Shown piece after piece: positions 1 to 64,000 of a stretch of 64,000 nt of DNA. The translations under genes were made by a program, and so were the position numbers. How positions within the stretch are numbered: the first letter of the stretch is position 1; every line of letters begins with the position of its first letter. Where the stretch lies: the NCBI RefSeq assembly GCF_044324785.1, contig NZ_CP172127.1. One strand, 5' to 3'. This stretch comes from Escherichia coli. GTDB lineage: Bacteria; Pseudomonadota; Gammaproteobacteria; Enterobacterales; Enterobacteriaceae. A model generated the notes under the pieces. That model was given only the letters and a program-made list of their open reading frames with translations, was not told where the DNA came from and did no database searches.

Positions 1-320
1 CGGATGCGCCAACCGGCTCCGGCTGGTGGCACTGGGTCGTTGTTAACTTACCCGCTGATACCCGCGTATTACCGCAAGGGTTTGGCTCTGGTCTGGTAGC
101 AATGCCAGACGGCGTTTTGCAGACGCGTACCGACTTTGGTAAAGCCGGATACGGTGGCGCAGCGCCGCCGAAAGGCGAAACCCATCGCTACATTTTTACC
201 GTTCACGCGCTGGATGTAGAACGTATTGATGTCGATGAAGGTGCCAGCGGCGCGATGGTCGGGTTTAACGTCCATTTCCACTCTCTGGCAAGCGCCTCGA
301 TTACTGCGATGTTTAGTTAA
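1..320 (+). CDS. ybhB: PEBP/YbhB-family protein, 3' portion (5' end lies upstream of window)
   Basis: Open frame running from window edge to stop at 320; C-terminal peptide matches remembered E. coli YbhB; synteny with ybhC. Confidence 0.75.
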   Translation, partial: DAPTGSGWWHWVVVNLPADTRVLPQGFGSGLVAMPDGVLQTRTDFGKAGYGGAAPPKGETHRYIFTVHALDVERIDVDEGASGAMVGFNVHFHSLASASITAMFS

Positions 321-471
321 TCACTCTGCCAGATGGCGCTATGCCATCTGGTATCACTTAAAGGTATTAAAAACAACTTTTTGTCTTTTTACCTTCCCGT
401 TTCGCTCAAGTTAGTATAAAAAAGCAGGCTTCAACGGATTCATTTTTCTATTTCATAGCCCGGAGCAACCT

Positions 472-1755
472 GTGAACACATTTTCAGTTTCCCGTCTGGC
501 GCTGGCATTGGCTTTTGGCGTGACGCTGACCGCCTGTAGCTCAACACCGCCCGATCAACGTCCTTCTGATCAAACCGCGCCTGGTACCTCTTCTCGCCCG
601 ATTCTGTCGGCAAAAGAAGCGCAGAATTTCGATGCTCAACACTATTTTGCATCCCTGACACCAGGTGCGGCAGCGTGGAATCCTTCCCCGATTACCCTGC
701 CTGCACAACCTGACTTTGTTGTCGGCCCGGCGGGTACTCAAGGTGTAACGCATACCACGATTCAGGCGGCGGTAGATGCGGCAATTATCAAGCGTACCAA
801 CAAGCGCCAGTATATTGCCGTGATGCCTGGTGAGTATCAGGGAACGGTATATGTCCCTGCCGCTCCGGGTGGAATTACTCTGTACGGTACAGGTGAAAAA
901 CCGATTGATGTGAAGATTGGGCTTTCCCTTGATGGGGGCATGAGCCCTGCCGACTGGCGTCATGACGTCAACCCGCGCGGCAAATATATGCCAGGTAAAC
1001 CAGCGTGGTATATGTACGATAGCTGCCAGAGCAAACGCAGCGACAGTATCGGTGTTCTCTGCTCTGCGGTCTTCTGGTCACAAAACAATGGCCTGCAACT
1101 GCAAAACCTGACCATCGAAAACACGCTGGGCGATAGCGTAGATGCGGGTAACCATCCGGCGGTGGCACTGCGTACTGATGGTGACCAGGTACAGATTAAC
1201 AACGTTAACATTCTCGGTCGTCAGAATACCTTCTTTGTCACCAACAGTGGTGTGCAAAACCGTCTGGAAACCAACCGTCAGCCGCGTACTCTGGTGACCA
1301 ACAGTTACATTGAAGGGGATGTGGATATCGTTTCTGGTCGCGGCGCAGTGGTGTTCGATAATACCGAATTCCGCGTGGTGAACTCACGTACTCAGCAAGA
1401 AGCGTATGTGTTTGCACCGGCAACACTGTCTAACATCTATTACGGTTTCCTCGCCGTAAACAGCCGTTTCAATGCTTCCGGTGATAGCGTGGCGCAACTG
1501 GGCCGCTCGCTGGATGTTGATGCTAATACCAACGGTCAGGTGGTGATCCGTGATAGCGCCATCAACGAAGGTTTTAATACGGCTAAACCGTGGGCCGATG
1601 CGGTGATTTCCAATCGTCCGTTTGCGGGTAATACTGGCAACGTTGATGATAACGACGAAGTACAGCGTAATCTGAATGACACTAACTACAACCGCATGTG
1701 GGAATACAATAACCGCGGCGTGGGTAGCAAAGTGGTTGCAGAGGCGAAGAAGTAA
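472..1755 (+). CDS. ybhC: Pectinesterase-family outer-membrane lipoprotein (putative acyl-CoA thioesterase)
   Basis: 427 aa ORF with GTG start; signal peptide ending in lipobox LTAC; synteny. Confidence 0.85.
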   Translation: MNTFSVSRLALALAFGVTLTACSSTPPDQRPSDQTAPGTSSRPILSAKEAQNFDAQHYFASLTPGAAAWNPSPITLPAQPDFVVGPAGTQGVTHTTIQAAVDAAIIKRTNKRQYIAVMPGEYQGTVYVPAAPGGITLYGTGEKPIDVKIGLSLDGGMSPADWRHDVNPRGKYMPGKPAWYMYDSCQSKRSDSIGVLCSAVFWSQNNGLQLQNLTIENTLGDSVDAGNHPAVALRTDGDQVQINNVNILGRQNTFFVTNSGVQNRLETNRQPRTLVTNSYIEGDVDIVSGRGAVVFDNTEFRVVNSRTQQEAYVFAPATLSNIYYGFLAVNSRFNASGDSVAQLGRSLDVDANTNGQVVIRDSAINEGFNTAKPWADAVISNRPFAGNTGNVDDNDEVQRNLNDTNYNRMWEYNNRGVGSKVVAEAKK

Positions 1756-1762
1756 AAAAGAA

Positions 1763-1827
1763 AACCCGATAGTCTGAACCATCGGGTTAATGAAACAGGG
1801 CGCTATATTTCATAGCGCCTTTTTTTA
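1763..1827. terminator. Tail-to-tail intrinsic terminators between ybhC (+) and ybhJ (-)
   Basis: Hairpin aacccgat..atcgggtt flanked by A-run on + strand (U-run for minus transcript), then hairpin agggcgctata..tagcgcct followed by T7. Confidence 0.6.
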
Positions 1828-4110
1828 CATCTGACGGTTTTTATTGAAGTTAATCAAACTACCCGCCTTGATAATCTCGCGTTCTTCAGCAGTCAGACTT
1901 TCCATATAGAGCGTAATCTCTGTTACCGGCGCATCTTCATGGATCACATAACCTTTAAACGTCGTACCCGGATTATCCAGCGCCGCTTTAATGCCAGGGA
2001 TGTAAATGTAATCCCCCACTTCAAACGCTGGTGCTTCCGCCATTTGCAGCGGTAACATCCCCCAGTTGATGACGTTAGAACGGTAGCGTTTAGTCGCGTA
2101 TTCCTCGGCAATATTCGCCAGACCGCCAATCACACGCTGGCAGCTCGCCGCCTGCTCACGCGCAGAACCATCGCCTGGTTTCACCGCATAGACCATGCTG
2201 CCAATTTCAGTTTGCAGCGGATCAATATGCTCCTGACCAGCAATCTGCTTAATGCGCGCAAACACCTCTGTCAGCTCACTGACATTCCCCGCCAGACGCT
2301 GATTTTCCAGCTCAGCAGTCGCTTTACTTCTGCCAACATAACCTGGATCGCGGCGTGACAGGGTAAACTCCGCCAGACCAATCGGATTTGAACGATAAGA
2401 AGATGTTTCACCGGAAGGAATCAGTTCGTCGGTGGTGGTCACTTCGTCGAGGATCTTCGAGCACACTTTGAGGACGATATTGTCAGTCAGCGCACCCAAT
2501 TCCGGCCAGTCTTTAATGTTCGGTCCGTAAATCAGCGGTTGCTGGGTCGCCCCTTTCACAAAGCCCTGATAAACACGGTTTTTATACGGCGTTACATCGA
2601 AGGCGTACTCCGGCACGTTGTCCCAGCAATCCAGCTCGCTGGCAGAGGTTAAATAGCCACCGTTTGCCGCAGTCGCAGCGATGGAACGAGCGTCCATCAA
2701 CGCCACTGCTGACATCTGCCCATTGGCTGGCTTAGAGCCTTCGCGGTTCGGGAAGTTACGCGTGGTGTGGCGAATACTCAAACCGTTGTTGATTGGCGTA
2801 TCGCCCGCGCCGAAGCATGGGCCGCAGAACGCGGTTCTGATGATTGCGCCTGCGCCAATCAAATCTGCTACCACGCCTTTTTTGGCTAAATCCATAAACA
2901 CCGGCTGTGATGACGGGTAAACCGCCAGCGAGAAGGTGTCATTGCCACAGGATTGACCGCGCAGTGCATTCGCCGCCGCGATGACGTTTTCGTAGTTACC
3001 GCCAGAACAGCCCGCGATAATCCCCTGCTGCACTTTCAGGCGACCATTTTCCACTTTATCCAGCAGCGAGAGTTTGGCTTTACCGTGCGCCACGCGTTCG
3101 GACTCAATTTCAATCTCACGCAGAATGTCGGTCAGGTTCTGGTTCAGCGTGTCGATTTCATACACGTTGCTCGGGTGGAACGGCAGCGCAATCATTGGTT
3201 TGATGGCGCTTAAATCAACGCTGATGCAGCCATCGTAGTACGCCATCGGTTGAGGGTTAAGCTGGCAGTAATCCTGGCCGCGACCGTGCAGCGCCAGCCA
3301 GTTATGGACTTCTTCATCGGTTTGCCAGATAGAACTTAAACAGGTCGTTTCAGTGGTCATAACGTCAACGCTGTTACGGAAATCGGTAGAGAGCGCAGCA
3401 ACACCGGGACCTACGAATTCCATCACTTTGTTTTTGACGTAGCCGTTTTTGAACACGGCACCGATGATAGCCAGCGCCACATCCTGTGGCCCCACATACG
3501 GCGCAGGTTTTCCGGTCAGATGCACCGCAACAACTCCCGGATAGTCGATATCCCAGGTGTCATTAAGCAGCTGTTTTACCAACTCACCGCCACCCTCACC
3601 GACTGCCATTGTCCCTAATGCACCGTAACGGGTGTGGCTGTCTGACCCGAGGATCATTTTGCCCCCGCCTGCCATCATCTCACGCATATATTGATGGATG
3701 ACCGCAATATGCGGAGGCACAAAAATACCGCCATAACGCTGAGCTGCCGATAAACCAAAAACATGGTCATCACCGTTAATGGTGCCGCCGACGGCGCAGA
3801 GTGAGTTATGGCAGTTGGTCAGCACATACGGCAGCGGGAAACGTTCCATACCGGACGCTTTAGCGGTCTGTACAATACCAACAAAGGTAATATCGTGAGA
3901 GGCTAATGAATCAAACTTAATTTTAAGTTTATCCATATTTCCGGACGTATTATGAGAAGAGAGAATAGACCAGGCAATAGTGCCTTTTTTTGCTTCTTCT
4001 TTTTTAATTTCGCCGGTGAAATGTTCTTCGGCAATTATTTCGTTATTACTGGCGAGAAACACGCCTTTTTCAGATAACTTGATCATCAAATGCTCCAGAT
4101 ATCTGCGCAC
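1825..4110 (-). CDS. ybhJ: Aconitase-family hydratase
   Basis: 761 aa ORF; aconitase-like sequence; position in ybhHIJ cluster. Confidence 0.8.
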
Positions 4111-4152
4111 CGTGAAGTGCGCAGAAAGATAATAAATGGATATACTCTAAAT

Positions 4153-4268
4153 AATTCGAGTTGCAGGAAGGCGACAAGCGAGTGAATCCCCAGGAGCTTA
4201 CATAAGTAAGTGACTGGGGTGAGCGAACGCAGACGCAGCACATGCAACTTGAAGTATGACGAGTATAT
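4153..4268. repeat. ERIC/IRU enterobacterial repetitive intergenic consensus element
   Basis: Contains gtgaatccccaggagcttacat and aagtaagtgactggggtgagcg, the two halves of the ERIC inverted repeat (the classical ERIC primer sites). Confidence 0.8.
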
Positions 4269-5702
4269 TTACAGCATGTTCCAGCCGATCAGCATATTCC
4301 ACCACCACACTCCGAGGGTGATATGCACCAGGAAGGTTAATATCGTCAGTACCGCACCGACCAACCACCAGGATTTAATATCGTTGTAACCCACGCCAAA
4401 GATGACCGGACCTGCCGCGCCGCCATAGTGAGTAACCATGCCGCCATAGGAGTTGGAGAACAACAGTGCCAGCGCGGTTAACATTAACGGTGCGCCGGAG
4501 ACGTTCGCCAGCATGGCAAATACCGGTAACATGGCAACGATATAGGCACTACCGGAAGCGAAGAAATAACGCACGATAATGCTGAGGAAAATAATAACGA
4601 AGAAAGCAACGTTACCGTGACCATCAAATGCCAGGTTATTTTTAAAGACTTCAGCTAACCATTCGAAGAATTTCACTTTCGATAATAAGGAGCTTAAGCC
4701 GATAATACCGCCGTACCAGATTAAGGTATTCCAGCCGCCTTTATTTTTAACCACGTCTTCCCAGGTAACGATACCCAGCAGCAGCATAGTCGCCATAACA
4801 ACGATTGCCACGGTGGATTCATCAACCCCCAGTGACTTACTGAAAATCCAGCCCAGTAGCGCCAGCACAAAGACACCGAGCAGCATTTTTTCGCGGATTT
4901 TCATCGGTCCCAGTTCGGCAAGGCCCGCTTTGGCGATGGTTTTGTTATCCACCTTCTTAATTTCTGGCGGATACATGGTGTAAATCACCAGCGGGGTGAC
5001 CAGCAGCATAATGATACCCGGCAATCCAGCGGCCAGCGCCCATCCACCCCAGCTAATTTGCAGGTGCAGAATGTCGTTGATCATTTTCAGCGCCAGAATG
5101 TTCCCCGCCATTGCGGTAAAGAACATATAGCTGGTGGTTTTGGTGACCATGTAAATGGACATCATCAGGTAATGTCCGACACGACGCGGACTTTTTTCCG
5201 GTTCGGACCCCAAAGCCACCGCCACACTGTTGATGATCGGTAACACAATGCCGCCCGCACGCGCGGTGTTAGACGGTGTTGCCGGAGCCAGTACCAGATC
5301 GAGGAATACCGTAACGTAACCCAGACCCAGCGTGGTGTTACCGATTTTACCAATCAGCAGATAGGCTATACGTTTGCCTAAGCCGGTGGTCACAAATGCG
5401 GCGCTTAAGGTGAACGCCGAGAACACCAGCCAGGTGGTACCTGAAGAGTAACCGCTTAATACGGCGGTGGTCTTAAACGCACCGTCGGATAAGTTACCGA
5501 CCACCACCATTGAGGCAGCAACGGCAATTAACAGTACGACAGGTTCCGGGAAAGGCTTGATAACCAGCCCCACAATGGCCGCCAGGTAAATACCAAAAAG
5601 CACCCACGCCAGTTCGCTTAATCCTGCCGGAGCTGGCATAAAGCCAATAATACATGGGATCGCTAATATCAGAATTAGCTTCCATAACGATTTTTTATTC
5701 AT
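4269..5702 (-). CDS. ybhI: DASS-family anion/tricarboxylate transporter
   Basis: 477 aa highly hydrophobic ORF; synteny. Confidence 0.8.
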   Translation of the reverse strand: MNKKSLWKLILILAIPCIIGFMPAPAGLSELAWVLFGIYLAAIVGLVIKPFPEPVVLLIAVAASMVVVGNLSDGAFKTTAVLSGYSSGTTWLVFSAFTLSAAFVTTGLGKRIAYLLIGKIGNTTLGLGYVTVFLDLVLAPATPSNTARAGGIVLPIINSVAVALGSEPEKSPRRVGHYLMMSIYMVTKTTSYMFFTAMAGNILALKMINDILHLQISWGGWALAAGLPGIIMLLVTPLVIYTMYPPEIKKVDNKTIAKAGLAELGPMKIREKMLLGVFVLALLGWIFSKSLGVDESTVAIVVMATMLLLGIVTWEDVVKNKGGWNTLIWYGGIIGLSSLLSKVKFFEWLAEVFKNNLAFDGHGNVAFFVIIFLSIIVRYFFASGSAYIVAMLPVFAMLANVSGAPLMLTALALLFSNSYGGMVTHYGGAAGPVIFGVGYNDIKSWWLVGAVLTILTFLVHITLGVWWWNMLIGWNML

Positions 5703-5777
5703 TTAAAATCCTGTTCTTTCTGTATGACTCATACAGAAGTCCTTTATTGATTGTCCTTATCCTGACAACGAATTTTT

Positions 5778-6830
5778 TCAGGGAAGAAAAACTTCACCGG
5801 AAAATATTTTTCTGGTTGTCCGAATAACAGATGCGCGTAACGTCGTGGCATCCTGACCTTCATTACTTAAATGAACGTCGAGCGCACCACTGGGGTGTTC
5901 AATATTGATATTGCCGTATCCTACAGAAGGGACGATTTGTCGGGTGACGGTGCCTTCCAATGCACAACTACTGGAAATGGCAATAGCTCCGGTTATCGCC
6001 AGAGCGCGATGGCAAGAATGCGGCATAAAATAACGCACATTAATTGCTCCGCCTTTCTGCGCTGGAGAAATAAGCACAGGTTTAGGGATAACCATATTAC
6101 TGACATCGCCTAAGCCCATTGCTTTACCCGCTTGTAGACGGATAGATTCAATGCGGGCTAATAATGCTTTGTCAGCATCCAGCTCCGTCGGTAATTCATA
6201 GCCTGTTTTTCCCAGATATTCAGCAGGAATAATAACAACTGGCATCGCCATATCGATACAGGTCACCGGGACATCGTCAAAATAATCAATCTGATTATCA
6301 GTCGGGAAGACTTTTCCGGTTTTGGTTCCGGCGGCATTCAGGAAAGTGAGCGCAACCGGTGCGGCAGTACCCGGTACGCCGTCAATTCTGGCGCTACCCT
6401 CGTACTCGACAACACCATTTGGCGTTTGCACATCAGCTTCGATGAACGTACCCGTATTGACGTTGCGGATACGTACGCGGGTAACTGGCGAAGTCGCTGC
6501 AATCAAACCATTTTCAATGGCGAATGCCCCAACGCCAGACAGCATATTGCCGCAGTTAGGCGTGGTATCGACACGTTGCTCATGGACGATAACTTGAGCA
6601 AACAGATAATCGACATCTGCACGCGGATCGCTGGAGCGGCTAATAATGGCGACTTTACTGGTCAGCGGATTACCGCCGCCAATACCGTCAATTTCCAGAT
6701 CGTTACCGGAACCCATAATTGCCATCAATATTTTATCGCGCTGCGTTTGATCTTCGGGTAAATGTTCCGCTAACAAGAACGCGCCCCTCGAGGTTCCACC
6801 TCGCATCATCACGCAGGGTATTTTTTTCAT
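5778..6830 (-). CDS. ybhH: PrpF/AcnD-accessory-like isomerase
   Basis: 350 aa ORF; synteny with ybhI/ybhJ and divergent LysR gene. Confidence 0.8.
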   Translation of the reverse strand: MKKIPCVMMRGGTSRGAFLLAEHLPEDQTQRDKILMAIMGSGNDLEIDGIGGGNPLTSKVAIISRSSDPRADVDYLFAQVIVHEQRVDTTPNCGNMLSGVGAFAIENGLIAATSPVTRVRIRNVNTGTFIEADVQTPNGVVEYEGSARIDGVPGTAAPVALTFLNAAGTKTGKVFPTDNQIDYFDDVPVTCIDMAMPVVIIPAEYLGKTGYELPTELDADKALLARIESIRLQAGKAMGLGDVSNMVIPKPVLISPAQKGGAINVRYFMPHSCHRALAITGAIAISSSCALEGTVTRQIVPSVGYGNINIEHPSGALDVHLSNEGQDATTLRASVIRTTRKIFSGEVFLP

Positions 6831-7013
6831 AATAATGCCCTCAATTTAAAAACATAACTTATTGCGATATGGTTACATTAAGGGCAAAGCATCTCTAATG
6901 ACTTTAGCTCAACGATTAATAACATTTTTTCATTAATTTAAGTTGGCTAAATGCAGTTAAAATTTTTAACGGCCAGCCACCCAAAATCGAGGCTTCCATT
7001 TTCCGGAGTAATA

Positions 7014-7967
7014 ATGAAGCATGAATTATCAAGTATGAAGGCATTTGTCATACTGGCAGAGTCCAGTTCATTTAACAATGCCGCTAAATTACTCAATATT
7101 ACGCAACCTGCATTAACGCGAAGAATAAAAAAGATGGAGGAAGATTTACATATCCAACTATTTGAGCGTACAACTCGCAAGGTTACGTTAACAAAAGCAG
7201 GAAAAAGGTTGCTCCCGGAGGCGCGGGAATTAATAAAAAAATTCGATGAAACACTTTTTAATATTCGTGATATGAATGCTTATCATCGTGGTATGGTGAC
7301 GTTAGCGTGTATTCCGACCGCGGTATTTTATTTTTTACCATTGGCAATCGGTAAATTTAATGAGCTGTATCCCAATATTAAAGTGCGGATTCTGGAACAA
7401 GGCACGAATAATTGCATGGAATCGGTGCTGTGTAACGAATCAGACTTTGGCATAAACATGAACAACGTCACAAATTCATCCATTGATTTTACCCCACTGG
7501 TCAACGAGCCGTTCGTGCTGGCCTGTCGGCGTGACCATCCATTGGCCAAAAAGCAGCTTGTAGAATGGCAGGAGTTAGTGGGTTACAAAATGATTGGCGT
7601 ACGCTCCTCCAGCGGCAACCGACTGTTGATAGAACAACAGCTAGCCGACAAGCCCTGGAAGCTGGACTGGTTTTACGAAGTGCGTCATCTTTCGACGTCA
7701 TTAGGACTGGTGGAGGCGGGACTGGGGATTTCGGCGCTTCCTGGTCTGGCAATGCCCCATGCACCCTATTCTTCGATTATTGGTATCCCGCTGGTGGAAC
7801 CGGTTATACGTCGGACATTGGGGATTATTCGCCGCAAAGATGCCGTGCTTTCTCCGGCAGCTGAACGCTTTTTTGCCTTGCTGATTAATTTGTGGACTGA
7901 CGATAAAGACAATTTGTGGACCAATATCGTCGAACGCCAGAGACATGCGTTACAGGAGATAGGTTAA
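7014..7967 (+). CDS. ybhD: LysR-family transcriptional regulator
   Basis: N-terminal LysR HTH region; start placed at internal MKHELSS (317 aa) rather than ORF-track 6951; divergent from ybhH. Confidence 0.75.
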   Translation: MKHELSSMKAFVILAESSSFNNAAKLLNITQPALTRRIKKMEEDLHIQLFERTTRKVTLTKAGKRLLPEARELIKKFDETLFNIRDMNAYHRGMVTLACIPTAVFYFLPLAIGKFNELYPNIKVRILEQGTNNCMESVLCNESDFGINMNNVTNSSIDFTPLVNEPFVLACRRDHPLAKKQLVEWQELVGYKMIGVRSSSGNRLLIEQQLADKPWKLDWFYEVRHLSTSLGLVEAGLGISALPGLAMPHAPYSSIIGIPLVEPVIRRTLGIIRRKDAVLSPAAERFFALLINLWTDDKDNLWTNIVERQRHALQEIG

Positions 7968-8007
7968 TACACCGGCGCAGGAGAGACTGCGCCGGGTAAA
8001 TCAGCGG

Positions 8008-9039
<1,032 letters not shown>

Positions 9040-9157
9040 CTAAAATTAGTCGCTTTTGGCGGTGAATGCTGAATTAAAACGCAGAATTTTGTCCGATAGT
9101 GGTATCGGTGTACCATTCGCGCAGACGAAAATTCTTAACCTTAATCTGGAATACGCC

Positions 9158-9976
9158 ATGACCACACGCGTGATTGCTCTCGACTTAGACGGCACCTTAT
9201 TGACCCCGAAAAAGACCTTGCTTCCATCATCGATAGAAGCCCTGGCCCGCGCTCGCGAAGCAGGCTATCAATTAATCATCGTCACAGGTCGCCATCACGT
9301 CGCTATTCATCCTTTTTATCAGGCGCTGGCGCTGGATACACCTGCTATTTGCTGTAATGGCACCTATTTGTATGATTATCATGCAAAAACCGTGCTGGAA
9401 GCGGACCCAATGCCCGTTAATAAAGCCCTGCAACTCATTGAGATGCTGAATGAACACCACATTCACGGTCTGATGTATGTCGATGATGCAATGGTCTATG
9501 AGCACCCGACCGGGCATGTCATTCGCACGTCTAACTGGGCGCAAACCCTGCCGCCGGAACAGCGTCCGACTTTCACACAAGTCGCTTCTCTGGCTGAAAC
9601 GGCGCAACAAGTTAACGCCGTATGGAAGTTCGCCCTGACGCACGATGACCTGCCGCAATTGCAGCATTTTGGTAAGCATGTCGAACATGAACTGGGACTG
9701 GAGTGTGAATGGTCCTGGCACGATCAGGTTGATATTGCACGCGGCGGCAACAGCAAAGGTAAACGTTTGACGAAATGGGTTGAGGCGCAAGGCTGGTCGA
9801 TGGAAAACGTCGTGGCGTTCGGCGATAACTTTAATGATATCAGTATGCTGGAAGCCGCTGGTACAGGCGTGGCGATGGGCAACGCCGATGACGCAGTAAA
9901 AGCGCGCGCCAACATTGTGATTGGTGATAACACCACCGACAGCATTGCCCGGTTCATTTATAGCCACCTGATTTAA
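9158..9976 (+). CDS. ybhA: HAD-superfamily phosphatase (pyridoxal phosphate phosphatase)
   Basis: HAD motif IALDLDGTLL at N-terminus; start placed at MTTRV (ATG 9158) inside the longer ORF-track frame. Confidence 0.85.
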   Translation: MTTRVIALDLDGTLLTPKKTLLPSSIEALARAREAGYQLIIVTGRHHVAIHPFYQALALDTPAICCNGTYLYDYHAKTVLEADPMPVNKALQLIEMLNEHHIHGLMYVDDAMVYEHPTGHVIRTSNWAQTLPPEQRPTFTQVASLAETAQQVNAVWKFALTHDDLPQLQHFGKHVEHELGLECEWSWHDQVDIARGGNSKGKRLTKWVEAQGWSMENVVAFGDNFNDISMLEAAGTGVAMGNADDAVKARANIVIGDNTTDSIARFIYSHLI

Positions 9977-11035
9977 TCAGGCGGTTATCGACACACTTTT
10001 AATTTGCGCATACAGCCACAGGCCAGGTTTGATCGCCAGTTCATCCCTGGCCCACGGGCTGATACGCGCCCACAGCGTTTTACCGCCGACTTCCAACTCC
10101 ACTTCCACCTGGCCGTTGTCGTCATAACTATTAACAACTTTTGCCCGCAATACGTTACGAATGCTGGTTTGCTGCGGCGGTTGTAAAACCAGCGAGACAT
10201 CGGAAGCCTGAATGCGGATACGTAGCGCAGCTTGCAGCGGTTCGTCCAGCTTATTGACCCACAAATGCTGATCGCCCAGCGCCAGCGCAGTCATCGCGTA
10301 ATGCGGATGATGCTCAAGTACCGTCACTTTCAGAATGCTACTTTGTTGCTCTTTCGGCAGCCACGGATTCATCACGCTACTGCCCCAGACTTCTTCCAGC
10401 GCGCCAAAGGCTTTCACCTGACCGTTTTCCAGTACCATCACTCTGTCTGCCAGATGGAGGATCTCATCCAGCGAATGGCTGACATACAACATCGGAATGT
10501 TGATTTCCCGTGTCAGCCGTTGCAGATAAGGCAACAGTTCGCGTTTACGCGGAATATCCAGTGACGCCAGCGGTTCATCCAGCAACAGCAATTCCGGTGC
10601 TGTCAGCAAAGCCCGACCAATCGCCACGCGCTGTTTTTCGCCTCCGGAAAGACTGCCCGGTAAACGCTCAAGCAACGGTTCAATGCCTAAAAGCGTCACC
10701 AGCTTATCGAACTGATCGACCATGCTTTTCGCCATGCCGTAGCGCAAATTGCCACGCACTTTATAATGCGGAAACAGCCGCGCATCCTGAAACACATAGC
10801 CTACGCGACGCTTTTCCGGCGTCAGGCAGATACCTTTATCGGCGTCATTTAGTACCCGACCATTGAGGACAATCCGCCCCTTTTGCGGACGTGTCAGCCC
10901 ACTGATGGCGTTAATCAGCGAGGTTTTTCCGGCACCAGAGACACCAAAAATAGCGGTGATGCCATTGGCGGGCAGCGTTTCATTAATAGTCAGGCAATGG
11001 TTGCCCAACGTCTGGGAAAAATTCAGTTCCAGCAT
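9977..11035 (-). CDS. modC: Molybdate ABC transporter ATP-binding protein
   Basis: 352 aa; Walker [13 protein letters not shown] signature LSGGEKQR, C-terminal TOBE domain. Confidence 0.9.
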
Positions 11036-11037
11036 GA

Positions 11038-11727
11038 TTAGCGCCCCGCCCGTTCACGGCTGATTCTGGCCAGCCATTCTGAAATCAACAGGGAGATCAT
11101 CGCCAGCGCAATAGAAATAATACACAGTCTCGCCGCGCCACTTTCCCCGCCGGGAGTCTGGATCAGGGTATACATGGCAGAAGGAATGGTTCGCGTTTCA
11201 CCAGGAATGTTAGAAACAAAGGTTATGGTTGCACCAAACTCACCGAGCGAACGTGCGAATGCCAGTACCGTACCAACAATAATTCCCGGTAAGGTCAGCG
11301 GTAACGTGATAGTAAAGAAAACGCGCCAGCGCCCCGCCCCCAGTGTTCTTGCGGCCTGCTCCAGTTTGATATCAACCCCTTCCAGCGCCAGACGAATCGC
11401 CCGCACCATCAGCGGAAAAGACATGACAGCGGCAGCGAGAACCGCACCGCGCCAGCTAAACGCGAAAGAAAGACCAAACCAGTCATACAGACGTTCACCG
11501 ATAAATCCGCGCCGTCCCATCGAAACTAATAATAAGTAACCGACGACCACGGGCGGTAACACCAGCGGTAGATGCAGTACGCTATCGAGCAGAGCTTTGC
11601 CCGGAAACGTGCAACGTACCAGTAACCAGGCAAAAAAGATCCCAAACGGCAGGCTAAACAGCACAGCCAGGGAAGAAACTTTCAGGCTTAATAAAACTGC
11701 CTGCCATTCTGGATCGGTCAGTATCAT
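11038..11727 (-). CDS. modB: Molybdate ABC transporter permease
   Basis: 229 aa membrane protein; synteny. Confidence 0.9.
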
Positions 11728-12500
11728 TACTTGGTTGTAAATCCGTAACGTTTAAAGATTTCCGCAGCCTGCGGCCCTTTCAAATAATCATAAAATGCTT
11801 TCACTGTCGCATTGTTATGCCCTTCCACAACAGCAACCGGGTATTCCACTTTTTTATGCGAATCTTCCGGGAAGGTGGCGACCACTTTTACCCCTTTGCT
11901 GGCAACTGCGTCAGAACCGTAAACTATGCCCAGCGGCGCTTCATTGCGTTCGACCAACGCCAGCGCGCCACGAACATCTTCCGCCGGAGCCAGTTTCGGG
12001 GAGAGCGTATCCCATGCGCCCAGTTTTTGCAGTGCTTCTTTCGCATAAATGCCAGCAGGGACATGTTCCGGATCACCAACCGCGAGGCGACCGCCATTCA
12101 GCAGCGAAGTCCAGTTGGTTTTGCTGTCGATGGTGAAATCTTTCTGCTCGCTGGCTTTCGGTGCTACAACGACCAGGCTATTGCCGAGCAGTGTCTGGCG
12201 CGAAGCCGTATCGATCGCTTTTTTATCAACCGCATAATCCATCCATTTCTGATCGGCAGAAATAAACAGATCCGCAGGCGCACCCGCTTCAATCTGACGG
12301 GCCAAAGTAGATGACGAAGCGAAAGAAGAAACCACATCCACGCCTTTCTCTTTTTTATACTGCGTAGCAATGTCCTGCATTGCGTTAGTCAGTGATGCGG
12401 CGGCGAACACCGTGATTTTCCCTTCATCTGCCAGTGCATTGCCAGCAACAGCGAAAGTGAGTGCCGCCCCGGTAAACAAGTTCAACCATTTACGAGCCAT
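11727..12500 (-). CDS. modA: Molybdate ABC transporter periplasmic binding protein
   Basis: 257 aa with signal peptide; synteny. Confidence 0.9.
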   Translation of the reverse strand: MARKWLNLFTGAALTFAVAGNALADEGKITVFAAASLTNAMQDIATQYKKEKGVDVVSSFASSSTLARQIEAGAPADLFISADQKWMDYAVDKKAIDTASRQTLLGNSLVVVAPKASEQKDFTIDSKTNWTSLLNGGRLAVGDPEHVPAGIYAKEALQKLGAWDTLSPKLAPAEDVRGALALVERNEAPLGIVYGSDAVASKGVKVVATFPEDSHKKVEYPVAVVEGHNNATVKAFYDYLKGPQAAEIFKRYGFTTK

Positions 12501-12519
12501 TGGTAACCCCTTAATCTAA

Positions 12520-12543
12520 CGTTATGTAGGCGTCAATATAACG
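12520..12543 (-). promoter_or_regulatory. ModE operator at the modA promoter
   Basis: Minus-strand reading CGTTATATTGACGCCTACATAACG, imperfect inverted repeat resembling the remembered ModE site, about 20 bp upstream of modA start. Confidence 0.55.
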
Positions 12544-12666
12544 GCAAGTTCGGAATTTTCCCAGCAGTTATTGCTAACCTTTGTGAGGTAGATAAGAAAA
12601 AATATCGGCAGGAAAAGCAGGAAGTTGAGAAAAAGAAAATGCCCGACTAAGCGGGCATTCAGGGAA

Positions 12667-12834
<168 letters not shown>

Positions 12835-12944
12835 TCATGAGACTATTCTAACCGCTAAGCACAGAAAAGCACTCCCCTTTTGTGCGGTCAGCTTTGCGTG
12901 GCGTTCGTTTTCCGTCACAATAAGACTTTTGCCAGGATATTGTT

Positions 12945-13733
12945 ATGCAGGCCGAAATCCTTCTCACCCTTAAGCTCCAACAAAAATTATTCGCCGACCC
13001 GCGCCGCATTTCGCTACTAAAACACATTGCGCTTTCCGGTTCCATTAGCCAGGGAGCGAAAGATGCCGGTATCAGCTATAAAAGCGCCTGGGATGCCATT
13101 AACGAAATGAATCAGTTAAGTGAGCATATTCTGGTCGAGCGCGCAACAGGCGGTAAAGGTGGCGGCGGCGCAGTACTGACCCGCTATGGTCAGCGACTGA
13201 TTCAGCTCTATGACTTACTGGCGCAAATCCAGCAAAAAGCCTTTGATGTGTTAAGTGACGATGACGCCCTGCCGCTGAACAGCCTGCTGGCCGCGATCTC
13301 ACGTTTTTCACTGCAAACCAGCGCCCGTAACCAATGGTTTGGCACCATCACCGCCCGCGATCATGATGACGTTCAACAGCATGTTGATGTCTTACTGGCT
13401 GACGGAAAAACACGCCTGAAAGTCGCAATTACCGCACAAAGCGGCGCGCGTCTGGGGCTGGATGAAGGCAAAGAAGTGTTGATATTGCTAAAAGCGCCGT
13501 GGGTAGGCATTACTCAGGACGAAGCTGTCGCACAAAACGCCGACAACCAATTACCGGGTATTATTAGTCATATTGAGCGCGGCGCAGAGCAGTGCGAAGT
13601 ATTAATGGCGCTACCCGACGGGCAAACACTGTGCGCCACAGTGCCGGTAAATGAAGCGACTTCTCTTCAGCAAGGACAGAATGTCACGGCCTACTTTAAT
13701 GCCGACAGCGTGATTATCGCCACGCTGTGCTAA
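12945..13733 (+). CDS. modE: Molybdate-responsive transcriptional regulator
   Basis: 262 aa; synteny, divergent from acrZ-modABC. Confidence 0.9.
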   Translation: MQAEILLTLKLQQKLFADPRRISLLKHIALSGSISQGAKDAGISYKSAWDAINEMNQLSEHILVERATGGKGGGGAVLTRYGQRLIQLYDLLAQIQQKAFDVLSDDDALPLNSLLAAISRFSLQTSARNQWFGTITARDHDDVQQHVDVLLADGKTRLKVAITAQSGARLGLDEGKEVLILLKAPWVGITQDEAVAQNADNQLPGIISHIERGAEQCEVLMALPDGQTLCATVPVNEATSLQQGQNVTAYFNADSVIIATLC

Positions 13734-13800
13734 GCGTGTTGACAATTTGTTATGAAACACGTATCCCTGTCAGTAATCGCTGCACAAAATGGGATATAAA

Positions 13801-15273
13801 ATGTCATCGTTGCAAATTTTGCAAGGCACGTTTCGTCTTGGCGACACAAAAACGCTGCAATTGCCTCAGCTAACGTTAAACGCGGGTGATAGTTGGGCGT
13901 TTGTCGGTTCGAATGGAAGCGGGAAATCGGCCCTGGCCCGCGCGCTGGCGGGGGAACTTCCGCTTTTGAAAGGTGAACGGCAAAGCCAGTTTTCCCACAT
14001 CACTCGTCTCTCCTTCGAGCAATTGCAAAAGCTCGTCAGCGACGAATGGCAGCGGAATAACACCGATATGCTCGGCCCTGGCGAAGATGACACCGGACGC
14101 ACTACGGCTGAGATCATTCAGGATGAAGTAAAGGATGCACCGCGTTGCATGCAACTGGCGCAGCAGTTCGGTATTACCGCCCTCCTCGACCGACGCTTTA
14201 AATACCTTTCCACTGGCGAGACGCGAAAAACCCTGCTGTGTCAGGCGCTGATGTCGGAGCCTGACTTGTTGATTCTTGATGAGCCGTTCGATGGCCTGGA
14301 TGTTGCCTCACGTCAGCAGCTGGCTGAGCGACTCGCCTCGTTACATCTGTCCGGTATTACTCTGGTACTGGTGCTCAATCGCTTCGATGAGATCCCGGAA
14401 TTTGTCCAGTTTGCTGGCGTGCTGGCGGATTGCACGTTAGCGGAAACTGGCGCTAAAGAGGAACTGCTCCAACAAGCACTCGTCGCTCAACTGGCGCATA
14501 GTGAACAGCTTGAAGGTGTGCAACTGCCGGAGCCGGATGAACCTTCAGCACGTCACGCCTTACCCGCCAACGAACCGCGCATTGTGCTGAACAATGGCGT
14601 GGTTTCTTATAACGATCGCCCCATTCTTAATAACCTTAGCTGGCAGGTGAATCCAGGTGAACACTGGCAAATTGTCGGGCCAAATGGCGCGGGAAAATCG
14701 ACGTTATTAAGCCTGATTACTGGCGATCATCCGCAAGGTTACAGCAACGATTTGACGCTTTTCGGACGACGTCGTGGCAGCGGCGAAACCATCTGGGATA
14801 TCAAAAAGCATATCGGTTACGTCAGCAGTAGTTTGCATCTGGAATACCGGGTCAGTACTACTGTGCGTAATGTGATTCTTTCTGGCTATTTTGATTCGAT
14901 TGGCATTTATCAGGCCGTTTCGGATCGCCAGCAAAAACTGGTGCAGCAGTGGCTGGATATTCTCGGCATTGATAAACGCACGGCTGACGCTCCTTTCCAT
15001 AGTCTTTCCTGGGGACAGCAGCGTCTGGCGCTGATCGTCCGCGCACTGGTGAAACATCCGACGTTGCTTATTCTCGATGAACCACTACAGGGGCTTGATC
15101 CGCTCAATCGCCAGCTTATCCGCCGTTTTGCTGATGTGCTGATTAGCGAAGGTGAAACGCAATTGTTGTTTGTTTCGCACCACGCTGAAGATGCGCCTGC
15201 CTGTATTACCCATCGTCTTGAGTTCGTGCCGGACGGTGACTTTTATCGCTATGCGCTGACAAAAATAAACTGA
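13801..15273 (+). CDS. modF: Duplicated ABC-ATPase protein ModF
   Basis: Two ABC ATPase halves (GSNGSGKS and GPNGAGKS); start placed at MSSLQIL. Confidence 0.85.
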   Translation: MSSLQILQGTFRLGDTKTLQLPQLTLNAGDSWAFVGSNGSGKSALARALAGELPLLKGERQSQFSHITRLSFEQLQKLVSDEWQRNNTDMLGPGEDDTGRTTAEIIQDEVKDAPRCMQLAQQFGITALLDRRFKYLSTGETRKTLLCQALMSEPDLLILDEPFDGLDVASRQQLAERLASLHLSGITLVLVLNRFDEIPEFVQFAGVLADCTLAETGAKEELLQQALVAQLAHSEQLEGVQLPEPDEPSARHALPANEPRIVLNNGVVSYNDRPILNNLSWQVNPGEHWQIVGPNGAGKSTLLSLITGDHPQGYSNDLTLFGRRRGSGETIWDIKKHIGYVSSSLHLEYRVSTTVRNVILSGYFDSIGIYQAVSDRQQKLVQQWLDILGIDKRTADAPFHSLSWGQQRLALIVRALVKHPTLLILDEPLQGLDPLNRQLIRRFADVLISEGETQLLFVSHHAEDAPACITHRLEFVPDGDFYRYALTKIN

Positions 15274-15330
15274 GTCGGTAATGCTGACTGTACCGGAGGC
15301 GGCCTAAGCGCCCTCTCCGGCCTACAGTTC

Positions 15331-15363
15331 GACGCATCCAGGCATGAAACCGCGTCTTTTTTT
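15331..15363 (+). terminator. Intrinsic terminator after modF
   Basis: Hairpin gacgc..gcgtc followed by T8. Confidence 0.55.
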
Positions 15364-15440
15364 CAGATAAAAAGCGCAATCATTCATAAACCTGCTGTTT
15401 TATAATCACTTAATCGCACATAAAAAAAGGCTAAACTCTT

Positions 15441-15456
15441 GTGTAAACGATTCCAC
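15441..15456 (+). promoter_or_regulatory. gal operator OE (GalR/GalS site)
   Basis: Exact GTGTAAACGATTCCAC upstream of the gal P1/P2 promoter region (tatgctatggttat). Confidence 0.85.
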
Positions 15457-15534
15457 TAATTTATTCCATGTCACACTTTTCGCATCTTTGTTATGCTATG
15501 GTTATTTCATACCATAAGCCTAATGGAGCGAATT

Positions 15535-16551
15535 ATGAGAGTTCTGGTTACCGGTGGTAGCGGTTACATTGGAAGTCATACCTGTGTGCAATTACTGCAA
15601 AACGGTCATGATGTCATCATTCTTGATAACCTCTGTAACAGTAAGCGCAGCGTACTGCCTGTTATCGAGCGTTTAGGCGGCAAACATCCAACGTTTGTTG
15701 AAGGCGATATCCGTAACGAAGCGTTGATGACCGAGATCCTGCACGATCACGCTATCGATACCGTGATCCACTTCGCCGGGCTGAAAGCCGTTGGCGAATC
15801 GGTACAAAAACCGCTGGAATATTACGACAACAATGTCAACGGCACCCTGCGCCTGATTAGCGCCATGCGCGCCGCGAACGTCAAAAACTTTATTTTTAGC
15901 TCCTCCGCCACCGTCTATGGCGATCAGCCCAAAATTCCATACGTTGAAAGCTTCCCGACCGGCACACCGCAAAGCCCTTACGGCAAAAGCAAGCTAATGG
16001 TGGAACAGATCCTCACCGATCTGCAAAAAGCCCAGCCGGACTGGAGCATTGCCCTGCTGCGCTACTTCAACCCGGTTGGCGCGCATCCGTCGGGCGATAT
16101 GGGCGAAGATCCGCAAGGCATTCCGAATAACCTGATGCCATACATCGCCCAGGTTGCTGTAGGCCGTCGCGACTCGCTGGCGATTTTTGGTAACGATTAT
16201 CCGACCGAAGACGGTACTGGCGTGCGCGATTACATCCACGTAATGGATCTGGCGGACGGTCACGTCGTGGCGATGGAAAAACTGGCGAACAAGCCAGGCG
16301 TACACATCTACAACCTCGGCGCTGGTGTGGGCAGCAGCGTGCTGGATGTGGTTAATGCCTTCAGCAAAGCCTGCGGCAAACCGGTTAACTATCATTTTGC
16401 ACCGCGTCGCGAGGGCGACCTTCCGGCCTACTGGGCGGACGCCAGCAAAGCCGACCGTGAACTGAACTGGCGCGTAACGCGCACACTCGATGAAATGGCG
16501 CAGGACACCTGGCACTGGCAGTCACGCCATCCACAGGGATATCCCGATTAA
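15535..16551 (+). CDS. galE: UDP-glucose 4-epimerase
   Basis: N-terminus MRVLVTGGSGYIGSH (Rossmann motif); start placed at ATG 15535. Confidence 0.95.
   Translation: MRVLVTGGSGYIGSHTCVQLLQNGHDVIILDNLCNSKRSVLPVIERLGGKHPTFVEGDIRNEALMTEILHDHAIDTVIHFAGLKAVGESVQKPLEYYDNNVNGTLRLISAMRAANVKNFIFSSSATVYGDQPKIPYVESFPTGTPQSPYGKSKLMVEQILTDLQKAQPDWSIALLRYFNPVGAHPSGDMGEDPQGIPNNLMPYIAQVAVGRRDSLAIFGNDYPTEDGTGVRDYIHVMDLADGHVVAMEKLANKPGVHIYNLGAGVGSSVLDVVNAFSKACGKPVNYHFAPRREGDLPAYWADASKADRELNWRVTRTLDEMAQDTWHWQSRHPQGYPD
15554..15569 (+). promoter_or_regulatory. gal operator OI inside the 5' end of galE
   Basis: Exact GTGGTAGCGGTTACAT. Confidence 0.85.
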
Positions 16552-16560
16552 GGAACGACC

Positions 16561-17607
16561 ATGACGCAATTTAATCCCGTTGATCATCCACATCGCCGCT
16601 ATAACCCGCTCACCGGGCAATGGATTCTGGTTTCACCGCACCGCGCTAAGCGCCCCTGGCAGGGGGCGCAGGAAACGCCAGCCAAACAGGTGTTACCTGC
16701 GCACGATCCAGATTGCTTCCTCTGCGCAGGTAATGTGCGGGTGACAGGCGATAAAAACCCCGATTACACCGGGACTTACGTTTTCACTAATGACTTTGCG
16801 GCCTTGATGTCTGACACGCCAGATGCGCCAGAAAGCAAAGATCCGCTGATGCGTTGCCAGAGCGCGCGCGGTACCAGCCGGGTGATCTGCTTTTCACCGG
16901 ATCACAGTAAAACGTTGCCAGAACTGAGCGTTGCGGCATTGACGGAAATCGTCAAAACCTGGCAGGAGCAAACCGCAGAACTGGGGAAAACATACCCATG
17001 GGTGCAGGTCTTTGAAAACAAAGGTGCGGCGATGGGCTGCTCTAACCCGCATCCGCACGGACAGATTTGGGCAAATAGCTTCCTGCCTAACGAAGCTGAG
17101 CGCGAAGACCGCCTGCAAAAAGAATATTTTGCCGAACAGAAATCACCAATGCTGGTGGATTATGTTCAGCGCGAGCTGGCAGACGGTAGCCGTACCGTTG
17201 TCGAAACCGAACACTGGTTAGCCGTCGTGCCTTACTGGGCTGCCTGGCCGTTCGAAACGCTACTGCTGCCCAAAGCCCACGTTTTGCGGATCACCGATTT
17301 GACCGACGCCCAGCGCAGCGATTTGGCGCTGGCGTTGAAAAAGCTGACCAGTCGTTATGACAACCTCTTCCAGTGCTCCTTCCCCTACTCTATGGGCTGG
17401 CACGGCGCGCCATTTAATGGCGAAGAGAATCAACACTGGCAGCTGCACGCGCACTTTTATCCGCCTCTGTTGCGCTCCGCCACCGTACGTAAATTTATGG
17501 TTGGTTATGAAATGCTGGCAGAGACCCAGCGAGACCTGACCGCAGAACAGGCAGCAGAGCGTTTGCGCGCAGTCAGCGATATCCATTTTCGCGAATCCGG
17601 AGTGTAA
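16561..17607 (+). CDS. galT: Galactose-1-phosphate uridylyltransferase
   Basis: 348 aa; HPH motif; gal operon synteny. Confidence 0.95.
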
Positions 17608-17610
17608 GAA

Positions 17611-18759
17611 ATGAGTCTGAAAGAAAAAACACAATCTCTGTTTGCCAACGCATTTGGCTACCCTGCCACTCACACCATTCAGGCGCCTGGCCGCGTGAAT
17701 TTGATTGGTGAACACACCGACTACAATGACGGTTTCGTTCTGCCCTGCGCGATTGATTATCAAACCGTGATCAGTTGTGCGCCACGCGATGACCGTAAAG
17801 TTCGCGTAATGGCAGCCGATTATGAAAATCAGCTCGACGAGTTTTCCCTTGATGCGCCCATTGTCGCACATGAAAACTATCAATGGGCGAACTACGTTCG
17901 TGGCGTGGTGAAACATCTGCAACTGCGTAACAACAGCTTCGGCGGCGTGGACATGGTGATTAGCGGCAATGTGCCGCAGGGTGCCGGGTTAAGTTCTTCC
18001 GCCTCACTGGAAGTCGCGGTCGGAACCGTATTGCAGCAGCTTTATCATCTGCCGCTGGACGGCGCACAAATCGCGCTTAACGGCCAGGAAGCAGAAAACC
18101 AGTTTGTTGGCTGTAACTGCGGGATCATGGATCAGCTAATTTCCGCGCTCGGCAAGAAAGATCATGCCTTGCTGATTGACTGCCGCTCACTGGGTACCAA
18201 AGCAGTCTCCATGCCGAAAGGTGTGGCTGTCGTCATCATCAACAGTAACTTCAAACGTACCCTGGTTGGCAGCGAATACAACACCCGTCGTGAACAGTGC
18301 GAAACCGGTGCGCGTTTCTTCCAGCAGCCAGCCCTGCGCGATGTCACCATTGAAGAGTTCAACGCTGTTGCGCATGAACTGGACCCAATCGTGGCGAAAC
18401 GCGTGCGTCATATCCTGACTGAAAACGCCCGCACCGTTGAAGCTGCCAGCGCGCTGGAGCAAGGCGACCTGAAACGTATGGGCGAGTTGATGGCGGAGTC
18501 TCATGCCTCTATGCGCGATGATTTCGAAATCACCGTGCCGCAAATTGACACTCTGGTAGAAATCGTCAAAGCTGTGATTGGCGACAAAGGTGGCGTACGC
18601 ATGACCGGCGGCGGATTTGGCGGCTGTATCGTCGCGCTGATCCCGGAAGAGCTGGTGCCTGCCGTACAGCAAGCTGTCGCTGAACAATATGAAGCAAAAA
18701 CAGGTATTAAAGAGACTTTTTACGTTTGTAAACCATCACAAGGAGCAGGACAGTGCTGA
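17611..18759 (+). CDS. galK: Galactokinase
   Basis: 382 aa; GHMP kinase motifs; synteny. Confidence 0.95.
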
Positions 18760-19793
18760 ACGAAACTCCCGCACTGGCACCCGATGGTCAGCCGTACCGA
18801 CTGTTAACTTTGCGTAACAACGCAGGGATGGTAGTCACGCTGATGGACTGGGGTGCGACTTTACTTTCAGCCCGTATTCCGCTTTCCGATGGCAGCGTCC
18901 GCGAGGCGCTGCTCGGCTGTGCCAGCCCGGAATGCTATCAGGATCAGGCCGCGTTTCTGGGGGCCTCTATTGGTCGTTATGCCAACCGTATCGCCAATAG
19001 CCGTTATACCTTTGACGCTGAAACCGTGACGCTTTCGCCAAGTCAGGGCGTTAACCAGCTGCACGGCGGCCCGGAAGGGTTCGACAAACGTCGCTGGCAG
19101 ATTGTGAACCAGAACGATCGTCAGGTACTGTTTGCCCTGAGTTCAGATGATGGCGATCAGGGCTTCCCGGGTAATCTCGGTGCGACGGTGCAATATCGTC
19201 TGACCGACGATAACCGTATCTCCATTACTTATCGCGCCACAGTTGATAAACCTTGCCCGGTGAATATGACTAATCACGTCTATTTCAATCTTGACGGCGA
19301 GCAGTCTGACGTGCGCAATCACAAGTTGCAGATTCTGGCGGACGAATATCTGCCGGTTGATGAAGGCGGCATTCCGCACGACGGCCTAAAATCTGTCGCC
19401 GGAACGTCTTTTGATTTCCGCAGCGCCAAAATCATCGCCAGTGAGTTTCTTGCCGACGACGATCAGCGCAAAGTGAAAGGTTACGATCACGCGTTCTTGT
19501 TACAGGCCAAAGGCGATGGCAAGAAAGTGGCGGCGCATGTCTGGTCAGCAGATGAAAAATTGCAGCTGAAGGTCTACACCACCGCTCCGGCTCTGCAATT
19601 CTACTCCGGCAACTACCTCGGCGGCACACCGTCGCGGGGAACCGAACCTTACGCCGACTGGCAAGGGCTAGCTCTGGAAAGCGAGTTTCTGCCGGACAGC
19701 CCGAACCACCCTGAATGGCCGCAACCGGACTGCTTCCTGCGTCCTGGCGAAGAGTATTCCAGCCTGACGGAATATCAGTTTATTGCTGAGTAA
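18753..19793 (+). CDS. galM: Aldose 1-epimerase (galactose mutarotase)
   Basis: 346 aa; overlaps galK stop; synteny. Confidence 0.9.
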
Positions 19794-19947
19794 TGTTAAG
19801 CCCTCGTCATGAGGGCTTTATCCTCATATTGTTCAAATCACCAGCAAACACCGACATATTTGCAACTCAATATTCACAACAACCTTACACTGCGACACTA
19901 TTTTCGCTATGGTTATGCGTAAGCATTGCTGTTGCTTCGTCACGGCA

Positions 19948-19970
19948 ATATAATGAGAATTATTATCATT
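19948..19970 (+). promoter_or_regulatory. Fur-box-like element upstream of gpmA
   Basis: atataatgagaattattatcatt resembles the Fur consensus (gataatgataatcattatc); gpmA is reported to be Fur-regulated. Confidence 0.45.
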
Positions 19971-19995
19971 AAAAGATGATTTGAGGAGTAAGTAT

Positions 19996-20748
19996 ATGGC
20001 TGTAACTAAGCTGGTTCTGGTTCGTCATGGCGAAAGTCAGTGGAACAAAGAAAACCGTTTCACCGGTTGGTACGACGTGGATCTGTCTGAGAAAGGCGTA
20101 AGCGAAGCAAAAGCAGCAGGTAAGCTGCTGAAAGAGGAAGGTTACAGCTTTGACTTTGCTTACACCTCTGTGCTGAAACGCGCTATTCATACCCTGTGGA
20201 ATGTGCTGGACGAACTGGATCAGGCATGGCTGCCCGTTGAGAAATCCTGGAAACTGAACGAACGTCACTACGGTGCGTTGCAGGGTCTGAACAAAGCGGA
20301 AACTGCTGAAAAGTATGGCGACGAGCAGGTGAAACAGTGGCGTCGTGGTTTTGCAGTGACTCCGCCGGAACTGACTAAAGATGATGAGCGTTATCCGGGT
20401 CACGATCCGCGTTACGCGAAACTGAGCGAGAAAGAACTGCCGCTGACGGAAAGCCTGGCGCTGACCATTGACCGCGTGATCCCTTACTGGAATGAAACCA
20501 TTCTGCCGCGTATGAAGAGCGGTGAGCGCGTAATCATCGCCGCACACGGTAACTCGTTACGTGCGCTGGTGAAATATCTCGATAACATGAGCGAAGAAGA
20601 GATTCTTGAGCTGAATATCCCGACTGGTGTGCCACTGGTGTATGAGTTCGACGAGAATTTCAAACCGTTGAAACGCTATTATCTGGGTAATGCTGACGAG
20701 ATCGCGGCGAAAGCAGCGGCCGTTGCGAACCAGGGTAAAGCGAAGTAA
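19996..20748 (+). CDS. gpmA: 2,3-bisphosphoglycerate-dependent phosphoglycerate mutase
   Basis: N-terminus [17 protein letters not shown]; start placed at internal ATG of the ORF-track frame. Confidence 0.9.
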
Positions 20749-20772
20749 ACGTCATTCGCTTAAAAATGAGAA

Positions 20773-20802
20773 AGCCGACTGCAAGTGAGTCGGCTTTTTT
20801 GT
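20773..20802 (+). terminator. Intrinsic terminator after gpmA
   Basis: Hairpin agccgact..agtcggct followed by T6. Confidence 0.7.
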
Positions 20803-20895
20803 TTGTCGTTGCTAACAATGGAGCACATTGCCTGATGCGACGCTGCGCGTCTTATCAGGGCTGCAAACGTACAGTCATGGCGATTCGACTATAAA

Positions 20896-21948
20896 TTACC
20901 CGCGACGCGCTTTTACTGCATTCGCCAGTTGACGTAACAGAGCATCGGTATCATCCCAGCCAATGCAGGCATCGGTGATGCTCTTGCCATAGGCCAGCGG
21001 TTCCCCACTCTCGAGGCTCTGATTGCCTTCCACCAGATGGCTTTCCACCATCACGCCAATAATGGCCTTTTCGCCACCGGCAATCTGCTGGCAAACGTCA
21101 GTACAAACATCCATCTGCTTTTTGAATTGTTTGGACGAATTAGCATGGCTGAAATCGATCATCACCTGTGCTGGCAGGCCTGCTTTGTTCAGCCCTTCTT
21201 TCACTTCAGCAACGTGCTTCGCGCTGTAGTTAGGCTCTTTACCGCCGCGCAGAATGATATGGCAATCGCCGTTACCGCTGGTATTCACAATCGCCGAATG
21301 CCCCCATTTCGTTACGGACAGGAAGCAGTGCGGCGCACCGGCGGCATTAATGGCATCGATAGCCACTTTAATCGTACCATCAGTGCCATTTTTGAAGCCT
21401 ACCGGGCAAGAAAGCCCTGATGCCAGTTCGCGGTGCACCTGCGATTCCGTAGTACGTGCGCCAATTGCGCCCCAGCTCATCAGGTCAGCGAGATATTGTG
21501 GGGTGATCATATCCAGGAATTCACCCGCCGCTGGCAGACCGCTGTCGTTAATATCGAGCAGCAATTTGCGGGCAATACGCAGACCGTCGTTGATCTGGAA
21601 GCTGTTATCCATATGCGGATCGTTAATCAGCCCTTTCCAGCCCACCGTAGTACGCGGCTTTTCAAAATAGACGCGCATCACGATTTCCAGCTCATCTTGC
21701 AGCTCTTCACGCAGCGTCAGCAAGCGAGCGGCATACTCTTTAGCCGCGACAGGATCATGAATTGAGCACGGACCAATCACCACCAACAGGCGATCATCAT
21801 TACCTTTCAGGATTTTATGGATCGCTTTTCGGGCATGGGCGACCGTATTCGCGGCATTTTCAGTAGCGGGGAATTTTTCCAGCAATGCGACAGGAGGAAG
21901 TAACTCTTTGATTTCTTTGATGCGTAAATCGTCGTTCTGATAATTCAT
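20896..21948 (-). CDS. aroG: Phe-sensitive DAHP synthase
   Basis: 350 aa starting MNYQNDDLRIKEIKELLPP; synteny. Confidence 0.9.
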   Translation of the reverse strand: MNYQNDDLRIKEIKELLPPVALLEKFPATENAANTVAHARKAIHKILKGNDDRLLVVIGPCSIHDPVAAKEYAARLLTLREELQDELEIVMRVYFEKPRTTVGWKGLINDPHMDNSFQINDGLRIARKLLLDINDSGLPAAGEFLDMITPQYLADLMSWGAIGARTTESQVHRELASGLSCPVGFKNGTDGTIKVAIDAINAAGAPHCFLSVTKWGHSAIVNTSGNGDCHIILRGGKEPNYSAKHVAEVKEGLNKAGLPAQVMIDFSHANSSKQFKKQMDVCTDVCQQIAGGEKAIIGVMVESHLVEGNQSLESGEPLAYGKSITDACIGWDDTDALLRQLANAVKARRG

Positions 21949-22018
21949 GTCTGTTCCAGTGTTGCCATACTTATCTTAGTGAATGCAATACTTCCAATCT
22001 ATATCTTCCGTCAGAATG

Positions 22019-22036
22019 TGTAAACGGGGTTTTACA
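22019..22036. promoter_or_regulatory. TyrR box upstream of aroG
   Basis: TGTAAA-N6-TTTACA palindrome about 70 bp upstream of the aroG start. Confidence 0.6.
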
Positions 22037-22263
22037 CTATGAACGGATTAATCCTGGAATTAGCAAGAAAAACGCCAGATTGTCGCGAAAAACGAGATCT
22101 CTCCTACAATTTCTAACTGTAACTCCTTTGTTTGTTAATTATTTCAAGATTCTCTGCTGGGTATCTTTGCCTGGCTGAAATCTTAAACCATTGCCTTATA
22201 TTCACCTGCAAATGCACTGTTGGAAGAGGTTATCCGACATAACGACCATAACAGGAGCATCCT

Positions 22264-22644
22264 ATGAAAATGACAAAACTGGCCACACTATTTTTGACTG
22301 CCACTCTAAGCCTTGCCAGCGGTGCCGCACTGGCTGCCGATAGCGGAGCGCAAAGCAATAACGGCCAGGCAAACGCCGCAGCTGATGCGGGCCAGGTAGC
22401 CCCTGATGCCCGTGAAAATGTCGCGCCAAATAACGTCGACAATAACGGGGTAAATACCGGTTCTGGCGGCACAATGCTGCATCCGGATGGTTCTTCAATG
22501 AACAATGACGGCATGACCAAAGATGAAGAGCACAAGAACACCATGTGCAAAGATGGTCGCTGCCCGGATATCAATAAAAAAGTCCAAACCGGTGATGGCA
22601 TCAACAATGATGTCGATACCAAAACCGACGGTACCACGCAGTAA
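22264..22644 (+). CDS. ybgS: Secreted low-complexity protein YbgS
   Basis: 126 aa with signal peptide; synteny. Confidence 0.75.
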
Positions 22645-22757
22645 CCCTGCGAAATAGCCAATAATGGGAGAGCGGAGTCTCTCCCTTTTAATTTTTCCCT
22701 TCTAAAAGCAGTATGATGTCATAAAGTTAAGTGAGAATAATTAAGGGATGACTCGTC

Positions 22758-23693
22758 ATGGCGCACTCACACACTTCCTCACACCTGCCAGAAGATAATA
22801 ATGCTCGTCGCTTGTTGTATGCTTTCGGCGTGACTGCCGGGTTTATGCTCGTAGAAGTCATTGGTGGTTTTCTTTCCGGTTCTCTGGCATTGCTGGCCGA
22901 TGCGGGTCATATGTTGACCGATACTGCCGCCCTGCTTTTCGCCCTACTCGCCGTGCAATTTTCACGTCGACCTCCCACCATTCGCCACACTTTCGGTTGG
23001 CTAAGATTGACCACGCTCGCAGCATTTGTGAATGCTATCGCCCTGGTGGTGATTACCATTTTGATTGTCTGGGAGGCGATAGAACGCTTCCGCACACCGC
23101 GTCCGGTCGAGGGCGGCATGATGATGGCAATTGCCGTGGCTGGGCTGTTGGCAAATATACTTTCTTTCTGGTTACTTCATCACGGCAGCGAAGAGAAAAA
23201 CCTCAACGTGCGAGCAGCGGCACTGCATGTGCTCGGGGACCTGCTGGGTTCGGTTGGGGCTATTATTGCCGCGTTGATTATTATCTGGACCGGCTGGACA
23301 CCTGCTGACCCCATTCTCTCAATACTGGTGTCGCTTCTGGTTCTGCGTAGCGCGTGGCGACTGTTGAAAGATAGCGTGAATGAATTACTTGAAGGTGCAC
23401 CGGTATCGCTGGATATCGCCGAACTGAAGCGTCGTATGTGCCGGGAAATCCCGGAAGTCCGCAATGTGCACCATGTACATGTATGGATGGTAGGCGAGAA
23501 GCCGGTGATGACGCTGCATGTGCAGGTGATCCCGCCACACGATCACGATGCCTTGTTAGATCAGATCCAACACTACCTGATGGATCACTATCAGATTGAG
23601 CACGCCACTATTCAGATGGAATATCAACCTTGTCATGGGCCAGACTGCCACCTGAATGAAGGGGTGTCTGGCCATTCACATCATCACCATTAA
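22758..23693 (+). CDS. zitB: Cation diffusion facilitator zinc efflux transporter
   Basis: 311 aa CDF-family membrane protein with His-rich C-terminus (GHSHHHH); synteny. Confidence 0.85.
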
Positions 23694-24409
23694 TGGGACA
23701 GCGCGCGTGAACCTCTTTCGCGTGCGCTGTTGATCCACATCCGGCTGCCGTTGAGGGCAATAAAGGTCAGGATGATGTACTCCAGAGACATGGCGTAAAC
23801 GCCCTGAAGTGCAAAAATAACGACGCTAATCACGTTAATAATCACCCACAACAGCCAGTTTTCCACATACTTACGCGTCATCAGAATCATTGCCACGATA
23901 GATAACACCATCATACAGGAATCCCAGAACGGGAAAGCGTCCGGTTGCAGTTCAGGCATCGCAACCTGTAATCCTAATGCTTGCATGATCATGACTGCCA
24001 CGCGGGTCAAAAATGCAAACACCGGATTGATAAATACCGTCATCAGACCAATCGAAACAACGCAAACCGCTAACCAGCTTAGCGCCTTCGGCAATGGCAA
24101 CCAGCGAATTTTCAACTCCGCCTCGTTCTGACTGGTTTGTCGCGACCACGCATACCAGCCGTAAATATTCGCGGCAAAGAAAAACACTTGTAAGAGCAGG
24201 CTGGCATACAGCTGAATCTGAAAGAAAATAATGCCAAACAAGGTGACGTTGATCAGGCCAAAGAAGTAGTTGCTGATCTTCTCCAGACTGGCAAGGCCAA
24301 TACACAGCAACCCGGCGATCGTGCCTACCGCTTCGATCCATGAGAGATCATAACCGCCTGCTCCTATTGGTATATGTACCAGGATATTCTGCACACTAAA
24401 AAAATCCAT
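23690..24409 (-). CDS. pnuC: Nicotinamide riboside transporter
   Basis: 239 aa membrane protein co-transcribed downstream of nadA. Confidence 0.85.
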
Positions 24410-24446
24410 CTTTCCCCCAAAGCGTAACGTTACGCCTTATTATTCG

Positions 24447-25490
24447 TTATCCACGTAGTGTAGCCGCAAAATACAGCATACGATTGAGCGGCACTAGCGC
24501 CCTCTCTCGCAGCCTTTCATCAACATGAACCTCGTGATTGCTTCCTTCCTGTTCTAATGCCTCTGCGATGGCCTGAAGGCCATTCATGGCCATCCACGGA
24601 CAATGCGCGCAGCTGCGGCAGGTTGCACCCTCACCTGCGGTTGGTGCTTCCAGTAACTCTTTATCTGGCACCGCCTGCTGCATTTTGTAGAAAATACCCC
24701 GATCGGTTGCCACAATAATCCTCTGATGTGGCAATGTTTTCGCAGCAGCGATCAGTTGACTGGTGGAACCGACCGCATCCGCCATATCGACAATAGCGTG
24801 TGGTGATTCTGGATGCACCAGTATGGCAGCATCCGGGTATTCTTCTTGCAAGCGGGTTAACGCCTGAGTCTTAAATTCATCATGCACAATGCAGGCACCC
24901 TGCCAGCATAAAATGTCTGCGCCCGTCTGTTTTTGCACGTAACGCCCCAGATGTTTGTCGGGTGCCCAGATGATTTTTTCACCCAAACTATCCAGATGAT
25001 CAATAAGTTCGACGGCAATGCTTGAAGTTACCACCCAATCTGCCCGCGCTTTTACCGCAGCAGAAGTGTTGGCGTAGACGACGACAGTATGATCGGGATG
25101 GGCATCGCAAAATACGTTAAATTCTTCAACAGGGCAGCCGAGATCCAGTGAACATTCAGCCTGAAGTGTCGGCATCAGAATTGTTTTTTCCGGACTGAGA
25201 ATTTTGGCGGTTTCTCCCATAAATCTCACCCCAGCGACTAACAACGTAGAAGCGGGATGCTTTGCACCGAAGCGCGCCATTTCCAGAGAATCAGAAATAC
25301 AGCCACCGGTTTCTTCTGCCAGTTGTTGAATTTCGGGATCGGTATAGTAGTGGGCAACCATCACCGCATTACGTTCTTTTAGCAGACGTTTTATCTTCTC
25401 GCGGTAATACGCTTTTTCATCAATGCTTAACGGCGTCGGCTTCGGGGGGAAAGGATAAATCGCCGTGTCTGGATCAAACATCACGCTCAT
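24447..25490 (-). CDS. nadA: Quinolinate synthase A
   Basis: 347 aa; synteny. Confidence 0.9.
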
Positions 25491-25562
25491 CTTACCATCT
25501 CGTTTTACAGGCTTAACGTTAAAACCGACATGAGCGTAATATTCGCTGTTATCGGTGAAATT

Positions 25563-25580
25563 TGTTTTATATGCTAAACA
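25563..25580. promoter_or_regulatory. NadR operator (NAD box) at the nadA promoter
   Basis: TGTTTT-N6-TAAACA palindrome about 75 bp upstream of nadA. Confidence 0.6.
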
Positions 25581-25707
25581 AGATAGTCGAATGGTGGGGA
25601 AAAGTCACTCGAATTACGCCTAATTCCACCGACGTAGAGTTGCTTGCAAAGTAAGCTCTGAAGATGTCATCAGGTTACAAAGTGAAATTGAGGATGCCTG
25701 AATAGCC

Positions 25708-25733
25708 AAAAAGCGCCTTTAGGGCGCTTTTTT
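25708..25733 (-). terminator. Second copy of the tRNA-operon intrinsic terminator
   Basis: aaaaagcgcctttagggcgctttttt, strand-symmetric hairpin with flanking A/T runs; duplicate of the 25864-25890 element. Confidence 0.55.
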
Positions 25734-25737
25734 ACAT

Positions 25738-25800
25738 TGGTGGGTCGTGCAGGATGACTCGCTTCGCTCGCCCTTCGGGCCGTCGCCGCGAGCGGCTCCG
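25738..25800 (-). repeat. tRNA-Lys 3'-end-like fragment, copy 1
   Basis: Begins with the 17 nt tggtgggtcgtgcagga shared with the real tRNA-Lys 3' end, then diverges into atgactcgcttcgctcgcccttcgggccg. Confidence 0.6.
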
Positions 25801-25863
25801 TTGTTTCGCTGCGCTCAACTCAAACCTGCTGCAGGTTCGAATCTTTGAGTATCGCAGATAGCA

Positions 25864-25890
25864 AAAAAGCGCCTTTAGGGCGCTTTTTTA
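25864..25890 (-). terminator. Intrinsic terminator immediately after lysQ
   Basis: gcgcctttagggcgc hairpin with T-run on the minus-strand transcript. Confidence 0.7.
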
Positions 25891-25893
25891 CAT

Positions 25894-25969
25894 TGGTGGG
25901 TCGTGCAGGATTCGAACCTGCGACCAATTGATTAAAAGTCAACTGCTCTACCAACTGAGCTAACGACCC
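25894..25969 (-). tRNA. lysQ: tRNA-Lys(UUU)
   Basis: Reverse complement matches E. coli tRNA-Lys (GGGTCGTTAGCTCAGTTGG...CGACCCACCA), 76 nt. Confidence 0.95.
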
Positions 25970-26002
25970 CTTGCGGGATTATGCTGCTTTAATCATTCAG
26001 GA

Positions 26003-26078
26003 TGGTGGGTCGTGCAGGATTCGAACCTGCGACCAATTGATTAAAAGTCAACTGCTCTACCAACTGAGCTAACGACCC
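26003..26078 (-). tRNA. lysZ: tRNA-Lys(UUU)
   Basis: Identical 76 nt tRNA-Lys copy. Confidence 0.95.
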
Positions 26079-26126
26079 ATACGGGTGTTACCTGAAAGAT
26101 TTCTACTCGGAACCAATCTTTAAAAT

Positions 26127-26195
26127 TGGTGGGTCGTGCAGGATGACTCGCTTCGCTCGCCCTACGGGCCGTTGCTGACGCAACGTTATCCTTCA
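26127..26195 (-). repeat. tRNA-Lys 3'-end-like fragment, copy 2
   Basis: Same 17 nt tRNA 3' terminus plus atgactcgcttcgctcgccctacgggccgttgctgacgcaacg (contains CGTTGC-tga-GCAACG hairpin). Confidence 0.6.
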
Positions 26196-26224
26196 CGCTT
26201 AACATCTGAGTTTGATGTTAAAAT

Positions 26225-26300
26225 TGGTGGGTCGTGCAGGATTCGAACCTGCGACCAATTGATTAAAAGTCAACTGCTCTACCAACTGAGCTAACGACCC
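26225..26300 (-). tRNA. lysY: tRNA-Lys(UUU)
   Basis: Identical 76 nt tRNA-Lys copy. Confidence 0.95.
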
Positions 26301-26303
26301 GAG

Positions 26304-26379
26304 TGGTGGGTGATGACGGGATCGAACCGCCGACCCCCTCCTTGTAAGGGAGGTGCTCTCCCAGCTGAGCTAATCACCC
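26304..26379 (-). tRNA. valZ: tRNA-Val(UAC)
   Basis: Reverse complement matches E. coli tRNA-Val (GGGTGATTAGCTCAGCTGGGAGAGC...), 76 nt. Confidence 0.95.
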
Positions 26380-26430
26380 GATACTGCGCTGGATACTACA
26401 AACTACTTCCACCGAACCCACCGTAATTAG

Positions 26431-26506
26431 TGGTGGGTCGTGCAGGATTCGAACCTGCGACCAATTGATTAAAAGTCAACTGCTCTACCAACTGAGCTAA
26501 CGACCC
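26431..26506 (-). tRNA. lysW: tRNA-Lys(UUU)
   Basis: Identical 76 nt tRNA-Lys copy. Confidence 0.95.
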
Positions 26507-26508
26507 GG

Positions 26509-26584
26509 TGGTGGGTGATGACGGGATCGAACCGCCGACCCCCTCCTTGTAAGGGAGGTGCTCTCCCAGCTGAGCTAATCACCC
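26509..26584 (-). tRNA. valT: tRNA-Val(UAC)
   Basis: Identical 76 nt tRNA-Val copy. Confidence 0.95.
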
Positions 26585-26619
26585 GATACTACGCTGGATA
26601 CTACAACTAACTATGTTAG

Positions 26620-26690
26620 TGGTGGGTCGTGCAGGATGACTCGACTTCGTCTCGCCCTTCGGGCCGTTGCTGATGCAACGTTATCCTTCA
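26620..26690 (-). repeat. tRNA-Lys 3'-end-like fragment, copy 3
   Basis: Same 17 nt tRNA 3' terminus plus atgactcgacttcgtctcgcccttcgggccgttgctgatgcaacg. Confidence 0.6.
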
Positions 26691-26719
26691 CGTTTTACTA
26701 CCGCTTCCACCTTAGCGAT

Positions 26720-26795
26720 TGGTGGGTCGTGCAGGATTCGAACCTGCGACCAATTGATTAAAAGTCAACTGCTCTACCAACTGAGCTAACGACCC
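26720..26795 (-). tRNA. lysT: tRNA-Lys(UUU)
   Basis: Identical 76 nt tRNA-Lys copy; first gene of the operon. Confidence 0.95.
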
Positions 26796-26959
26796 ACTTT
26801 TTCGTTGCTTTCGGTTTGTTTGATATCCCGTGGCAACGGCGGCATATATTACTGATTTCAGACTTGAGCGCAACAAAAATTTCGATGTAGATCACTCAAC
26901 TGCTTATGATTCGCACGACACGACCAGAAATAATGCGACTTCTGGTCGTGTGTTATGCA

Positions 26960-27751
26960 TTACATCGCGTTCAGACGTTTTTGCGCCTGTTTAGCGCCAT
27001 CAGTACCAGGATATTTACTGATAACCTGCTGGTATACGGCTTTCGCTTTTGCGGTGTCACCTTTGTCCTGCATGATGACGCCGACTTTAAACATCGCATC
27101 TGCAGCCTTTGGTGACTTCGGATAGTTTTTCACTACCGAAGCAAAATAGTACGCCGCATCATCTTTTTTACCCTTGTTGTAGTTTAACTGACCCAGCCAA
27201 TAATTGGCGTTTGGCAGGTAAGTTGAATCAGGGTAATTTTTGATGAAATTCTGAAATGCCACCATTGCGTCATCCTGGCGGGATTTATCCTGCACCAGCG
27301 CAATAGCTGCATTGTAATCCGTGTTTGCATCACCGCTTTTCACCGGCGCGCCAGCATTCGCAGTACCAGCATCAGCTGTCGGCGTCGTTGATGCCGCCGC
27401 ACCGCTTTGATCACCGCTGGTTGATTGCGCCGCTGCACCACCGCTGCTGAGGCTGTCGATCTGCAACAGGATCTGCTTTTGCCGCTCCACGACCTGATTC
27501 AGTTGATACTGATTTTCCTGAATCTGACCGCGCAGGGAATCAATATCGGATTGATTATCAGAGAGTTGTTGCTGGAGTTGGGTTAAAAGCTGGCTGTGAG
27601 CATTTGAAATACGCTCAAGTTGAGTGACGCGGTCTTCGACCGAGCCTGAGCCGACACTACTGATTGGTGCCTGAGCAAAAGCGGCCCAGGGGGCCGCTAT
27701 ACCAACCAGTAACGACAGACTCAATAGTTGATGTCTGAAGTTACTGCTCAT
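26960..27751 (-). CDS. cpoB: Cell division coordinator CpoB (YbgF), TPR protein
   Basis: 263 aa with signal peptide, coiled-coil and TPR region; last gene of the tol-pal cluster. Confidence 0.9.
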   Translation of the reverse strand: MSSNFRHQLLSLSLLVGIAAPWAAFAQAPISSVGSGSVEDRVTQLERISNAHSQLLTQLQQQLSDNQSDIDSLRGQIQENQYQLNQVVERQKQILLQIDSLSSGGAAAQSTSGDQSGAAASTTPTADAGTANAGAPVKSGDANTDYNAAIALVQDKSRQDDAMVAFQNFIKNYPDSTYLPNANYWLGQLNYNKGKKDDAAYYFASVVKNYPKSPKAADAMFKVGVIMQDKGDTAKAKAVYQQVISKYPGTDGAKQAQKRLNAM

Positions 27752-27760
27752 GCAATTCTC

Positions 27761-28306
<546 letters not shown>

Positions 28307-28316
28307 TTAATTATTA

Positions 28317-29609
28317 TCACAGATACGGCGACCAGGCAGGGAATTTGACCTGTCCATCAGTTGCCGGAAGACGCGCTTTGAAACGCCCATCTGTAGAAAC
28401 CAAATTCAGCACGGATCCCATCCCCTGAGAAGAGCTGTAGATTACCATAGTGCCGTTAGGTGCCAGACTTGGCGTTTCATCCAGGAACGTGGACGACAGA
28501 ACTTGTACGCCTCCCGTTGCCAGATCTTGTTTGGCAATGTGCTGCTGCCCACCATTGGAGCTGACCATTACCATAAATTTACCGTCGCTGCTGACATCCG
28601 CATCCTGGTTCTGCGAACCTTCCCAGGTAATACGTTGTGGCGCACCGCCGTTGATATTCACTTTATAAACCTGTGGACGACCGGCCTGGTCAGAAGTAAA
28701 TGCCAGGTTCTGGCTGTCCGGGAACCAGGTCGGTTCGGTATTGTTACTGCGACCATCCGTCACCTGGCGGATCTGACCAGAAGCCAAATCCATTACGTAC
28801 AGGTTCAGACTACCGGTTTTCGACAAGGCGAATGCCAGTTTGCTGCCGTCTGGCGAGAATGCAGGTGCACCGTTGTGACGCGGGAATGAAGCCACCTGAC
28901 GTACAGCGCCATTTGCCAGCGTTTGGATGACCAGCGCGGAACGACCGCTTTCGAAGGTCACATAAGCCAGTTTAGAACCGTCTGGTGACCACGCCGGAGA
29001 CATCAGCGGCTGCGGTGAACGGTGAACGACAAACTGGTTGTAACCGTCATAGTCAGATACGCGCAGTTCATACGGGAACTGACCGCCGTTGGTCTGAACA
29101 ACGTAGGCAATACGGGTACGGAACGCACCTTTAATGCCGGTCAGTTTTTCAAACACTTCATCACTGGCGGTATGACCAGCATAACGCAGCCACTGCTTGT
29201 TCACTTTGTACGAGTTCTGAGCAAGTACAGTACCCGGTGCGCCGCCAGTGTCAACAAGTTGATAAGCAACATTGTAAGAACCATCCGGATTCGGAGTGAC
29301 CTGACCGACAACTACAGCGTCAATACCCAGCGCAGACCATGCAGCTGGTTGTACTTCCTGCGCACTACCCGGCTGCTGTGGCAGACGAGCGCGATCTAAC
29401 GGATTAAATTTACCGCTGTTACGCAAGTCAGCAGCAACGATACCGCCAATATCTTCAGGTGCCGCACCAGGACCCGCCCACTGGAAAGGAACAACGCCAA
29501 TAGGACGACCGGAATCTACACCGCTGTCGATCACAATGCGGACTTCAGCATGCAGAACTGATGCCCACAGTATGAGAAAACCAAATGCTACTCGTAATGC
29601 CTGCTTCAT
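28317..29609 (-). CDS. tolB: Tol-Pal system periplasmic beta-propeller protein
   Basis: 430 aa from [21 protein letters not shown]; synteny. Confidence 0.9.
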
Positions 29610-29741
29610 CATATCTCCCTTATCTGGACCGATGGCCCACGATAATTTAGCAGAATGTTAACAAACTAAAATACACAAAACTACCAGAACCCCGTGGCAA
29701 CCGGAGCCTGATGTTGACCGTCGGAACAGTCAGCATCGCGA

Positions 29742-31007
29742 TTACGGTTTGAAGTCCAATGGCGCGTTTTTGAACACTTCATATACTGCCTGGCTTGGTG
29801 GTTTCGGGATCTTCGCAAGTTTAGCTGCTGCCAACGCAGCCTGACAAAGTGCGGGATCGCCACCTTCAGGTTTGATATCCAGTAACATACCATCGGGTGC
29901 CAGTTTTATGCGCAGCGTACAGGTTTTGCCTGCATAGGACGATGCGTCATAGAACTTACTTTCGATAGCAGATTTAATCTGCCCGGCATAGTTATTGATA
30001 TCGGCCCCTGATGCGCCATTGTTTTTAGTATTACCACTCCCGGCTGGCGAAGCATTGTTCCCTTTCGCCCCTCCCCCCGTTTTCGGTGCATTCTTACCAG
30101 AGCTTAGCTCACCGAAAATATCATCTGCCTCTGCGGCCGCTTTTGCTGCAGCGGCTTTTTCAGCTGCTGCTTTTGCAGCTGCCGCTTTTTTGTCTGCGGC
30201 GGCTTTTTCTGCCGCTGCTTTCTTATCAGCTGCTGCCTTTTCAGCAGCCGCTTTTTCTGCTGCTTTTTTGTCGGCTGCAGCTTTCTCTGCTGCCGCTTTC
30301 TTATCAGCTGCAGCCTTTTCAGCAGCCGCTTTCTTCTCAGCTTCTGCCTTGGCTTTTTCAGCAGCTTCAGTTGCCGCTTTCTTTCTTGCTTCAGCTGCAG
30401 CTGCTTCTGCCGCTTCCGCTTTCTTCTTCAGTGCCGCCGCGGCTGCCTCGGCTTTTTTCTGCGCTTCGGCTGCGGCTTTGGCGGCTTCTGCTTCTGCTTT
30501 TTTCTTCGCGTCTGCAGCCGCTTTCTTCGCAGCTTCTTCCGCAGCTTTAGCATCCGCTTCGGCCTTCGCTTTAGCATCTGCCGCCGCTTTCGCTGCCGCC
30601 TCTTCCGCTTGCTTCTGCTTTAACTCGGCCTGTTTTGCGGCTTCTTCAGCCTGCTTTTTCTGCTCCTGAGCCGCTAACCGCTCTTTCTCAAGTTGCTTCA
30701 GGCGTTCCTGTTCAGCCGCTTGTTTCTCACGCAGTTCTTCAGCAGCCTGCTGTTCCTTCATCTTGCGCTGCTCATCAGAACGCTTCGCGCTTGATTCCTG
30801 GCTTTGCATGCGTTTGTACTGCTCAACTACCGCACCTGAATCAACCATGACAGCGTCGATGGACGAACCACCGCCGCCTCCGGCTGAAGCTTCTATATTC
30901 TCATCGAACGAACTCCAGATCAGCGCCGCAAATAAGATGACATGCAGCACTGCTGAAATAATTATCGCCCGCTTGAGCTTGTCGTTTTGTTCGGTTGCCT
31001 TTGACAC
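29742..31007 (-). CDS. tolA: Tol-Pal system protein TolA
   Basis: 421 aa; N-terminal TM anchor, long Ala/Lys/Glu-rich repetitive domain II, C-terminal globular domain. Confidence 0.9.
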   Translation of the reverse strand: MSKATEQNDKLKRAIIISAVLHVILFAALIWSSFDENIEASAGGGGGSSIDAVMVDSGAVVEQYKRMQSQESSAKRSDEQRKMKEQQAAEELREKQAAEQERLKQLEKERLAAQEQKKQAEEAAKQAELKQKQAEEAAAKAAADAKAKAEADAKAAEEAAKKAAADAKKKAEAEAAKAAAEAQKKAEAAAAALKKKAEAAEAAAAEARKKAATEAAEKAKAEAEKKAAAEKAAADKKAAAEKAAADKKAAEKAAAEKAAADKKAAAEKAAADKKAAAAKAAAEKAAAAKAAAEADDIFGELSSGKNAPKTGGGAKGNNASPAGSGNTKNNGASGADINNYAGQIKSAIESKFYDASSYAGKTCTLRIKLAPDGMLLDIKPEGGDPALCQAALAAAKLAKIPKPPSQAVYEVFKNAPLDFKP

Positions 31008-31071
31008 TCTCGGTTTCCAAAAACTGTTCGCCTGTTACCCGCTCTCTTTCAAGCAAGGGAAACGCAGATGT

Positions 31072-31500
31072 TTAGATAGGCTGCGTCATTAAACCAACCG
31101 ATTTCACACCCGCACTATGTAACAAGTTCAGTGCTTTAATTATTTCATCGTAAGGCACATCTTTTGCGCCACCGATCAGAAAGACCGTTTTCGGGTTGGC
31201 CTTGAAACGGCTGGACACTTCCGCCACCACCTGCTCTGGTGGTAAACGCTCCAGGCGATCTTTCTCAACCACCACGGTGTACTGACCAATACCAGACACT
31301 TCAACAATCACTGGCGGATTATCGTTACTGCTCACCGCCTGTGATTCAGTAGCGTCTGGCAGATCGACCTCCACGCTCTGGGTGATGATGGGCGCTGTCG
31401 CCATAAAGATCAGCAACAGCACCAGCAGTACGTCCAGCAACGGTACAATGTTGATTTCGGACTTGAGATCGCGACGACCCCGTCCACGCGCTCTGGCCAT
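31072..31500 (-). CDS. tolR: Tol-Pal system protein TolR
   Basis: 142 aa ExbD/TolR family; synteny. Confidence 0.9.
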   Translation of the reverse strand: MARARGRGRRDLKSEINIVPLLDVLLVLLLIFMATAPIITQSVEVDLPDATESQAVSSNDNPPVIVEVSGIGQYTVVVEKDRLERLPPEQVVAEVSSRFKANPKTVFLIGGAKDVPYDEIIKALNLLHSAGVKSVGLMTQPI

Positions 31501-31503
31501 GGC

Positions 31504-32597
<1,094 letters not shown>

Positions 32598-32746
32598 TTT
32601 ACATCCCGGTAATGCAACAAAAGTTAGAGCTTTTAAACGCTGCTACTATACGCGCGCGATTGAGGTTTGGGAATGAGGGCAAGTTAAGGGAGCGTAAAAA
32701 TTTATGGGCCTTAAGCGGCCCATAATTTTTTAAAGAGAATTCTGAT

Positions 32747-33040
32747 TTAAAAGAAGAAGAAAATCAGCCCGACAATGAGAACAATATCGGCAAGCAATGG
32801 GCAAAAAATCCCTTGCCAAAGAACCTTCTGCGGACGAAAACCCACGCCGTGAATCACACCAGCACAGACGGCCCACATCAGCAATAAACCATGCCAGATT
32901 TCCAGTTCACTGGTCTTCGCGGCGAAACGTGATGGGTCCCAAAACATACATCCTGCTAACAGAAGCGCCATCACGAAGGAAAGCGCCCGCAGGGGGCGCT
33001 TGTCCATTACCGCATACAAGGTTGCGATAATCTTACTCAT
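32747..33040 (-). CDS. ybgE: Small membrane protein of the cyd operon
   Basis: 97 aa hydrophobic ORF directly downstream of cydX. Confidence 0.8.
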   Translation of the reverse strand: MSKIIATLYAVMDKRPLRALSFVMALLLAGCMFWDPSRFAAKTSELEIWHGLLLMWAVCAGVIHGVGFRPQKVLWQGIFCPLLADIVLIVGLIFFFF

Positions 33041-33153
33041 CAGATGTCTTCTTGACCGGCTTTGCCTGATTCGACGTGCTCAAGCGCTAGCGCGGTGATT
33101 ACCCCAAACGAACAGGCAAGAAGCGTTCCCAGAATCCATGCGAAATACCACAT
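33040..33153 (-). CDS. cydX: Cytochrome bd-I small subunit CydX (37 aa)
   Basis: Hand translation MWYFAWILGTLLACSFGVITALALEHVESGKAGQEDI; stop overlaps ybgE start by 1 nt; below ORF-track length cutoff. Confidence 0.8.
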   Translation of the reverse strand: MWYFAWILGTLLACSFGVITALALEHVESGKAGQEDI

Positions 33154-33167
33154 TTTTAGCTCCTTAC

Positions 33168-34307
33168 TTAGTACAGAGAGTGGGTGTTACGTTCAATATC
33201 TTCTTTGGTGATACGACCGAACATTTTCCAGTAACACCAGGCGGTGTAGAGCAGAATGATCGGTACCAGAACCACCGCAACCCAGGTCATGACGTTAAGT
33301 GTCAGCTGGCTGGAAGTTGCATCCCACATTGTCAGACTTGCGTTCATCATGGTGCTGGACGGCATCACAAACGGGAACATTGCAATACCGGCAGTCAGGA
33401 TGATGCAGGCCAGCGTCAGGGAGGAGAACACAAACGCCCACGCCGCTTTATCCATACGTGCAGTCAGAATGGTCAGCAGTGGCAGAACCACACCCAGTGC
33501 CGGAATAGCCCACAGAATCGGCGTGTTGTTGAAGTTCACCAACCATGCGCCAGCTTCACGAACCACTTCTTTATTCAACGGGTTAGAGGCTGCGTAATGG
33601 TCCATTGTCGATTTCACGACATAACCATCGATACCGTACATCACCCATACGCCAGCCAGTGCGAAGCAGACCAGTGTCACCAGTGCCGCCACCTGAGCCG
33701 TTGCACGGGTACGCAGGTGCAGTTCGCCCACGGTACGCATTTGCAGATAGGTTGCGCCCTGAGTAATGATCATCCCTACGCTCACCACGCCAGCCAGCAG
33801 GCCGAACGGGTTAAGCAGCTGGAAGAAGTTACCGGTGTAGTACAGACGCAGATATTCATCAACGTTGAACGGTACGCCCTGCAACAGGTTACCGAACGCC
33901 ACACCAATCACCAGCGGCGGAACGAAGCTACCAATGAAGATGCCCCAGTCCCACATGTTACGCCAGCGGGTTTCTTCAATCTTGGAGCGGTAGTCAAAAC
34001 CGACCGGACGGAAGAACAAAGACGCCAGCACGAGGATCATCGCCACATAGAAGCCGGAGAACGCAGCGGCATAGACCATCGGCCAGGCAGCAAAGAGTGC
34101 GCCGCCCGCGGTGATCAGCCAAACCTGGTTACCGTCCCAGTGTGGAGCAATGGAGTTAATCATAATTCGACGCTCGGTGTCGTTACGACCGAGGAAACGG
34201 GTGAGCATGCCCACCCCCATGTCGAAACCGTCAGTGACTGCAAAACCAATCAGCAGAACGCCAACCAGCAGCCACCAGATAAAACGCAATACTTCATAAT
34301 CGATCAT
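33168..34307 (-). CDS. cydB: Cytochrome bd-I ubiquinol oxidase subunit II
   Basis: 379 aa polytopic membrane protein; synteny. Confidence 0.9.
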   Translation of the reverse strand: MIDYEVLRFIWWLLVGVLLIGFAVTDGFDMGVGMLTRFLGRNDTERRIMINSIAPHWDGNQVWLITAGGALFAAWPMVYAAAFSGFYVAMILVLASLFFRPVGFDYRSKIEETRWRNMWDWGIFIGSFVPPLVIGVAFGNLLQGVPFNVDEYLRLYYTGNFFQLLNPFGLLAGVVSVGMIITQGATYLQMRTVGELHLRTRATAQVAALVTLVCFALAGVWVMYGIDGYVVKSTMDHYAASNPLNKEVVREAGAWLVNFNNTPILWAIPALGVVLPLLTILTARMDKAAWAFVFSSLTLACIILTAGIAMFPFVMPSSTMMNASLTMWDATSSQLTLNVMTWVAVVLVPIILLYTAWCYWKMFGRITKEDIERNTHSLY

Positions 34308-34322
34308 TTGACGACTCCTGTC

Positions 34323-35891
34323 TTAGCGTGCCGGCTGAGTAGTCGTGGAAGACTGCTCAAAGTGATAGCGACCGGTTTTCAGGCTGCTTGGGCCGAGGCG
34401 TGCAAACTTGAACATTAAGAACAATTCTGCCACCAGGAACAGGGTATACAGGCCGCAAATCAGCACCATTGAGAAGATGAGGTCGCCTGCGGTCAGTGAC
34501 GAGTTCGCCACAGCTGTCGGCAGCACTTCACCGATAGCCCACGGTTGGCGGCCATATTCAGCCACAAACCAGCCCGCTTCTACAGCAATCCACGGCAGCG
34601 GAATACCGTACAGCGCGGCGCGCAGCAGCCATTTTTTCTCGCCAATGCGGTTGCGGATGACACTCCAGAAAGAGAGCGCGATGATTGCCAGCAGCAGGAA
34701 GCCACACGCCACCATGATACGGAACGCGAAGTACAGCGGCGCTACACGTGGAATGGAGTCTTTGGTTGCCTGTTGAATCTGCGCTTCAGTTGCATCCGCC
34801 ACGTTTGGCGTATAGCGTTTCAGCAGCAGACCGTAACCGAGGTCTTTCTTCATGCTATTGAACTGATCACGAACCGCCTGGTCGGTAGAACCAGAACGCA
34901 GTTGCTCGAGCAGAGAGTACGCCTTCATCCCGTTACGAATGCGTTCTTCATGCTGCACCATCAGTTCTTTCAGGCCGATAACTGGAGTATCCACGGAACG
35001 CGTTGCAATGATGCCCAGCGCGTAAGGGATCTGGATCGCAAATTTGTTCGTCTCCTCTTCCTGATCAGGAATGCCGAACAGAGTAAAGGCAGCAGGCGCA
35101 GGTTGCGTTTCCCACTCGGCTTCAATAGCAGCCAGTTTGGTTTTCTGCACGTCGCCCATTTCGTAGCCGGATTCATCACCCAGAACAATAACAGACAGAA
35201 CGGCAGCCATACCGAAGCTGGCAGCGATAGCAAAGGAGCGTTTAGCGAAGGCGAAGTCACGACCTTTCAGCATATACCATGCGCTGATACCGAGGATGAA
35301 CATCGCGCCAGTCACATAACCAGACGCTACAGTGTGAACGAATTTCACCTGAGCAACCGGGTTAAGCACCAGCTCGGAGAAGCTCACCATCTCCATACGC
35401 ATAGTTTCAAAGTTGAAATCGGATGCGATTGGGTTTTGCATCCAGCCGTTCGCAACCAGAATCCACAGTGCGGACAGGTTTGAACCGAGCGCCACCAGCC
35501 AGGTGACACACATATGCTGAACTTTACCCAGACGATCCCAACCGAAGAAGAACAGACCTACAAAGGTGGATTCGAGGAAGAAGGCCATCAGACCTTCGAT
35601 TGCCAGCGGCGCACCGAAGATATCCCCTACATAGTGGGAATAGTAAGACCAGTTAGTCCCGAACTGGAACTCCATGGTCAGACCGGTAGCCACACCCAGA
35701 GCGAAGTTGATACCAAACAACTTGCCCCAGAACTTGGTCATATCTTTATAAATCTGTTTGCCGGAAAGGACGTAGACCGTTTCCATAATGGCCAGCAGGA
35801 ACGCCATACCGAGCGTCAGTGGCACAAAAAGGAAGTGGTACATCGCGGTCAAGGCAAACTGTAAGCGCGACAGTTCGACTATATCTAACAT
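34323..35891 (-). CDS. cydA: Cytochrome bd-I ubiquinol oxidase subunit I
   Basis: N-terminus [20 protein letters not shown]; start placed at second Met of the ORF-track frame. Confidence 0.9.
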
Positions 35892-36229
35892 CATGACTCC
35901 TTGCTCATCGCATGAAGACTCCGAGAGTGAACCCCGTTAGAAAGGGTCACACGCATGCCCCAATACAAAATTATTTGCTCGCCTCTATCGTTGCCATTTC
36001 ATCAAAAGAGGAAAAGACAATGATAAAAAAGTTACAAATATGTTAATGAATAAACCAAATTGATCCCGTAATTATATTACGCCGCAAAATCCTTACAATA
36101 AACAGGTTTTTATTGAGCAAATTTGCATTTTTCGACAGTGATCAATTTATAGCGAAATTGTCACGACATCACCAATTTGATCTACGACAATTTATCGTGT
36201 TTTGCAGATTTTTTTCAAGAATTAAAAAT

Positions 36230-36243
36230 TGATTTATATCAAA
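36230..36243. promoter_or_regulatory. FNR-type site (TTGAT-N4-ATCAA) in the cydAB upstream region
   Basis: Perfect ttgatttatatcaa palindrome about 340 bp upstream of cydA in a long AT-rich leader; cydAB is FNR/ArcA-regulated. Confidence 0.4.
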
Positions 36244-36696
36244 ATCAGCCAAATATGTTAATTATGTATAAACCATAGATCATTGGTAATTTTATTGTTA
36301 ATTTATTGTGAAATATTTATGCAACACAATTATTACAATGAAAAAGTATAGATAAAAAACCAGTGTTTTATTTAACAGAACCGCCCTATCCACTTTTTAT
36401 AATACCAATTGATTAGAGTAGCCAATTTGTTGCTATTTTACATAACATATTTTTATCAAAGTTAATTGATTGTTGCCTTTATGAGCACCGACCGTAAGCC
36501 CGTTATGTTATTGTTTCATTAGTAATAATCACTTAAATGTATCGATAAAACAGGTATGACTTAGCGGGAGTGATTGTTTCTGAGTGAACAGAGGACACTT
36601 TCGCCTGATAAATGAAAAATGAGCGATTTTTGCAAGTTAGTTTTTCTATAGCCGAGTACGCTCAGCGCCTCGCTTGATTACAATGAGGTTGCTGCT

Positions 36697-37641
36697 ATGA
36701 GTCCTGATAATATCGGTTCGGCTGTCAATCGCTTCTTAGGTTGGCCATCTAATGATCCTCTAAAAACAGATAACGAATCAATGACATCACCCGTGACTGT
36801 GCAGGTAATAAAGATGATTGCCGCCATCCTTGACCCACATCGGATAGTCGTTGGAATCGATACACTTTATACAACGCAGCGCGAAACATTTACCTCAGAG
36901 AGTCAACAGCTCATTGAATCAGCATTGCAAACACTTCATGTGATGAATTTAAATAACCTGGAAACAAATCTCGATGAGGAAGGTCACTATCTGGCTTTTG
37001 GATATAACGTTGACACTCCTGACAGAATAACCGTTTCTGCTTATAATGAAAAAAAGCCTGGCTGCTATGGTCAATGTCTTTTAATACAGGATGACGAAAC
37101 AGACTTATTTAACCTGATAAAAGTTAAAATTTTTGAAACCAGGCATAATTATGTCGCTCAATTGATGAGCGATCCGGAATTTATGTTCAAATTTAGTTAT
37201 AGCGCTCAACAAAATAGATTAGAACCTCATCTTCTGGTTCCCACTTATTTCCCTCTAAAAACAAACGAACCGGTTACGCAAGAGGATGTACTGTTACTTT
37301 ATCGTTTCTTTAAAATGGATGGTGATTTTAATATATTAACATCAGATGAATACATGAGTATCATGACACCTCTGATGAAGTGTGAGCGCAGCATCCACGA
37401 CCACAACAGGTATGTGACGGGCAAAGATACCCTTCTTCTGGACTATCCTCCTTCTGGTAACCAGATATATTTCCATATTTTTCCTGACGAATCAGCAACA
37501 CTAGTCCTTTATTTTTCAAACAATGACATTGAATGTTTCGTCTTTGAAAGAGATATTCCGAGCCAGTATCGCTTTTTCAAAATGTTTACCAATCTGGCAC
37601 TGGTTATTGATCAGTTAACCGATGCCAATCAAATACTTTAA
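36697..37641 (+). CDS. Hypothetical protein (314 aa), no recognisable family, low G+C
   Basis: Long ORF with GAGG RBS 8 nt upstream of ATG; AT-rich codon usage unlike flanking core genes; N-terminus rich in Ser/Thr/Asn/Pro; absent from this position in K-12 as recalled. Confidence 0.5.
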   Translation: MSPDNIGSAVNRFLGWPSNDPLKTDNESMTSPVTVQVIKMIAAILDPHRIVVGIDTLYTTQRETFTSESQQLIESALQTLHVMNLNNLETNLDEEGHYLAFGYNVDTPDRITVSAYNEKKPGCYGQCLLIQDDETDLFNLIKVKIFETRHNYVAQLMSDPEFMFKFSYSAQQNRLEPHLLVPTYFPLKTNEPVTQEDVLLLYRFFKMDGDFNILTSDEYMSIMTPLMKCERSIHDHNRYVTGKDTLLLDYPPSGNQIYFHIFPDESATLVLYFSNNDIECFVFERDIPSQYRFFKMFTNLALVIDQLTDANQIL

Positions 37642-37721
37642 TTTTTATATATTCCCTGTGGCAAATATTGCTAAACAATGCCCGGGGATTAATTTTTATT
37701 ACTCACGGAAAGATTTAAATA

Positions 37722-38144
37722 ATGATCCCATCTCAAATCTCTTTCAACACCCTTCCTGTCAATGCAACATACGCTTCAGAGACAACAGTTGACACACAAA
37801 AATTCTCTGACATCCTCTACTCAGCGGGGTGTTCCCTAAAGGATCTGGCTTATCTGAGCAGATGTCTGGCATCAATACATCCGACTATCGCCAAAAACAT
37901 TTATGAAACAGAAAATCTCAGCGATCAAAAATTACTGCATATTGATTGCCGTAGTACAAATGAAATCAAGATAAATATCTTTTTTGGTCAACAACGAGAA
38001 GGATTAATTGAAATTAATTCTGACACTGTCATTTTTCCGATATTGTCTTCATTAATTGACTCCGCCATTTCTAAATTTCAACACCAAATCCCCGTTAACG
38101 GTTCAGTAAATCCTGACCTATTGTATGAGGATTATACTGATTAA
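37722..38144 (+). CDS. Hypothetical protein (140 aa), acidic, low G+C
   Basis: ORF 80 bp downstream of and co-oriented with the 314 aa ORF; similar AT-rich composition; acidic C-terminus (LLYEDYTD). Confidence 0.4.
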   Translation: MIPSQISFNTLPVNATYASETTVDTQKFSDILYSAGCSLKDLAYLSRCLASIHPTIAKNIYETENLSDQKLLHIDCRSTNEIKINIFFGQQREGLIEINSDTVIFPILSSLIDSAISKFQHQIPVNGSVNPDLLYEDYTD

Positions 38145-38691
38145 ATCCCTCCTGTCGCGAAAAATGGCCTGCGTTATTGCCAGACGTAATAAAACTTTTG
38201 ATTAACGTTACTCGTACTGGTAGCACCTTCATGTACTTTTCTTTTTTACGAAAAATCAAAAGAGCTAACAAAGGTCATAATTCGCATGAATCATTAATTA
38301 TTTGTTATTTTCAACATTATTTTTACATTAAGCAGAGATGAATTGCAGTGAAATTCGACTTAACTTTTATGAAATGCATTTACTCATGGCTAAAGCCACG
38401 TCACAAAAATGCAAATTAGAAGTTGATCACAATTATCTCAATACATCAAATCAAGTTAATTTTAAAAATTTAACATTCATGACATTAGTTGACATAACAC
38501 ACTGAATTAAAATGATAATTTGAAAACACACTTTAAACAATCATTTCCCGAAAGACATTTTGAAAATAGATCAATTGCAACATTACGGTCAGATAAAGAC
38601 ACTCCTGTGATATTAAACCTGTGCCGTTATGAGCGGCCATAAATACGACGTGTGTAACTTATTTTACTCTCTGTCTTACAAAGGATTACCC

Positions 38692-39141
38692 ATGAAGAAA
38701 GCAACACTTGTGATTGGCGTTATTGGCGCGGACTGCCATGCAGTAGGCAATAAAGTTCTGGACCGAGTTTTTAGCAACCATGACTTCAGAGTTATTAATC
38801 TGGGCGTAATGGTCAGCCAGGACGAATATATTGATGCTGCCATTGAAACTGGTGCTGACGCGATTGTCGTCTCCTCTATCTATGGGCATGGCGATATCGA
38901 TTGTCTGGGCATGCGCGAACGCTGCATCGAGCGTGGGCTGGGTAACATCCTGCTCTATGTGGGCGGTAACCTGGTGGTCGGAAAACATGACTTCGCTGAC
39001 GTGGAAACCAAGTTCAAAGAGATGGGATTTGATCGCGTCTTTTCCCCAAGTCATGACTTAGAAGATGTTTGTCAGCTGATGGCCCACGATATCAACCAAC
39101 GTCATGACGTTGATACTCGCATTCTTGAAGAGGCAATCTGA
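38692..39141 (+). CDS. glmS: Glutamate mutase sigma (B12-binding) subunit
   Basis: [18 protein letters not shown] cobalamin-binding motif (DxHxxG); start placed at MKKATLV with AAGGA RBS; stop overlaps the next start. Confidence 0.85.
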
Positions 39142-40529
39142 TGCAAATCGTCTCTGTCGATATTGGATCGACGTGGACCAAAGCAGCCCTCTTCACCCGG
39201 GAGGGGGACGCGTTAACGTTGGTTAACCACGTTCTGACCCCAACCACCACCCATCATCTGGCGAAGGGGTTTTTCTCCAGCCTGGACCAGGTGTTAAACG
39301 TAGATAATGCCCTCCCCCTGTTAAACAGTGGTGAGGTTGCATTGAAGTATTCCTCCTCTGCCAAAGGTGGGCTGGCGGTTGCCGCAATGGGATTGGTGCC
39401 TTCTATCACCCTGGAAACCGCGAAAGTAACCGCTCACTCTGCGGGGGCTAAAATTGCGCAATATTACGCCTACAAGCTGAACCGCCGTGATATCCAGGCA
39501 CTGGAAGAAACGCAGCCCGATATTCTCTTGTTCACCGGCGGCACCGACGGCGGAGAAGAAAGCTACGGCCTGAATAACGCCCGTGTGCTGGCAGAATCCA
39601 AACTCGACTGCGCCATTATTTATGCCGGAAACCGGGATATTCAGGACGAGGTGCAGGAGATCCTAGGGCATAAAGACCTGACCATCGTCGACAATGTTCT
39701 GCCCGATCTTGACCATCCGAACCCTTTAGCTGCACGCCAGGCTATCTGCGACATATTCCTTAAACGCATCGTTAAAGGGAAAGGGCTGGATGTCGTTGTT
39801 GATAAAACAGGCGAAGAACCAATGCCGACACCGTGGACAGTCTTTGAACTGGTTAAGGCAATCAGTAATGTCGATCACAGCTGGAAAGAGTTCATGCTGA
39901 TCGACATGGGTGGCGCAACCACCGATGTCTATTCCGCCTGTGCCAACACGCTCTCGCCCGACACCGTTTTACACGGCGTACCGGAACCCTTCGTGAAACG
40001 GACGGTGGAAGGCGATCTGGGAATGCGCGTCTCGGCAATGGTGGTTGGTGAAAGTGCGAAAGAGTTAGTCAATGTGAATTTTGCTCAGCAACCCGCACAG
40101 CTGGACGCTTTTTATCATTACCTCCGTCATCTAGTCGCTCATCCCGACTACTTACCCGCGAATGCAGAAGAAAAATATTTCGATACCGTCCTGGCCGGAC
40201 TGTGTGTGGGTTATGCCACCGAAAGACATGCGGGCACCAAAAAAGAGGTCTGCACCTGCGTCGGCAATGTCGATTTACAGATGGGACGTGACCTGACAAC
40301 CGTGCGTAAAGTCGTCGGATCCGGCGGATGGCTCTCGCGTGCCAGTCAGTTCGATATGCATCACTGGTTGAAATACCGCGAGTTAAACGACGACGGTAAA
40401 CGCATTCTCTTACCGACCGAATTTGAATATTACCGCGATTCCCGGGGGCTATTACCACTGCTGGCAAACGTCGCCAGAGTCGATCCACTGGCCGCCGCGC
40501 GCACCAGTATTCAATGCTTAACCCTATAA
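39141..40529 (+). CDS. glmL: Glutamate mutase accessory/reactivating protein (MutL/GlmL-like)
   Basis: 462 aa starting [18 protein letters not shown] (ASKHA/actin-like ATPase fold); sits between the S and E subunit genes as in clostridial glutamate mutase operons. Confidence 0.75.
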   Translation: MQIVSVDIGSTWTKAALFTREGDALTLVNHVLTPTTTHHLAKGFFSSLDQVLNVDNALPLLNSGEVALKYSSSAKGGLAVAAMGLVPSITLETAKVTAHSAGAKIAQYYAYKLNRRDIQALEETQPDILLFTGGTDGGEESYGLNNARVLAESKLDCAIIYAGNRDIQDEVQEILGHKDLTIVDNVLPDLDHPNPLAARQAICDIFLKRIVKGKGLDVVVDKTGEEPMPTPWTVFELVKAISNVDHSWKEFMLIDMGGATTDVYSACANTLSPDTVLHGVPEPFVKRTVEGDLGMRVSAMVVGESAKELVNVNFAQQPAQLDAFYHYLRHLVAHPDYLPANAEEKYFDTVLAGLCVGYATERHAGTKKEVCTCVGNVDLQMGRDLTTVRKVVGSGGWLSRASQFDMHHWLKYRELNDDGKRILLPTEFEYYRDSRGLLPLLANVARVDPLAAARTSIQCLTL

Positions 40530-40547
40530 CAATTAAGGCTGCAATCA

Positions 40548-41993
40548 ATGGAACTTCGAAATAAGAAATTAACCCATGACGAATTCATGACCGAGCGGCA
40601 ACAGGTACTGAAAACCTGGGAAACCGGCAAGGATGTTGAAAACTTTGAAGATGGCGTTAAATACCAACAAACCATTCCTGAGCATAAACGCTTCTCTCTT
40701 GCGCTGTTGAAAGCAGACAAGGAAGGTAAAACCCTTAGCCAACCGCGCGCAGGTGTGGCGCTGATGGACGAACACATCGAACTACTGAAAACACTACAAG
40801 AAGAGTGCGATCTGCTGCCGAGCACCATCGATGCATATACCCGTCTGAATCGGTACGAAGAAGCGGCTGTAGGGATTAAAAAATCCATCGAAGCCGGAAC
40901 CTCTAAACTGAACGGTTTACCGGTAGTTAACCACGGCGTCGCAGCTTGCCGTCGCCTCACCGAAACTTTGCAAAAACCGCTACAGATCCGCCACGGCACG
41001 CCAGATGCGCGTCTGCTGGCTGAAATCTCGATGGCCAGCGGCTTTACCAGTTATGAAGGCGGCGGCATTTCCTACAATATTCCGTATGCCAAGCGCGTAA
41101 CGCTGGAAAAATCGATCCGCGACTGGCAGTACTGCGACCGTTTAATGGGGATGTATGAAGAACACGGGATCCGCATCAACCGCGAACCGTTTGGCCCACT
41201 AACGGGTACGCTGATCCCGCCGTTTATCTCGCACTCTATCGCGATAATCGAAGGATTACTGGCGCTGGAACAGGGTGTGAAATCTATCACCGTTGGTTAT
41301 GGACAGGTCGGCAGCCTGACGCAGGATGTTGCGGCGATCCAGTCTCTGCGTGAACTTGCACATGAATACTTTCAGAGCTATGGCTATACCGACTATGAAT
41401 TAAGTACCGTGTTTCACCAGTGGATGGGCGGCTTTCCGGAAGACGAATCGAAAGCGTTCGCTATTATCTCCTGGGGCGCAGCCGTCGCGGGGATGTCTGG
41501 TGCCACCAAAGTCATCACCAAAAGTCCGCACGAAGCCTGGGGTATCCCGACTGCCGCTGCCAACATTCAGGGGCTGAAAGCCTCCCGCCAGATGCTCAAC
41601 ATGGTCAATGAGCAGAAATTCCCGCCGTGCCCTGCGGTTGAACTGGAAATTGAACTGATTAAGAGCGAGGTTCGCGCGGTACTGAATAAAGTGTTCGAAC
41701 TGGGTAATGGTGATATTGCGCGCGGTACGGTGCTGGCATTTGAAGCGGGCGTACTGGATGTGCCGTTTGCGCCAGCCGCCTGCAACGCGGGCAAAATTCT
41801 TCCGGTCCGTGACAACACCGGCGCAATACGCGTACTGGAAGCCGGAGCCGTTCCATTGCCAAAAGATATTCTCGACCTCCACCACGATTACGTTGCGGAA
41901 CGCGCACGCTTTGAAGGACGCCAACCGACATTCCAGATGGTTGTAGATGACATCAATGCTGTATCCCACAGTAAATTAATAGGAAGACCATAA
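40548..41993 (+). CDS. glmE: Glutamate mutase epsilon (catalytic) subunit
   Basis: 481 aa with extensive similarity to remembered clostridial GlmE/MutE (e.g. QPRAGVALMDEHIELL, NREPFGPLTGTL, FQMVVDDI). Confidence 0.85.
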   Translation: MELRNKKLTHDEFMTERQQVLKTWETGKDVENFEDGVKYQQTIPEHKRFSLALLKADKEGKTLSQPRAGVALMDEHIELLKTLQEECDLLPSTIDAYTRLNRYEEAAVGIKKSIEAGTSKLNGLPVVNHGVAACRRLTETLQKPLQIRHGTPDARLLAEISMASGFTSYEGGGISYNIPYAKRVTLEKSIRDWQYCDRLMGMYEEHGIRINREPFGPLTGTLIPPFISHSIAIIEGLLALEQGVKSITVGYGQVGSLTQDVAAIQSLRELAHEYFQSYGYTDYELSTVFHQWMGGFPEDESKAFAIISWGAAVAGMSGATKVITKSPHEAWGIPTAAANIQGLKASRQMLNMVNEQKFPPCPAVELEIELIKSEVRAVLNKVFELGNGDIARGTVLAFEAGVLDVPFAPAACNAGKILPVRDNTGAIRVLEAGAVPLPKDILDLHHDYVAERARFEGRQPTFQMVVDDINAVSHSKLIGRP

Positions 41994-43234
41994 TGAAAAT
42001 AAAACAGGCTCTGTTCACCGCTGGCTACTCCTCATTCTATTTCGATGACCAGCAGGCGATAAAAAACGGAGCGGGTCATGACGGCTTTTTTTATACCGGG
42101 GAGCCAGTAACACAGGGGTTTAACGCCGTACGTCAGGCCGGGGAGTGCGTATCGGTACAGTTGATTCTGGAAAACGGCGCGGTCGCTGTAGGTGACTGTG
42201 CTGCCGTACAGTATTCCGGGGCAGGTGGTCGCGATCCACTGTTCCTCGCAGAGCACTTTATTCCGTTCCTCAACGACCATATTAAGCCATTACTGGTAGG
42301 CCGCGATGTAGATGCTTTCCTGCCGAATGCCCGTTTCTTCGACAAATTGCGTATTGACGGCAACTTGCTACATACCGCCGTACGCTACGGATTATCACAG
42401 GCGCTGCTTGATGCTACCGCGCTGGCAACCGGCCGTCTGAAAACTGAAGTGGTCTGTGATGAATGGCAGTTGCCACGCGTGGCGGAATCCATTCCATTAT
42501 TTGGTCAGAGCGGGGACGATCGATATATCGCCGTCGATAAGATGATCCTTAAGGGCATCGACGTGCTGCCCCATGCACTGATTAATAACGTCGAAGAGAA
42601 ACTGGGCTTTAAAGGTGAAAAACTGCGCGAATATGTCCGCTGGCTGTCGGATCGTATTCTGAGCAAGCGCACCAGCGCACGCTACCACCCTACCCTGCAC
42701 ATCGATGTATACGGCACTATCGGTCTGATCTTCGATATGGATCCGCTTCGCTGTGCGCAATACATCGCCAGCCTGGAAAAAGAAGCGCAAGGCCTGCCGC
42801 TCTACATTGAAGGGCCGGTCGATGCCGGTAACAAGACCGATCAAATTCGCCTGCTGACCGCGATTACCAAAGAGCTGACGCGCCTCGGTTCCGGCGTGAA
42901 AATTGTGGCCGATGAATGGTGTAACACCTACCAGGATATTGTTGATTTCACTGATGCCGCCAGTTGCCACATGGTGCAAATCAAAACCCCGGATCTGGGC
43001 AGTATTCACAACATCGTCGATGCAGTTCTTTATTGCAACAGCCACAGCATGGAAGCGTACCAGGGCGGCACCTGCAATGAAACTGATGTCAGTGCCCGCA
43101 CCTGTGTCCACGTCGCCCTTGCCGCTCGCCCCATGCGTATGCTGGTAAAGCCAGGGATGGGCTTTGACGAAGGCCTCGATATCGTCTTCAACGAAATGAA
43201 TCGTACTATCGCGCTGTTGCAGGCTAAGGATTAA
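41993..43234 (+). CDS. mal: 3-methylaspartate ammonia-lyase (beta-methylaspartase)
   Basis: 413 aa enolase-superfamily protein matching remembered clostridial MAL (GDCAAVQYSGAGGRDPLF, HMVQIKTPDLG); start overlaps glmE stop. Confidence 0.85.
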   Translation: MKIKQALFTAGYSSFYFDDQQAIKNGAGHDGFFYTGEPVTQGFNAVRQAGECVSVQLILENGAVAVGDCAAVQYSGAGGRDPLFLAEHFIPFLNDHIKPLLVGRDVDAFLPNARFFDKLRIDGNLLHTAVRYGLSQALLDATALATGRLKTEVVCDEWQLPRVAESIPLFGQSGDDRYIAVDKMILKGIDVLPHALINNVEEKLGFKGEKLREYVRWLSDRILSKRTSARYHPTLHIDVYGTIGLIFDMDPLRCAQYIASLEKEAQGLPLYIEGPVDAGNKTDQIRLLTAITKELTRLGSGVKIVADEWCNTYQDIVDFTDAASCHMVQIKTPDLGSIHNIVDAVLYCNSHSMEAYQGGTCNETDVSARTCVHVALAARPMRMLVKPGMGFDEGLDIVFNEMNRTIALLQAKD

Positions 43235-43237
43235 CAA

Positions 43238-44608
43238 ATGGCTCGTTCTTTTAAAGTCTTATCGCCAACGGCAATCCTCGGGTATGGATTCCCGGAAGAG
43301 AGCTTCCGCAAAGCGATGGCAGAATCGCCCGATCTGATCGCCGTTGATGCAGGCTCTTCCGATCCAGGCCCCCACTACCTCGGGGCGGGCAAACCGTTTA
43401 CCGATCGCGCAGGGGTCAAGCGCGATCTGCGCTATATGATCACCGCAGGCGTTCAAAATAATATACCGGTGGTGATCGGAACGGCCGGCGGTTCTGGTGC
43501 CGCTCCACACCTGGAGTGGTGCCGAGAAATAATTCATGAGATTGCCCGGGAAGAGCACCTCTCGTTCTCGATGGCGCTGATCCCAGCAGACGTTGACAAA
43601 GCCATCGTCCACCAGGCGCTGGATAACGGCAAAATCACGGCGCTGGATTTTGTCCCGCCGTTAACCCACGACGCGATTGACGAAAGTACGTATATCGTCG
43701 CGCAAATGGGCATCGAACCCTTCCAGCGGGCGCTGAAAGAAGGCGCGCAAGTGGTGCTGGGCGGGCGCGCTTACGACCCGGCCTGCTTTGCTGCGCTACC
43801 GATCATGCAAGGCTTTGATGAAGGTCTGGCGCTGCATTGCGGGAAAATCCTTGAATGCGCGGCAATCGCCGCAACGCCCGGCTCAGGCTCTGACTGTGCG
43901 ATGGGCATCATTGATGACAACGGCTTTACGCTGAAGACATTTAATCCGAAGCGTAAATTTACCGAAACGTCAGCAGCTGCACACACACTGTATGAGAAAT
44001 CCGATCCCTACTTCCTGCCAGGACCTGGCGGCGTGTTGAACCTGAAAGGCTGCACATTTAAAGCGGTCAATGACGGCGAAGTGTACGTCAGCGGTTCTAA
44101 GCATGAAGAAACGCCGTATGCCCTGAAACTGGAAGGTGCGCGACGGGTGGGCTTCCGCTGTCTGACCATCGCCGGAACGCGCGACCCGATCATGATCGCC
44201 GGGATCGATAAAATCATCGATGAAGTCAAAACCAGCGTTTCGCGTAACCTGTCGCTCGACGATGACAGCATTCGCATCAATTTCCACCTGTACGGCAAAA
44301 ACGGGGTGATGGGCGACCATGAACCGATGCAAACTGCCGGGCATGAGCTGGGGATTGTCCTAGATGTAGTTGCACCGACCCAGGAAATTGCCAACAGCGT
44401 TTGCTCGCTGGTGCGCTCTACTATGCTGCACTACGGCTATGAAAACCGCATCGCTACCGCAGGCAACCTGGCGTTCCCGTTCTCCCCTTCTGATATCCAG
44501 GGCGGGCCAGTATACGAATTTTCCATATATCACCTGATTGAAGCCAACGACGCTCTGCGTTTTGATTTCCATATTGAACAGGTGACGCCAGAAGGAGTTC
44601 AGGCATGA
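43238..44608 (+). CDS. DUF1446-like (AtuA-like) protein of unknown function
   Basis: 456 aa ORF beginning 4 nt after the mal stop; family assignment from memory of the N-terminal region, not verified. Confidence 0.55.
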   Translation: MARSFKVLSPTAILGYGFPEESFRKAMAESPDLIAVDAGSSDPGPHYLGAGKPFTDRAGVKRDLRYMITAGVQNNIPVVIGTAGGSGAAPHLEWCREIIHEIAREEHLSFSMALIPADVDKAIVHQALDNGKITALDFVPPLTHDAIDESTYIVAQMGIEPFQRALKEGAQVVLGGRAYDPACFAALPIMQGFDEGLALHCGKILECAAIAATPGSGSDCAMGIIDDNGFTLKTFNPKRKFTETSAAAHTLYEKSDPYFLPGPGGVLNLKGCTFKAVNDGEVYVSGSKHEETPYALKLEGARRVGFRCLTIAGTRDPIMIAGIDKIIDEVKTSVSRNLSLDDDSIRINFHLYGKNGVMGDHEPMQTAGHELGIVLDVVAPTQEIANSVCSLVRSTMLHYGYENRIATAGNLAFPFSPSDIQGGPVYEFSIYHLIEANDALRFDFHIEQVTPEGVQA

Positions 44609-44922
44609 AACAGTCAATTGTCTCACTGGCGCAAGTCATTCGTTCGAAAAATGCCGGACCTTACGAACTGGTTTTAGATATTTTATTTAAAACCAAAGAA
44701 AACTATGAGCGAGTTAAATCATCAGGGCAATTAACCCCAGAACTGATTGCGCGCTTATATCATGTTGAACCTGACTTTATTCACCGTATTGTCTGGTTTG
44801 ATCCTTCTAACGCAGTAAAAATCGTCATGCCACGAGATATTATCTCCGGGAATGTAGGTGACAATGATGTCTATGGTGCACAGCAACATGCACCTTTATT
44901 AAATATGAGTTTCGATTTGTAA
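44605..44922 (+). CDS. Small protein (105 aa), DUF4387-like
   Basis: Start overlaps the stop of the preceding ORF (ATGA); DUF1446/DUF4387 pairing recalled from other genomes. Confidence 0.5.
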   Translation: MKQSIVSLAQVIRSKNAGPYELVLDILFKTKENYERVKSSGQLTPELIARLYHVEPDFIHRIVWFDPSNAVKIVMPRDIISGNVGDNDVYGAQQHAPLLNMSFDL

Positions 44923-45003
44923 AAATCCGAACATTTTTAGCCAACTGACATCCCGTCACTTATTGCAGTTCAACACTTCAGCTATTTGTAAGGTTGTAAT
45001 AGC

Positions 45004-45055
45004 AGGTAGATGCCTGAATCTCTATTCGGGCATCTACTTCTCCTGATTCTGATTT
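45004..45055 (+). terminator. Candidate hairpin/partial terminator between the enzyme block and the transporter gene
   Basis: 10 bp stem GTAGATGCC..GGCATCTAC followed by a T-rich tract (ttctcctgattctgattt). Confidence 0.3.
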
Positions 45056-45082
45056 ATCGCCGTGCACCTGATGGAGGAAAAA

Positions 45083-46363
45083 ATGAAGAAAATAAGTTTA
45101 ACCACGATGATTCTTTTGGCGCTGGTACTTGGAATGATTATCGGCGTAGTGCTCAATAACACTGCTTCACCGGAAACCGCAAAACTCTATGCGCAAGAAA
45201 TATCGATATTCACGACGATTTTCTTACGACTGATAAAAATGATTATCGCTCCGTTAGTGGTCTCTACCCTGGTGGTAGGTATAGCTAAAATGGGCGATGC
45301 CAAAGCCCTTGGTCGTATTTTTTCTAAAACACTCTTTTTATTTATTTGCGCCTCATTGCTGTCAATTGCCTTAGGCTTGATAACAGTAAATTTCTTCATG
45401 CCAGGCACAGGAATTAATTTTGTTGCACACGGAGCCGAAACCACCGGAGTGGTCGCGTCAGAACCCTTTACGCTAAAAGTATTTATTTCGCATGCTTTCC
45501 CCACCAGCATTGTCGATGCCATGGCGCACAATGAAATTTTGCAAATCGTGGTGTTCTCAATTTTCCTCGGCTGTAGCCTGACGGCGATTGGCGAGAAAGG
45601 CAGCGCCATCGTTCACGCCTTAGATTCGCTGGCACATGCCATGTTAAAGCTCACTGGCTACGTCATGCTCTTCGCTCCCCTGACCGTATTCGCTGCTATT
45701 TCAGCATTGATTGCTGAACGAGGACTGGCAGTTATGGTGAGCGCCGGGATCTTTATGGGTGAATTTTATTTCACCATGTTATTACTTTGGGTGCTGCTTA
45801 TCGGTCTGGCCATCGTTTATGTCGGCCCCTGCATCAGACGCCTGACCCGCGCCCTTTCGGAACCCGCCCTGCTGGCATTTACCACATCCAGTTCTGAAGC
45901 GGCTTTTCCGGGAACGCTTGAAAAACTGGAGCAATTTGGCGTTTCCCCCAAAATTGCCAGCTTTGTCTTACCCATTGGCTACTCATTTAATCTCGTTGGA
46001 TCAATGGCCTACTGCTCCTTCGCCACAGTTTTCATCGCCCAGGCCTGCAATATCCATTTATCCATCGGTGAGCAAATCACCATGCTGTTGATCCTGATGT
46101 TGACCTCGAAAGGAATGGCTGGCGTACCACGCGCCTCAATGGTGGTTATCGCCGCCACGCTCAACCAGTTCAATATTCCGGAAGCGGGGCTGATCTTGCT
46201 GATGGGCGTTGATCCGTTCCTTGATATGGGGCGTTCCGCGACAAACGTCATGAGCAACGCAATGGGCGCTGCGATGGTGAGTCGGTGGGAAGGCGAACAT
46301 TTCGGCGAGGGCTGTCGGGGTAAAGCATTAAAACCCAATGAATCGAACGTTGCTCTGCCCTGA
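45083..46363 (+). CDS. Dicarboxylate/amino acid:cation symporter (GltP/DctA family), probable glutamate uptake
   Basis: Hydrophobic ORF, start placed at MKKISL with GGAGG RBS; GltP-like N-terminus. Confidence 0.8.
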   Translation: MKKISLTTMILLALVLGMIIGVVLNNTASPETAKLYAQEISIFTTIFLRLIKMIIAPLVVSTLVVGIAKMGDAKALGRIFSKTLFLFICASLLSIALGLITVNFFMPGTGINFVAHGAETTGVVASEPFTLKVFISHAFPTSIVDAMAHNEILQIVVFSIFLGCSLTAIGEKGSAIVHALDSLAHAMLKLTGYVMLFAPLTVFAAISALIAERGLAVMVSAGIFMGEFYFTMLLLWVLLIGLAIVYVGPCIRRLTRALSEPALLAFTTSSSEAAFPGTLEKLEQFGVSPKIASFVLPIGYSFNLVGSMAYCSFATVFIAQACNIHLSIGEQITMLLILMLTSKGMAGVPRASMVVIAATLNQFNIPEAGLILLMGVDPFLDMGRSATNVMSNAMGAAMVSRWEGEHFGEGCRGKALKPNESNVALP

Positions 46364-46470
46364 GGGGGATCTTAAGCAATCAGAAGCCAATGACTACGCA
46401 TTTTTATAAGCCGGATCATGAAGTTAGACGGCAATTAAGTAACACTAACGTTTAAGGTGAAAAGTGAAAT

Positions 46471-48123
46471 ATGTCCAAACCATTTATCTGGCAAGAACCG
46501 TTTCTACAAAATAAAGACGGTACAGAATATACATTAATTAGCGATCAACATATTACAGTAACGGAATTAGACGGCGAAGAAGTGATAAAAATCGCTCCTG
46601 AAGCATTAACGCTGCTTGCCCGGCAGGCATTTTATGAAGCCTCTTTTTTCTTACGTTCCGCTCATTTGCAACAGGTCGCCAGCATTCTTAACGATCCGCA
46701 GGCCAGTAGTAATGATAAATACGTTGCGTTGCAGTTATTACGTAATGCTGAAGTCTCAGCAAAAGGGGTATTACCCAACTGTCAGGATACCGGCACCGCA
46801 ACTATTGTTGCCAGTAAAGGGCAACAGATATGGACCGGAGGTAACGACGCCGAAGCCTTAAGCAAAGGCATTTACACCACTTTTCAGGAAAATAATCTGC
46901 GCTTTTCACAAAATGCGCCACTGGATATGTATACCGAAGTCAATACGCAAACCAATCTACCGGCGCAGATTGATATCAGCGCCGTCGCTGGTGATGAGTA
47001 CCATTTTCTCTGTATTAATAAAGGGGGCGGCTCTGCCAATAAAGCCGCGCTTTATCAGGAAACAAAATCCCTATTGCAACCAGAAAAACTGACCGCATTT
47101 TTAATCGAAAAAATGAAATCGCTGGGCACCGCTGCCTGCCCGCCTTACCACATCGCCTTTGTCGTCGGAGGGCTTTCAGCCGATCAAACCTTAAAAGTTG
47201 CCAAGCTGGCCTCAACGAAATATTACGACAATTTGCCCACCAGCGGAAACGCGCAGGGACAAGCATTCCGTGATATTGAGTTGGAAAAAGCGTTGCTCAA
47301 CGCCAGTCAGCAATTTGGTATTGGTGCGCAATTTGGGGGTAAATATTTCGCTCATGATATTCGCGTCATTCGTCTGCCGCGTCACGGTGGCTCTTGCCCG
47401 ATAGCTATGGCGCTCTCCTGTTCTGCCGATCGCAATATCAAAGCAAAAATTAACAAGCACGGTATCTGGCTGGAAAAACTCGTACACAATCCGGGGCAAT
47501 ATATTCCAGCCTCACTGCGGGAAGAAAATCACCCGCAACATGTACAGCTGGATCTAAACCGTCCGTTGCGTGACGTGATGCAGGATCTCGCCAGATTACC
47601 GGTAGGCACCCGCGTGTCGTTAAATGGTCCCATCGTAGTGGCGCGCGATATCGCCCACGCCAAAATAAAAGCGCGGCTGGATAGCGGCGAACCGATGCCG
47701 GATTACCTGAAGCATCATATTGTCTATTACGCTGGCCCGGCGAAAACACCTGAGAACATGGCCTGCGGTTCACTGGGTCCAACCACGGGTGGACGAATGG
47801 ACGGTTATGTCGATACCTTCCAGGCGGTTGGCGGCAGTCTGGTGATGTTATCGAAAGGTAACCGCAGCCAGCAGGTCACCGATGCCTGTCACAAACATGG
47901 CGGCTTCAATCTGGGAAGTATTGGCGGTGCAGCAGCGTTACTGGCGCAAGAATATGTCAAAAGTCTGCGTTGCCTGGAATACCCGGAGCTGGGTATGGAA
48001 GCGGTGTGGATGATGGAAGTGGAAAATCTGCCCGCATTCATCCTGGTAGATGATAAAGGCAATAATTTCTTTAGTCAGTTTGAGCAGCAACACCGCTGCG
48101 CCAGTTGCCCTGCGGGACATTAA
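46471..48123 (+). CDS. Class I fumarate hydratase paralog (candidate mesaconase)
   Basis: 550 aa nearly collinear with remembered E. coli FumA ([37 protein letters not shown]); located in the methylaspartate cluster. Confidence 0.85.
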
Positions 48124-48132
48124 GGAAAATGA

Positions 48133-48735
48133 ATGGAAGCGCGAATTTCAACTGAACGGCATGTGCAGCGCCAGCAGAAATTGAAGGAACAGGTCGATAC
48201 GCGCGTCGCGGCGGCGATAGAGAAAAAAGGGATCTTGATTGTTTTCACCGGCAACGGCAAAGGGAAATCCACTGCCGCGTTTGGTACTGTGACGCGCGCG
48301 GTGGGTCATGGCAAAACGGTGGGGGTTGCGCAGTACATCAAGGGGCAATGGGACAACGGCGAATACAACCTTCTCCAGCCGCTGGGGGTTGAGTTTCATA
48401 TTATGGGAACCGGTTTTACCTGGGAGACACAGAACCGGCAAGCGGATATCGACGCGGCGAAAGAGGTCTGGTCGGAAAGCAAACGGATGCTGGCTGACAA
48501 GCGTTACGACTTAGTGGTGCTTGATGAGCTGACCTATATGCTGGCTTACCATTATCTGGACACCGAAGAAGTGATCGCTTCTCTGCAAAACCGCCCGGCA
48601 CAACAAAGTGTCATTGTCACCGGACGCGGTTGCCACAGTCAGATATTAAAAATGGCGGATACGGTCAGCGAAATCCGCCCCGTCAAACATGCTTTTGATA
48701 ACGGCATTCAGGCGCAGCCGGGTATCGACTGGTAA
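48133..48735 (+). CDS. ATP:cob(I)alamin adenosyltransferase (BtuR/CobA family)
   Basis: 200 aa with IVFTGNGKGKSTAAFG P-loop; collinear with remembered BtuR. Confidence 0.85.
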   Translation: MEARISTERHVQRQQKLKEQVDTRVAAAIEKKGILIVFTGNGKGKSTAAFGTVTRAVGHGKTVGVAQYIKGQWDNGEYNLLQPLGVEFHIMGTGFTWETQNRQADIDAAKEVWSESKRMLADKRYDLVVLDELTYMLAYHYLDTEEVIASLQNRPAQQSVIVTGRGCHSQILKMADTVSEIRPVKHAFDNGIQAQPGIDW

Positions 48736-48768
48736 TAACTGCGCCTGGCATCCCGCCAGGCGCAGGTT

Positions 48769-49674
48769 TTACATCTCCTGCGGTACGACCGATTTCGCCA
48801 GCAACCATTCACGAAATTGCTGCAAGTGCGGCGAGTCAGACTTCTCTTCCTGCCACGTCATAATAAAACGATTACCGGTACGAATAGGCACATCACAGGG
48901 AATCACCATATCGCCACTATCCAAATCATGTTGAATAGCGAACCGTGGTAACAGCGCCACGCCGAGATTAGAGCGCACGGCGGCAATCAGCATTGAAAGC
49001 AAATCGAAACGTGGTCCGTTGTTGACCAGCGGACTGCTAACGCCAGATAAGGCAAACCACTCTTCCCAGCCAGTAATACGGGTACTTTGATGCAGAAGTG
49101 GTAACTCTGTAAGCAGTTCTGCCACTGACAGTTTTTGATCGGACATTGCAAGCAAACTGCCGCTGCATACCGGCAAAATCTCTTCTTCAAAGAGATATTC
49201 TACTTCCGCCCAGGGCGCGCAAAAATTTTCGCGCATAATGACAGCATCGTACTCCCGATTAAGAAAATCGCCGTTATTAGCTAAAGAGTGAATATTAACA
49301 ATAATATCGGGATGTAACTTTGTGAATTCATGTAAATTTGGGATTAACCAGTGGGTACTAAACGTAGGATTCACGGCAAGTTCAATAACCTGAACCGTAG
49401 GCTGCCAGGTCATAATGGTATTGGTATCGCGTTCCAGCTTATTTAATGTTTCTTTTACTATCCCCAGGTAATACTTCCCTGCATCATTAAGAAAAATACG
49501 TTTTTTAGAGTGTGAAAATAACGGAGTATGTAAAAATTCCTCCAGCGCACTCACTTGTCTGAATACTGCACTTTGGGTTAACGCTAACTCCTCTGCCGCT
49601 CTGGTATAACTTTCATGACGTGCGACGACCTCAAAAGTCACCAGCAGTTCCGTTTTAGGTATTTTCCCTCGCAT
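48769..49674 (-). CDS. LysR-family transcriptional regulator
   Basis: 301 aa with N-terminal LysR HTH (YTRAAEELALTQSAVFRQVSALE); convergent with the pathway operon. Confidence 0.8.
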   Translation of the reverse strand: MRGKIPKTELLVTFEVVARHESYTRAAEELALTQSAVFRQVSALEEFLHTPLFSHSKKRIFLNDAGKYYLGIVKETLNKLERDTNTIMTWQPTVQVIELAVNPTFSTHWLIPNLHEFTKLHPDIIVNIHSLANNGDFLNREYDAVIMRENFCAPWAEVEYLFEEEILPVCSGSLLAMSDQKLSVAELLTELPLLHQSTRITGWEEWFALSGVSSPLVNNGPRFDLLSMLIAAVRSNLGVALLPRFAIQHDLDSGDMVIPCDVPIRTGNRFIMTWQEEKSDSPHLQQFREWLLAKSVVPQEM

Positions 49675-49705
49675 AATGCCGTCCCTTAAAAATAGTTTAA
49701 ACCAT

Positions 49706-49723
49706 CAAAAATACATTACTTAT
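49706..49723. promoter_or_regulatory. Inverted repeat TTACTT-N6-AAGTAA upstream of the LysR gene
   Basis: Perfect 6 bp arms about 32 bp upstream of the LysR start; fits a T-N11-A LysR-type box. Confidence 0.3.
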
Positions 49724-50239
49724 TACGAAGTAATGGTAACCAAAGCAGCAATAAATAATTTATAAGAATCATGATTGACATTTATAACCCAGTAAGCCTG
49801 GCGTGACAAATATCTTAATCAGATAATAATAATCCGAAAAGCACAGCGCCTTTCGAATTATCCGGAATCACATTAAGTGAAAATTATTAAATTGATATCA
49901 TTTATCATATCTGTGGATATTATGATAAACAATCAACAAAGATTTTATTTTTGATTTATAGCATATCCCTCTAAGAATTTTTGCGATGCTGCAATATCCG
50001 GGGTAAAGACCCGATCCTGGCTGACAAATGGCACGACTTGACGATAAGCGGTGAACATCGCTTTTGTTGATTTACTTAACGCTACGGTCAAACGCTGGGA
50101 AGCCAGTGCATCAGGTAACGATTCGAAATTCGCCGTCGTTCTTATTCGTGGCTTGCGGTCGGTTGCGGCAATCCACAGTGGCTGTGGTCATGCAGTCAAG
50201 CCAGCGGTCAGATTTCGACCGTGGTTAACGTTTAAGGCA

Positions 50240-50339
50240 TAAAAAAGGCCATCATACGATGGCCAACCATGTCGAAACCGACAGCCCTTCGCCATTCCTG
50301 TAGAGGGAAGCGGCGAGGGCTATTTCTTATTACAGATAT
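50240..50339 (-). ncRNA. sdhX: sucD 3'UTR-derived sRNA (SdhX/RybD-like) with intrinsic terminator
   Basis: About 100 nt directly downstream of the sucD stop ending in hairpin ggccatcgtatgatggcc plus U-run on the minus transcript; identity by position and memory only. Confidence 0.45.
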
Positions 50340-51209
50340 TTATTTCAGAACAGTTTTCAGTGCTTCACCGATATCCGCCAGGCTGCGAACGGTTTTCACG
50401 CCTGCGGCTTCCAGAGCAGCGAATTTCTCATCCGCAGTCCCTTTACCACCGGCAATGATGGCACCTGCGTGACCCATACGTTTGCCTTTCGGCGCAGTCA
50501 CACCAGCGATGTAACCCACAACTGGCTTGGTAACGTGCTCTTTGATGTACGCAGCCGCTTCTTCTTCAGCGCTACCGCCGATCTCACCGATCATCACGAT
50601 CGCTTCGGTCTGCGGATCTTTTTCGAACATTTCGAGGATGTCGATAAAGTTAGAGCCAGGGATCGGGTCGCCGCCGATACCAACACAGGTCGACTGACCG
50701 AAACCGTAATCCGTGGTCTGTTTAACCGCTTCATAGGTCAGTGTACCGGAACGGGAAACGATACCCACTTTACCCGGTTTGTGAATGTGACCAGGCTGGA
50801 TACCGATTTTGCATTCACCCGGAGTGATAACGCCTGGGCAGTTCGGGCCGATCATGCGAACGCCCGCTTCATCCAGTTTCACCTTCACGGTCAGCATATC
50901 CAGCGTCGGGATGCCTTCAGTGATGGTGATAATCAGTTTGATGCCTGCATCGATAGCTTCCAGAATGGAGTCTTTGCAGAACGGTGCTGGTACGTAGATA
51001 ACAGAAGCGGTAGCGCCAGTAGCAGCAACAGCTTCACGCACGGTGTTGAACACCGGCAGGCCGAGGTGGGTAGTACCGCCTTTACCTGGGGTTACGCCGC
51101 CAACCATTTTGGTGCCGTATGCAATGGCCTGTTCAGAGTGGAAAGTCCCCTGGCTACCGGTAAAGCCCTGGCAGATAACCTTGGTGTTTTTATCAATTAA
51201 AATGGACAT
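50340..51209 (-). CDS. sucD: Succinyl-CoA synthetase alpha subunit
   Basis: 289 aa starting [18 protein letters not shown]; synteny. Confidence 0.95.
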
Positions 51210-52375
51210 TATTTCCCCTCCACTGCGGCAACAACCTGCTGAGCTGCATCCGTCAGACCTTTTGCTGCAATAATATTCAGGCCGCTGTCAGCCAGTTTCT
51301 TCGCGCCGAGTTCGGCGTTGTTACCTTCCAGACGTACCACGACCGGTACGTTAACACCCACTTCCGCTACCGCGCCGATGATACCGTCAGCGATCAGGTC
51401 GCAACGAACGATACCGCCGAAAATGTTAACCAGAACGGCTTTCACTTTGTCGTCAGAGAGGATGATTTTGAACGCTTCGGTTACACGTTCTTTGGTTGCG
51501 CCGCCGCCAACGTCCAGGAAGTTAGCTGGTTCGCCGCCGTGCAGTTTAACGATGTCCATGGTGCCCATCGCCAGACCTGCGCCGTTAACCATACAACCGA
51601 TGTTACCGTCCAGCGCAACGTAGTTCAGTTCCCACTGTGCAGCCTGTGCTTCACGCGGATCTTCCTGCGACTGGTCACGCATTTCGCGCAGATCAGGCTG
51701 GCGGAACAGTGCGTTGCCGTCAGCGCCCAGTTTGCCGTCGAGGCAAATCAGATCGCCCTGTTTGGTGATGACCAGCGGGTTGATTTCGATCAGCGCCAGG
51801 TCGCGCTCCAGGAAAATGGTCGCCAGGCCCATGAAGATTTTGGTGAACTGCTGAACCAGTTTACCTTCCAGACCCAGTTTGAACGCCAGCTCGCGTCCCT
51901 GATATGGCATCGGGCCAGTCAGCGGATCAAGCGCAACTTTGTGGATCAGGTGCGGAGTTTCTTCCGCCACTTTTTCGATTTCCACGCCGCCTTCGGTGGA
52001 GGCCATAAAGACCACACGACGGGAACTACGGTCTACAACGGCACCGAGATACAGCTCTTTAGCGATATCGGTCGCTGCTTCAACCAGAATCTGGTTAACC
52101 GGTTGGCCATTGGCATCTGTTTGATACGTTACCAGACGCTTGCCCAGCCAGTTTTCTGCAAAAGCACGGATGTCTTCTTTGCTGTTTACAACTTTCACAC
52201 CGCCCGCTTTACCGCGGCCACCAGCGTGAACCTGACATTTCACTACCCACGGACCGGCACCGATTTTTGAAGCGGCTTCTTCTGCTTCGCGCGGAGTAGT
52301 ACAGGCATAACCCACCGGTGCTGGTAAGCCATAGCGGGCAAAAAGTTGTTTTGCCTGATATTCATGTAAGTTCAT
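51209..52375 (-). CDS. sucC: Succinyl-CoA synthetase beta subunit
   Basis: 388 aa starting [18 protein letters not shown]; stop overlaps sucD start. Confidence 0.95.
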
Positions 52376-52468
52376 GTGTTCTGTCCATCCTTCAGTAATC
52401 GTTATCTTTTAAACCGTAGACCGACACCCTATCCACGTCGGTCTACAGTGCAGGTGAAGCTTAAACTA

Positions 52469-53686
52469 CTAAACGTCCAGCAGCAGACGCGTCGGATCTT
52501 CCAGCAACTCTTTGATCGTTACCAGGAAGCCCACGGATTCGCGACCATCGATCAGACGGTGATCGTAGGACAGCGCCAGGTACATCATCGGCAGGATCTC
52601 AACCTGGCCATTCACTGCCATCGGACGATCTTTGATAGCGTGCATACCCAGAATTGCGCTCTGCGGCGGGTTGATGATCGGCGTAGACATCAGGGAACCG
52701 AACACACCACCGTTGGTGATGGTGAAGTTACCACCGGTCAGATCTTCAACCGTCAGCTTGCCGTCACGGCCTTTGACTGCCAGCTCTTTGATTTTCTTCT
52801 CGATGTCTGCCATGCCGAGGGTATCGACATCACGCAGTACCGGCGTCACCAGGCCGCGCGGCGTAGAAACCGCCATGCTGACGTCGAAATAGTTGTGGTA
52901 AACCACATCATCGCCGTCGATAGACGCGTTCACTTCCGGGTAACGTTTCAGGGCTTCAACCACCGCTTTCACGTAGAAGGACATAAAGCCCAGACGAATA
53001 CCGTGACGTTTTTCAAACGCTTCACCGTACTGCTTACGCAGATCCATAATCGGCTTCATGTTGACTTCGTTGAACGTGGTCAGCATGGCGGTGGAGTTTT
53101 TCGCTTCCAGCAGACGCTCTGCCACACGCTTACGCAGGCGAGTCATCGGCACACGTTTTTCGCTACGTGCAGCCAGAGCCGGTTGCGCCGCCGGAGCCGC
53201 AGCTGCCGGAGCAGACTCTTTCGCCGGAGCTTTCGCCAGATGTTTTTCCACATCTTCACGAGTCAGACGACCACCCACACCGGTACCTTTAATGGCGCTG
53301 GCGTCGAGGTTATGTTCAGCCAGCAGGCGACGGATCGCCGGGCTTAACGCATCGTTGTTTTGCTCTTCCAGAGACGCCTGCTGGCGTTGCGCCGGAGTGG
53401 ACGCTTTCTCTTCAGATTTGGCGCTGGTTTCTTTACCCGCGCTGTTGCCTTCACGCAGGCGACCAAGGATCTGACGAGACGTTACGGTTGTACCTTCATC
53501 TTCCAGAACCGCATCCAGAATGCCGTCTGCTGATGCCGGTACTTCCAGTACCACTTTGTCAGTTTCGATTTCTACCAGCACTTCATCACGTACGACTGCG
53601 TCGCCGGGTTTTTTATGCCAGGTTGCGACGGTGGCATCGGCTACGGATTCAGGCAGGTCAGGGACCAGAATATCTACGCTACTCAT
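52469..53686 (-). CDS. sucB: 2-oxoglutarate dehydrogenase E2 (dihydrolipoyl succinyltransferase)
   Basis: 405 aa with lipoyl domain, Ala/Pro-rich linker and catalytic domain. Confidence 0.95.
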
Positions 53687-53700
53687 TGTGTATCCTTTAT

Positions 53701-56502
53701 TTATTCGACGTTCAGCGCGTCATTAACCAGATCTTGTTGCTGTTTCTGGTGAACGGACATATACCCTACCGCCGGAGAGGCGGAGGCCGGGCGGCCTGCA
53801 TAACGCAGAGAAGCCCCAAACGGAATCACTTCACGGAAATGATGCTGGCTGCAGTACCATGCGCCCTGGTTGAGCGGTTCTTCCTGGCACCAGACAAAAT
53901 CCTTGACGTGAGCAAACTGCTGCAACACTTCCTGCATCGCTTTATGCGGGAACGGGTAGAGTTGCTCGATACGCACAATGGCGACATCGTGTTGATTGTT
54001 CTTACGGCGTTGTTCCAACAGGTCGTAATAAACCTTACCAGAACACATCACTACGCGCTTCACGCCCTTCGGATCAAGCTCGTCGATTTCACCGATGGCT
54101 GGCAGGAAGGTGCCGTTCGCCAGTTCTTCGAGGCTGGAAACCGCCAGCGGATGACGCAGCAGGGATTTCGGCGACATCACGACCAGCGGACGACGCATCC
54201 CGCGCAGCGCCTGACGACGCAGCATGTGGTAAACCTGTGCCGGGGTAGACGGTACGCACACCTGCATGTTTTGCTCAGCGCAAAGTTGCAGATAACGTTC
54301 CAGACGCGCGGAGGAGTGCTCCGGCCCCTGCCCTTCGTAACCGTGCGGCAGCAACATCACCAGACCACACATCCGGCCCCATTTCTGTTCGCCAGAGGAG
54401 ATGAACTGGTCGATAACCACCTGAGCACCGTTGGCGAAGTCACCGAATTGCGCTTCCCAGATGGTCAGGGTGCGTGGTTCTGCGGTGGCATAACCGTATT
54501 CAAACGCCAGCACTGCTTCTTCAGACAGTACGGAGTCCCAGACACGGAACGCGCCCTGGCCGTTATGGATGTGTTGCAGCGGCGTGTAAGTGGAACCGTT
54601 AGACTGGTTGTGGATCACCGCGTGGCGGTGGAAGAAGGTACCGCGACCGGAGTCTTCACCCGACAGGCGAACCGGAATGCCTTCGTCAACCAGCGTGGCG
54701 TAAGCGAGGTTTTCCGCGCCGCCCCAGTCGAACAGTTTCTCACCGGCTGCCATTGCCTGGCGATCGCCATAAATCTTGGCAACGCGAGACTGCATTTCAA
54801 CTGCTTCCGGCACCGTGCTGATGCGTTTAGCCAGTTCCTGCAGGCGCTTCATCTCAACTTTGTTCGGGTACTCTTCGTCCCATTCGTGGTTGAGGTACGG
54901 TGACCAGGTGAAAGAGTGCATGTTCATCGGACGCCACTCTGCTACCACGCAATCGCCAGCATCCAGCGCATCGCGGTACAGGTTAACCATCTCGGTGGCA
55001 TCTTCCAGCGTCGCGACTTTTTCCTGCTCCAGCTTGTCAGCGTAGATTTTGCGCGGCGTCGGATGTTTTTTGATTTTCTGATACATCAGCGGCTGGGTTG
55101 CGCTCGGCTCGTCGGCTTCGTTATGGCCATGACGGCGGTAGCACACCAGGTCGATGAAGACATCACGTTTAAAGGTGTTACGGAAATCGAGCGCCAGACG
55201 GGTCACAAAGGCAACGGCTTCCGGATCGTCCGCGTTAACGTGGAAAATCGGGGCCTGAACCATCTTACCGATATCAGTACAGTACGGCGTAGAACGGGCA
55301 TCCAGCGGATTAGAGGTGGTGAAGCCAACCTGGTTGTTGATAACGATACGTACCGTACCGCCAACTTCATAACCACGCGCTTTCGACATGTTCAGAGTTT
55401 CCTGAACCACGCCCTGCCCGGTCACTGCGGCGTCACCATGAATGGTGATTGGCAGCACTTTGTTGCTGCTCGGCTCATCAAGTCTGTCCAGACGGGCACG
55501 AACAGAACCGATAACTACCGGGCTTACAATCTCAAGGTGAGACGGGTTAAACGCCAGCGCCAGGTGCACCAGGCCGCCATCGGTCTGGAAGTCAGACGAG
55601 AAGCCCATATGGTATTTCACGTCGCCTGTGCCGAGGTGTTCTTTATGTTTACCGGCAAACTCGTCGAACAAGTCTTGCGGTTTTTTACCCAGCACGTTCA
55701 CCAACACGTTCAGACGACCACGGTGCGCCATTCCGAGAACCACTTCGCGGGTGCCGCTGTTGCCAGCGTGGCGGATCATCTCTTTAAGCATCGGGATTAA
55801 CGCGTCACCGCCTTCCAGCGAGAAGCGTTTTGCGCCAGGGAATTTTGCGCCGAGGTAACGTTCAAGGCCTTCAGCGGCGGTCAGTTCGCTTAAGAAGCGT
55901 TTTTTCTCTTCGCTATTGAAAGTCGCGCGACCAGACTCGATACGCTGTTGGATCCAGCGTTTTTCTTCGGTGCTGGTGATGTGCATATACTCGGCACCAA
56001 TCGGGCCGCAGTAGGTTTGCTTGAGTGCTTCCAGCAGTTCGCCGAGTTTCATGGTTTCTTTGCCGCTGGCAAATGAACCGACGTTGAAGGTCTCCTGGAA
56101 GTCTGCTTCGGTCAGATCGTGGAAAGACGGATCCAGATCGGCCACTTTATCTTGCTGCCACAGTCCCAGCGGATCGAGATTCGCATGCTGGTGACCACGG
56201 AAGCGGTATGCGTTAATGAGCTGCAGGACTTTAACCTGCTTCACATTGGTGTCAGGGTCGGAGATCGTTGAAGAGTAACGTGAAGCGTCTTTCGCCAGGC
56301 GGCGGAAATATTCACGCGTTTGAGAGTGGAATTGATCCGGTTTGACTCCCGTACCAGGTAACTGCTGGAACGTCGAACGCCAGTTAGCGTCAACCGAGTC
56401 AGGATCGGTTAAGAAGTCTTCATAGAGCTGTTCTATCCAGCTCTGGTTTGCGCCAGAGAGGTAAGAAGAGTCCAACCAGGCTTTCAAAGCGCTGTTCTGC
56501 AT
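53701..56502 (-). CDS. sucA: 2-oxoglutarate dehydrogenase E1
   Basis: 933 aa starting [17 protein letters not shown]. Confidence 0.95.
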
Positions 56503-56702
56503 CGTGATCCCTTAAGCATCTTTTTTATGCTTACTTCGCCGTGGATACTACCACGCACAGTGATGTGCGTGCCGGGGTTCACTTGCGAGCTCTTGTCTAC
56601 GTAGTGGCTCGCGAAGGAACCTTTAAAAACTGTCTTAGTGTCAGGGGCAGTTTTTAAAGATTTCCTGAATAGCCGGGGGATTTCCCCGGCATCAACATTT
56701 AA

Positions 56703-57419
56703 TTACGCATTACGTTGCAACAACATCGACTTGATATGGCCGATGGCGCGCGTCGGGTTCAGCCCCTTCGGACATACACTGACGCAGTTCATGATGCTGT
56801 GACAGCGGAATACGCTGAATGCATCGCTCAAACCGTCGAGGCGGCTGTCAGTCTCGGTATCACGGCTATCGATCAGGAAACGATATGCCGCTAACAAGCC
56901 TGCCGGGCCGATAAACTTATCGGGATTCCACCAGAAAGACGGACAAGAGGTTGAACAACATGCGCAGAGAATACATTCATACAGCCCGTCGAGTTTTTCG
57001 CGCTGCTCTGGCATCTGTAAATGCTCGCGAGCTGGCGGATTTTGTCCATTATTCAACAGGTAAGGCTTAATTTTCTCATATTGCGCATAGAATTGTCCCA
57101 TGTCTACCACCAAATCGCGGATCACCGGTAAACCTGGCAGCGGGCGAATCACAATCTTCTTGCCCGGCTGGTTGAGTGCCGAAATCGGGGTAATACAGGC
57201 CAGACCATTCTTGCCGTTCATGTTCAGACCGTCGGAACCGCACACACCTTCACGGCAGGAGCGACGGAACGACAGGCTGGGATCTTTCTCTTTCAGCTGG
57301 ATAAGCGCATCCAGCAGCATCATGTCACGACCTTCTTCCGCTTCCAGGGTGTAATCCTGCATACGCGGAGCATCATCAACATCCGGGTTATAGCGATAAA
57401 TTGAAAACTCGAGTCTCAT
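56703..57419 (-). CDS. sdhB: Succinate dehydrogenase iron-sulfur subunit
   Basis: 238 aa with Cys clusters for 2Fe-2S/4Fe-4S/3Fe-4S centres. Confidence 0.95.
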   Translation of the reverse strand: MRLEFSIYRYNPDVDDAPRMQDYTLEAEEGRDMMLLDALIQLKEKDPSLSFRRSCREGVCGSDGLNMNGKNGLACITPISALNQPGKKIVIRPLPGLPVIRDLVVDMGQFYAQYEKIKPYLLNNGQNPPAREHLQMPEQREKLDGLYECILCACCSTSCPSFWWNPDKFIGPAGLLAAYRFLIDSRDTETDSRLDGLSDAFSVFRCHSIMNCVSVCPKGLNPTRAIGHIKSMLLQRNA

Positions 57420-57434
57420 TTTCCTGTCTCCGCA

Positions 57435-59201
57435 TTAGTAAGTACGAATCTTCGGCGGGAATGCCGGGCGCAGTTTCGGTTCCATGTTGACGCTTCGGCG
57501 CGTCATGGATTCCGACTCTGGCAGATACAGGGAGTGGCACAGCCAGTTTTCATCATCACGATCCGGGAAGTCGAAGCGGCTATGCGCGCCACGGCTTTCG
57601 GTACGGAAGTTGGCAGAAACAGCCGTTGCATACGCCGTTTCCATCAGGTTATCCAGTTCCAGGCACTCAACGCGCTGGGTGTTGAACTCGCTGGAAGTGT
57701 CATCCAGACGGGCATTTTTCAGACGCTCGCGGATCACTTTCAACTGCTCAAGCCCTTTCGCCATCGCATCACCTTCACGGAAGACCGAGAAGTTATGCTG
57801 CATACATTCTTGCAGCGCTTTACGGATCGCCACCGGATCTTCACCGTTACGGTTGTTGTTCCAGCGGTTCAGACGATCCAGAGACGCTTCTACATCAGAC
57901 TCGCTGGCATCGCGCAGTGCGCCCTGCTCGGCGATAGACTCTTGCAGATGCAGACCTGCCGCACGACCAAATACTACCAGGTCCAGCAGCGAGTTGCCGC
58001 CCAGACGGTTAGCACCGTGTACCGATACGCAGGCAATTTCACCTACCGCGAACAGCCCCGGAACCACCACATCTTCGCCTTTCTCATTCACAGTCAGCGC
58101 CTGACCGGTCACTTTGGTCGGAATACCGCCCATCATGTAGTGACAGGTTGGGATAACCGGAATCGGCTCTTTCACCGGATCGACGTGAGCGAAGGTACGG
58201 GAGAGTTCCAGGATACCCGGCAGACGGGATTCGAGAACTTCTTTACCCAGATGGTCAAGTTTCAGTTTTGCGTGTGGCCCCCACGGACCATCACAGCCGC
58301 GACCTTCACGGATTTCGATCATGATGGAACGCGCCACCACGTCACGGCCCGCCAGGTCTTTGGCGTTCGGCGCATAACGCTCCATAAAGCGTTCGCCATG
58401 TTTGTTCAGCAGATAACCGCCTTCACCACGGCAACCTTCGGTGACCAGTACGCCCGCACCTGCAATGCCGGTCGGGTGGAACTGCCACATTTCCATATCC
58501 TGTACTGGTACGCCTGCACGGATAGCCATGCCGACGCCGTCGCCAGTGTTAATGTGGGCGTTGGTGGTGGACTGATAAATACGCCCTGCCCCGCCAGTCG
58601 CCAGCACGGTAGCGCGGGCTTTGAAATAAACCACTTCACCAGTTTCGATGCACAGTGCGGTACAACCGACCACCGCGCCATCGGCGTTTTTCACCAGATC
58701 CAGCGCATACCATTCGGAGAAAATAGTGGTGTGGTTTTTCAGGTTCTGCTGATAAAGGGTGTGCAACAGTGCGTGACCGGTACGGTCAGCTGCCGCCGCA
58801 GTGCGTGCCGCCTGCTCGCCGCCGAAGTTTTTCGACTGACCGCCAAACGGACGTTGATAGATACGACCATCATCAAGACGCGAGAACGGGAGGCCCATGT
58901 GTTCCAGTTCCAGAATCGCTTCCGGCCCGGTTTTACACATATATTCAATCGCGTCCTGGTCACCGATATAGTCCGAACCTTTTACGGTGTCGTACATATG
59001 CCATTCCCAGTTATCTTCATGGGTATTACCCAGCGCAACGGTAATACCACCTTGCGCAGAAACGGTATGGGAACGGGTCGGGAAGACTTTAGAGAGCAGC
59101 GCACAGGTCTGACCGCTCTGGGAAATTTGCAGCGCCGCGCGCATACCTGCGCCACCGGCACCAATCACAACTGCATCAAATTCTCTGACTGGCAATTTCA
59201 T
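57435..59201 (-). CDS. sdhA: Succinate dehydrogenase flavoprotein subunit
   Basis: N-terminus [24 protein letters not shown]; start placed at internal Met of the ORF-track frame. Confidence 0.95.
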
Positions 59202-59548
59202 CACACACCCCACACCACAACGAATCCATAAATCACGTAAACCACCAGAGCAACGACAATCACCAGTTGCAGCATCAGGCGCAAGGCCAGCGGTTTAACG
59301 TAGTCGGTCAACACCTGCCACATGCCGATCCAGGCATGGATCAAGATAGAAAACAGCGCCAGCAGGGTGAACACTTTGGTGAACGCAGAGGCGAAGAAAC
59401 CGATCCAGACTTCATATGTCAGCTCGCCACTGGTAGCGAAAAAACCGACCATATAAATGATGTAGAGCGTCAGGACGATAGCGGTAGCGCGAACGAGGAT
59501 AAAATCATGTACGCCATTGCGTCCTAATGCGGAGGCGTTGCTTACCAT
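59201..59548 (-). CDS. sdhD: Succinate dehydrogenase membrane anchor subunit
   Basis: 115 aa hydrophobic; synteny. Confidence 0.9.
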
Positions 59549-59931
59549 ACGAGGACTCCTGCGAGAAGTGAAAGCACGACAGTAATAACAAAGGAGATTT
59601 TGGCGGAGCGTTTACCCGCTTCGAATGTTTCTTCCAGATAGCCAAAATCCATCATCATGTGGCGAATACCTACGACGACGTGATACGCCAGAGCGGTAAG
59701 GATGCCCCACATGATAAATTTGACGAAGAAGCTGCCCATAATCGCAGAAGCTTGCTCGAAACCTTCAGGGGAAGAGAGGCTGGTACCCAGAAGCCACAGC
59801 AGGATGCCCACTGCAACAAAGGTGATCACACCGGAAACGCGATGGAGAATGGACGCTATCGCCGTGATGGGGAACCGGATGGTCTGTAGGTCCAGATTAA
59901 CAGGTCTTTGTTTTTTCACATTTCTTATCAT
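59542..59931 (-). CDS. sdhC: Succinate dehydrogenase cytochrome b556 subunit
   Basis: Start placed at [15 protein letters not shown] (129 aa). Confidence 0.9.
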
Positions 59932-59946
59932 GAATAACGCCCACAT

Positions 59947-60638
59947 GCTGTTCTTATTATTCCCTGGGGACTACGGGCACAGAGGTTAACTTTCTGTTAC
60001 CTGGAGACGTCGGGATTTCCTTCCTCCGGTCTGCTTGCGGGTCAGACAGCGTCCTTTCTATAACTGCGCGTCATGCAAAACACTGCTTCCAGATGCGAAA
60101 ACGACACGTTACAACGCTGGGTGGCTCGGGATTGCAGGGTGTTCCGGAGACCTGGCGGCAGTATAGGCTGTTCACAAAATCATTACAATTAACCTACATA
60201 TAGTTTGTCGGGTTTTATCCTGAACAGTGATCCAGGTCACGATAACAACATTTATTTAATTTTTAATCATCTAATTTGACAATCATTCAACAAAGTTGTT
60301 ACAAACATTACCAGGAAAAGCATATAATGCGTAAAAGTTATGAAGTCGGTATTTCACCTAAGATTAACTTATGTAACAGTGTGGAAGTATTGACCAATTC
60401 ATTCGGGACAGTTATTAGTGGTAGACAAGTTTAATAATTCGGATTGCTAAGTACTTGATTCGCCATTTATTCGTCATCAATGGATCCTTTACCTGCAAGC
60501 GCCCAGAGCTCTGTACCCAGGTTTCCTCTCTTTCGCAGAGCGGCGAGCCAAATAACAAACGGGTAAAGCCAGGTTGATGTGCGAAGGCAAATTTAAGTTC
60601 CGGCAGTCTTACGCAATAAGGCGCTAAGGAGACCTTAA
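59947..60638. promoter_or_regulatory. Divergent sdhC / gltA promoter region
   Basis: About 690 bp AT-rich intergenic region between divergently transcribed sdhCDAB and gltA; individual sites not resolved. Confidence 0.5.
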
Positions 60639-61922
60639 ATGGCTGATACAAAAGCAAAACTCACCCTCAACGGGGACACAGCTGTTGAACTGGATGTGCT
60701 GAAAGGCACGCTGGGTCAAGATGTTATTGATATCCGTACTCTCGGTTCAAAAGGTGTGTTCACCTTTGACCCAGGCTTCACTTCAACCGCATCCTGCGAA
60801 TCTAAAATTACTTTTATTGATGGTGATGAAGGTATTTTGCTGCACCGCGGTTTCCCGATCGATCAGCTGGCGACCGATTCTAACTACCTGGAAGTTTGTT
60901 ACATCCTGCTGAATGGTGAAAAACCAACTCAGGAACAGTATGACGAATTTAAAACTACGGTGACCCGTCATACCATGATCCACGAGCAGATTACCCGTCT
61001 GTTCCATGCTTTCCGTCGCGACTCGCATCCAATGGCAGTCATGTGTGGTATTACCGGCGCGCTGGCGGCGTTCTATCACGACTCGCTGGATGTTAACAAT
61101 CCTCGTCATCGTGAAATTGCCGCGTTCCGCCTGCTGTCGAAAATGCCGACCATGGCCGCGATGTGTTACAAGTATTCCATTGGTCAGCCATTTGTTTACC
61201 CGCGCAACGATCTCTCCTACGCCGGTAACTTCCTGAATATGATGTTCTCCACGCCGTGCGAACCGTATGAAGTTAATCCGATTCTGGAACGTGCTATGGA
61301 CCGTATTCTGATCCTGCACGCTGACCATGAACAGAACGCCTCCACCTCCACCGTGCGTACCGCTGGCTCTTCGGGGGCGAACCCGTTTGCCTGTATCGCA
61401 GCTGGTATTGCTTCACTGTGGGGACCTGCGCACGGTGGTGCTAACGAAGCGGCGCTGAAAATGCTGGAAGAAATCAGCTCCGTTAAACACATTCCGGAAT
61501 TTGTTCGTCGTGCGAAAGACAAAAATGACTCTTTCCGCCTGATGGGCTTCGGTCACCGCGTGTACAAAAATTACGACCCGCGCGCCACCGTAATGCGTGA
61601 AACCTGCCATGAAGTTCTGAAAGAGCTGGGCACCAAAGATGACCTGCTGGAAGTGGCTATGGAGCTGGAAAACATCGCGCTGAACGACCCGTACTTTATC
61701 GAGAAGAAACTCTACCCGAACGTCGATTTCTACTCTGGTATCATCCTGAAAGCGATGGGTATTCCGTCTTCTATGTTCACCGTGATCTTCGCTATGGCAC
61801 GTACCGTTGGCTGGATCGCCCACTGGAGCGAAATGCACAGTGACGGTATGAAGATTGCCCGTCCGCGTCAACTGTATACAGGATATGAAAAACGCGACTT
61901 TAAAAGCGATATCAAGCGTTAA
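60639..61922 (+). CDS. gltA: Citrate synthase
   Basis: 427 aa starting [13 protein letters not shown]. Confidence 0.95.
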
Positions 61923-61950
61923 TGGTTGATTGCTAAGCCGTTTACTTTCC

Positions 61951-61984
61951 GGACCCGCCTTTAATAGAGCGGGTTCTTTTTTAT
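61951..61984 (+). terminator. Intrinsic terminator after gltA
   Basis: Hairpin acccgc..gcgggt followed by T6. Confidence 0.6.
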
Positions 61985-62311
61985 ATGGCTGAACATAATA
62001 AATTGTAAAAATTAAACCAGATGCAAATACCCATTAATAAGGTGAAAAAATGTGACAAGTCACATACTGAGCAGAATGATAAGTTTATTTTTATACTTTC
62101 CTGCCGGTAGCATTGTTAACCCAATGAAAATTATGCATATCCATCCCACCCCATCTTTCATCTCATTAAACAATAAATTTATGCACTCAATTATTCCATT
62201 CTTTATATAACAAGCTTTTTAATATTGTTAAATAAAACCAAATACATTCAACTGTCAGTTAATATATTCTTGCCACGCAACACTCTATCTCATTATTTAA
62301 AGGACTCAGTT

Positions 62312-62878
62312 ATGTTTAAAGGACAAAAAACATTGGCCGCACTGGCCATATCTCTGCTATTCACAGCACCTGTTTATGCGGCTGATGAAGGATCCGGTGA
62401 AATTCACTTTAAAGGTGAAGTTATTGAAGCACCGTGTGAAATACATCAGGATGATATTGATAAAGAGGTTGAACTCGGTCAGGTGACCACCAGCCATATT
62501 AATCAGTCGCATCACAGCGATGCCGTTGCTGTCGACCTGCGCTTAGTCAACTGCGATCTGGAAAACTCCAACAACGGTTCCGGCGGCAAGATTTCTAAAG
62601 TTGCAGTCACCTTTGAAAGCTCAGCGAAAACCACCGGCGCAGATCCGATTCTCAACAACACCAGCACGGGTGAAGCGACCGGTGTCGGCGTGCGTTTAAT
62701 GAATAAAGATCAAAGCAATATCGTTTTAGGCACCGCTACTCCAGATATCGACCTGGCACCAACCTCCAGCGAACAAACGTTAAATTTCTTTGCGTGGATG
62801 GAACAAATTGATCAGGCTACGCCCGTAACACCAGGCGCAGTTACGGCTAATGCGACCTACGTACTGGATTATAAATAA
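62312..62878 (+). CDS. ybgD: Fimbrial major subunit (chaperone-usher pilus)
   Basis: Signal peptide MFKGQKTLAALAISLLFTAPVYA, conserved Cys and C-terminal beta-strand typical of fimbrial subunits; start placed at ATG 62312. Confidence 0.75.
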   Translation: MFKGQKTLAALAISLLFTAPVYAADEGSGEIHFKGEVIEAPCEIHQDDIDKEVELGQVTTSHINQSHHSDAVAVDLRLVNCDLENSNNGSGGKISKVAVTFESSAKTTGADPILNNTSTGEATGVGVRLMNKDQSNIVLGTATPDIDLAPTSSEQTLNFFAWMEQIDQATPVTPGAVTANATYVLDYK

Positions 62879-62928
62879 GTATCACTTTGGCGGCGTCATC
62901 GCCGCCTTTCTTCAAATATTTATCAGGT

Positions 62929-64000
62929 ATGGACACCGTGAATATTTATCGACTCTCTTTTATATCCTGCCTGGTCATGGCGATACCTTCCGCATTGGCG
63001 GTCGAATTCAACCTGAATGTCCTCGATAAATCGATGCGAGATCGCATTGATATTTCATTATTAAAGGAAAAAGGGGGCATTGCTCCCGGTGAATATTTTG
63101 TTAGCGTTGCAGTAAATAACAACCAAATCAGTAACGGACAAAAAATTGACTGGAAAAAGAACGGTGACCAAACCATTCCATGCATCAATGATTCACTGGT
63201 CGATAAATTTGGTTTAAAACCAGATATCCGTCAGTCCTTGCCACAGATAGATCGGTGTATTGATTTCAGTTCCCGACCTGAAATGCTCTTCAATTTCGAT
63301 CAAGCCAATCAGCAACTGAATATTAGTATTCCGCAAGCCTGGCTGGCGTGGCACTCAGAAAACTGGGCTCCCCCCTCTACATGGAAAGAAGGTGTTGCCG
63401 GTGTCCTGATGGATTACAACTTGTTTGCCAGCAGCTACCGCCCACAGGACGGCAGCAGCAGCACTAATCTGAATGCCTACGGTACCGCCGGAATTAACGC
63501 CGGGGCATGGCGCTTACGCAGTGATTACCAGCTTAATAAGACTGATAGCGAAGATAACCATGACCAGTCAGGCGGAATATCGCGCACCTATCTTTTTCGT
63601 CCATTACCGCAATTAGGCTCTAAGTTAACCCTCGGCGAAACCGATTTCAGTTCCAATATTTTCGATGGTTTTTCTTATACCGGCGCGGCACTGGCGAGTG
63701 ACGATCGAATGTTACCGTGGGAGCTGCGTGGCTACGCCCCACAAATTAGCGGTATTGCACAGACCAATGCCACGGTGACGATCAGTCAATCAGGCCGCGT
63801 CATTTACCAGAAAAAAGTCCCGCCAGGCCCGTTTATTATTGATGACCTCAATCAGTCTGTTCAGGGCACGCTGGATGTCAAAGTGACGGAAGAAGATGGT
63901 CGGGTGAACAATTTCCAGGTTTCGGCAGCATCGACACCCTTCCTTACGCGCCAGGGGCAGGTTCGCTATAAATTGACCGCGGGTCAGCCACGGCCCTCCA
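62929..64000 (+). CDS. ybgQ: Fimbrial outer-membrane usher, 5' portion (continues past window end)
   Basis: Hand translation from ATG 62929 gives a signal peptide and usher-like N-terminal domain with no stop before the window end. Confidence 0.7.
   Translation, partial: MDTVNIYRLSFISCLVMAIPSALAVEFNLNVLDKSMRDRIDISLLKEKGGIAPGEYFVSVAVNNNQISNGQKIDWKKNGDQTIPCINDSLVDKFGLKPDIRQSLPQIDRCIDFSSRPEMLFNFDQANQQLNISIPQAWLAWHSENWAPPSTWKEGVAGVLMDYNLFASSYRPQDGSSSTNLNAYGTAGINAGAWRLRSDYQLNKTDSEDNHDQSGGISRTYLFRPLPQLGSKLTLGETDFSSNIFDGFSYTGAALASDDRMLPWELRGYAPQISGIAQTNATVTISQSGRVIYQKKVPPGPFIIDDLNQSVQGTLDVKVTEEDGRVNNFQVSAASTPFLTRQGQVRYKLTAGQPRPS

Follow-up and report, generated by a model that had tools for sequence, protein, structure and literature searches.

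A pair of AT-rich orphan genes beside cydA in Escherichia, with signs of relaxed purifying selection and recurrent loss

Two adjacent genes, orf314 and orf140, lie in a block of 35% G+C between cydA and glmS in a 64,000-nucleotide stretch of Escherichia coli DNA (the window). With high confidence, we describe them as old, vertically inherited orphans of the genus Escherichia that sit at a fixed locus, are under relaxed purifying selection and have been lost recurrently. The pair belongs to a familiar category, the lineage-restricted orphan genes of AT-rich chromosomal islets, although the family itself is uncharacterized. Taken as a whole, history and mechanism together, our best explanation has about an even chance of being right, which is a compromise between strong confidence in the evolutionary description and much weaker confidence in the mechanism.

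The window is E. coli chromosome, with positions 35900-38650 being 100% identical to strain N3. A first-pass annotation, made from the letters of the DNA, had reported two co-oriented open reading frames of 314 and 140 codons, separated by 80 nt, and their coordinates are exactly as claimed (Table 1). Both are labelled 'hypothetical protein' by PGAP. On one side of the pair is cydA, which is encoded on the minus strand and ends at 35894, and on the other is glmS. The pair is thus flanked by cydAB and by an operon of metabolic function, and no defence genes are among its neighbours. We found no long ORF on the strand opposite the pair and no terminator-like site in the spacer between the two genes; co-transcription of orf314 and orf140 is possible from this arrangement. 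The annotation had also judged the block by eye to be more AT-rich than its flanks of ca. 50% G+C, and this was borne out by windowed G+C and GC3 values. Thus, sliding G+C is 0.27-0.42 over ~35900-38600, whereas cydAB and the glm genes are at 0.48-0.56, and the G+C and GC3 of orf314 (0.383 and 0.359) and orf140 (0.371 and 0.340) are well below those of cydA, cydB, glmL and glmE (0.52-0.54 and 0.56-0.65) in a window whose overall G+C is 0.504. Both the G+C and the divergence profiles shift sharply at ~38600. The long spacer ahead of glmS, which is presumably the control region of the glm operon, falls within the fast-diverging block but outside both genes. Terminal repeats or att-like sites were not found around the AT-rich block; a single 24-nt inverted pair with 75% complementarity flanks it, probably by chance.

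Table 1. Features of the orf314-orf140 locus (positions are those of the window)
Feature	Position	Strand	Description
Variable segment, cydA-proximal edge	36268-36597		Where homology with other haplotypes stops
5' flank of orf314	36598-36696	+	~100 nt, conserved; GAGG 8 nt ahead of ATG
orf314	36697-37641	+	ATG start, 314 aa; ECs0767 in O157:H7 Sakai
orf314-orf140 spacer	37642-37721	+	80 nt, AT-rich, GC 0.30
orf140	37722-38144	+	ATG start, 140 aa; ECs0766 in O157:H7 Sakai
orf140-glmS spacer	38145-38691	+	Non-coding, 547 nt, AT-rich, GC 0.32

Several observations bear on whether these frames encode proteins. In 1000 shuffles of positions 36697-38144, the longest stop-free run averaged 83 codons and never exceeded 162, compared with the 314 observed. 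The orf314 alleles that we aligned, eight from E. coli and one of the E. albertii type (L002), are all exactly 945 nt long and contain no internal stops. The dN/dS ratio of orf314 is 0.27-0.70 within E. coli, with most pairs at 0.3-0.5, and 0.40-0.45 between E. coli and E. albertii, where dS is ~0.5; for orf140 it is 0.16-0.45 within E. coli. For comparison, the ratio is 0.006 for cydA and 0.01-0.03 for cydB. Fisher tests for dN lower than dS gave p = 3e-7 and 2e-5 for orf314 and p = 1e-3 for orf140. Constraint is unevenly distributed along orf314: it is strongest at residues 41-100 (omega 0.16-0.17) and weaker over the remaining residues (0.33-0.73), whereas a sliding omega of 1.3 at residues 1-40 indicates that the polar N-terminus evolves neutrally. 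Because the orf314 frame has been kept from E. coli to E. albertii and dN/dS is significantly below 1, these comparisons identify orf314 and orf140 as real protein-coding genes, and the ratios establish purifying selection on both that is nonetheless relaxed.

The region immediately upstream of orf314 is also conserved. Positions 36598-36696 are 85-90% identical to E. albertii, compared with 57-75% for the preceding 120 nt and a mean of roughly 76% for the coding sequence, and probably represent a promoter-proximal region or 5' leader. Folding of this segment against shuffled sequences gave no RNA-structure signal (z = -0.17), and an Rfam scan of 35800-38800 had no match. A promoter and terminator scan returned counts at the chance level: it placed no plus-strand promoter ahead of orf314, and neither gene is followed by a terminator. 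The Shine-Dalgarno motif of orf314 (GAGG) has only a weak counterpart, GGAA, ahead of orf140.

Both genes have been disrupted repeatedly, and independently of each other. The decay of orf140 in E. albertii is unambiguous from its sequence: the region carries several frameshifts and stops, and only residues 30-60 are recognizable. An intact 314-aa orf314 nevertheless persists in that species, as seen in cluster P0004 (131 member sequences) and in one AFDB entry; in the type strain of E. albertii, the gene is split into 209- and 108-aa parts by one additional A within an A-run. In the cryptic-clade strain MOD1-EC7003, an element of ~120 bp is inserted in orf314, and orf140 has lost its part at ~37695-38000 to a second copy that points the other way. 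These elements contain sequences that we take to be those of the ERIC1R and ERIC2 primers, so presumably they are ERIC repeats. Shigella dysenteriae retains fragments only. In a 60-genome sample across E. coli carriers, we found disruption in four: orf140 is frameshifted in LP5-1 and RM9872, orf314 is frameshifted beside an intact orf140 in O55:H7 USDA5905, and Br_112 has IS4-family insertions. This rate (7%) is a rough one, as some of the single-base indels could be assembly errors. We did not rely on the number of 'hypothetical protein (x2)' rows to gauge intactness, as such summary rows hide pseudogene flags. The routes of loss thus include frameshift, insertion of IS or ERIC elements, and deletion. 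Either gene can be broken while its partner is intact, so neither behaves as the other's indispensable antidote; by this genomic criterion the pair is not obligate, and neither gene needs its neighbour.

Within the breadth of our searches, the two families are restricted to a single genus. Searches of Pfam, run with single sequences as well as with each member of the alignments, and of NCBIfam, PADLOC, PHROGs and PDB sequences, the last with both single queries and profiles, produced only noise (E >= 0.14), and none of the 5027 models of PADLOC-DB v2 matched either protein even at E <= 1. Among 5.8 billion proteins, orf314 recovered 5 clusters and orf140 recovered 42, and each source name given was E. 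coli or Shigella; many of the orf140 variants are frameshifted or truncated, with a 160-aa frameshifted form being common. An orf314 profile run against all 1.84 billion 50%-identity representatives yielded 14 hits, all of them short fragments of orf314 itself. A scan of 100,044 species, one genome each, located orf314 in E. albertii and Escherichia sp. MOD1-EC7003, together with two metagenome-assembled (MAG) contigs of 97-98% identity that seem to be E. coli DNA binned elsewhere. Foldseek against AFDB50 matched only entries named 'Uncharacterized protein' from E. coli, E. albertii and Shigella. The alignments could not be deepened, as the deep homology searches returned no distant relatives. 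Neither IMG/VR nor a set of 50,697 phage records contained a copy of the pair, and the three plasmid records that matched, at 0.73-4.9 Mb, are evidently chromosomal. We found no mention of the locus tags ECs0767 and ECs0766 in the searchable literature, nor does the pair figure in the paper on the neighbouring fumD/glutamate-fermentation cluster (PMC4682846). These searches place orf314 and orf140 in two orphan families confined to Escherichia/Shigella, in agreement with the first-pass annotation, which could assign neither frame to a family. Its further suggestion of an undescribed system holds for the protein family, which is indeed undescribed, but nothing shows that the two genes form a system.

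The interval between cydA and sucD is a hotspot with alternative gene contents. It holds mngAB in HS (the K-12 type), a TPR gene in LF82, the pair and the glm island in the window, and orf314, an orf140 remnant and a 258-aa gene in E. albertii, from which the glm operon is absent. Homology to the window stops at 36267 for K-12/HS-type genomes and at 36532 for LF82-type genomes; on its other side the island extends to about 50239. Neither protein has left a remnant in the HS and LF82 haplotypes. Of 5426 complete E. coli genomes, 1135 (~21%) carry the pair and 79% lack it, while 1131 carry glmE; within E. coli, the pair and the glutamate-mutase island are inherited as one haplotype. The alleles form two deep classes (dS ~0.17-0.19). 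In E. coli, E. albertii and cryptic-clade Escherichia alike, orf314 lies ~800 bp from cydA and is divergently transcribed from it. Common descent is the simplest explanation for this shared position in all three lineages with orf314, and a module found at one fixed site in three lineages would be older than their split and vertically inherited. Read in this way, the comparative data establish the pair as old, immobile and tied to a single locus, rather than recently acquired.

The proteins themselves offer few leads as to function. Both are acidic (pI 4.64 for orf314 and 4.65 for orf140), lack a hydrophobic segment and are predicted to be soluble. The first-pass annotation had assigned a polar N-terminus to the larger protein and acidity to the smaller; each property is present where it was claimed, but also in the partner, as 46% of residues 1-35 are S, T, N, P or Q in both. 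The AlphaFold2 models are poor, because the available homologs are all near-identical: mean pLDDT is 43.5 for orf314, where only residues ~190-290 reach 54-84, and 42.5 for orf140. Residues ~190-314 of orf314 are predicted to form a helix-helix unit, five strands and a long helix, and orf140 is predicted to form three helices, a three-strand meander and a long helix. The same predicted theme, helices followed by an antiparallel beta-meander and a long helix, can be traced at ~67-146 and ~195-313 of orf314 and at ~25-122 of orf140. The only structural lead is a marginal resemblance of the modelled orf314 C-terminal domain to an alpha/beta-sandwich. The look-alikes comprise seven frataxin/CyaY chains, eight class I chaperones of type III secretion (1s28_A, 3kxy_A, 4g6t_A, 1jyo_A, 1xkp_B, 9uwz_A, 2bsj_A and 1ttw_A), DR_1245, and the immunity proteins TriTu and CdiI, which have in common a sandwich of two helices and an antiparallel sheet. 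Most of these look-alikes work by binding other proteins.

The recurring predicted theme is accompanied by a faint similarity between the two proteins. A local match of orf140 residues 108-136 to orf314 residues 137-165 was returned by hhalign (E = 0.023, probability 2%) and again by tblastn when the target was the ortholog of E. albertii (E = 0.028). BLASTP of orf140 against orf314 gave an E value of 2.2. Shuffle tests gave p ~0.01 against E. albertii orf314 but p 0.7-0.86 against E. coli orf314, and a test for an internal repeat in orf314 gave p = 0.2. From these comparisons, paralogy of the orf314 and orf140 modules is possible.

One rival explanation takes the pair for a toxin with its antitoxin or immunity protein, or for a two-gene module of anti-phage defence; the first-pass annotation had raised toxin plus immunity protein and phage defence among its suggestions. 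Like the genes of type II toxin-antitoxin and two-gene defence systems, orf314 and orf140 are small, share one orientation and lie in accessory DNA that is variable and AT-rich. Toxin-antitoxin and defence systems typically spread by horizontal transfer. The pair, however, is immobile: it occurs in one genus at one fixed locus, without homologs outside Escherichia or on phages, genuine plasmids or viral contigs, and the PADLOC models, PHROGs and toxin, antitoxin and immunity families all failed to match it. Its 80-nt spacer differs from a tight or overlapping junction, its neighbours are metabolic rather than defence genes, and single-gene loss is tolerated, with orf140 alone disrupted in LP5-1, RM9872 and E. 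albertii and orf314 alone in USDA5905. Of all the readings that we weighed, this is the one to which we give the least credence. We regard as scarcely more probable the notion that the proteins are substrates of type III secretion, or that they pair an effector with a chaperone, the latter being another suggestion of the annotation. On this reading one or both products would be exported through the LEE or ETT2 systems, with the polar N-termini as secretion signals and one acidic alpha/beta module as chaperone. The composition of the first 35 residues of both proteins is suggestive of such signals but not specific. Against it, the pair lies between cydA and glmS without linkage to a type III secretion island, a prophage or an effector locus, and E. 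albertii retains a 314-aa orf314 beside a dead orf140, the would-be chaperone. An equally slight probability attaches to the pair being an accessory or regulatory part of the glutamate-mutase/mesaconate pathway, for instance by regulating that operon specifically or by helping to assemble its B12 enzyme. The two genes do lie upstream of glmS in the same orientation, and their co-inheritance with the glutamate fermentation island (glmSLE-mal-fumD) of O157:H7 (Kronen and Berg 2015, PMC4682846), which they adjoin, is near-perfect within E. coli (1135 versus 1131 of 5426). The island nonetheless differs from the pair in composition, divergence rate and taxonomic range. It runs from glmS, its first gene, through the methylaspartase and fumD genes to a LysR gene and then sucD; it thus already has a LysR regulator of its own, as well as the accessory genes glmL and cobO, and is set apart from orf140 by a 547-nt gap and by the sharp change in G+C and divergence. 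Klebsiella, Citrobacter, Salmonella, Yersinia, Morganella and E. fergusonii are reported to carry the glm/fumD cluster (PMC4682846), yet our protein, profile and 100,044-species searches recovered no homolog of the pair from any of them. Conversely, E. albertii keeps orf314 beside cydA without the operon, and in MOD1-EC7003 (L009) the operon looks intact although both frames are destroyed. Because E. albertii, MOD1-EC7003 and the other genera uncouple them, the link between the pair and the glm genes is historical and not functional. The annotation's view that the pair has a separate history from the glutamate-mutase operon therefore stands, whereas the co-occurrence check that it proposed, of whether the pair always neighbours the mesaconate cluster, came out negative in E. 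albertii and L009.

A more serious challenge comes from the possibility that the frames are relics or near-neutral genes that merely persist in lineages where they have not yet been deleted. Their omega of 0.3-0.45 is high for bacterial genes, cydAB being at ~0.01; the pair is missing from 79% of complete E. coli genomes; pseudogenes occur in the E. albertii type strain, MOD1-EC7003 and Shigella dysenteriae; four of the 60 sampled E. coli carriers are disrupted and the 160-aa frameshifted orf140 is common; and the structure models are poor (pLDDT ~43). Set against this, all informative comparisons put dN significantly below dS (p from 3e-7 to 1e-3), and a 314-codon frame has kept the same length across dS ~0.5 in DNA of 38% G+C, where shuffled sequences reach at most 162 codons. 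Residues 41-100 of orf314 have an omega of 0.16, and the upstream region is conserved. We consider relics unlikely, though less so than the toxin, secretion and glm-accessory readings. Somewhat less probable than relics is a bolder proposal, that orf314 and orf140 found a new pair of protein families specific to Escherichia and may be distant paralogs built on one helix/beta-meander/helix module; they would act jointly and in a niche-specific manner, for example as secreted or host-interaction factors or as a new kind of conflict module with loosely dependent partners, through a mechanism without a described counterpart.

The reading that we prefer, selected but dispensable orphan genes, suggests the following scenario. 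The AT-rich DNA would represent an ancient foreign acquisition. Judging from base composition alone, the block is probably silenced by H-NS under laboratory conditions. A scan for TCGWTWAATT, which we take to be an H-NS-type motif, showed no concentration in the AT-rich block, where 2 of the 25 near-matches in the window are found. The genes would probably be expressed only in particular conditions, and their products would be soluble, acidic alpha/beta proteins without a catalytic signature. We tentatively propose that these are non-catalytic protein-binding factors, similar to adaptors or chaperones; we think this more likely than any of the alternatives above, but still doubtful. Use in particular niches only would make the genes dispensable.

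The closest known counterparts are the ORFans in AT-rich, H-NS-type silenced islets of enterobacteria. Like them, the pair is restricted to a single genus, has a G+C (0.37-0.38) well below that of the window (0.50), and is accessory, variably present, often pseudogenized and under relaxed purifying selection. It differs in being old, as it is common to E. coli and E. albertii, and in occupying one locus rather than being recently acquired. The ORFans usually discussed are short, and orf314, at 314 aa, is longer.

The main outcome of this analysis is that the locus can be struck off the list of candidate defence and toxin systems. What it offers instead is a clean case of bacterial 'dark matter': long orphan genes that are old and still under selection, yet are being lost by several routes. 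The pair is carried by about one fifth of complete E. coli genomes, including that of O157:H7 Sakai. Were a function to be found, it would define a new protein family, and it might explain why early-branching and pathogenic lineages (O157:H7, O55:H7) have kept this haplotype at the cydA-sucD hotspot.

The interval between cydA and sucD is a replacement hotspot, as seen in loci L002 (E. albertii type), L004, L005 and L008, and its contents in the window, in E. albertii and in E. coli HS and LF82 are listed in the table. For the E. albertii gene, no Pfam match is on record. The glutamate-mutase/methylaspartase/fumD cluster (glm island) that occupies the interval in the window includes a pair made up of an AtuA-family gene and a DUF4387 gene; an older annotation of E. 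coli O157:H7 Sakai names these two genes "3-methylaspartate ammonia-lyase" and "acyl-CoA synthetase", which conflicts with the PGAP names.

Features in and around the orphan gene pair orf314/orf140
Feature	Window position	Position in other locus	Description
cydA-sucD interval, window	35895-50240		glm island
cydA-sucD interval, HS			mngAB, with IS1 in mngB
cydA-sucD interval, LF82			371-aa TPR protein
cydA-sucD interval, E. albertii			258-aa gene, signal-peptide-like N-terminus
24-nt inverted repeat	36556-36579 and 38535-38558		arms 75% complementary, 1955 nt between them
10-codon mini-ORF	36619-36651		ATG 36619 to TAG 36651, inside conserved island
Repeat copy in orf314	~37045	L009 8349-8470	inserted into orf314
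Repeat copy in orf140	~37695-38000	L009 9091-9218	part of orf140 replaced
AtuA/DUF4387 genes	43238-44922	L001 19339-21023	within glm island
nadA, strain N3		L001 616-1658	frameshifted per RefSeq
ybgE, strain N3		L001 8849-9141	frameshifted per RefSeq

Between strains N3 and AST85, the entire AT-rich block (36168-38567) diverges by 4-16%, in coding and non-coding DNA alike, and cydAB and the glm genes diverge by 0-4.5%. The orf314 sequences fall into two deep allele classes, one N3/Sakai-like and the other AST85/RMDEC465-like, with a dS of 0.16-0.19 compared to 0.03-0.08 in the flanking genes. Such high divergence could arise if the sequences coalesce further back in time, if they have recombined, or if this stretch of DNA mutates faster. 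Directly upstream of orf314, positions 36598-36696 form an island of high conservation, with 85-90% identity to E. albertii. The mini-ORF within it keeps its start and stop codons, but its peptide is not conserved; thus, the conservation looks regulatory rather than coding. The arms of an inverted repeat flank the two-gene module almost exactly, which is probably due to chance, given the AT-rich DNA.

Both genes are interrupted in Escherichia sp. MOD1-EC7003 (L009) by a ca. 120-bp repeat, whose two copies lie in mutually opposite orientation. ATGTAAGCTCCTGGGGATTCAC occurs in these repeats, as does AAGTAAGTGACTGGGG in reverse-complemented form, and we take the two to be the ERIC1R and ERIC2 primer sequences. 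On this match, the inserts would be ERIC/IRU elements within former coding sequence.

The nadA and ybgE frameshifts annotated in strain N3, whose genome is identical to the window (ybgE lies directly past cydB/cydX there), may be true pseudogenes or assembly indels, and they call for caution with any single-base frameshift in assemblies of this kind. A frameshifted, 160-aa orf140 is common in public data (clusters P0014, with 105 members, and P0011, on 13 contigs); its final ca. 13 residues are replaced and extended (window ~38090-38144), a region that otherwise ends in the acidic C-terminal tail LLYEDYTD. Either this tail is dispensable, or orf140 is a dead allele in many strains.

Follow-up and report, generated by a model that had tools for sequence, protein, structure and literature searches.

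The locus described here is the methylaspartate-pathway cluster of Kronen and Berg (2015; PMC4682846), the enterobacterial version of which includes an LTTR (PMC4682846). The pathway is an oxygen-limited fermentation (Kato and Asano, as cited in PMC4682846). Methylaspartate ammonia-lyase activity has been shown by other enterobacteria, whereas in E. coli O157:H7 no tested condition gave expression of the cluster or activity of this enzyme (PMC4682846). The cluster is carried by about a fifth of E. coli genomes, O157:H7 included, and by many Klebsiella, Citrobacter, Yersinia and Morganella. In the literature searched we found no transcript mapping for the operon, no data on its regulator and no link between it and H-NS.

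Several described kinds of control region can be compared with the DNA that precedes the first gene of this operon, glmS. The closest likeness appears to be with the LysR-dependent catabolic promoters (GcvA at gcvT, DsdC at dsdXA, TdcA at tdc), and the region would be, in kind, a conventional activator-dependent catabolic promoter. The general form of a LysR box is T-N11-A. Other traits recall the class II CRP/FNR anaerobic promoters, the promoters with an UP element (contacted by alpha-CTD from −59 to −38), the H-NS-silenced islands of E. coli and the adenosylcobalamin-riboswitch leaders (RF00174). What is new here would be only a specific, previously undescribed putative operator and the predicted promoter of the operon.

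The window, i.e., the whole stretch of E. coli DNA that was analysed (64 kb), is 99.9% identical to E. coli strain N3 and 99.3% to strain 042. It contains a strain-variable island bounded by cydA and sucD, with the order cydA (−), two orphan ORFs of 314 and 140 aa, the gap studied here, glmS-glmL-glmE-mal-atuA-DUF4387-gltP-fumD-cobO (+), a LysR-family gene (−) and sucD. The gap (38145–38691, 547 bp) extends from the stop codon of the 140-aa ORF at 38144 to the annotated glmS ATG at 38692. Its GC content is 0.32, compared to 0.50 for the whole window, dips to 0.26 around 38300–38600 and ranges from 0.26 to 0.34 over 38300–38700, and A/T tracts of at least four bases reach 33 per kb versus 10 per kb in the window. 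The earlier note on this DNA, made from the letters alone, had pointed to a long, very AT-rich stretch between the orphan ORFs and the mutase operon, and these figures confirm it. With the gene coordinates borrowed from the near-identical strain N3, and counting intergenic gaps of at least 30 bp, only two of the 40 exceed this one in length (median 147 bp), and few are as poor in GC (median 0.42). The two longer ones, upstream of cydA (805 bp, GC 0.33) and upstream of the LysR gene (665 bp, GC 0.40), border the same island; the gap is unusual for the window and not for its neighborhood. It was found in 1135 of 5426 complete E. coli genomes (21%), at identities of 89–99.8%, and none of 40 records sampled from these 1135 had an annotated feature under it. 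Yersinia (534 bp) and Morganella and Hafnia (ca. 650 bp) also have a long gap upstream of glmS, indicating that it is ancestral. The coordinates of the features discussed below are listed in Table 1.

Table 1. Location in the window of the genes, predicted elements and conserved blocks at the glm locus.
Feature	Start	End	Strand	Remarks
Two orphan ORFs	36697	38144	+	314 aa (36697–37641) and 140 aa (37722–38144); an insertion that separates the control region of cydA from that of glm
Cassette 3' flank	38145	38285		Part of the E. coli-specific orphan cassette (about 36538–38285); outside the ancestral glm upstream region
Block E	38283	38327		Start of the ancestral glm upstream region; aligned in Escherichia, Citrobacter, Klebsiella and Salmonella
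Block B	38405	38436		CRP-like site TTAGAAGTTGATCACA at 38416–38431, centre ca. 186 bp upstream of the predicted start
Block D	38496	38512		Semi-conserved AACACAyTGAtwTaAA; TG at 38503–38504 invariant in 31 sequences
Box A	38550	38577	+	28-bp putative operator GAAAGACATTTTGAAAATAGATCAATTG; conserved in 51 unique sequences
Predicted −35	38575	38580	+	TTGCAA; TTG invariant in 51 of 51, next three bases vary
Predicted −10	38598	38603	+	GACACT; nAnAnT, always separated from TTGnnn by exactly 17 variable bases
Predicted 5'UTR	38610	38691	+	About 82 nt, start deduced from the −10; Shine-Dalgarno AAGGA at 38681–38685
glmS	38692	39141	+	B12-binding subunit of methylaspartate (glutamate) mutase; first operon gene; RefSeq annotation of N3 and 042
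Island LysR-type regulator	48769	49674	−	GcvA/DsdC-like; candidate box A binder

The comparison with more than 50 Enterobacterales loci shows that the gap is made of two parts of different origin, namely the tail of the orphan cassette (about 141 bp, 38145–38285) and an ancestral glm upstream region (about 406 bp, 38286–38691). The orphan ORFs are missing in Klebsiella, Citrobacter, Salmonella arizonae/diarizonae, E. whittamii and others, where glmS and cydA diverge directly from each other over ca. 1.2–1.4 kb. In E. whittamii and Escherichia sp. E1V33 cydA and glmS are separated by a spacer of 1373–1380 bp without the orphan ORFs. This spacer aligns to the window only at 35895–36537, on the cydA side, and at 38286–38327 and 38401–38691, on the glm side, and its middle 320 bp are replaced in E. 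coli by 36538–38285, the home of the two orphan ORFs. Four divergent E. coli lineages keep both ORFs intact, and the dN/dS values are about 0.3, compared to 0.05–0.11 for glmS. Neither had a match in Pfam, NCBIfam, PADLOC or PDB, and they were absent from this site in the other genera compared. The cassette tail is the most variable part of the gap within E. coli (18–36% variable columns); its RNA fold was not significant, and the promoter/terminator scan gave no terminator-like site in it.

One could take the whole gap for a functionless AT-rich spacer that arrived by horizontal transfer and is coated by H-NS, its apparent features being due to chance. The low GC, the high density of A-tracts, the presence of the island in only 21% of the E. 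coli genomes and the lack of detected expression in O157:H7 (PMC4682846) would all agree with such an origin. However, the near-invariant blocks reach as far as Morganella and Yersinia, with randomised sequence in between, and box A has no polymorphism at all in E. coli. This pattern of conservation largely refutes the idea for 38286–38691, and as an account of the gap we consider it very unlikely; for the left-hand 141 bp it may still be true.

Nor does the gap look like a gene for a small protein or a small RNA, a proposal that we regard as highly improbable. It does contain ORFs of 54, 55 and 40 aa, and older RefSeq annotations skip one locus tag at this place (EC042_RS03935, AXA56_RS20855, E2348C_RS03255), which suggests a feature once called and later withdrawn. 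However, single-base indels disrupt the 55-aa ORF, which starts with ATG (38338–38505), in strain MFDS1019527 and Escherichia sp. MOD1, and a Pfam search of the small ORFs gave no match. In tblastn comparisons with other genera several frames of both strands gave similarity over the same blocks of DNA, indicating conservation at the DNA and not at the protein level, and no ORF of the gap was found to be conserved across the relatives. An in-frame ATG at 38629, upstream of the glmS start, has no Shine-Dalgarno sequence and is missing in E. whittamii. The covariance-model scan for riboswitches and small RNAs called for in the earlier note was run with Rfam over 35500–39500 at E-values up to 10 and returned only chance eukaryotic families (E-values above 2); at eight related loci, with E-values up to 0.1, there was no match. 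No intrinsic terminator was detected over 37600–38800, and the absence of annotated features in the 40 sampled genomes also speaks against a gene here. The opinion that the stretch is non-coding, with no ORF preceded by a convincing ribosome binding site, was therefore sound, and the small RNA or leader peptide for which it had left room found no support.

The likeness to the adenosylcobalamin-riboswitch leaders is one of setting, with a long region preceding a B12-dependent operon and cobalamin genes adjoining the glm operon in Yersinia, Morganella and Hafnia. Unlike those leaders, this region gave no match to RF00174, either here or in the eight relatives, and its predicted 5'UTR has no conserved structure. 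The fold of the latter is no better than that of shuffled sequences (z-score −0.6), and RNAalifold on a 22-genus alignment gave no consensus structure (−0.08 kcal/mol, no compensatory pairs). That no element resembling a cobalamin riboswitch is present had been seen already from the letters. The stretch would be transcription-control DNA and not a riboswitch leader, an attenuator, a small RNA locus or a small-protein gene. This corrects the annotation picture of the locus, which becomes that of an ancestral control region with the tail of a later insertion upstream of it.

The evidence for a promoter comes from phylogenetic footprinting. When the gap was compared by BLAST with 80 glmS loci of other species, a short core appeared that is common far beyond Escherichia. 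We aligned 51 unique upstream regions from Enterobacteriaceae, Yersiniaceae, Hafniaceae, Morganellaceae and Budviciaceae (with Yersinia, Hafnia, Morganella and Budvicia among the sources), without gaps, on the invariant octamer ATCAATTG (38570–38577 in the window). Box A has 16 positions with at least 1.75 bits over these 51 sequences of five families, and most columns upstream of about 38533 and within the promoter spacer have only 0.1–0.8 bits. Invariant or near-invariant bases include G38554, A38555, T38571, C38572, A38599 and T38603. Within the E. coli clade none of the 45 columns of 38536–38580 is polymorphic, compared to 18–36% of the columns in distal parts of the gap.

Box A abuts or overlaps the predicted −35, whose TTG is formed by the last three bases of the octamer; the next 20 columns are variable. 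The −10 that follows has A2, A4 and T6 nearly invariant (0.97–0.99), in the forms GACACT, GAAACT, CACACT, CACATT and CATATT. The two hexamers are 17 bp apart, within the 17 ± 1 bp of sigma-70 promoters, and this distance is fixed in the 51 sequences. From this geometry we predict a weak sigma-70 promoter with a start near 38610. The box and the predicted promoter lie within the 160 bp of the gap nearest to glmS. The −10 matches the consensus at 3 of 6 positions and both hexamers together at 7 of 12, which is why a consensus scan misses this conserved promoter and which implies dependence on an activator. Another −10 candidate, TATTAA (38611–16), lies just downstream and is conserved in Enterobacteriaceae, but it has no T at its end and is not kept in Yersinia or Morganella. 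The footprint bears out the suggestion that the stretch may hold the promoter of the operon. The comparative data predict the outcome that the earlier note had named as contrary to its own view, namely one promoter near glmS and no further RNA.

We have also considered that most of the gap might be a transcribed leader, produced from a promoter farther upstream (e.g., 38489–38516) or by read-through from the orphan genes, box A then being a roadblock, a repressor operator or an RNA element. The site at 38489–38516 is the only one on the plus strand of the gap that passes the consensus scan (10 of 12), no terminator-like hairpin was found between the 140-aa ORF and glmS, and the 5'UTRs of the relatives would be 135–250 nt long even with the promoter that we favor. 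However, the −10 of the 38489 site differs from strain to strain, reading AATGAT here, AATGAG in a 042-like contig (L003), CATGGA in O157 and CATGAG in E2348/69, and its TTGACA is missing in other genera; promoter-like matches in the gap are at the level expected by chance (five found versus 5.0 expected). The fixed 17 bp between TTG and nAnAnT over five families is predicted by a promoter and not by a roadblock. As RNA, the palindrome AUUUUGAAAAU of box A would form a hairpin with a loop of only 1 nt, and there is no conserved RNA structure. A long leader seems unlikely, and the downstream promoter remains the preferred reading. The label of leader given to the entire stretch would be mostly a misnomer, since only about 82 nt are predicted to be transcribed together with glmS and the rest would be control DNA plus the 141-bp cassette flank.

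Box A contains two overlapping symmetries. The first is a T-N11-A dyad, TGAAAATAGATCA (38561–38573), centred at about −43, the arms of which (TGA/TCA) are conserved, with T−9, A−7, T+1, C+2 and A+3 at 0.97–0.99 and G−8 at 0.85. The second is an imperfect 19-bp palindrome, GAyAT-N9-AkATC (38554–38572), centred at about −47. With a matrix built from box A the training sites scored 26–42 bits, no other site of the 64-kb window reached 10 bits, and the related loci provided only three weak additional sites (12–15 bits). No second copy was found in the window, in 96 loci or in the LysR upstream regions, i.e., there is one box per locus and always upstream of glmS. No paper containing its sequence was found in the literature searched.

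The best single candidate for the protein that reads box A would be the LysR-type regulator of the island, on account of its co-occurrence with the island, its position in the cluster and the T-N11-A dyad, although we would call it possible and not probable. Pfam recognises the domains HTH_1 and LysR_substrate in the protein, and the best match in NCBIfam, which stays below the cut-off, is to GcvA. The gene is present in 1127 E. coli genomes, compared to 1135 for the gap, and has the same terminal position in the clusters of Klebsiella and Citrobacter. In Yersinia it lies 2.7 kb upstream of glmS, and in Rhodoferax and Aromatoleum related genes are divergent from glmS and next to it. The likeness to the LysR-dependent promoters thus includes a weak sigma-70 core, a T-N11-A dyad at the −35 (TGAAAATAGATCA falls within the −35 to −75 interval expected for LysR promoters) and a GcvA/DsdC-like gene in the same cluster in Escherichia, Klebsiella, Citrobacter and Yersinia. 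There are also differences. The regulator gene, classically adjacent to its target and divergent from it, does not diverge from the promoter here, and in E. coli it lies 10 kb away in convergent orientation; the box is kept where no LysR gene is near; and no box-like site was found at the promoter of the regulator. The CTAAT core of GcvA sites is absent from box A.

About equally likely as the island LysR, in our estimate, is an unlinked and widely conserved regulator of Enterobacterales. If box A were the operator of such a protein, common to all Enterobacterales, the rest of the model would be unchanged, and we consider this a real possibility short of a probable one. Morganella and Hafnia show full conservation of box A and the promoter; their glm clusters end at gltP and no LysR gene was found within 10 kb on either side, although in both an orthologue may lie elsewhere in the genome. 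The neighbor of the LysR gene in Citrobacter and Yersinia is sumT, in divergent orientation, which hints at a different primary target. The box A matrix gave no significant site in ten LysR upstream regions, where autoregulation through a shared motif would have predicted one. On the other side, the consensus scans for FNR, CRP and ArcA provided no support for any of these as the unlinked regulator at box A. As separate observations, no box clearly shared was seen in the divergent LysR-glmS spacers of Rhodoferax, Aromatoleum and IMCC1989, and the 11-mer AATAGATCAAT occurs upstream of the Klebsiella LysR gene, the latter being of anecdotal value.

The resemblance to class II CRP/FNR anaerobic promoters lies in a dyad placed ca. 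43 bp upstream of the predicted start, over the −35, in the poor hexamers and in the oxygen-limited pathway. For FNR, however, the box reads TTGAA-N5-ATCAA, one base too long compared to the TTGAT-N4-ATCAA expected near −41.5, and its left half is not conserved as TTGAT. The half-sites stand as TTGA-N7-TCAA instead of N6, a spacing that excludes FNR, and no FNR site with up to two mismatches was found in the box; the only such match elsewhere, at 38423, is not conserved. CRP had no match in the box with up to two mismatches, and neither the scan nor the reading of the sequence revealed the 11-bp-phased TGTTA repeats of ArcA. We also compared the box by eye with the consensuses for sigma-54, sigma-32, sigma-S, ArgR, NsrR, IHF, Fis, Cra, Lrp, NAC, KdgR and GadE, all of which were poor or out of register, a comparison to be used only as a source of leads. 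As to the UP elements, the box is A/T-rich and extends from −60 to −33. Its segment AAAGAyATTTTGAAAA matches the UP consensus (AAAWWTWTTTTNNNAAA) at 12 of 14 positions, although only after a shift of 2 bp, and at 8 of 11 in the canonical register. Unlike an UP element, box A has invariant G/C positions and the ATCAATTG core, which binding of alpha-CTD does not explain.

Conservation extends farther upstream, as seen in gapped alignments of 23–31 Enterobacteriaceae sequences. Block E contains a possible ArcA-like direct repeat, CATTAATTATTTGTTA (38292–38307), with two mismatches to TGTTA-N6-TGTTA. The CRP-like site of block B matches TGTGA-N6-TCACA at 8 of 10 positions, is the sole such match in the gap and has a TCAC core that is invariant in 31 aligned sequences. 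Its distance of about −186 is non-canonical for activation by CRP of the predicted promoter (−41.5, −61.5, −71.5, etc.). Block C is well defined in E. whittamii and the other genera and degenerate in E. coli. Block D overlaps TTGACA-N16-AATGAT (38489–38516), a near-consensus promoter-like sequence found only in this strain. The best reading of the whole 406 bp seems to be a control region with multiple inputs.

In our view the gap is probably the control DNA of the glmS-glmL-glmE-mal... operon, with a weak activator-dependent promoter, a conserved box and a likely proneness to H-NS. The −35 and the −10 would form a weak sigma-70 promoter firing near 38610 and giving a 5'UTR of ca. 82 nt without structure. 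An activator bound to box A, at the edge of the −35 or overlapping it, would recruit RNA polymerase; it might be the island LysR, responding to a metabolite of the pathway. Blocks B (CRP-like), D and E (ArcA-like) could feed in further inputs, and the AT-rich DNA, dense in A-tracts, would be a likely target for H-NS. It has the traits of H-NS-type DNA, i.e., AT-rich and acquired (GC 0.26–0.34, 33 A/T tracts per kb, island in 1135 of 5426 genomes); the published high-affinity H-NS motif has only one match in the gap, with two mismatches. Silencing of the operon by H-NS is plausible, judging from this composition and from the silence of O157:H7, which targeting by H-NS together with activator dependence would explain under laboratory conditions. 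The locus resembles the H-NS-silenced islands of E. coli in its AT-rich, A-tract-dense upstream DNA, in belonging to a strain-variable island and in the reported laboratory silence (PMC4682846). It differs from them in the normal GC of the operon body (0.50–0.58) and in the highly conserved specific sites within its AT-rich part. More speculatively, box A may be the operator of a so far unassigned regulator, be it the island LysR or one not yet tied to amino-acid fermentation, that switches on B12-dependent glutamate fermentation across Enterobacterales, the crypticity in E. coli being aided by the insertion of the cassette and the decay of block C. The footprint offers a testable handle on the lack of expression, consisting of a predicted start, a 28-bp putative operator with named invariant bases and three further blocks, and could help in the search for the regulator and for the inducing signal.

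Other genomes provide information about the stretch between the predicted promoter and glmS. In C. amalonaticus S646 an ERIC-like element is located there. A local comparison supports its ERIC type. An insertion at this place shows that the spacing of the stretch is free, as expected for a UTR. A similar-looking insertion was seen in the equivalent stretch of Budvicia.

Between the control regions of cydA and glm E. coli carries an inserted AT-rich cassette of two orphan genes (see table). The other species that were compared, E. whittamii and Escherichia sp. E1V33 among them, have no such cassette at the corresponding site. The two ORFs have kept unbroken reading frames in four divergent lineages, with dN/dS values of ca. 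0.3, which argues that they are probably real genes. Neither of them gave a match in searches of Pfam, NCBIfam, PADLOC and PDB.

Coordinates of features in the window and in the compared loci
Feature	Location	Description
Orphan cassette, AT-rich	36538-38285	Two genes, ORFs 36697-37641 and 37722-38144; between cydA and glm control regions, E. coli
Promoter-like site, near-consensus	38489-38516	TTGACA-N16-AATGAT; this strain
Non-coding stretch	49675-50339	665 bp, GC 0.40; upstream of LysR gene
ERIC-type repeat, one copy	4148-4269	ybhJ-ybhI gap
ERIC-type repeat	L015 3874-3972	Inside predicted glmS 5'UTR, C. amalonaticus S646
ERIC-type repeats, several copies	L028 2405-3274	Degraded orphan-cassette region, Escherichia sp. 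MOD1-EC7003
Candidate insertion	L039	Upstream of glmS, Budvicia; looks similar to the ERIC-type one of S646

The promoter-like site found in the gap between the 140-aa orphan ORF and glmS is probably also present in strain N3, judging from its 99.8% identity. In other E. coli strains the -10 reads AATGAG, CATGGA or CATGAG instead of AATGAT. The site could be a newly arisen promoter or a product of chance. In older RefSeq annotations (loci L001 and L002, and L085 from strain E2348/69) the series of locus tags leaves out a single number at precisely the gap that separates the 140-aa ORF from glmS, the absent tags being EC042_RS03935, AXA56_RS20855 and E2348C_RS03255, and the newer annotations are numbered through the gap with no jump. 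A feature formerly called here seems to have been withdrawn since.

In EPEC E2348/69 an ISEc13 copy inserted directly after glmS truncates the operon (positions 3547-5441 of its locus), with mngR coming next; what remains is glmS with the gap in front of it. In one strain, EC21Z-144 (H5), the annotation places an IS1 transposase somewhere inside the stretch homologous to 35900-39200.

Two metagenome-assembled contigs labelled as Collinsella sp. (L003) and Citrobacter sp. (L004) both contain this E. coli island. The identity is 97–100% for the proteins and 95–99.6% for the DNA of the gap. Both are probably mis-binned E. coli DNA.

At the other end of the island, the position of the non-coding stretch upstream of the LysR gene is occupied in Citrobacter and Yersinia by a divergent sumT (TP_methylase) gene, and hence in E. 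coli the stretch may be a leftover from the loss of sumT. Klebsiella and Citrobacter have the palindrome TCATGGA-N5-TCAATGA in front of their LysR gene, and its E. coli counterpart looks either degenerate or deleted. The clusters of these two genera also have, between gltP and fumD, a gene for glutaminase, which is missing from E. coli (stretch of the window compared: 45062-46470). In Morganella and Hafnia the clusters contain no fumD, cobO or LysR gene at all, and cobalamin-synthesis genes adjoin them.

Follow-up and report, generated by a model that had tools for sequence, protein, structure and literature searches.

A 64,000-nucleotide stretch of Escherichia coli DNA (contig NZ_CP172127.1 of assembly GCF_044324785.1; the whole stretch is called the window here) encodes a class I fumarase-type protein within a methylaspartate gene cluster, and the question raised by this locus is whether the enzyme serves that pathway as a mesaconase or is one more fumarase. 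Outside the window, at other places on the E. coli chromosome, are fumA, which adjoins fumC, and fumB, which adjoins dcuB. We consider it very likely that the gene in the window is fumD, coding for the E. coli class I mesaconase/fumarase, and that its product would catalyse the third chemical step of a methylaspartate route encoded by the cluster. This reading is carried by identity with an assayed enzyme, a conserved active site, the gene order and the conservation of that order across genera. Judged by its sequence, it represents an allele of a mesaconase/fumarase gene that was published together with its context, and so is already known; as a discovery it carries little weight, since gene context, enzyme and kinetics all appeared in 2015 (PMC4682846), as the earlier note on this DNA had suspected in calling it 'likely known'.

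The fumD gene and its assayed counterpart

The fumD ORF (46471..48123, + strand) starts with ATG at 46471, is intact up to the stop codon that ends at 48123, and specifies a protein of 550 aa; a Shine–Dalgarno-like AAGGTGA, read from the sequence at 46454..46460 (+ strand), lies about 10 nt before the ATG. The protein carries the Pfam domains Fumerase (PF05681, residues 50–325, E = 2e-74) and Fumerase_C (PF05683, residues 331–536, E = 1.4e-77), both far above their gathering scores and fused in a single chain of about 550 aa, as in the single-polypeptide class I type, and it scores 1273.9 bits (cutoff 1060), spanning 1–550 of 550, with the NCBIfam equivalog NF011921, 'class I fumarate hydratase'. 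ORF, Pfam domains and equivalog agree with the 550-aa class I fumarase-type protein that the earlier note had placed here. With the FumA model NF011919 the protein scores 924.4 bits, under the cutoff of 1105, and with NF011920 916.9 bits, under the cutoff of 1094; in view of these scores and of an identity of only 68 % to FumA and 67 % to FumB (K-12 proteins from NC_000913), we rejected FumD as an ortholog of either. In the alignments, the N-terminus shows a single gap of 1 aa and the C-termini differ by 3 aa, which makes 'nearly collinear' with FumA, as the protein had been described, an apt phrase. By its domains, and by the ligands and catalytic residues predicted from alignment (see below), the product is confirmed as a class I [4Fe-4S] fumarate hydratase. 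None of the four small ORFs that overlap fumD (three antisense, one out of frame) had a family match, and they were dismissed as genes.

The relative that informs on function was described by Kronen & Berg (PLoS One 2015; PMC4682846), who assigned the O157:H7 gene fumD (ECs0757 / ECATCC700728_0849) to a mesaconase/fumarase and counted it as a 'fourth fumarase gene' besides those of FumA, FumB and the class II enzyme FumC, a count that agrees with the 'third class I fumarase paralog' of the earlier note; this is the O157:H7 report to which that note had alluded. The primers with which they cloned fumD have exact matches in the window at both ORF ends (forward core 46471–46492, reverse 48106–48123), and the window protein is identical to the Sakai ECs_0757 protein (NC_002695) at 537 of 550 residues (97.6 %) without gaps. 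The two share the locus, the gene order, the length of 550 aa and the equivalog NF011921, whereas the window allele differs at 13 residues and comes from a non-O157 E. coli lineage. ORF, family matches, primers and alignments together point to a class I [4Fe-4S] mesaconase/fumarase. The characterised mesaconase function is absent from the annotations: RefSeq labels the window gene only 'class I fumarate hydratase', and the Sakai record NC_002695 mislabels ECs_0757 'fumA'. Because the name 'FumD' was suspected of conflicting with a use for ydhZ, the available literature was searched for ydhZ as a fumarase, and no report was returned.

The published kinetics of ECs0757 (PMC4682846) give a Vmax of 292 U/mg, a Km of 0.15 mM and a kcat/Km of 2x10^6 M-1 s-1 on mesaconate, and a Vmax of 671 U/mg, a Km of 0.9 mM and a kcat/Km of 7.5x10^5 M-1 s-1 on fumarate, so that kcat/Km favours mesaconate 2- to 3-fold (about 2.7) and the Km is 6-fold higher on fumarate. 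In the same report the efficiency on mesaconate relative to fumarate was 4 % for FumA and 19 % for FumB, that is, mesaconate/fumarate kcat/Km ratios of 0.04 and 0.19, against about 2.7 in FumD (published ECs0757). ECs0757 was also oxygen-sensitive, Fe2+ plus thiol reactivating it only partly after aerobic purification (PMC4682846). The prediction that the gene encodes the pathway mesaconase gains from this, given the exact primers and the 97.6 % identity to an enzyme that prefers mesaconate; from ECs0757 we infer that the window allele would share both the preference for mesaconate (in kcat/Km) and the oxygen-labile Fe-S activity.

FumA and FumB, and also the class I enzymes of Plasmodium and Burkholderia, hydrate mesaconate. 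Since almost any class I fumarase would do so, mesaconate hydration alone is a weak discriminator, and since FumA and FumB also perform it, the mesaconate step does not strictly depend on FumD. On these grounds, and considering that the Vmax of ECs0757 is higher on fumarate than on mesaconate, it might be argued that FumD is mainly an extra oxygen-sensitive fumarase backing FumA and FumB (in the TCA cycle or the reductive branch), with a mesaconase activity that is generic promiscuity and a place in the cluster that is incidental or reflects the nearby sdh–suc genes. We regard this as very unlikely: the 6-fold higher Km on fumarate and the 2.7-fold kcat/Km advantage of mesaconate are the reverse of what was found for FumA and FumB, and the evidence from gene context, to which we turn below, also speaks against it.

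The methylaspartate cluster and the citramalate step

The cluster runs glmS–glmL–glmE–mal–cmlA–cmlB–transporter–fumD–cobO, all on the + strand, with the same order in Sakai and strain 1190; the published order is GlmS, MutL/GlmL, GlmE, Mal, DUF1446, GltP, FumD, CobA, LTTR (PMC4682846). It begins with glmS (38692..39141), for the B12-binding subunit S of methylaspartate (glutamate) mutase (NF002612, 251 bits), glmL or mutL (39141..40529), for the glutamate mutase accessory/reactivating protein (NF040745, 510.6 bits, cutoff 475), and glmE (40548..41993), for the catalytic subunit E (TIGR01503, 865 bits), followed by mal (41993..43234), for 3-methylaspartate ammonia-lyase (TIGR01502, 545 bits; domains MAAL_N and MAAL_C). 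For glmS, the mechanical ORF starts at an in-frame upstream ATG (38629), and RefSeq uses the shorter form. An AtuA-family (DUF1446) gene, the putative cmlA (43238..44608), and a DUF4387 (PF14330) gene, the putative cmlB (44605..44922), which overlaps the end of the former by 4 nt, precede a gene for an SDF-family dicarboxylate/amino acid:cation symporter (45083..46363; mechanical ORF start GTG 45062). The symporter, called GltP in PMC4682846, was assigned by family match and scores under the cutoff for DctA orthologs and under that for GltP orthologs, which leaves a candidate substrate class only. Immediately downstream of fumD, starting 9 nt past its stop codon, lies cobO/cobA (48133..48735), for cob(I)alamin adenosyltransferase, and a LysR-family gene (48769..49674, − strand) is convergent with the operon.

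Spacing is tight from glmS through the DUF4387 gene (gaps of −4 to +18 nt) and then widens to 160 nt before the transporter gene and 107 nt between it and fumD, to close again to 9 nt between fumD and cobO. The transporter gene ends at 46363 and glmS, glmL, glmE and mal lie upstream, so that fumD is indeed inside the methylaspartate cluster and directly after the transporter gene, as had been noted earlier. A scan for promoters and terminators over the cluster returned sites no more often than shuffled sequence, and we consider plausible only a site before glmS and a hairpin after cobO. The former, a sigma-70-like promoter candidate (38489..38516, + strand; TTGACA, 16 nt spacer, AATGAT; 10/12), is the best match in the 547-bp gap before glmS and a weak one, the scan having given fewer sites than shuffles predict. 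The latter, a GC-rich terminator-like hairpin (48739..48765, + strand; 11 pairs, 9 of them G–C) with a weak T-tail, directly follows cobO, in the space where cobO and the LysR gene converge, and probably marks the end of the operon. By the same scan no promoter-like or terminator-like site was found in the transporter–fumD gap (46364–46470), which is consistent with co-transcription of fumD with the transporter gene; we infer that the cluster is co-transcribed, and the LysR product is a candidate for its regulator. An Rfam scan of 35000–53000 at gathering thresholds gave no match, and so neither a cobalamin riboswitch nor any other known RNA family is recognized in the cluster.

The fate of citramalate was left open in 2015, when no citramalate lyase activity was found in experiments in which the cluster was never expressed (PMC4682846). 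In PDB 9ERQ/9EVF the depositors named chain A 'Citramalate lyase, subunit A (cmlA)' and chain B 'Citramalate lyase, subunit B (cmlB)'; the AtuA-family protein of the window is identical to the former at 421 of 456 residues (92.3 %), and the DUF4387 protein aligns with the latter over residues 1–104 with 193.5 bits. According to a preprint, used here as a secondary source, Raoultella planticola Cml converts citramalate to pyruvate and acetate, and growth needs mesaconate and Cml, by way of a class I fumarase plus Cml; searches of the available literature for a primary report on CmlAB, for DUF4387 and for a citramalate lyase of the AtuA family returned nothing. If the assignment holds, which is based on the names given by the PDB depositors and on the preprint, the pair would be CmlA/CmlB orthologs, and the cluster would encode every step leading from glutamate to pyruvate and acetate, with FumD as the hydratase. 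Genes annotated as 'AtuA family' and 'DUF4387' would then be readable as citramalate lyase, making the enterobacterial cluster complete and closing the open end noted in 2015.

In the route that we propose, the SDF transporter would provide uptake, GlmS and GlmE together with GlmL would convert glutamate to threo-3-methylaspartate, with CobO supplying AdoCbl for the mutase, and Mal would convert threo-3-methylaspartate to mesaconate, the substrate of FumD. FumD would then, as the third chemical step, form (S)-citramalate from mesaconate, and CmlAB would split (S)-citramalate into pyruvate and acetate. The whole would amount to a self-contained, cobalamin-dependent methylaspartate pathway encoded by one co-oriented and mostly tightly spaced cluster, and flux through it may occur in vivo, although Kronen & Berg found no condition under which O157:H7 expresses the cluster (PMC4682846). 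The cluster itself encodes both the producer of the FumD substrate (Mal) and the presumed consumer of its product (CmlAB), which argues further against a fumarase merely backing FumA and FumB, a view to which the location of the island, adjoining sucABCD and sdhCDAB, lends some colour.

Clostridial MesAB has the same pathway role (mesaconate to citramalate), adjoins glm and mal genes and is likewise a class I fumarase homologue; it is, however, a heterodimer of two subunits in a different phylogenetic cluster, whereas FumD is a single chain, and the clostridial methylaspartate clusters use a citramalate lyase of the CitDEF type where the E. coli cluster would use CmlAB. Mesaconases were concluded to have arisen independently several times (PMC4682846).

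Active-site residues and substrate preference

Class I fumarases hold their cluster by three Cys-bound irons, and the fourth, labile iron engages the substrate. We know of no solved structure of FumD or of any dedicated mesaconase and, to our knowledge, the preference for the methyl group is without a structural explanation. The closest solved relative of FumD is the Leishmania major enzyme LmFH-2 (PDB 5L2R; E = 4e-209 over residues 18–536), a eukaryotic true fumarase. The active site of LmFH-2 has been described in a preprint that draws on this structure (bioRxiv 10.1101/2022.09.03.506457) as comprising the cluster ligands Cys133, Cys252 and Cys346, the catalytic residues Asp135, His334, Thr467, Thr468 and Arg471, and the substrate-binding residues Gln134, Arg173, Gly216, Arg421 and Lys491, with Thr467, assisted by Arg421 and Arg471, proposed as the base and Asp135, with His334, as the acid. 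In the HMMER alignment with FumD, where the numbering is shifted by 29 throughout, each of these 13 residues is conserved in the window protein, as the [4Fe-4S] ligands C104, C223 and C317, the catalytic residues D106, H305, T438, T439 and R442, and the substrate-binding residues Q105, R144, G187, R392 and K462.

By analogy, C104, C223 and C317 would hold the [4Fe-4S] cluster, the fourth, non-Cys-ligated iron would bind the substrate and activate its hydroxyl, T438 with R392 and R442 would act as the catalytic base, and D106 with H305 as the catalytic acid. The enzyme would be of the homodimeric type, with mesaconate (methylfumarate) as the preferred substrate, hydrated reversibly to (S)-citramalate, and with fumarate hydrated as well. 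FumA and FumB have the same fold, the same Fumerase plus Fumerase_C pair and identical Cys ligands, catalytic residues and substrate-binding residues, and both hydrate mesaconate; in contrast to this likeness stand the kcat/Km ratios given above, the separate clade of FumD and its other genomic context. The identity of the catalytic residues is one more point that a fumarase in support of FumA and FumB could claim.

FumD deviates at 57 positions from a residue common to FumA, FumB and LmFH-2, among them G440, which flanks T438/T439, and S461, which flanks K462. Of the residues that set FumD apart from these three enzymes, N103, T111, A114, N183, G307 and G440 were considered as a mesaconase signature and rejected, as all six also occur in a homologue from Providencia alcalifaciens, around which no glm gene occurs within 10 kb; the signature, G440 included, thus does not cleanly mark the pathway context, and a relative of this type away from glm genes is again what a generic fumarase would lead one to expect. 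The residues S461, C432, N480 and A487 form a narrower set than the six.

Distribution and constraint

Of 5426 complete E. coli genomes, 1117 carry the 14.3-kb cluster, collinear and with an identity of up to 99.1 %; taken by itself, the fumD gene is present in 1121 (about 21 %, close to the 26.5 % reported in 2015, PMC4682846). A database search found FumD orthologs of 80–87 % identity in Citrobacter, Buttiauxella, the Klebsiella oxytoca group, Enterobacter, E. fergusonii and the Salmonella enterica subspecies salamae and diarizonae, orthologs of 75–78 % in Pseudescherichia, and proteins of 548–550 aa with about 70 % identity in Hafnia, Yersinia and Providencia. A phylogeny against FumA and FumB, which had been suggested as a check, placed the FumD orthologs in a clade apart from FumA/FumB and the Hafnia/Yersinia/Providencia group between the two (neighbour-joining, 23 sequences, no bootstrap).

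Pseudescherichia carries the same cluster at the same cydA–sucD site. In Yersinia and Hafnia a LysR–fumD–cobO group lies beside a divergent glmS–glmL–glmE block, extended in Yersinia by mal and the AtuA gene; a LysR gene adjoins fumD in Hafnia, Yersinia and Pseudescherichia too. The linkage of fumD to methylaspartate genes thus survives rearrangement across genera, which argues for a role in the pathway. Since fumD stays linked to glm and mal genes in Escherichia, Pseudescherichia, Yersinia and Hafnia despite differing sites and gene orders, it is hard to see its position as incidental, as the view of FumD as a spare fumarase requires.

The 13 substitutions from Sakai to the window allele (Q76P, S136T, V182I, I243V, E261A, V274A, E277N, E338V, A355P, S385N, E411D, I447V and A453V) spare all active-site residues. 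Polarised with outgroup orthologs, E261A, E338V, A355P and A453V are derived in the window lineage. Position 338 is Glu in Sakai FumD, FumA, FumB and LmFH-2 and at least 90 % conserved among 23 aligned proteins; since E338 is so conserved, the activity of the window E338V allele is expected rather than demonstrated. Selection was compared in three pairs among the window, Sakai and strain 1190, pairs that are non-independent because their lineages overlap. The gene is under purifying selection, with an omega of about 0.21 and no frameshifts; the neighbours all have an omega of 0.065 or less. At similar pS, pN is 0.0055–0.011 for fumD versus 0.0011–0.0023 for eight pooled neighbours, that is, about 5 times more nonsynonymous change in fumD (Fisher p = 5e-5, 0.002 and 0.002 for the non-independent pairs). 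An omega near 0.2, together with the full-length ORF and the intact active site, indicates that fumD is maintained, and its weaker constraint is perhaps owed to FumA and FumB, which can partly substitute for it.

A more speculative possibility, which we think rather doubtful, is that the constraint on fumD is relaxed or altered relative to the operon and that its preference for mesaconate stems from a few second-shell changes (such as A-to-G at 440 and A-to-S at 461) next to catalytic residues that are otherwise invariant. Were this so, circulating FumD alleles, that with E338V included, could differ in substrate preference and would offer a ready-made set of variants for tracing how a class I fumarase comes to favour a methylated substrate.

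Finally, one might take the cluster for an unused accessory island, cryptic or in decay, with fumD drifting and redundant with FumA/FumB, in line with the excess of nonsynonymous change over its neighbours at an equal synonymous rate, the E338V change at a conserved site, the presence of the island in only about 21 % of E. coli genomes and the failure to find, in O157:H7, methylaspartate ammonia-lyase activity, growth on glutamate or any expressing condition (PMC4682846), but we consider this the least credible of the readings, given an omega well under 1 (and lower still in the neighbours), an ORF that is intact and of full length throughout the 1122 matching records, a complete set of active-site residues, a cluster conserved across genera and the occurrence of the exact 550-aa sequence on 207 contigs of NCBI E. 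coli records. We therefore retain the reading of fumD as the maintained gene for the mesaconase of the cluster. As regards the origin of the allele, O157:H7 was rejected as the window lineage, the fumD DNA being 98.0 % identical to that of Sakai and 99.0 % identical to that of other E. coli; the flanking sucABCD genes are at most 98.9 % identical to those of any complete genome.

The chromosomal site of the island and its border at sdhX

The glutamate-mutase/fumD island is located between sucD/sdhX and cydA (window ~36000–50300), at a site where the K-12 chromosome (763000–773000) carries mngR-mngA-mngB instead, that is, the mannosylglycerate PTS and mannosidase genes. The glm/fumD island and mngR-mngA-mngB are alternative accessory cassettes of one locus, and in Pseudescherichia vulneris, too, this site is occupied by the glm island. 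At the sucD side, the sucD 3′ UTR (50239–50339, minus strand) shows full-length identity to the K-12 sdhX small-RNA gene, through the terminator hairpin (50247–50264 inclusive), and it is directly past this hairpin that the sequence departs from K-12 and the island begins; Rfam, applied at the gathering threshold, gave no match within 50239–50339. In the E. coli genome search, not all matches were to chromosomal records: of the 1122 for fumD, one is on a record typed as a plasmid, and the same holds for at most three of those for the cluster region.

The region between cydA and glmS

Two plus-strand ORFs, of 314 aa (36697–37641) and 140 aa (37722–38144), lie between cydA and glmS. Both are annotated as 'hypothetical protein' in O157:H7 Sakai and in strain 1190, neither has a Pfam match, and the 314-aa ORF has no NCBIfam match either. 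They accompany the island in E. coli, and the equivalent place in the Pseudescherichia locus is without counterparts of them. The adjoining 547 bp upstream of glmS (38145–38691) are non-coding, and the region's best promoter-like match falls here (38489–38516); despite the B12-dependent pathway encoded downstream, Rfam found no match, and hence no cobalamin riboswitch, in this stretch.

Names carried by the cml and fumD genes

The plus-strand genes annotated as 'AtuA family protein' and 'DUF4387' (43238–44922) match chains A (92.3 % identity) and B (193.5 bits), respectively, of PDB entries 9ERQ/9EVF, which the depositors name citramalate lyase CmlA and CmlB. The RefSeq annotation of the pair lags behind the CmlA/CmlB naming, for which no primary paper was found in the literature collection searched; the Sakai labels for the same two genes are '3-methylaspartate ammonia-lyase' and 'acyl-CoA synthetase'. 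Similarly, fumD is named 'fumA' in the Sakai reference record (ECs_0757, NC_002695.2), which could mislead annotation transfer. In EcoCyc, 'FumD' may be the name of the unrelated K-12 protein YdhZ, which would amount to a name collision; a literature search on this point returned nothing.

Replacement rate in fumD, host lineage and unusual homologues

When the operon (38692–48735) was compared with those of Sakai and strain 1190, fumD was found to gain amino-acid replacements ~5 times faster than its eight operon partners, although synonymous rates are similar (omega ~0.21 for fumD vs ≤0.065 for the partners); the fumD excess gave Fisher p values of 5e-5, 0.002 and 0.002 for three pairs, which are non-independent. 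In the FumD allele of the window, the substitution E338V affects a residue that hardly varies elsewhere, and the exact protein is present on 207 E. coli contigs. The housekeeping genes sucABCD (50340–56500) reach a maximum of 98.9 % identity against 5426 complete E. coli genomes, none reaching 99 %; the complete genomes in RefSeq therefore include no close representative of the host lineage.

Within the alignment of FumD homologues, one Klebsiella michiganensis member (P0061) has the Cys104-Gln-Asp motif replaced by a locally scrambled segment (KLPG...HRE), which looks like the product of compensating frameshifts or of sequencing error. The cluster representative P0017 carries H305Y, at the position of the catalytic-acid partner.

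Follow-up and report, generated by a model that had tools for sequence, protein, structure and literature searches.

The LysR-type regulator encoded at the distal end of the glutamate/methylaspartate (mesaconate) pathway island of Escherichia coli most likely acts at the promoter of glmS, the first gene of the glutamate mutase operon, and would thus be uncoupled from its operator. This reading is suggested by a near-invariant 21-mer in the glmS leader, copies of which are found at other pathway modules and beside regulator homologues. An inverted repeat upstream of the LysR gene, which a preliminary description had proposed as the autoregulatory box, is most likely a lineage-specific feature of a remodelled AT-rich spacer and not the regulator's own box. 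The model as a whole, in which cobO would serve glutamate mutase and the regulator gene would have moved away while its operator was left at the glmS promoter, is given a probability of about 0.6.

The segment at 48133-49723 constitutes the distal end of this island in the window, that is, the whole 64-kb stretch of DNA that was analysed. Relative to K-12, the island is limited by cydA on one side and by sdhX-sucD on the other, and K-12 carries mngR-mngAB at that place. The cluster is present in ~18% of complete E. coli genomes, O157:H7 included, and the island of O157:H7 Sakai shares 98.2% identity with that of the window, the locus being ECs_0755 (LTTR), ECs_0756 (CobA), ECs_0757 (FumD) and so on up to ECs_0764 (GlmS). 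It is the same locus as the O157:H7 glutamate fermentation cluster of Kronen and Berg (2015, PLoS One, PMC4682846), whose Figure 5 already draws the cobO and LysR genes, and the gene content of the segment is known and was published in 2015. In that study, FumD was the sole characterised product and no condition giving cluster expression in O157:H7 was found; the operator, the promoter and the regulator were not analysed, and neither the palindrome nor the conserved glmS-leader element was mentioned (PMC4682846). Searching the literature by locus tag (Sakai, EDL933) and for work on how the pathway is regulated returned this study only.

Genes at the distal end of the island

The gene preceding cobO is fumD (46471-48123, plus strand), encoding a class I fumarate hydratase/mesaconase that scored 1273.9 bits against NF011921 (cut-off 1060) and corresponds to ECs_0757 of O157:H7 Sakai, the product characterised as FumD (PMC4682846). 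Starting 9 nt past its end, cobO (48133-48735, plus strand) is the last gene of the plus-strand unit and encodes a 200-aa ATP:cob(I)alamin adenosyltransferase. The proposal that the island encodes a CobA/BtuR-type adenosyltransferase of its own, immediately behind the fumarase gene, is upheld by family profiles and by alignment with BtuR, and had been published already. The product exceeded the cut-offs of two cob(I)yrinic acid a,c-diamide adenosyltransferase models (NF004637, 295.6 bits, cut-off 185; TIGR00708, 246.6 bits, cut-off 167.75) and that of the Pfam family CobA_CobO_BtuR (PF02572, 216.2 bits, cut-off 25.7). It is 67% identical to K-12 BtuR over 196 aa without gaps, with the P-loop GNGKGKST aligned to GNGKGKTT of BtuR, and its closest solved relative is Salmonella CobA (1g5r, E 2.5e-88). 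The pdu and eut operons of Salmonella, both devoted to B12-dependent catabolism, likewise possess their own adenosyltransferases, PduO and EutT, beside the housekeeping CobA/BtuR. The island resembles them in being a B12-dependent catabolic operon with an additional adenosyltransferase of its own; however, its enzyme is of the CobA/BtuR type (PF02572, 67% identity to BtuR) and belongs neither to the PduO nor to the EutT type.

The 33-nt gap between cobO and the LysR gene is filled by a G+C-rich hairpin located between the two stop codons (48739-48765; 11 pairs, 9 of them G-C, with a loop of 5). It is followed by GTTTTAC on the plus strand, and thus combines the G+C-rich stem-loop and the T-run of Rho-independent terminators. 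This hairpin is a probable bidirectional intrinsic terminator, although we infer termination in both directions, since the T-run is short and only TTATTA follows on the minus strand. In some strains (e.g., PCN033), IS200C is inserted between cobO and the LysR gene.

The LysR gene itself (48769-49674, minus strand) encodes a 301-aa regulator of the GcvA clade, with an HTH_1 domain at residues 9-67 (PF00126, 64.7 bits, cut-off 26.6) and a LysR_substrate domain at residues 96-293 (PF03466, 98.7 bits, cut-off 28), and is intact, at the same 301 aa, in O157:H7 Sakai as ECs_0755. Its top NCBIfam model is GcvA (NF008352), yet the score of 221.5 bits is below the curated cut-off of 288, so that the protein is regarded as a clade relative and not as GcvA. 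The closest solved relative is also GcvA (8y6u, E 7e-43), and the AmpR effector domain was matched at E 5e-13. Thus, the regulator shares its two-domain architecture with the GcvA/AmpR clade, where its nearest sequence relatives are found, and differs from it in its linkage to glutamate mutase, mesaconase and B12 genes and in its sub-cut-off score. The recognition helix LTQSAVFRQV is identical among the orthologues of Escherichia, Citrobacter, Klebsiella, Salmonella, Enterobacter and Buttiauxella. Use of this helix to discriminate glm-linked from non-glm regulators was dropped, the differences being too subtle (FRQ or CRQ versus CKQ), and the more distant homologue P0114 (41% identity), found in a GcdR-like context, falls outside the orthologous group.

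The LysR gene is convergent with cobO, and a divergent gene, as in the typical LTTR layout, is absent in the window. It had been described as the only regulator of the island, convergent with the operon, which holds in E. coli, where profile searches of the island found no other regulator, but not beyond it, since the islands of Salmonella, Citrobacter and Klebsiella add a PocR-like gene of the AraC family adjoining the LysR gene (230 bits against NF047788 in S. arizonae, below the cut-off of 500). While these islands thereby recall PocR, the AraC-family regulator of cob and pdu in Salmonella, the E. coli island carries a lyase pseudogene remnant at that position, and a tblastn search for a PocR-like remnant in E. 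coli found no trace.

The inverted repeat upstream of the LysR gene

The inverted repeat CATTACTT-N6-AAGTAATG lies at 49714-49735, with perfect 8-bp arms (49714-49721 and 49728-49735) that enclose the core TTACTT-N6-AAGTAA (49716-49733). The preliminary description, whose segment ended at 49723, inside the repeat, was right about the perfect core, the arms being even longer than it had stated, but not about its distance of about 32 bp from the start: the ATG (49674) and the start of the nearer arm are 40 nt apart, with 39 nt between, and the repeat spans 40-61 nt upstream. The palindrome is only marginally non-random. When repeats with arms of at least 8 bp and a spacer of 0-12 were counted in dinucleotide shuffles, 0.08 were expected per 200 nt and 6.1% of the shuffles contained at least one, and for the whole 562-nt spacer 0.19 were expected versus 2 observed, a count reached by 4.1% of the shuffles. 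Additionally, seven inverted-repeat pairs occur in the AT-rich spacer (~650 nt) that holds the palindrome. With up to 2 mismatches, copies were found neither in the island nor in the glmS leader, and 3 were found in the window versus 2.06 expected.

The DNA surrounding the repeat appears to have been remodelled. The spacer is AT-rich and Escherichia-specific, the region upstream of the LysR gene having been replaced in this genus, and TTAAACTATTTTT is the sole stretch upstream of the gene common to Escherichia, Citrobacter, Salmonella and Klebsiella. Within this stretch lies TAAACT (49694-49699, minus strand), which may be the –10 hexamer of the LysR gene, and the palindrome would overlap the corresponding –35 position. 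Further upstream, a 48-aa ORF (49945-50091, minus strand) is what remains of the C-terminal end of an aromatic amino acid (histidine) ammonia-lyase-like gene, extending to 78 aa in E. whittamii, where it aligns with the final 44 positions of the Pfam model Lyase_aromatic (24.5 bits, slightly under the cut-off of 27.3). Downstream of this remnant, a hairpin (49831-49859, minus strand; AATCCGAAA...TTTCGAATT in the window), whose 10-bp stem is perfectly paired in both E. whittamii and Escherichia sp. E1V33, is probably a relic terminator bounding the LysR promoter region. The palindrome is intact in O157:H7 Sakai, retains its arms in E. whittamii with two changes in the N6 spacer, and is degenerate in one Escherichia species, E1V33, where it carries two uncompensated arm changes, a divergence equal to that of the surrounding spacer. 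It is absent upstream of the orthologue in Citrobacter, Klebsiella, Salmonella, Enterobacter and Buttiauxella.

These observations bear on three readings of the repeat. That it has no function, being a chance repeat in an AT-rich, recently remodelled spacer with a gene remnant and a relic terminator, is considered slightly better than an even bet: its expected frequency (0.08-0.19 per region, with 4-6% of the shuffles matching the observed count), the seven pairs in the same 650 nt, the Escherichia-specific spacer with its lyase remnant, and a conservation no greater than that of the neighbouring DNA all point this way, against which stand the perfect match of the 8+8 arms, their location precisely on a plausible –35 and their integrity in Sakai and E. 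whittamii. The same position over the inferred –35, together with the replacement of the upstream region in Escherichia, where new control could therefore have arisen, would fit an operator at which some other factor, encoded on the chromosome, controls the LysR gene in this genus only; since none of the motifs tested matched, no second copy exists in the 64 kb and the statistics are weak, this is thought improbable. The third reading, in which the repeat would be the regulator's own autoregulatory operator, is the one originally put forward and is now judged very unlikely. LysR-type regulators are commonly autoregulated, the perfect arms lie 40-61 nt upstream of the ATG and cover the –35 of the inferred promoter, the E. 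whittamii arms persist despite two spacer changes, and the GTAAT in each arm is loosely like CTAAT, the motif reported for GcvA sites. However, an operator of this regulator would not be expected to be missing at the orthologous promoters of five genera that share the recognition helix LTQSAVFRQV, to diverge at the level of the spacer in E1V33, or to lack any relative at the pathway promoters. Moreover, the palindrome is unlike the element that accompanies the regulator clade; being an even-length dyad, it offers no symmetric fit to the odd-length T-N11-A motif, and about 6% of the shuffles reach it.

A conserved element in the glmS leader

The gene glmS (38692-39141, plus strand; start as annotated in E. 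coli 042) was matched above the cut-offs of TIGR01501 and NF002612. A search of its leader for matching T-N11-A boxes, which the preliminary description had suggested, showed no relative of the palindrome, but a different and very strongly conserved element of the T-N11-A type at 38558-38578 (plus strand). This 21-mer, TTTTGAAAATAGATCAATTGC, contains the dyad TTG-N9-CAA (38560-38574) and is a candidate operator of the LysR regulator. It was found with 0-1 mismatch in 36/36 loci covering the region upstream of glmS, which represent about ten genera, with a pairwise identity of 98.5% versus 53-54% in the flanks, and it is the only strong weight-matrix match in the 64-kb window. A loose search for TTG-N9-CAATTGC with 2 mismatches was uninformative (72 matches versus 98 expected), the exact glmS site alone standing out.

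Diverged but recognisable forms of the element lie upstream of glmS in Yersinia, Hafnia, Enterobacteriaceae bacterium B14, Yokenella, Paludibacterium, Azoarcus and Telmatospirillum, and diverged copies precede every separately transcribed pathway module. A second copy is located in the divergent spacer between the regulator gene and btuC in Yokenella and Enterobacter sp. ENT03 (26-27/32 bases, background ≤21), and further copies are found upstream of fumD in four Yersinia loci, B14 and the metagenome locus L088, the Yersinia fumD site TTGCAGAGAGAACAATTGC having 15/19 bases in common with the E. coli glmS site. In Azoarcus, Paludibacterium, Pseudogulbenkiania and Leeia, the element is located 24-90 nt upstream of the regulator start, pointing away from it, and in the beta-proteobacteria Pseudogulbenkiania and Leeia it stands beside a regulator homologue with no glm genes nearby.

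From conservation, we infer a glmS promoter at 38575-38603 (plus strand), with –35 TTGCAA (38575-38580), a 17-nt spacer and –10 GACACT (38598-38603). In every enterobacterial leader, a hexamer of the form (G/C)A(C/A)A(C/T)T is separated from the box by a constant distance, and the fumD sites of Yersinia and B14 have the same TTGC followed by AATAAT or TATATT 16-17 nt on. Consensus promoter scans of three regions returned counts at chance level in all of them. A scan of 35000-52000 on both strands with the Rfam covariance models (E ≤ 1) gave zero matches, which argues against a B12 riboswitch or any other RNA of a known family in the glmS leader or in the vicinity of the regulator gene. No family match was found for two unannotated ORFs at 36697-38144.

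Several observations speak against the operator reading. The only strong sigma-70-like promoter call in the leader (38489-38516), which is E. coli-specific, would put the element within the transcribed leader. The best-conserved dyad of the element would lie near –43, whereas classical LysR-type systems usually have their high-affinity site near –65. In the beta-proteobacteria, the dyad is degenerate (TGA-N7-TCG). The 21-mer might alternatively be bound by another regulator (FNR-like/global anaerobic or nitrogen) or represent a core promoter, the LysR protein controlling something else, e.g., only fumD-cobO. This would agree with the anaerobic nature of the pathway, with the likeness of TTGA...TCAA to FNR half-sites, with the regulator gene always adjoining fumD-cobO in enterobacteria, and with the loci of Hafnia, Telmatospirillum and Morganella, where no LysR-family ORF was found within 10 kb and yet the first two keep a good copy of the element and Morganella its right half only; therefore, its persistence could in part be due to another factor or to promoter function alone. 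However, FNR and CRP were rejected on spacing, as the fixed arrangement TTGAT-N4-ATCAA spans 14 bp and every variant has TTGA-N7-TCAA, which at 15 bp is one base longer, and AACAA replaces ATCAA at the Yersinia fumD sites. In addition, the regulator homologues of the four beta-proteobacteria, of which two lack glm genes nearby, are immediately preceded by the element, a duplicate of it occurs in the Yokenella regulator-btuC spacer, and in B14 and locus L041 the same contig does carry the regulator, more than 10 kb off. Control of the 21-mer by something other than the LysR protein is thus viewed as unlikely, and action of this regulator at the glmS promoter is the preferred reading.

Regulator position and the proposed control of the cluster

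The regulator gene is co-inherited with the cluster in at least three arrangements. It is distal and convergent in Escherichia, Citrobacter, Klebsiella, Salmonella, Enterobacter, Buttiauxella and Pseudescherichia. Yokenella and Enterobacter sp. ENT03 have it divergent from btuCDBF-glmS, whereas in Paludibacterium and Azoarcus it is directly divergent from glmS. In Yersinia, it is divergent from SUMT-GHMP kinase-glmS and also directly upstream of fumD-cobO, which it adjoins in B14 and L088 as well. This distribution shows that the convergent position is a derived rearrangement and gives no sign of the regulator controlling something else. In classical LysR pairs, the regulator gene is divergent from the operon, autoregulated and associated with a T-N11-A box. 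The relatives in Paludibacterium, Azoarcus, Yokenella and Yersinia have this layout, and the candidate TTG-N9-CAA fits T-N11-A, whereas in Escherichia, Citrobacter, Klebsiella and Salmonella the regulator gene is 11 kb from the box and convergent with the operon end, and a weight-matrix search detected no box at its own promoter in these four genera.

In the proposed explanation, cobO would be co-transcribed behind fumD and its product would make adenosylcobalamin for glutamate mutase, with the LysR-type protein as the dedicated regulator of the pathway. The regulator gene would ancestrally have lain divergently to glmS, or to B12 genes that lead into it, and would have shifted to the far end of the cluster in the lineage of Escherichia, Citrobacter, Klebsiella and Salmonella. 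The operator would have remained at 38558-38578, as the 21-bp TTG-N9-CAA element followed by TTGC, abutting and overlapping the putative glmS –35, and from this site the regulator may activate the long glmS...fumD-cobO unit in response to a pathway metabolite. The broader proposition, that a LysR regulator physically uncoupled from its operator commands, through the 21-bp box and its fumD and btuC copies elsewhere, a small B12/glutamate-mesaconate regulon, is given even odds.

Such a scheme would not reveal a new kind of system, but it would make regulation of the cluster experimentally tractable, and it moves the focus from a weak palindrome to the conserved candidate operator and promoter at 38558-38603. 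The question at stake is how a cluster that appears to be silent comes to be expressed in pathogenic E. coli, Citrobacter, Klebsiella and Salmonella. If the proposal is true, the box and the regulator would provide a direct handle on a cluster for which no inducing condition has been found since 2015.

The island and its adenosyltransferase

On the cydA side, homology between the window and K-12 ends at 36267, and on the other side it ends at 50237, where the sRNA gene sdhX, which follows sucD, comes to an end; the approximately 14 kb in between replaces K-12 mngR-mngA-mngB. The order is two ORFs without family match (36697-38144), glmS, glmL and glmE (glutamate mutase and its reactivase), methylaspartate ammonia-lyase, an AtuA-like protein, a DUF4387 protein, a GltP/DctA-type transporter, the class I fumarase gene fumD (46471-48123, + strand), cobO (48133-48735, +) and, on the opposite strand, a LysR-type regulator gene (48769-49674). 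Kronen & Berg (PLoS One 2015, PMC4682846) had already reported these genes from E. coli O157:H7 under the name 'glutamate fermentation gene cluster', and they found no condition that expresses the cluster. The Sakai island and the window share 98.2% identity, and the Sakai genes ECs_0755, ECs_0756 and ECs_0757 correspond to the regulator (intact, 301 aa), cobO and the mesaconase FumD, respectively. The stretch 48000-50400 shows 99.4–99.6% identity in E. coli strains such as 042, and at least 80% of it is contained in 975 of 5426 complete E. coli genomes. Literature searches on the regulation of the cluster found no work.

The preliminary description held that the island carries its own adenosyltransferase directly after the fumarase gene, which was borne out: the 200-aa cobO product scores above the curated cut-offs of the CobA/CobO models and Pfam PF02572, aligns without gaps to K-12 BtuR at 67% identity with the P-loop retained, and has Salmonella CobA as its nearest solved structure, while cobO starts 9 nt past fumD. 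At the gene level that observation is essentially correct, but it had been published before. A second, pathway-linked adenosyltransferase was earlier known from PduO and EutT, and the logic is the same here, although the island enzyme is instead of the CobA type. A strong hairpin (48739-48765) begins 3 nt after the end of cobO and stops 3 nt short of the stop codon of the regulator, and by this placement fits a terminator common to the two convergent units. In several E. coli strains, e.g., PCN033 (locus L090, 1144-1602), an IS200C copy has inserted into the spacer that separates cobO from the LysR gene and carries this hairpin.

Other B12 genes precede glmS elsewhere (loci L043, 1838-6418; L042, 4487-6172; L049, 1454-6044): Yokenella and Enterobacter sp. 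ENT03 have paralogues of btuC, btuD, btuB and btuF, and genes for SUMT, a GHMP kinase and CobD occur there in Yersinia and Morganella. The Yersinia insertion consists of SUMT and GHMP kinase, and that of Morganella of SUMT, CobD, a 286-aa ORF without family match and a CysG-N-like gene.

The two ORFs between cydA and glmS (36697-37641, 314 aa; 37722-38144, 140 aa; both +) are AT-rich, gave no match in Pfam or NCBIfam, and are confined to E. coli-type islands, being missing in other genera. The right edge of the island touches the 3' end of sdhX, K-12 homology stopping 2 nt beyond sdhX (50237-50340); the sdhX terminator lies at 50264-50247 (-), and an Rfam scan gave no match to sdhX. In Citrobacter, Klebsiella, Salmonella and Enterobacter, the DUF4387-gltP spacer (44923-45082 in the window; e.g., locus L014, 12931-13099) measures 165–172 nt and is strongly conserved, E. 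coli having a diverged version. Since paired segments (GTACAGGATT...CTGTAT; CAGGCGTGCGCCTGAGC...GCTCAGGCGCACGC) appear to co-vary, a structured RNA or processing site is suggested; Rfam returned nothing for this spacer.

The regulator and its gene order across genera

The regulator contains HTH_1 and LysR_substrate domains, and its closest relatives are GcvA and AmpR, with a score under the GcvA cut-off. The neighbourhoods of methylaspartate ammonia-lyase homologues, 80 loci in all, were retrieved and mapped by tblastn. As described for the window, the gene is distal, on the opposite strand and convergent with the operon in every Escherichia, Citrobacter, Klebsiella, Salmonella, Enterobacter, Buttiauxella and Pseudescherichia locus that extends far enough to include that end (72–93% identity). 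The Yersinia regulator (64%) is divergent from SUMT-GHMP kinase-glmS and immediately upstream of fumD-cobO, that of Yokenella and ENT03 (57–58%) is divergent from btuCDBF-glmS, that of Paludibacterium and Azoarcus (45%) is directly divergent from glmS, and in Enterobacteriaceae bacterium B14 and one metagenome contig it lies between a cob operon and fumD-cobO. The regulator is thus kept with the pathway in several gene orders, and the association outlasts several rearrangements; convergence, as seen in E. coli, is a derived state. Homologues at 41–45% identity occur in Leeia, Pseudogulbenkiania and a GcdR-like context with no adjoining glm genes. Because the 45%-identical Pseudogulbenkiania homologue adjoins a class II fumarase/aspartase-type lyase and a class I fumarase (locus L086, 11094-14367; no glm genes), there is a hint that this clade may sense C4/C5-dicarboxylates.

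A PocR-like AraC-family gene was observed just upstream of the LysR gene in Salmonella, Citrobacter and Klebsiella islands (L039, 18090-18992, -; L014, 19231-19935, -; many Citrobacter loci), and the E. coli, Pseudescherichia, Enterobacter and Buttiauxella islands are without it. The regulator also has recorded alleles that are shortened, at 189 aa (180 clustered sequences) or 279 aa (Shigella dysenteriae among them; proteins P0074, P0003, P0006), so in some lineages the start site may differ or the gene may be decaying into a pseudogene.

The palindrome and the conserved element

A TTACTT-N6-AAGTAA repeat upstream of the regulator had been proposed as its autoregulatory box. The repeat exists (arms 49714-49721 and 49728-49735), but its distance to the ATG is 40 nt rather than about 32 bp. 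Comparable repeats arise in shuffled sequence at 0.08 per 200 nt, with at least one in 6.1% of shuffles, and seven inverted-repeat pairs occur in the spacer concerned. This regulator-sdhX spacer (562 nt) is Escherichia-specific and about 88% identical along its whole length in three Escherichia species; the arms are unchanged in E. whittamii, and in Escherichia sp. E1V33 two positions in them differ, without compensation. The recognition helix is identical in the Citrobacter, Klebsiella, Salmonella, Enterobacter and Buttiauxella regulators, yet no palindrome-like sequence is present upstream of them, the sole stretch shared with Escherichia being TTAAACTATTTTT, a possible -10 region; several of these genera have the PocR-like gene and its terminator just upstream of the regulator. 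No related sequence was found elsewhere in the island. As a softer argument, the dyad is of even length and therefore cannot be a symmetric T-N11-A box. On these comparisons, the autoregulatory reading is unsupported and unlikely.

The same spacer holds a relic hairpin (49831-49859) and a C-terminal remnant of an aromatic amino acid (histidine) ammonia-lyase-like gene (49945-50091, -), which is longer in E. whittamii (counterpart in L064, 16217-16453); by alignment, E. coli has lost roughly 300–400 nt more than its sister species. A second perfect inverted repeat, TTTATCATA-N11-TATGATAAA (49901-49929), reaches an arm length of about 13 bp if imperfect pairing is allowed, is unaltered in E. whittamii and differs at two positions in E1V33. 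It lies within a 25-codon ORF (49877-49954, +), with a sigma-70-like promoter (49803-49830) upstream and a terminator-like hairpin (50046-50063) downstream.

When glmS leaders from 29 loci were aligned, one block stood out of the diverged AT-rich sequence, namely TTTTGAAAATAGATCAATTGC (38558-38578), which contains a TTG-N9-CAA dyad in T-N11-A arrangement followed by TTGC. It shows 0–1 mismatch in 36/36 loci that include the region, and its pairwise identity is 98.5% versus 53–54% in 60 flanking columns. A search for T-N11-A boxes had been proposed for both the glmS leader and the regulator promoter region; a weight-matrix scan of the 64-kb window gave this element as its single strong match, and none near the regulator's promoter. 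A diverged element precedes glmS in Yersinia, Hafnia, B14, Yokenella, Paludibacterium, Azoarcus and Telmatospirillum, and its right half only in Morganella. The element is a much better operator candidate than the palindrome.

The regulator-btuC spacer of Yokenella and ENT03 contains a further copy (26–27/32 bases; background ≤21). Upstream of fumD, a related site occurs where fumD-cobO stands as a unit by itself (four Yersinia loci, B14 and the metagenome contig L088), that of Yersinia, TTGCAGAGAGAACAATTGC, having 15/19 bases in common with the E. coli glmS site. The element is also found 24–90 nt upstream of the regulator start, pointing away from it, in Azoarcus, Paludibacterium, Pseudogulbenkiania and Leeia, and the latter two loci have no glm genes in the neighbourhood. 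Because of these copies, the element travels with the regulator clade and not with glmS alone. Against this link, no LysR-family ORF was found within 10 kb in the Hafnia, Telmatospirillum and Morganella loci, and the beta-proteobacterial dyads are degenerate; in B14 and locus L041, the regulator is on the same contig, farther off.

Proposed control of the glmS unit

The promoter controlled by the regulator, which the preliminary description had left undecided, is inferred to be that of glmS, acting via the candidate box at 38558-38578, which is a specific and testable answer. With the 3'-terminal TTGC of the element as its first bases, a putative -35 hexamer would read TTGCAA (38575-38580), and a conserved hexamer, GACACT (38598-38603), follows 17 nt downstream. 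The Citrobacter form of the latter is GAAACT, and that of Yersinia, Hafnia and Morganella is CACATT; at the Yersinia and B14 fumD sites, TTGC is followed by AATAAT or TATATT 16–17 nt on. With such a promoter, the dyad would be centred near -43. About two helical turns upstream of it lies a partly conserved block, (T/G)(C/A)AAGA, and together the two resemble the paired sites of LysR-type activators. A good sigma-70-like promoter sequence, specific to E. coli (38489-38516, +; TTGACA-16-AATGAT, 10/12), lies about 45 nt upstream of the 21-mer element, which would fall inside a transcribed leader if that promoter were active.

The regulator would activate a single long unit, from glmS through cobO, with glutamate, methylaspartate, mesaconate and citramalate as candidate effectors. 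Since the glsA stop overlaps the fumD start in Klebsiella, and other Citrobacter-group loci are spaced similarly, a separate promoter for fumD is probably absent from these loci. Classical autoregulation has probably been lost in enterobacteria, because their regulator promoter is without the box. Overall, this would be ordinary regulatory biology with a modest twist, the relocation of the regulator away from its operator.

Follow-up and report, generated by a model that had tools for sequence, protein, structure and literature searches.

The spacer between a LysR-family regulator gene and sucD in a 64,000-nt stretch of Escherichia coli DNA (contig NZ_CP172127.1; hereafter the window) very probably consists of three parts: an intact copy of the small RNA SdhX, a deletion scar made of pieces of the genes for HAL and RtcB, and the old HAL-LysR intergenic stretch. 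The junction beside SdhX is a hut/rtcB deletion scar, neither a remnant of mngR nor an island insertion site, and the scar is a case of ordinary gene loss, at an E. coli locus that varies strongly between genomes.

The spacer covers 665 nt (49675-50339). It is bordered on the island side by the LysR-family gene (48769-49674, minus strand; 301-aa ORF with Pfam HTH_1 at 7e-18 and LysR_substrate at 4e-28), which is the final intact gene of a methylaspartate (glutamate fermentation) cluster and carries the LysR label in all related loci. On the other side lies sucD (50340-51209, minus strand; 289-aa ORF), which encodes the succinyl-CoA synthetase alpha subunit, is the final gene of sdhCDAB-sucABCD and is labelled sucD in all related loci; its nucleotide sequence is 97.7-98.6% identical to loci L003 (strain WP2-W18-ESBL-08), L008 (2022H047), L009 and L010 (CUVET19-970). 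Neither the ORFs of the window nor the annotation place an intact gene between the two, the longest ORF found in the spacer by ORF scan has 63 aa, and RefSeq/PGAP lists zero features in the matching spacer of five E. coli genomes carrying it at 99.1-99.8% identity. An earlier reading of the letters alone (the sequence-only reading) had called the spacer non-coding and AT-rich toward the island, and both descriptions agree with these results and with the base composition: GC content is 0.23-0.35 across 49650-49999 (AT-rich up to about 49950) compared to 0.44-0.54 across 49950-50299. In two genomes, the locus tags jump by two numbers from LysR to sucD with no feature listed in between (RS20905 to RS20920 in strain N3, L002; RS19865 to RS19880 in strain 113, L013), a gap that newer annotations do not have. 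The older annotation of these two loci may have held two features, perhaps pseudogenes, at this place.

The AT-rich 270 nt next to LysR (49675-49944) align without gaps to L003 1876-2145 at 86.8% identity and are the former HAL-LysR intergenic region. Since this stretch separates the HAL 3' end from the LysR start in intact alleles, the LysR promoter presumably lies within it. Two inverted repeats are found in this LysR upstream spacer. The first, with arms within 49714-49735 (CATTACTT-N6-AAGTAATG), has kept its arms while its spacer changed in diverged hut-type alleles, which makes it a candidate LTTR autoregulatory box; the second, within 49901-49929 (TTTATCATA-N11-TATGATAAA), may be an old hut-operon terminator or operator.

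Protein-like translations on both strands, noted by the sequence-only reading at 49975-50260, are real; comparison by blastx with a five-protein set places them at 49945-50242 (E = 1e-22 to 2e-05) and resolves them into four fragments of two genes. Two fragments on the minus strand derive from a HAL/PAL/TAL ammonia-lyase gene (hutH-like). The C-terminal piece (49945-50085) covers residues 511-556 and the stop codon (41/46 identical, E = 1e-22), matches L003 2146-2283 at the nucleotide level and is 94% identical to L008, while the internal piece (50077-50138) covers residues 378-397 (18/20 identical, E = 2e-06) and matches L003 2626-2687 at 87%. The parent protein carries the Pfam domain Lyase_aromatic (PF00221, 2e-123) and is encoded by the final gene of a hut operon.

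The other two fragments lie on the plus strand and belong to an RtcB-family gene, whose intact product contains the Pfam domain RtcB (PF01139, 7e-95). The internal piece (50142-50198) corresponds to residues ~376-394, with a blastx alignment spanning residues 376-398 (18/23 identical, E = 3e-11), and matches L003 11769-11825 at 91% and L008 and L018 at 93%. The 3'-end piece (50199-50242) holds residues 451-465, i.e., 15 codons, followed by a TAA stop (13/15 identical, E = 2e-05), which in the sequence view falls inside the complement of the SdhX U-tract. This piece is 100% identical to L008 13128-13166. In L018 (strain 06-00048), an intact rtcB abuts sucD, and identity to this locus reaches 99.5% across 50199-50400, an interval covering the rtcB 3' end, SdhX and the sucD start.

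The nucleotide matches of the remnants are collinear (E = 1e-14 to 1e-140), and the fragments keep the order and orientation seen in the intact loci L003, L008 and L010. By similarity and collinearity, 49945-50242 is thus classified as HAL and rtcB pseudogene remnants. Only 66 of 556 HAL codons and about 34 of 465 RtcB codons are left, the latter in two different frames, and the parent gene start is missing from every fragment; neither remnant passed as a functional member of its family, and we infer that the gene scraps are non-functional. A Pfam search with both remnant ORFs, which are too short, returned no match.

The cydA-sucD interval occurs in at least nine structural alleles, one of them truncated by IS1 (L011). 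The intact order LysR - HAL - hutG - hutI - hutD - permease - hutU - rtcB - sucD is present in L003 and L010. The most complete allele, L008, reads methylaspartate cluster - LysR - hut - rtcB - mngB - mngA - mngR - sucD, and here the mngB stop codon marks the end of the island, at a distance of 5.6 kb from SdhX. Island and mngBAR occur together in L008, L009 and L017; mngBAR is absent from L003, L010, L018 and the window, and here the rtcB frame (...TFKA-TAA) enters the SdhX U-tract complement. Based on blastn end points, multiple alignment and the raw junction sequence, the structural alleles converge at 50237-50239, about 0-5 nt from the U-tract: homology to K-12 (mngR allele) starts at 50237 and to the TPR allele at 50239, whereas the rtcB alleles are continuous. 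The same position is the mngBAR-deletion junction relative to L008, and the variable region starts 2-4 nt past the last U of the SdhX terminator. Because all modules, mngBAR among them, are found together in L008, the junction at SdhX is the edge of a secondary deletion and not an island insertion endpoint. The earlier proposal of an insertion endpoint within a few hundred bp of a regulatory RNA was therefore right about the adjacency of the breakpoint (50237, 2-4 nt past the U-tract) but not about its nature. Alignment with K-12 sucD-mngR, which had been suggested as a check, gave a breakpoint adjoining the sucD terminator, with coding remnants present.

Several further differences between haplotypes were observed at this locus. 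L018 10428-10892 is a 465-bp segment upstream of LysR that resembles neither the window nor the hut-type alleles; it is also present in L009 and L017, which likewise have rtcB without hut, and in L018-type alleles homology to the window ends 18 nt upstream of the LysR start. Where mngBAR and the island coexist, the 3' part of mngB (L008 13313-13692 versus K-12, L001 542-921) is 83% identical, and mngB of L008 represents a strongly diverged mng allele class. For mngR, 551 genomes fall into the 90-95% identity band. At the other end of the locus, the cydA upstream region (35895-36267) is 79% identical to K-12, 80% to strain HH45 and 90% to strain S87, while alignments including the cydA coding region show 93-95% overall and K-12 and HH45 share 99.75% in the upstream region. 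This pattern indicates that the cydAB control region has deep haplotypes, which segregate with the variable locus.

Compared to the intact LysR-hut-rtcB-sucD alleles of WP2-W18-ESBL-08, CUVET19-970 and 2022H047, the window lacks 9.6 kb, missing through three deletions, the sizes of which were measured relative to L003; what is left differs from those alleles by 7-19%. D1 removes 342 bp inside HAL, in frame, across the imperfect repeat CTAAYGCCA. D2, with its junction at 50139-50141 defined by anchored alignments on both sides and by the gene content of L003, spans 9,081 bp (L003 2688-11768) from HAL to rtcB; it took out hutG, hutI, hutD, the permease gene and hutU completely, together with most of HAL and the initial ~375 rtcB codons. 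D3 removes 175 bp inside rtcB at a TCA(N)G microhomology. All junctions were resolved to the base, and at least two of the three show short imperfect repeats. Rfam and ORF scans of the hutU-rtcB spacer in L003 returned nothing.

While the relationships between the sequences, the junctions and the genome counts were observed directly, the order of events is inferred from them. The ancestor would have been arranged as cydA - methylaspartate cluster - LysR - hut operon - rtcB - (mngBAR) - sucD. Loss of mngBAR would have come first, so that the stop codon of rtcB came to adjoin the SdhX terminator; D1, D2 and D3 would then have reduced the genes to four small scraps. The scar block (49700-50200) shows 80-93% identity to every intact allele sampled, compared to 98-99% for the flanking LysR and sucD, so that none of the sampled genomes is its direct parent and the three deletions cannot be put in order. 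Neither the genome counts nor the loci compared contained deletion intermediates, but the scar fragments are too short and too diverged for megablast, and such intermediates may have been missed.

Across 5,426 complete E. coli genomes, the exact scar, i.e., the window-type spacer, is present in 835 and the methylaspartate ammonia-lyase gene used as island marker in 1,122. The 5' part of rtcB was found in 297 genomes (near full length in 290), HAL in 145 and mngR in 3,884. The sum of 835 scar genomes and ~290 rtcB genomes comes close to the 1,122 island carriers, which fits a split into two classes. Histidine-utilisation genes have accordingly been lost from most cluster carriers and are kept in 145/1,122.

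Compared to L003, identity per 100-nt segment is 97-100% through fumD, cobO and LysR and drops abruptly at ~49680-49700 to 81-93% in the scar, with a balanced substitution spectrum and unchanged GC content; L008 and L010 give similar identities. The more divergent rtcB alleles of L017 and L018 account for the rtcB 3' end (99.5% identity to L018), whereas the internal fragments, at 88-93%, are left unexplained by them. Comparison of six scar alleles gave 9 variable columns in 568 nt outside SdhX, two 1-bp indels included, whereas the same six alleles have 25 variable columns in LysR and ~36 in sucD. This low diversity fits a young haplotype of single origin, although constraint is conceivable. 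The two indels, at 50000 and 50228, break reading frames and segregate among the window-type alleles, as expected under neutral decay. Judged from this small sample, the scar may be a fairly old haplotype of single origin that has been moved between backgrounds via homologous recombination in the flanking genes.

A wider interpretation is possible, but we hold it as tentative. The 3' end of the SdhX terminator could be the hard edge of a multi-allelic cydA-sucD cassette hotspot, on which the nine or more alleles converge within ~5 nt presumably because deletions clipping the sRNA are selected against. The scar could in turn be an old single-origin haplotype, 7-19% diverged from all intact alleles, with an abrupt change at the LysR start codon and little diversity among the six alleles sampled. 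Recombination would have carried it into 15% of the sequenced E. coli, O157:H7-type genomes among them, and it was perhaps imported from a divergent Escherichia lineage. An exact-pattern scan of GTDB representative genomes found no donor of the scar and gave one match only, uninformative on scar type. This match (L012, DXKH01000067.1) is a human-gut 'Citrobacter sp.' MAG with LysR-HAL-hutG at 97.5% identity to the E. coli hut-type allele, and points either to DNA transfer in the recent past or to an E. coli contig that was binned wrongly.

Co-option of the scar, whether as an extended LysR leader or promoter fed by sucD read-through, as the source of an SdhX antisense RNA or as a small-protein gene, appears improbable. 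The scar block is at least 99% identical across hundreds of genomes and, as described above, hardly varies among six alleles; it contains two open frames, of 63 aa (50051-50242, plus strand) and 48 aa (49945-50091, minus strand), and the LysR gene, 565 nt past the terminator, is encoded on the same strand. However, the low diversity was counted against co-option, because it follows from the single origin of the structural allele. In addition, the two promoter-like sites found in the spacer compare with 2.3 expected from shuffles, and both ORFs simply follow the reading frames of the parent genes from TTG or GTG codons that serve as starts by chance. They have no Pfam match, and among scar alleles their frames are broken by the indels at 50000 and 50228.

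Even less credible is the idea of a classical integrative element, according to which the island would have entered by site-specific insertion where the SdhX terminator ends and would be flanked by att-like direct repeats. The convergence of all structural alleles within a few nt of the terminator U-tract superficially resembles a fixed attachment point, but repeats at the two ends, for which a check had been proposed, do not exceed chance: the longest direct match between 36150-36750 and 49900-50300 is 10 nt, and an 11-nt inverted match between the island ends is about as frequent as expected by chance (0.16-0.6 per shuffle). Neither an integrase nor a tRNA is annotated at the locus, the left border depends on the allele compared (36267 versus K-12, 36532 versus TPR alleles), and in the most complete allele the island ends far from SdhX, at the mngB stop. 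Finally, the suggestion that the protein-like stretches are decayed mngR, the K-12 occupant of the site, left by insertion of an island beside sucD, can practically be dismissed, although mngR is carried by 3,884 of the 5,426 genomes and in K-12 converges on sucD, its stop codon being separated by 3 nt from the homology start, because blastx of 49675-50345 (word size 2) found no similarity to MngR even at E <= 10 where HAL and RtcB match strongly, nucleotide homology to K-12 ends at 50237, and L008, L009 and L017 hold island and mngBAR side by side. Of the earlier proposal, the decayed coding remnants thus stand, with HAL and rtcB in place of mngR as their source. Remnants of MngR, MngA, MngB or the TPR protein were found at neither junction.

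SdhX (RybD) has kept its sequence beside the deletion scar. The sRNA starts directly downstream of the sucD stop codon (50340-50342, minus strand), runs on the same strand from 50339 to ~50240 and is, by blastn and multiple alignment, identical to K-12 base for base from the sucD stop through the U-tract. Its terminator, GGCCAUC-GUAU-GAUGGCC-U6, has a 7-bp stem with five GC pairs, a 4-nt loop and six U; a terminator scan located the hairpin GGCCATCGTATGATGGCC at 50264-50247 (minus strand), followed by TTTTTT at 50246-50241, and for the 104-nt 3'UTR a folding energy of -42.1 kcal/mol was calculated (z = -5.1 versus shuffles). Both the strong hairpin right after sucD and the presence of SdhX at this position had been proposed by the sequence-only reading, and both are borne out. 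An Rfam scan of 48000-52000 at E <= 1 gave zero matches, with no SdhX/RybD model, so that the identity of SdhX rests on the K-12 alignment and the literature.

SdhX was described by Miyakoshi et al. 2019 (PMC6393394) as an Hfq-dependent, 3'UTR-derived sRNA of sdhCDAB-sucABCD, which is cut out of the operon mRNA by RNase E, is bound by Hfq and acts on ackA, fdoG and katG as a base-pairing repressor; the authors also cite companion work on E. coli by the Gottesman group. That work places the seed just 5' of the terminator stem, and the window has the seed UUCGACAUGGU (core CGACAU) at 50276-50266 (minus strand), directly 5' of the stem. Counting from 50339, C34 and G62, the residues mutated in that study for katG and fdoG pairing, are present at the published positions, and the katG-pairing stretch at ~50299-50312, part of a region reported as Escherichia-specific, is identical to K-12. 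The check for an intact sRNA thus came out positive, and in carriers of the glutamate-fermentation cluster the sequence of this regulator, which connects TCA cycle and acetate metabolism, is untouched. A different situation was observed in strain S87 (L005 8004-8099), where SdhX lacks 7 nt (GAATGGC) of the 5' stem, has substitutions in addition (~90% identity) and adjoins truncated mngA and mngR pseudogenes. The 80-90% identity band of best SdhX matches comprises nine genomes.

SdhX and the glutamate-fermentation cluster with FumD have already been published, and the hut/rtcB remnants are ordinary pseudogene debris. The present analysis adds these remnants and the SdhX neighbourhood to the published cluster and amounts to an annotation-level correction; a literature search for hut/rtcB at this locus returned no relevant prior description. 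In a small way, the locus illustrates that a variable region can be bounded by a 3'UTR-derived sRNA together with its terminator, without implying a new mechanism. The window encodes glmS, glmL, glmE, mal, DUF1446/AtuA, a gltP-like transporter, fumD, cobO and the LTTR. According to the passages available from Kronen and Berg 2015 (PMC4682846), the methylaspartate/mesaconate gene cluster with FumD of E. coli O157:H7 comprises the same gene set; these passages describe the cluster and not the junction, and sucD, histidine and the island go unmentioned in them. With the intact alleles lacking mngBAR, the window shares the same junction between the rtcB stop and SdhX, and every fragment is collinear. 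Compared to K-12, SdhX occupies the same position after the sucD stop and has the same seed, katG-pairing stretch and terminator (100% identity), whereas beyond the U-tract the window continues with A/U and then the rtcB scraps, and K-12 with G/U and then the mngR stop.
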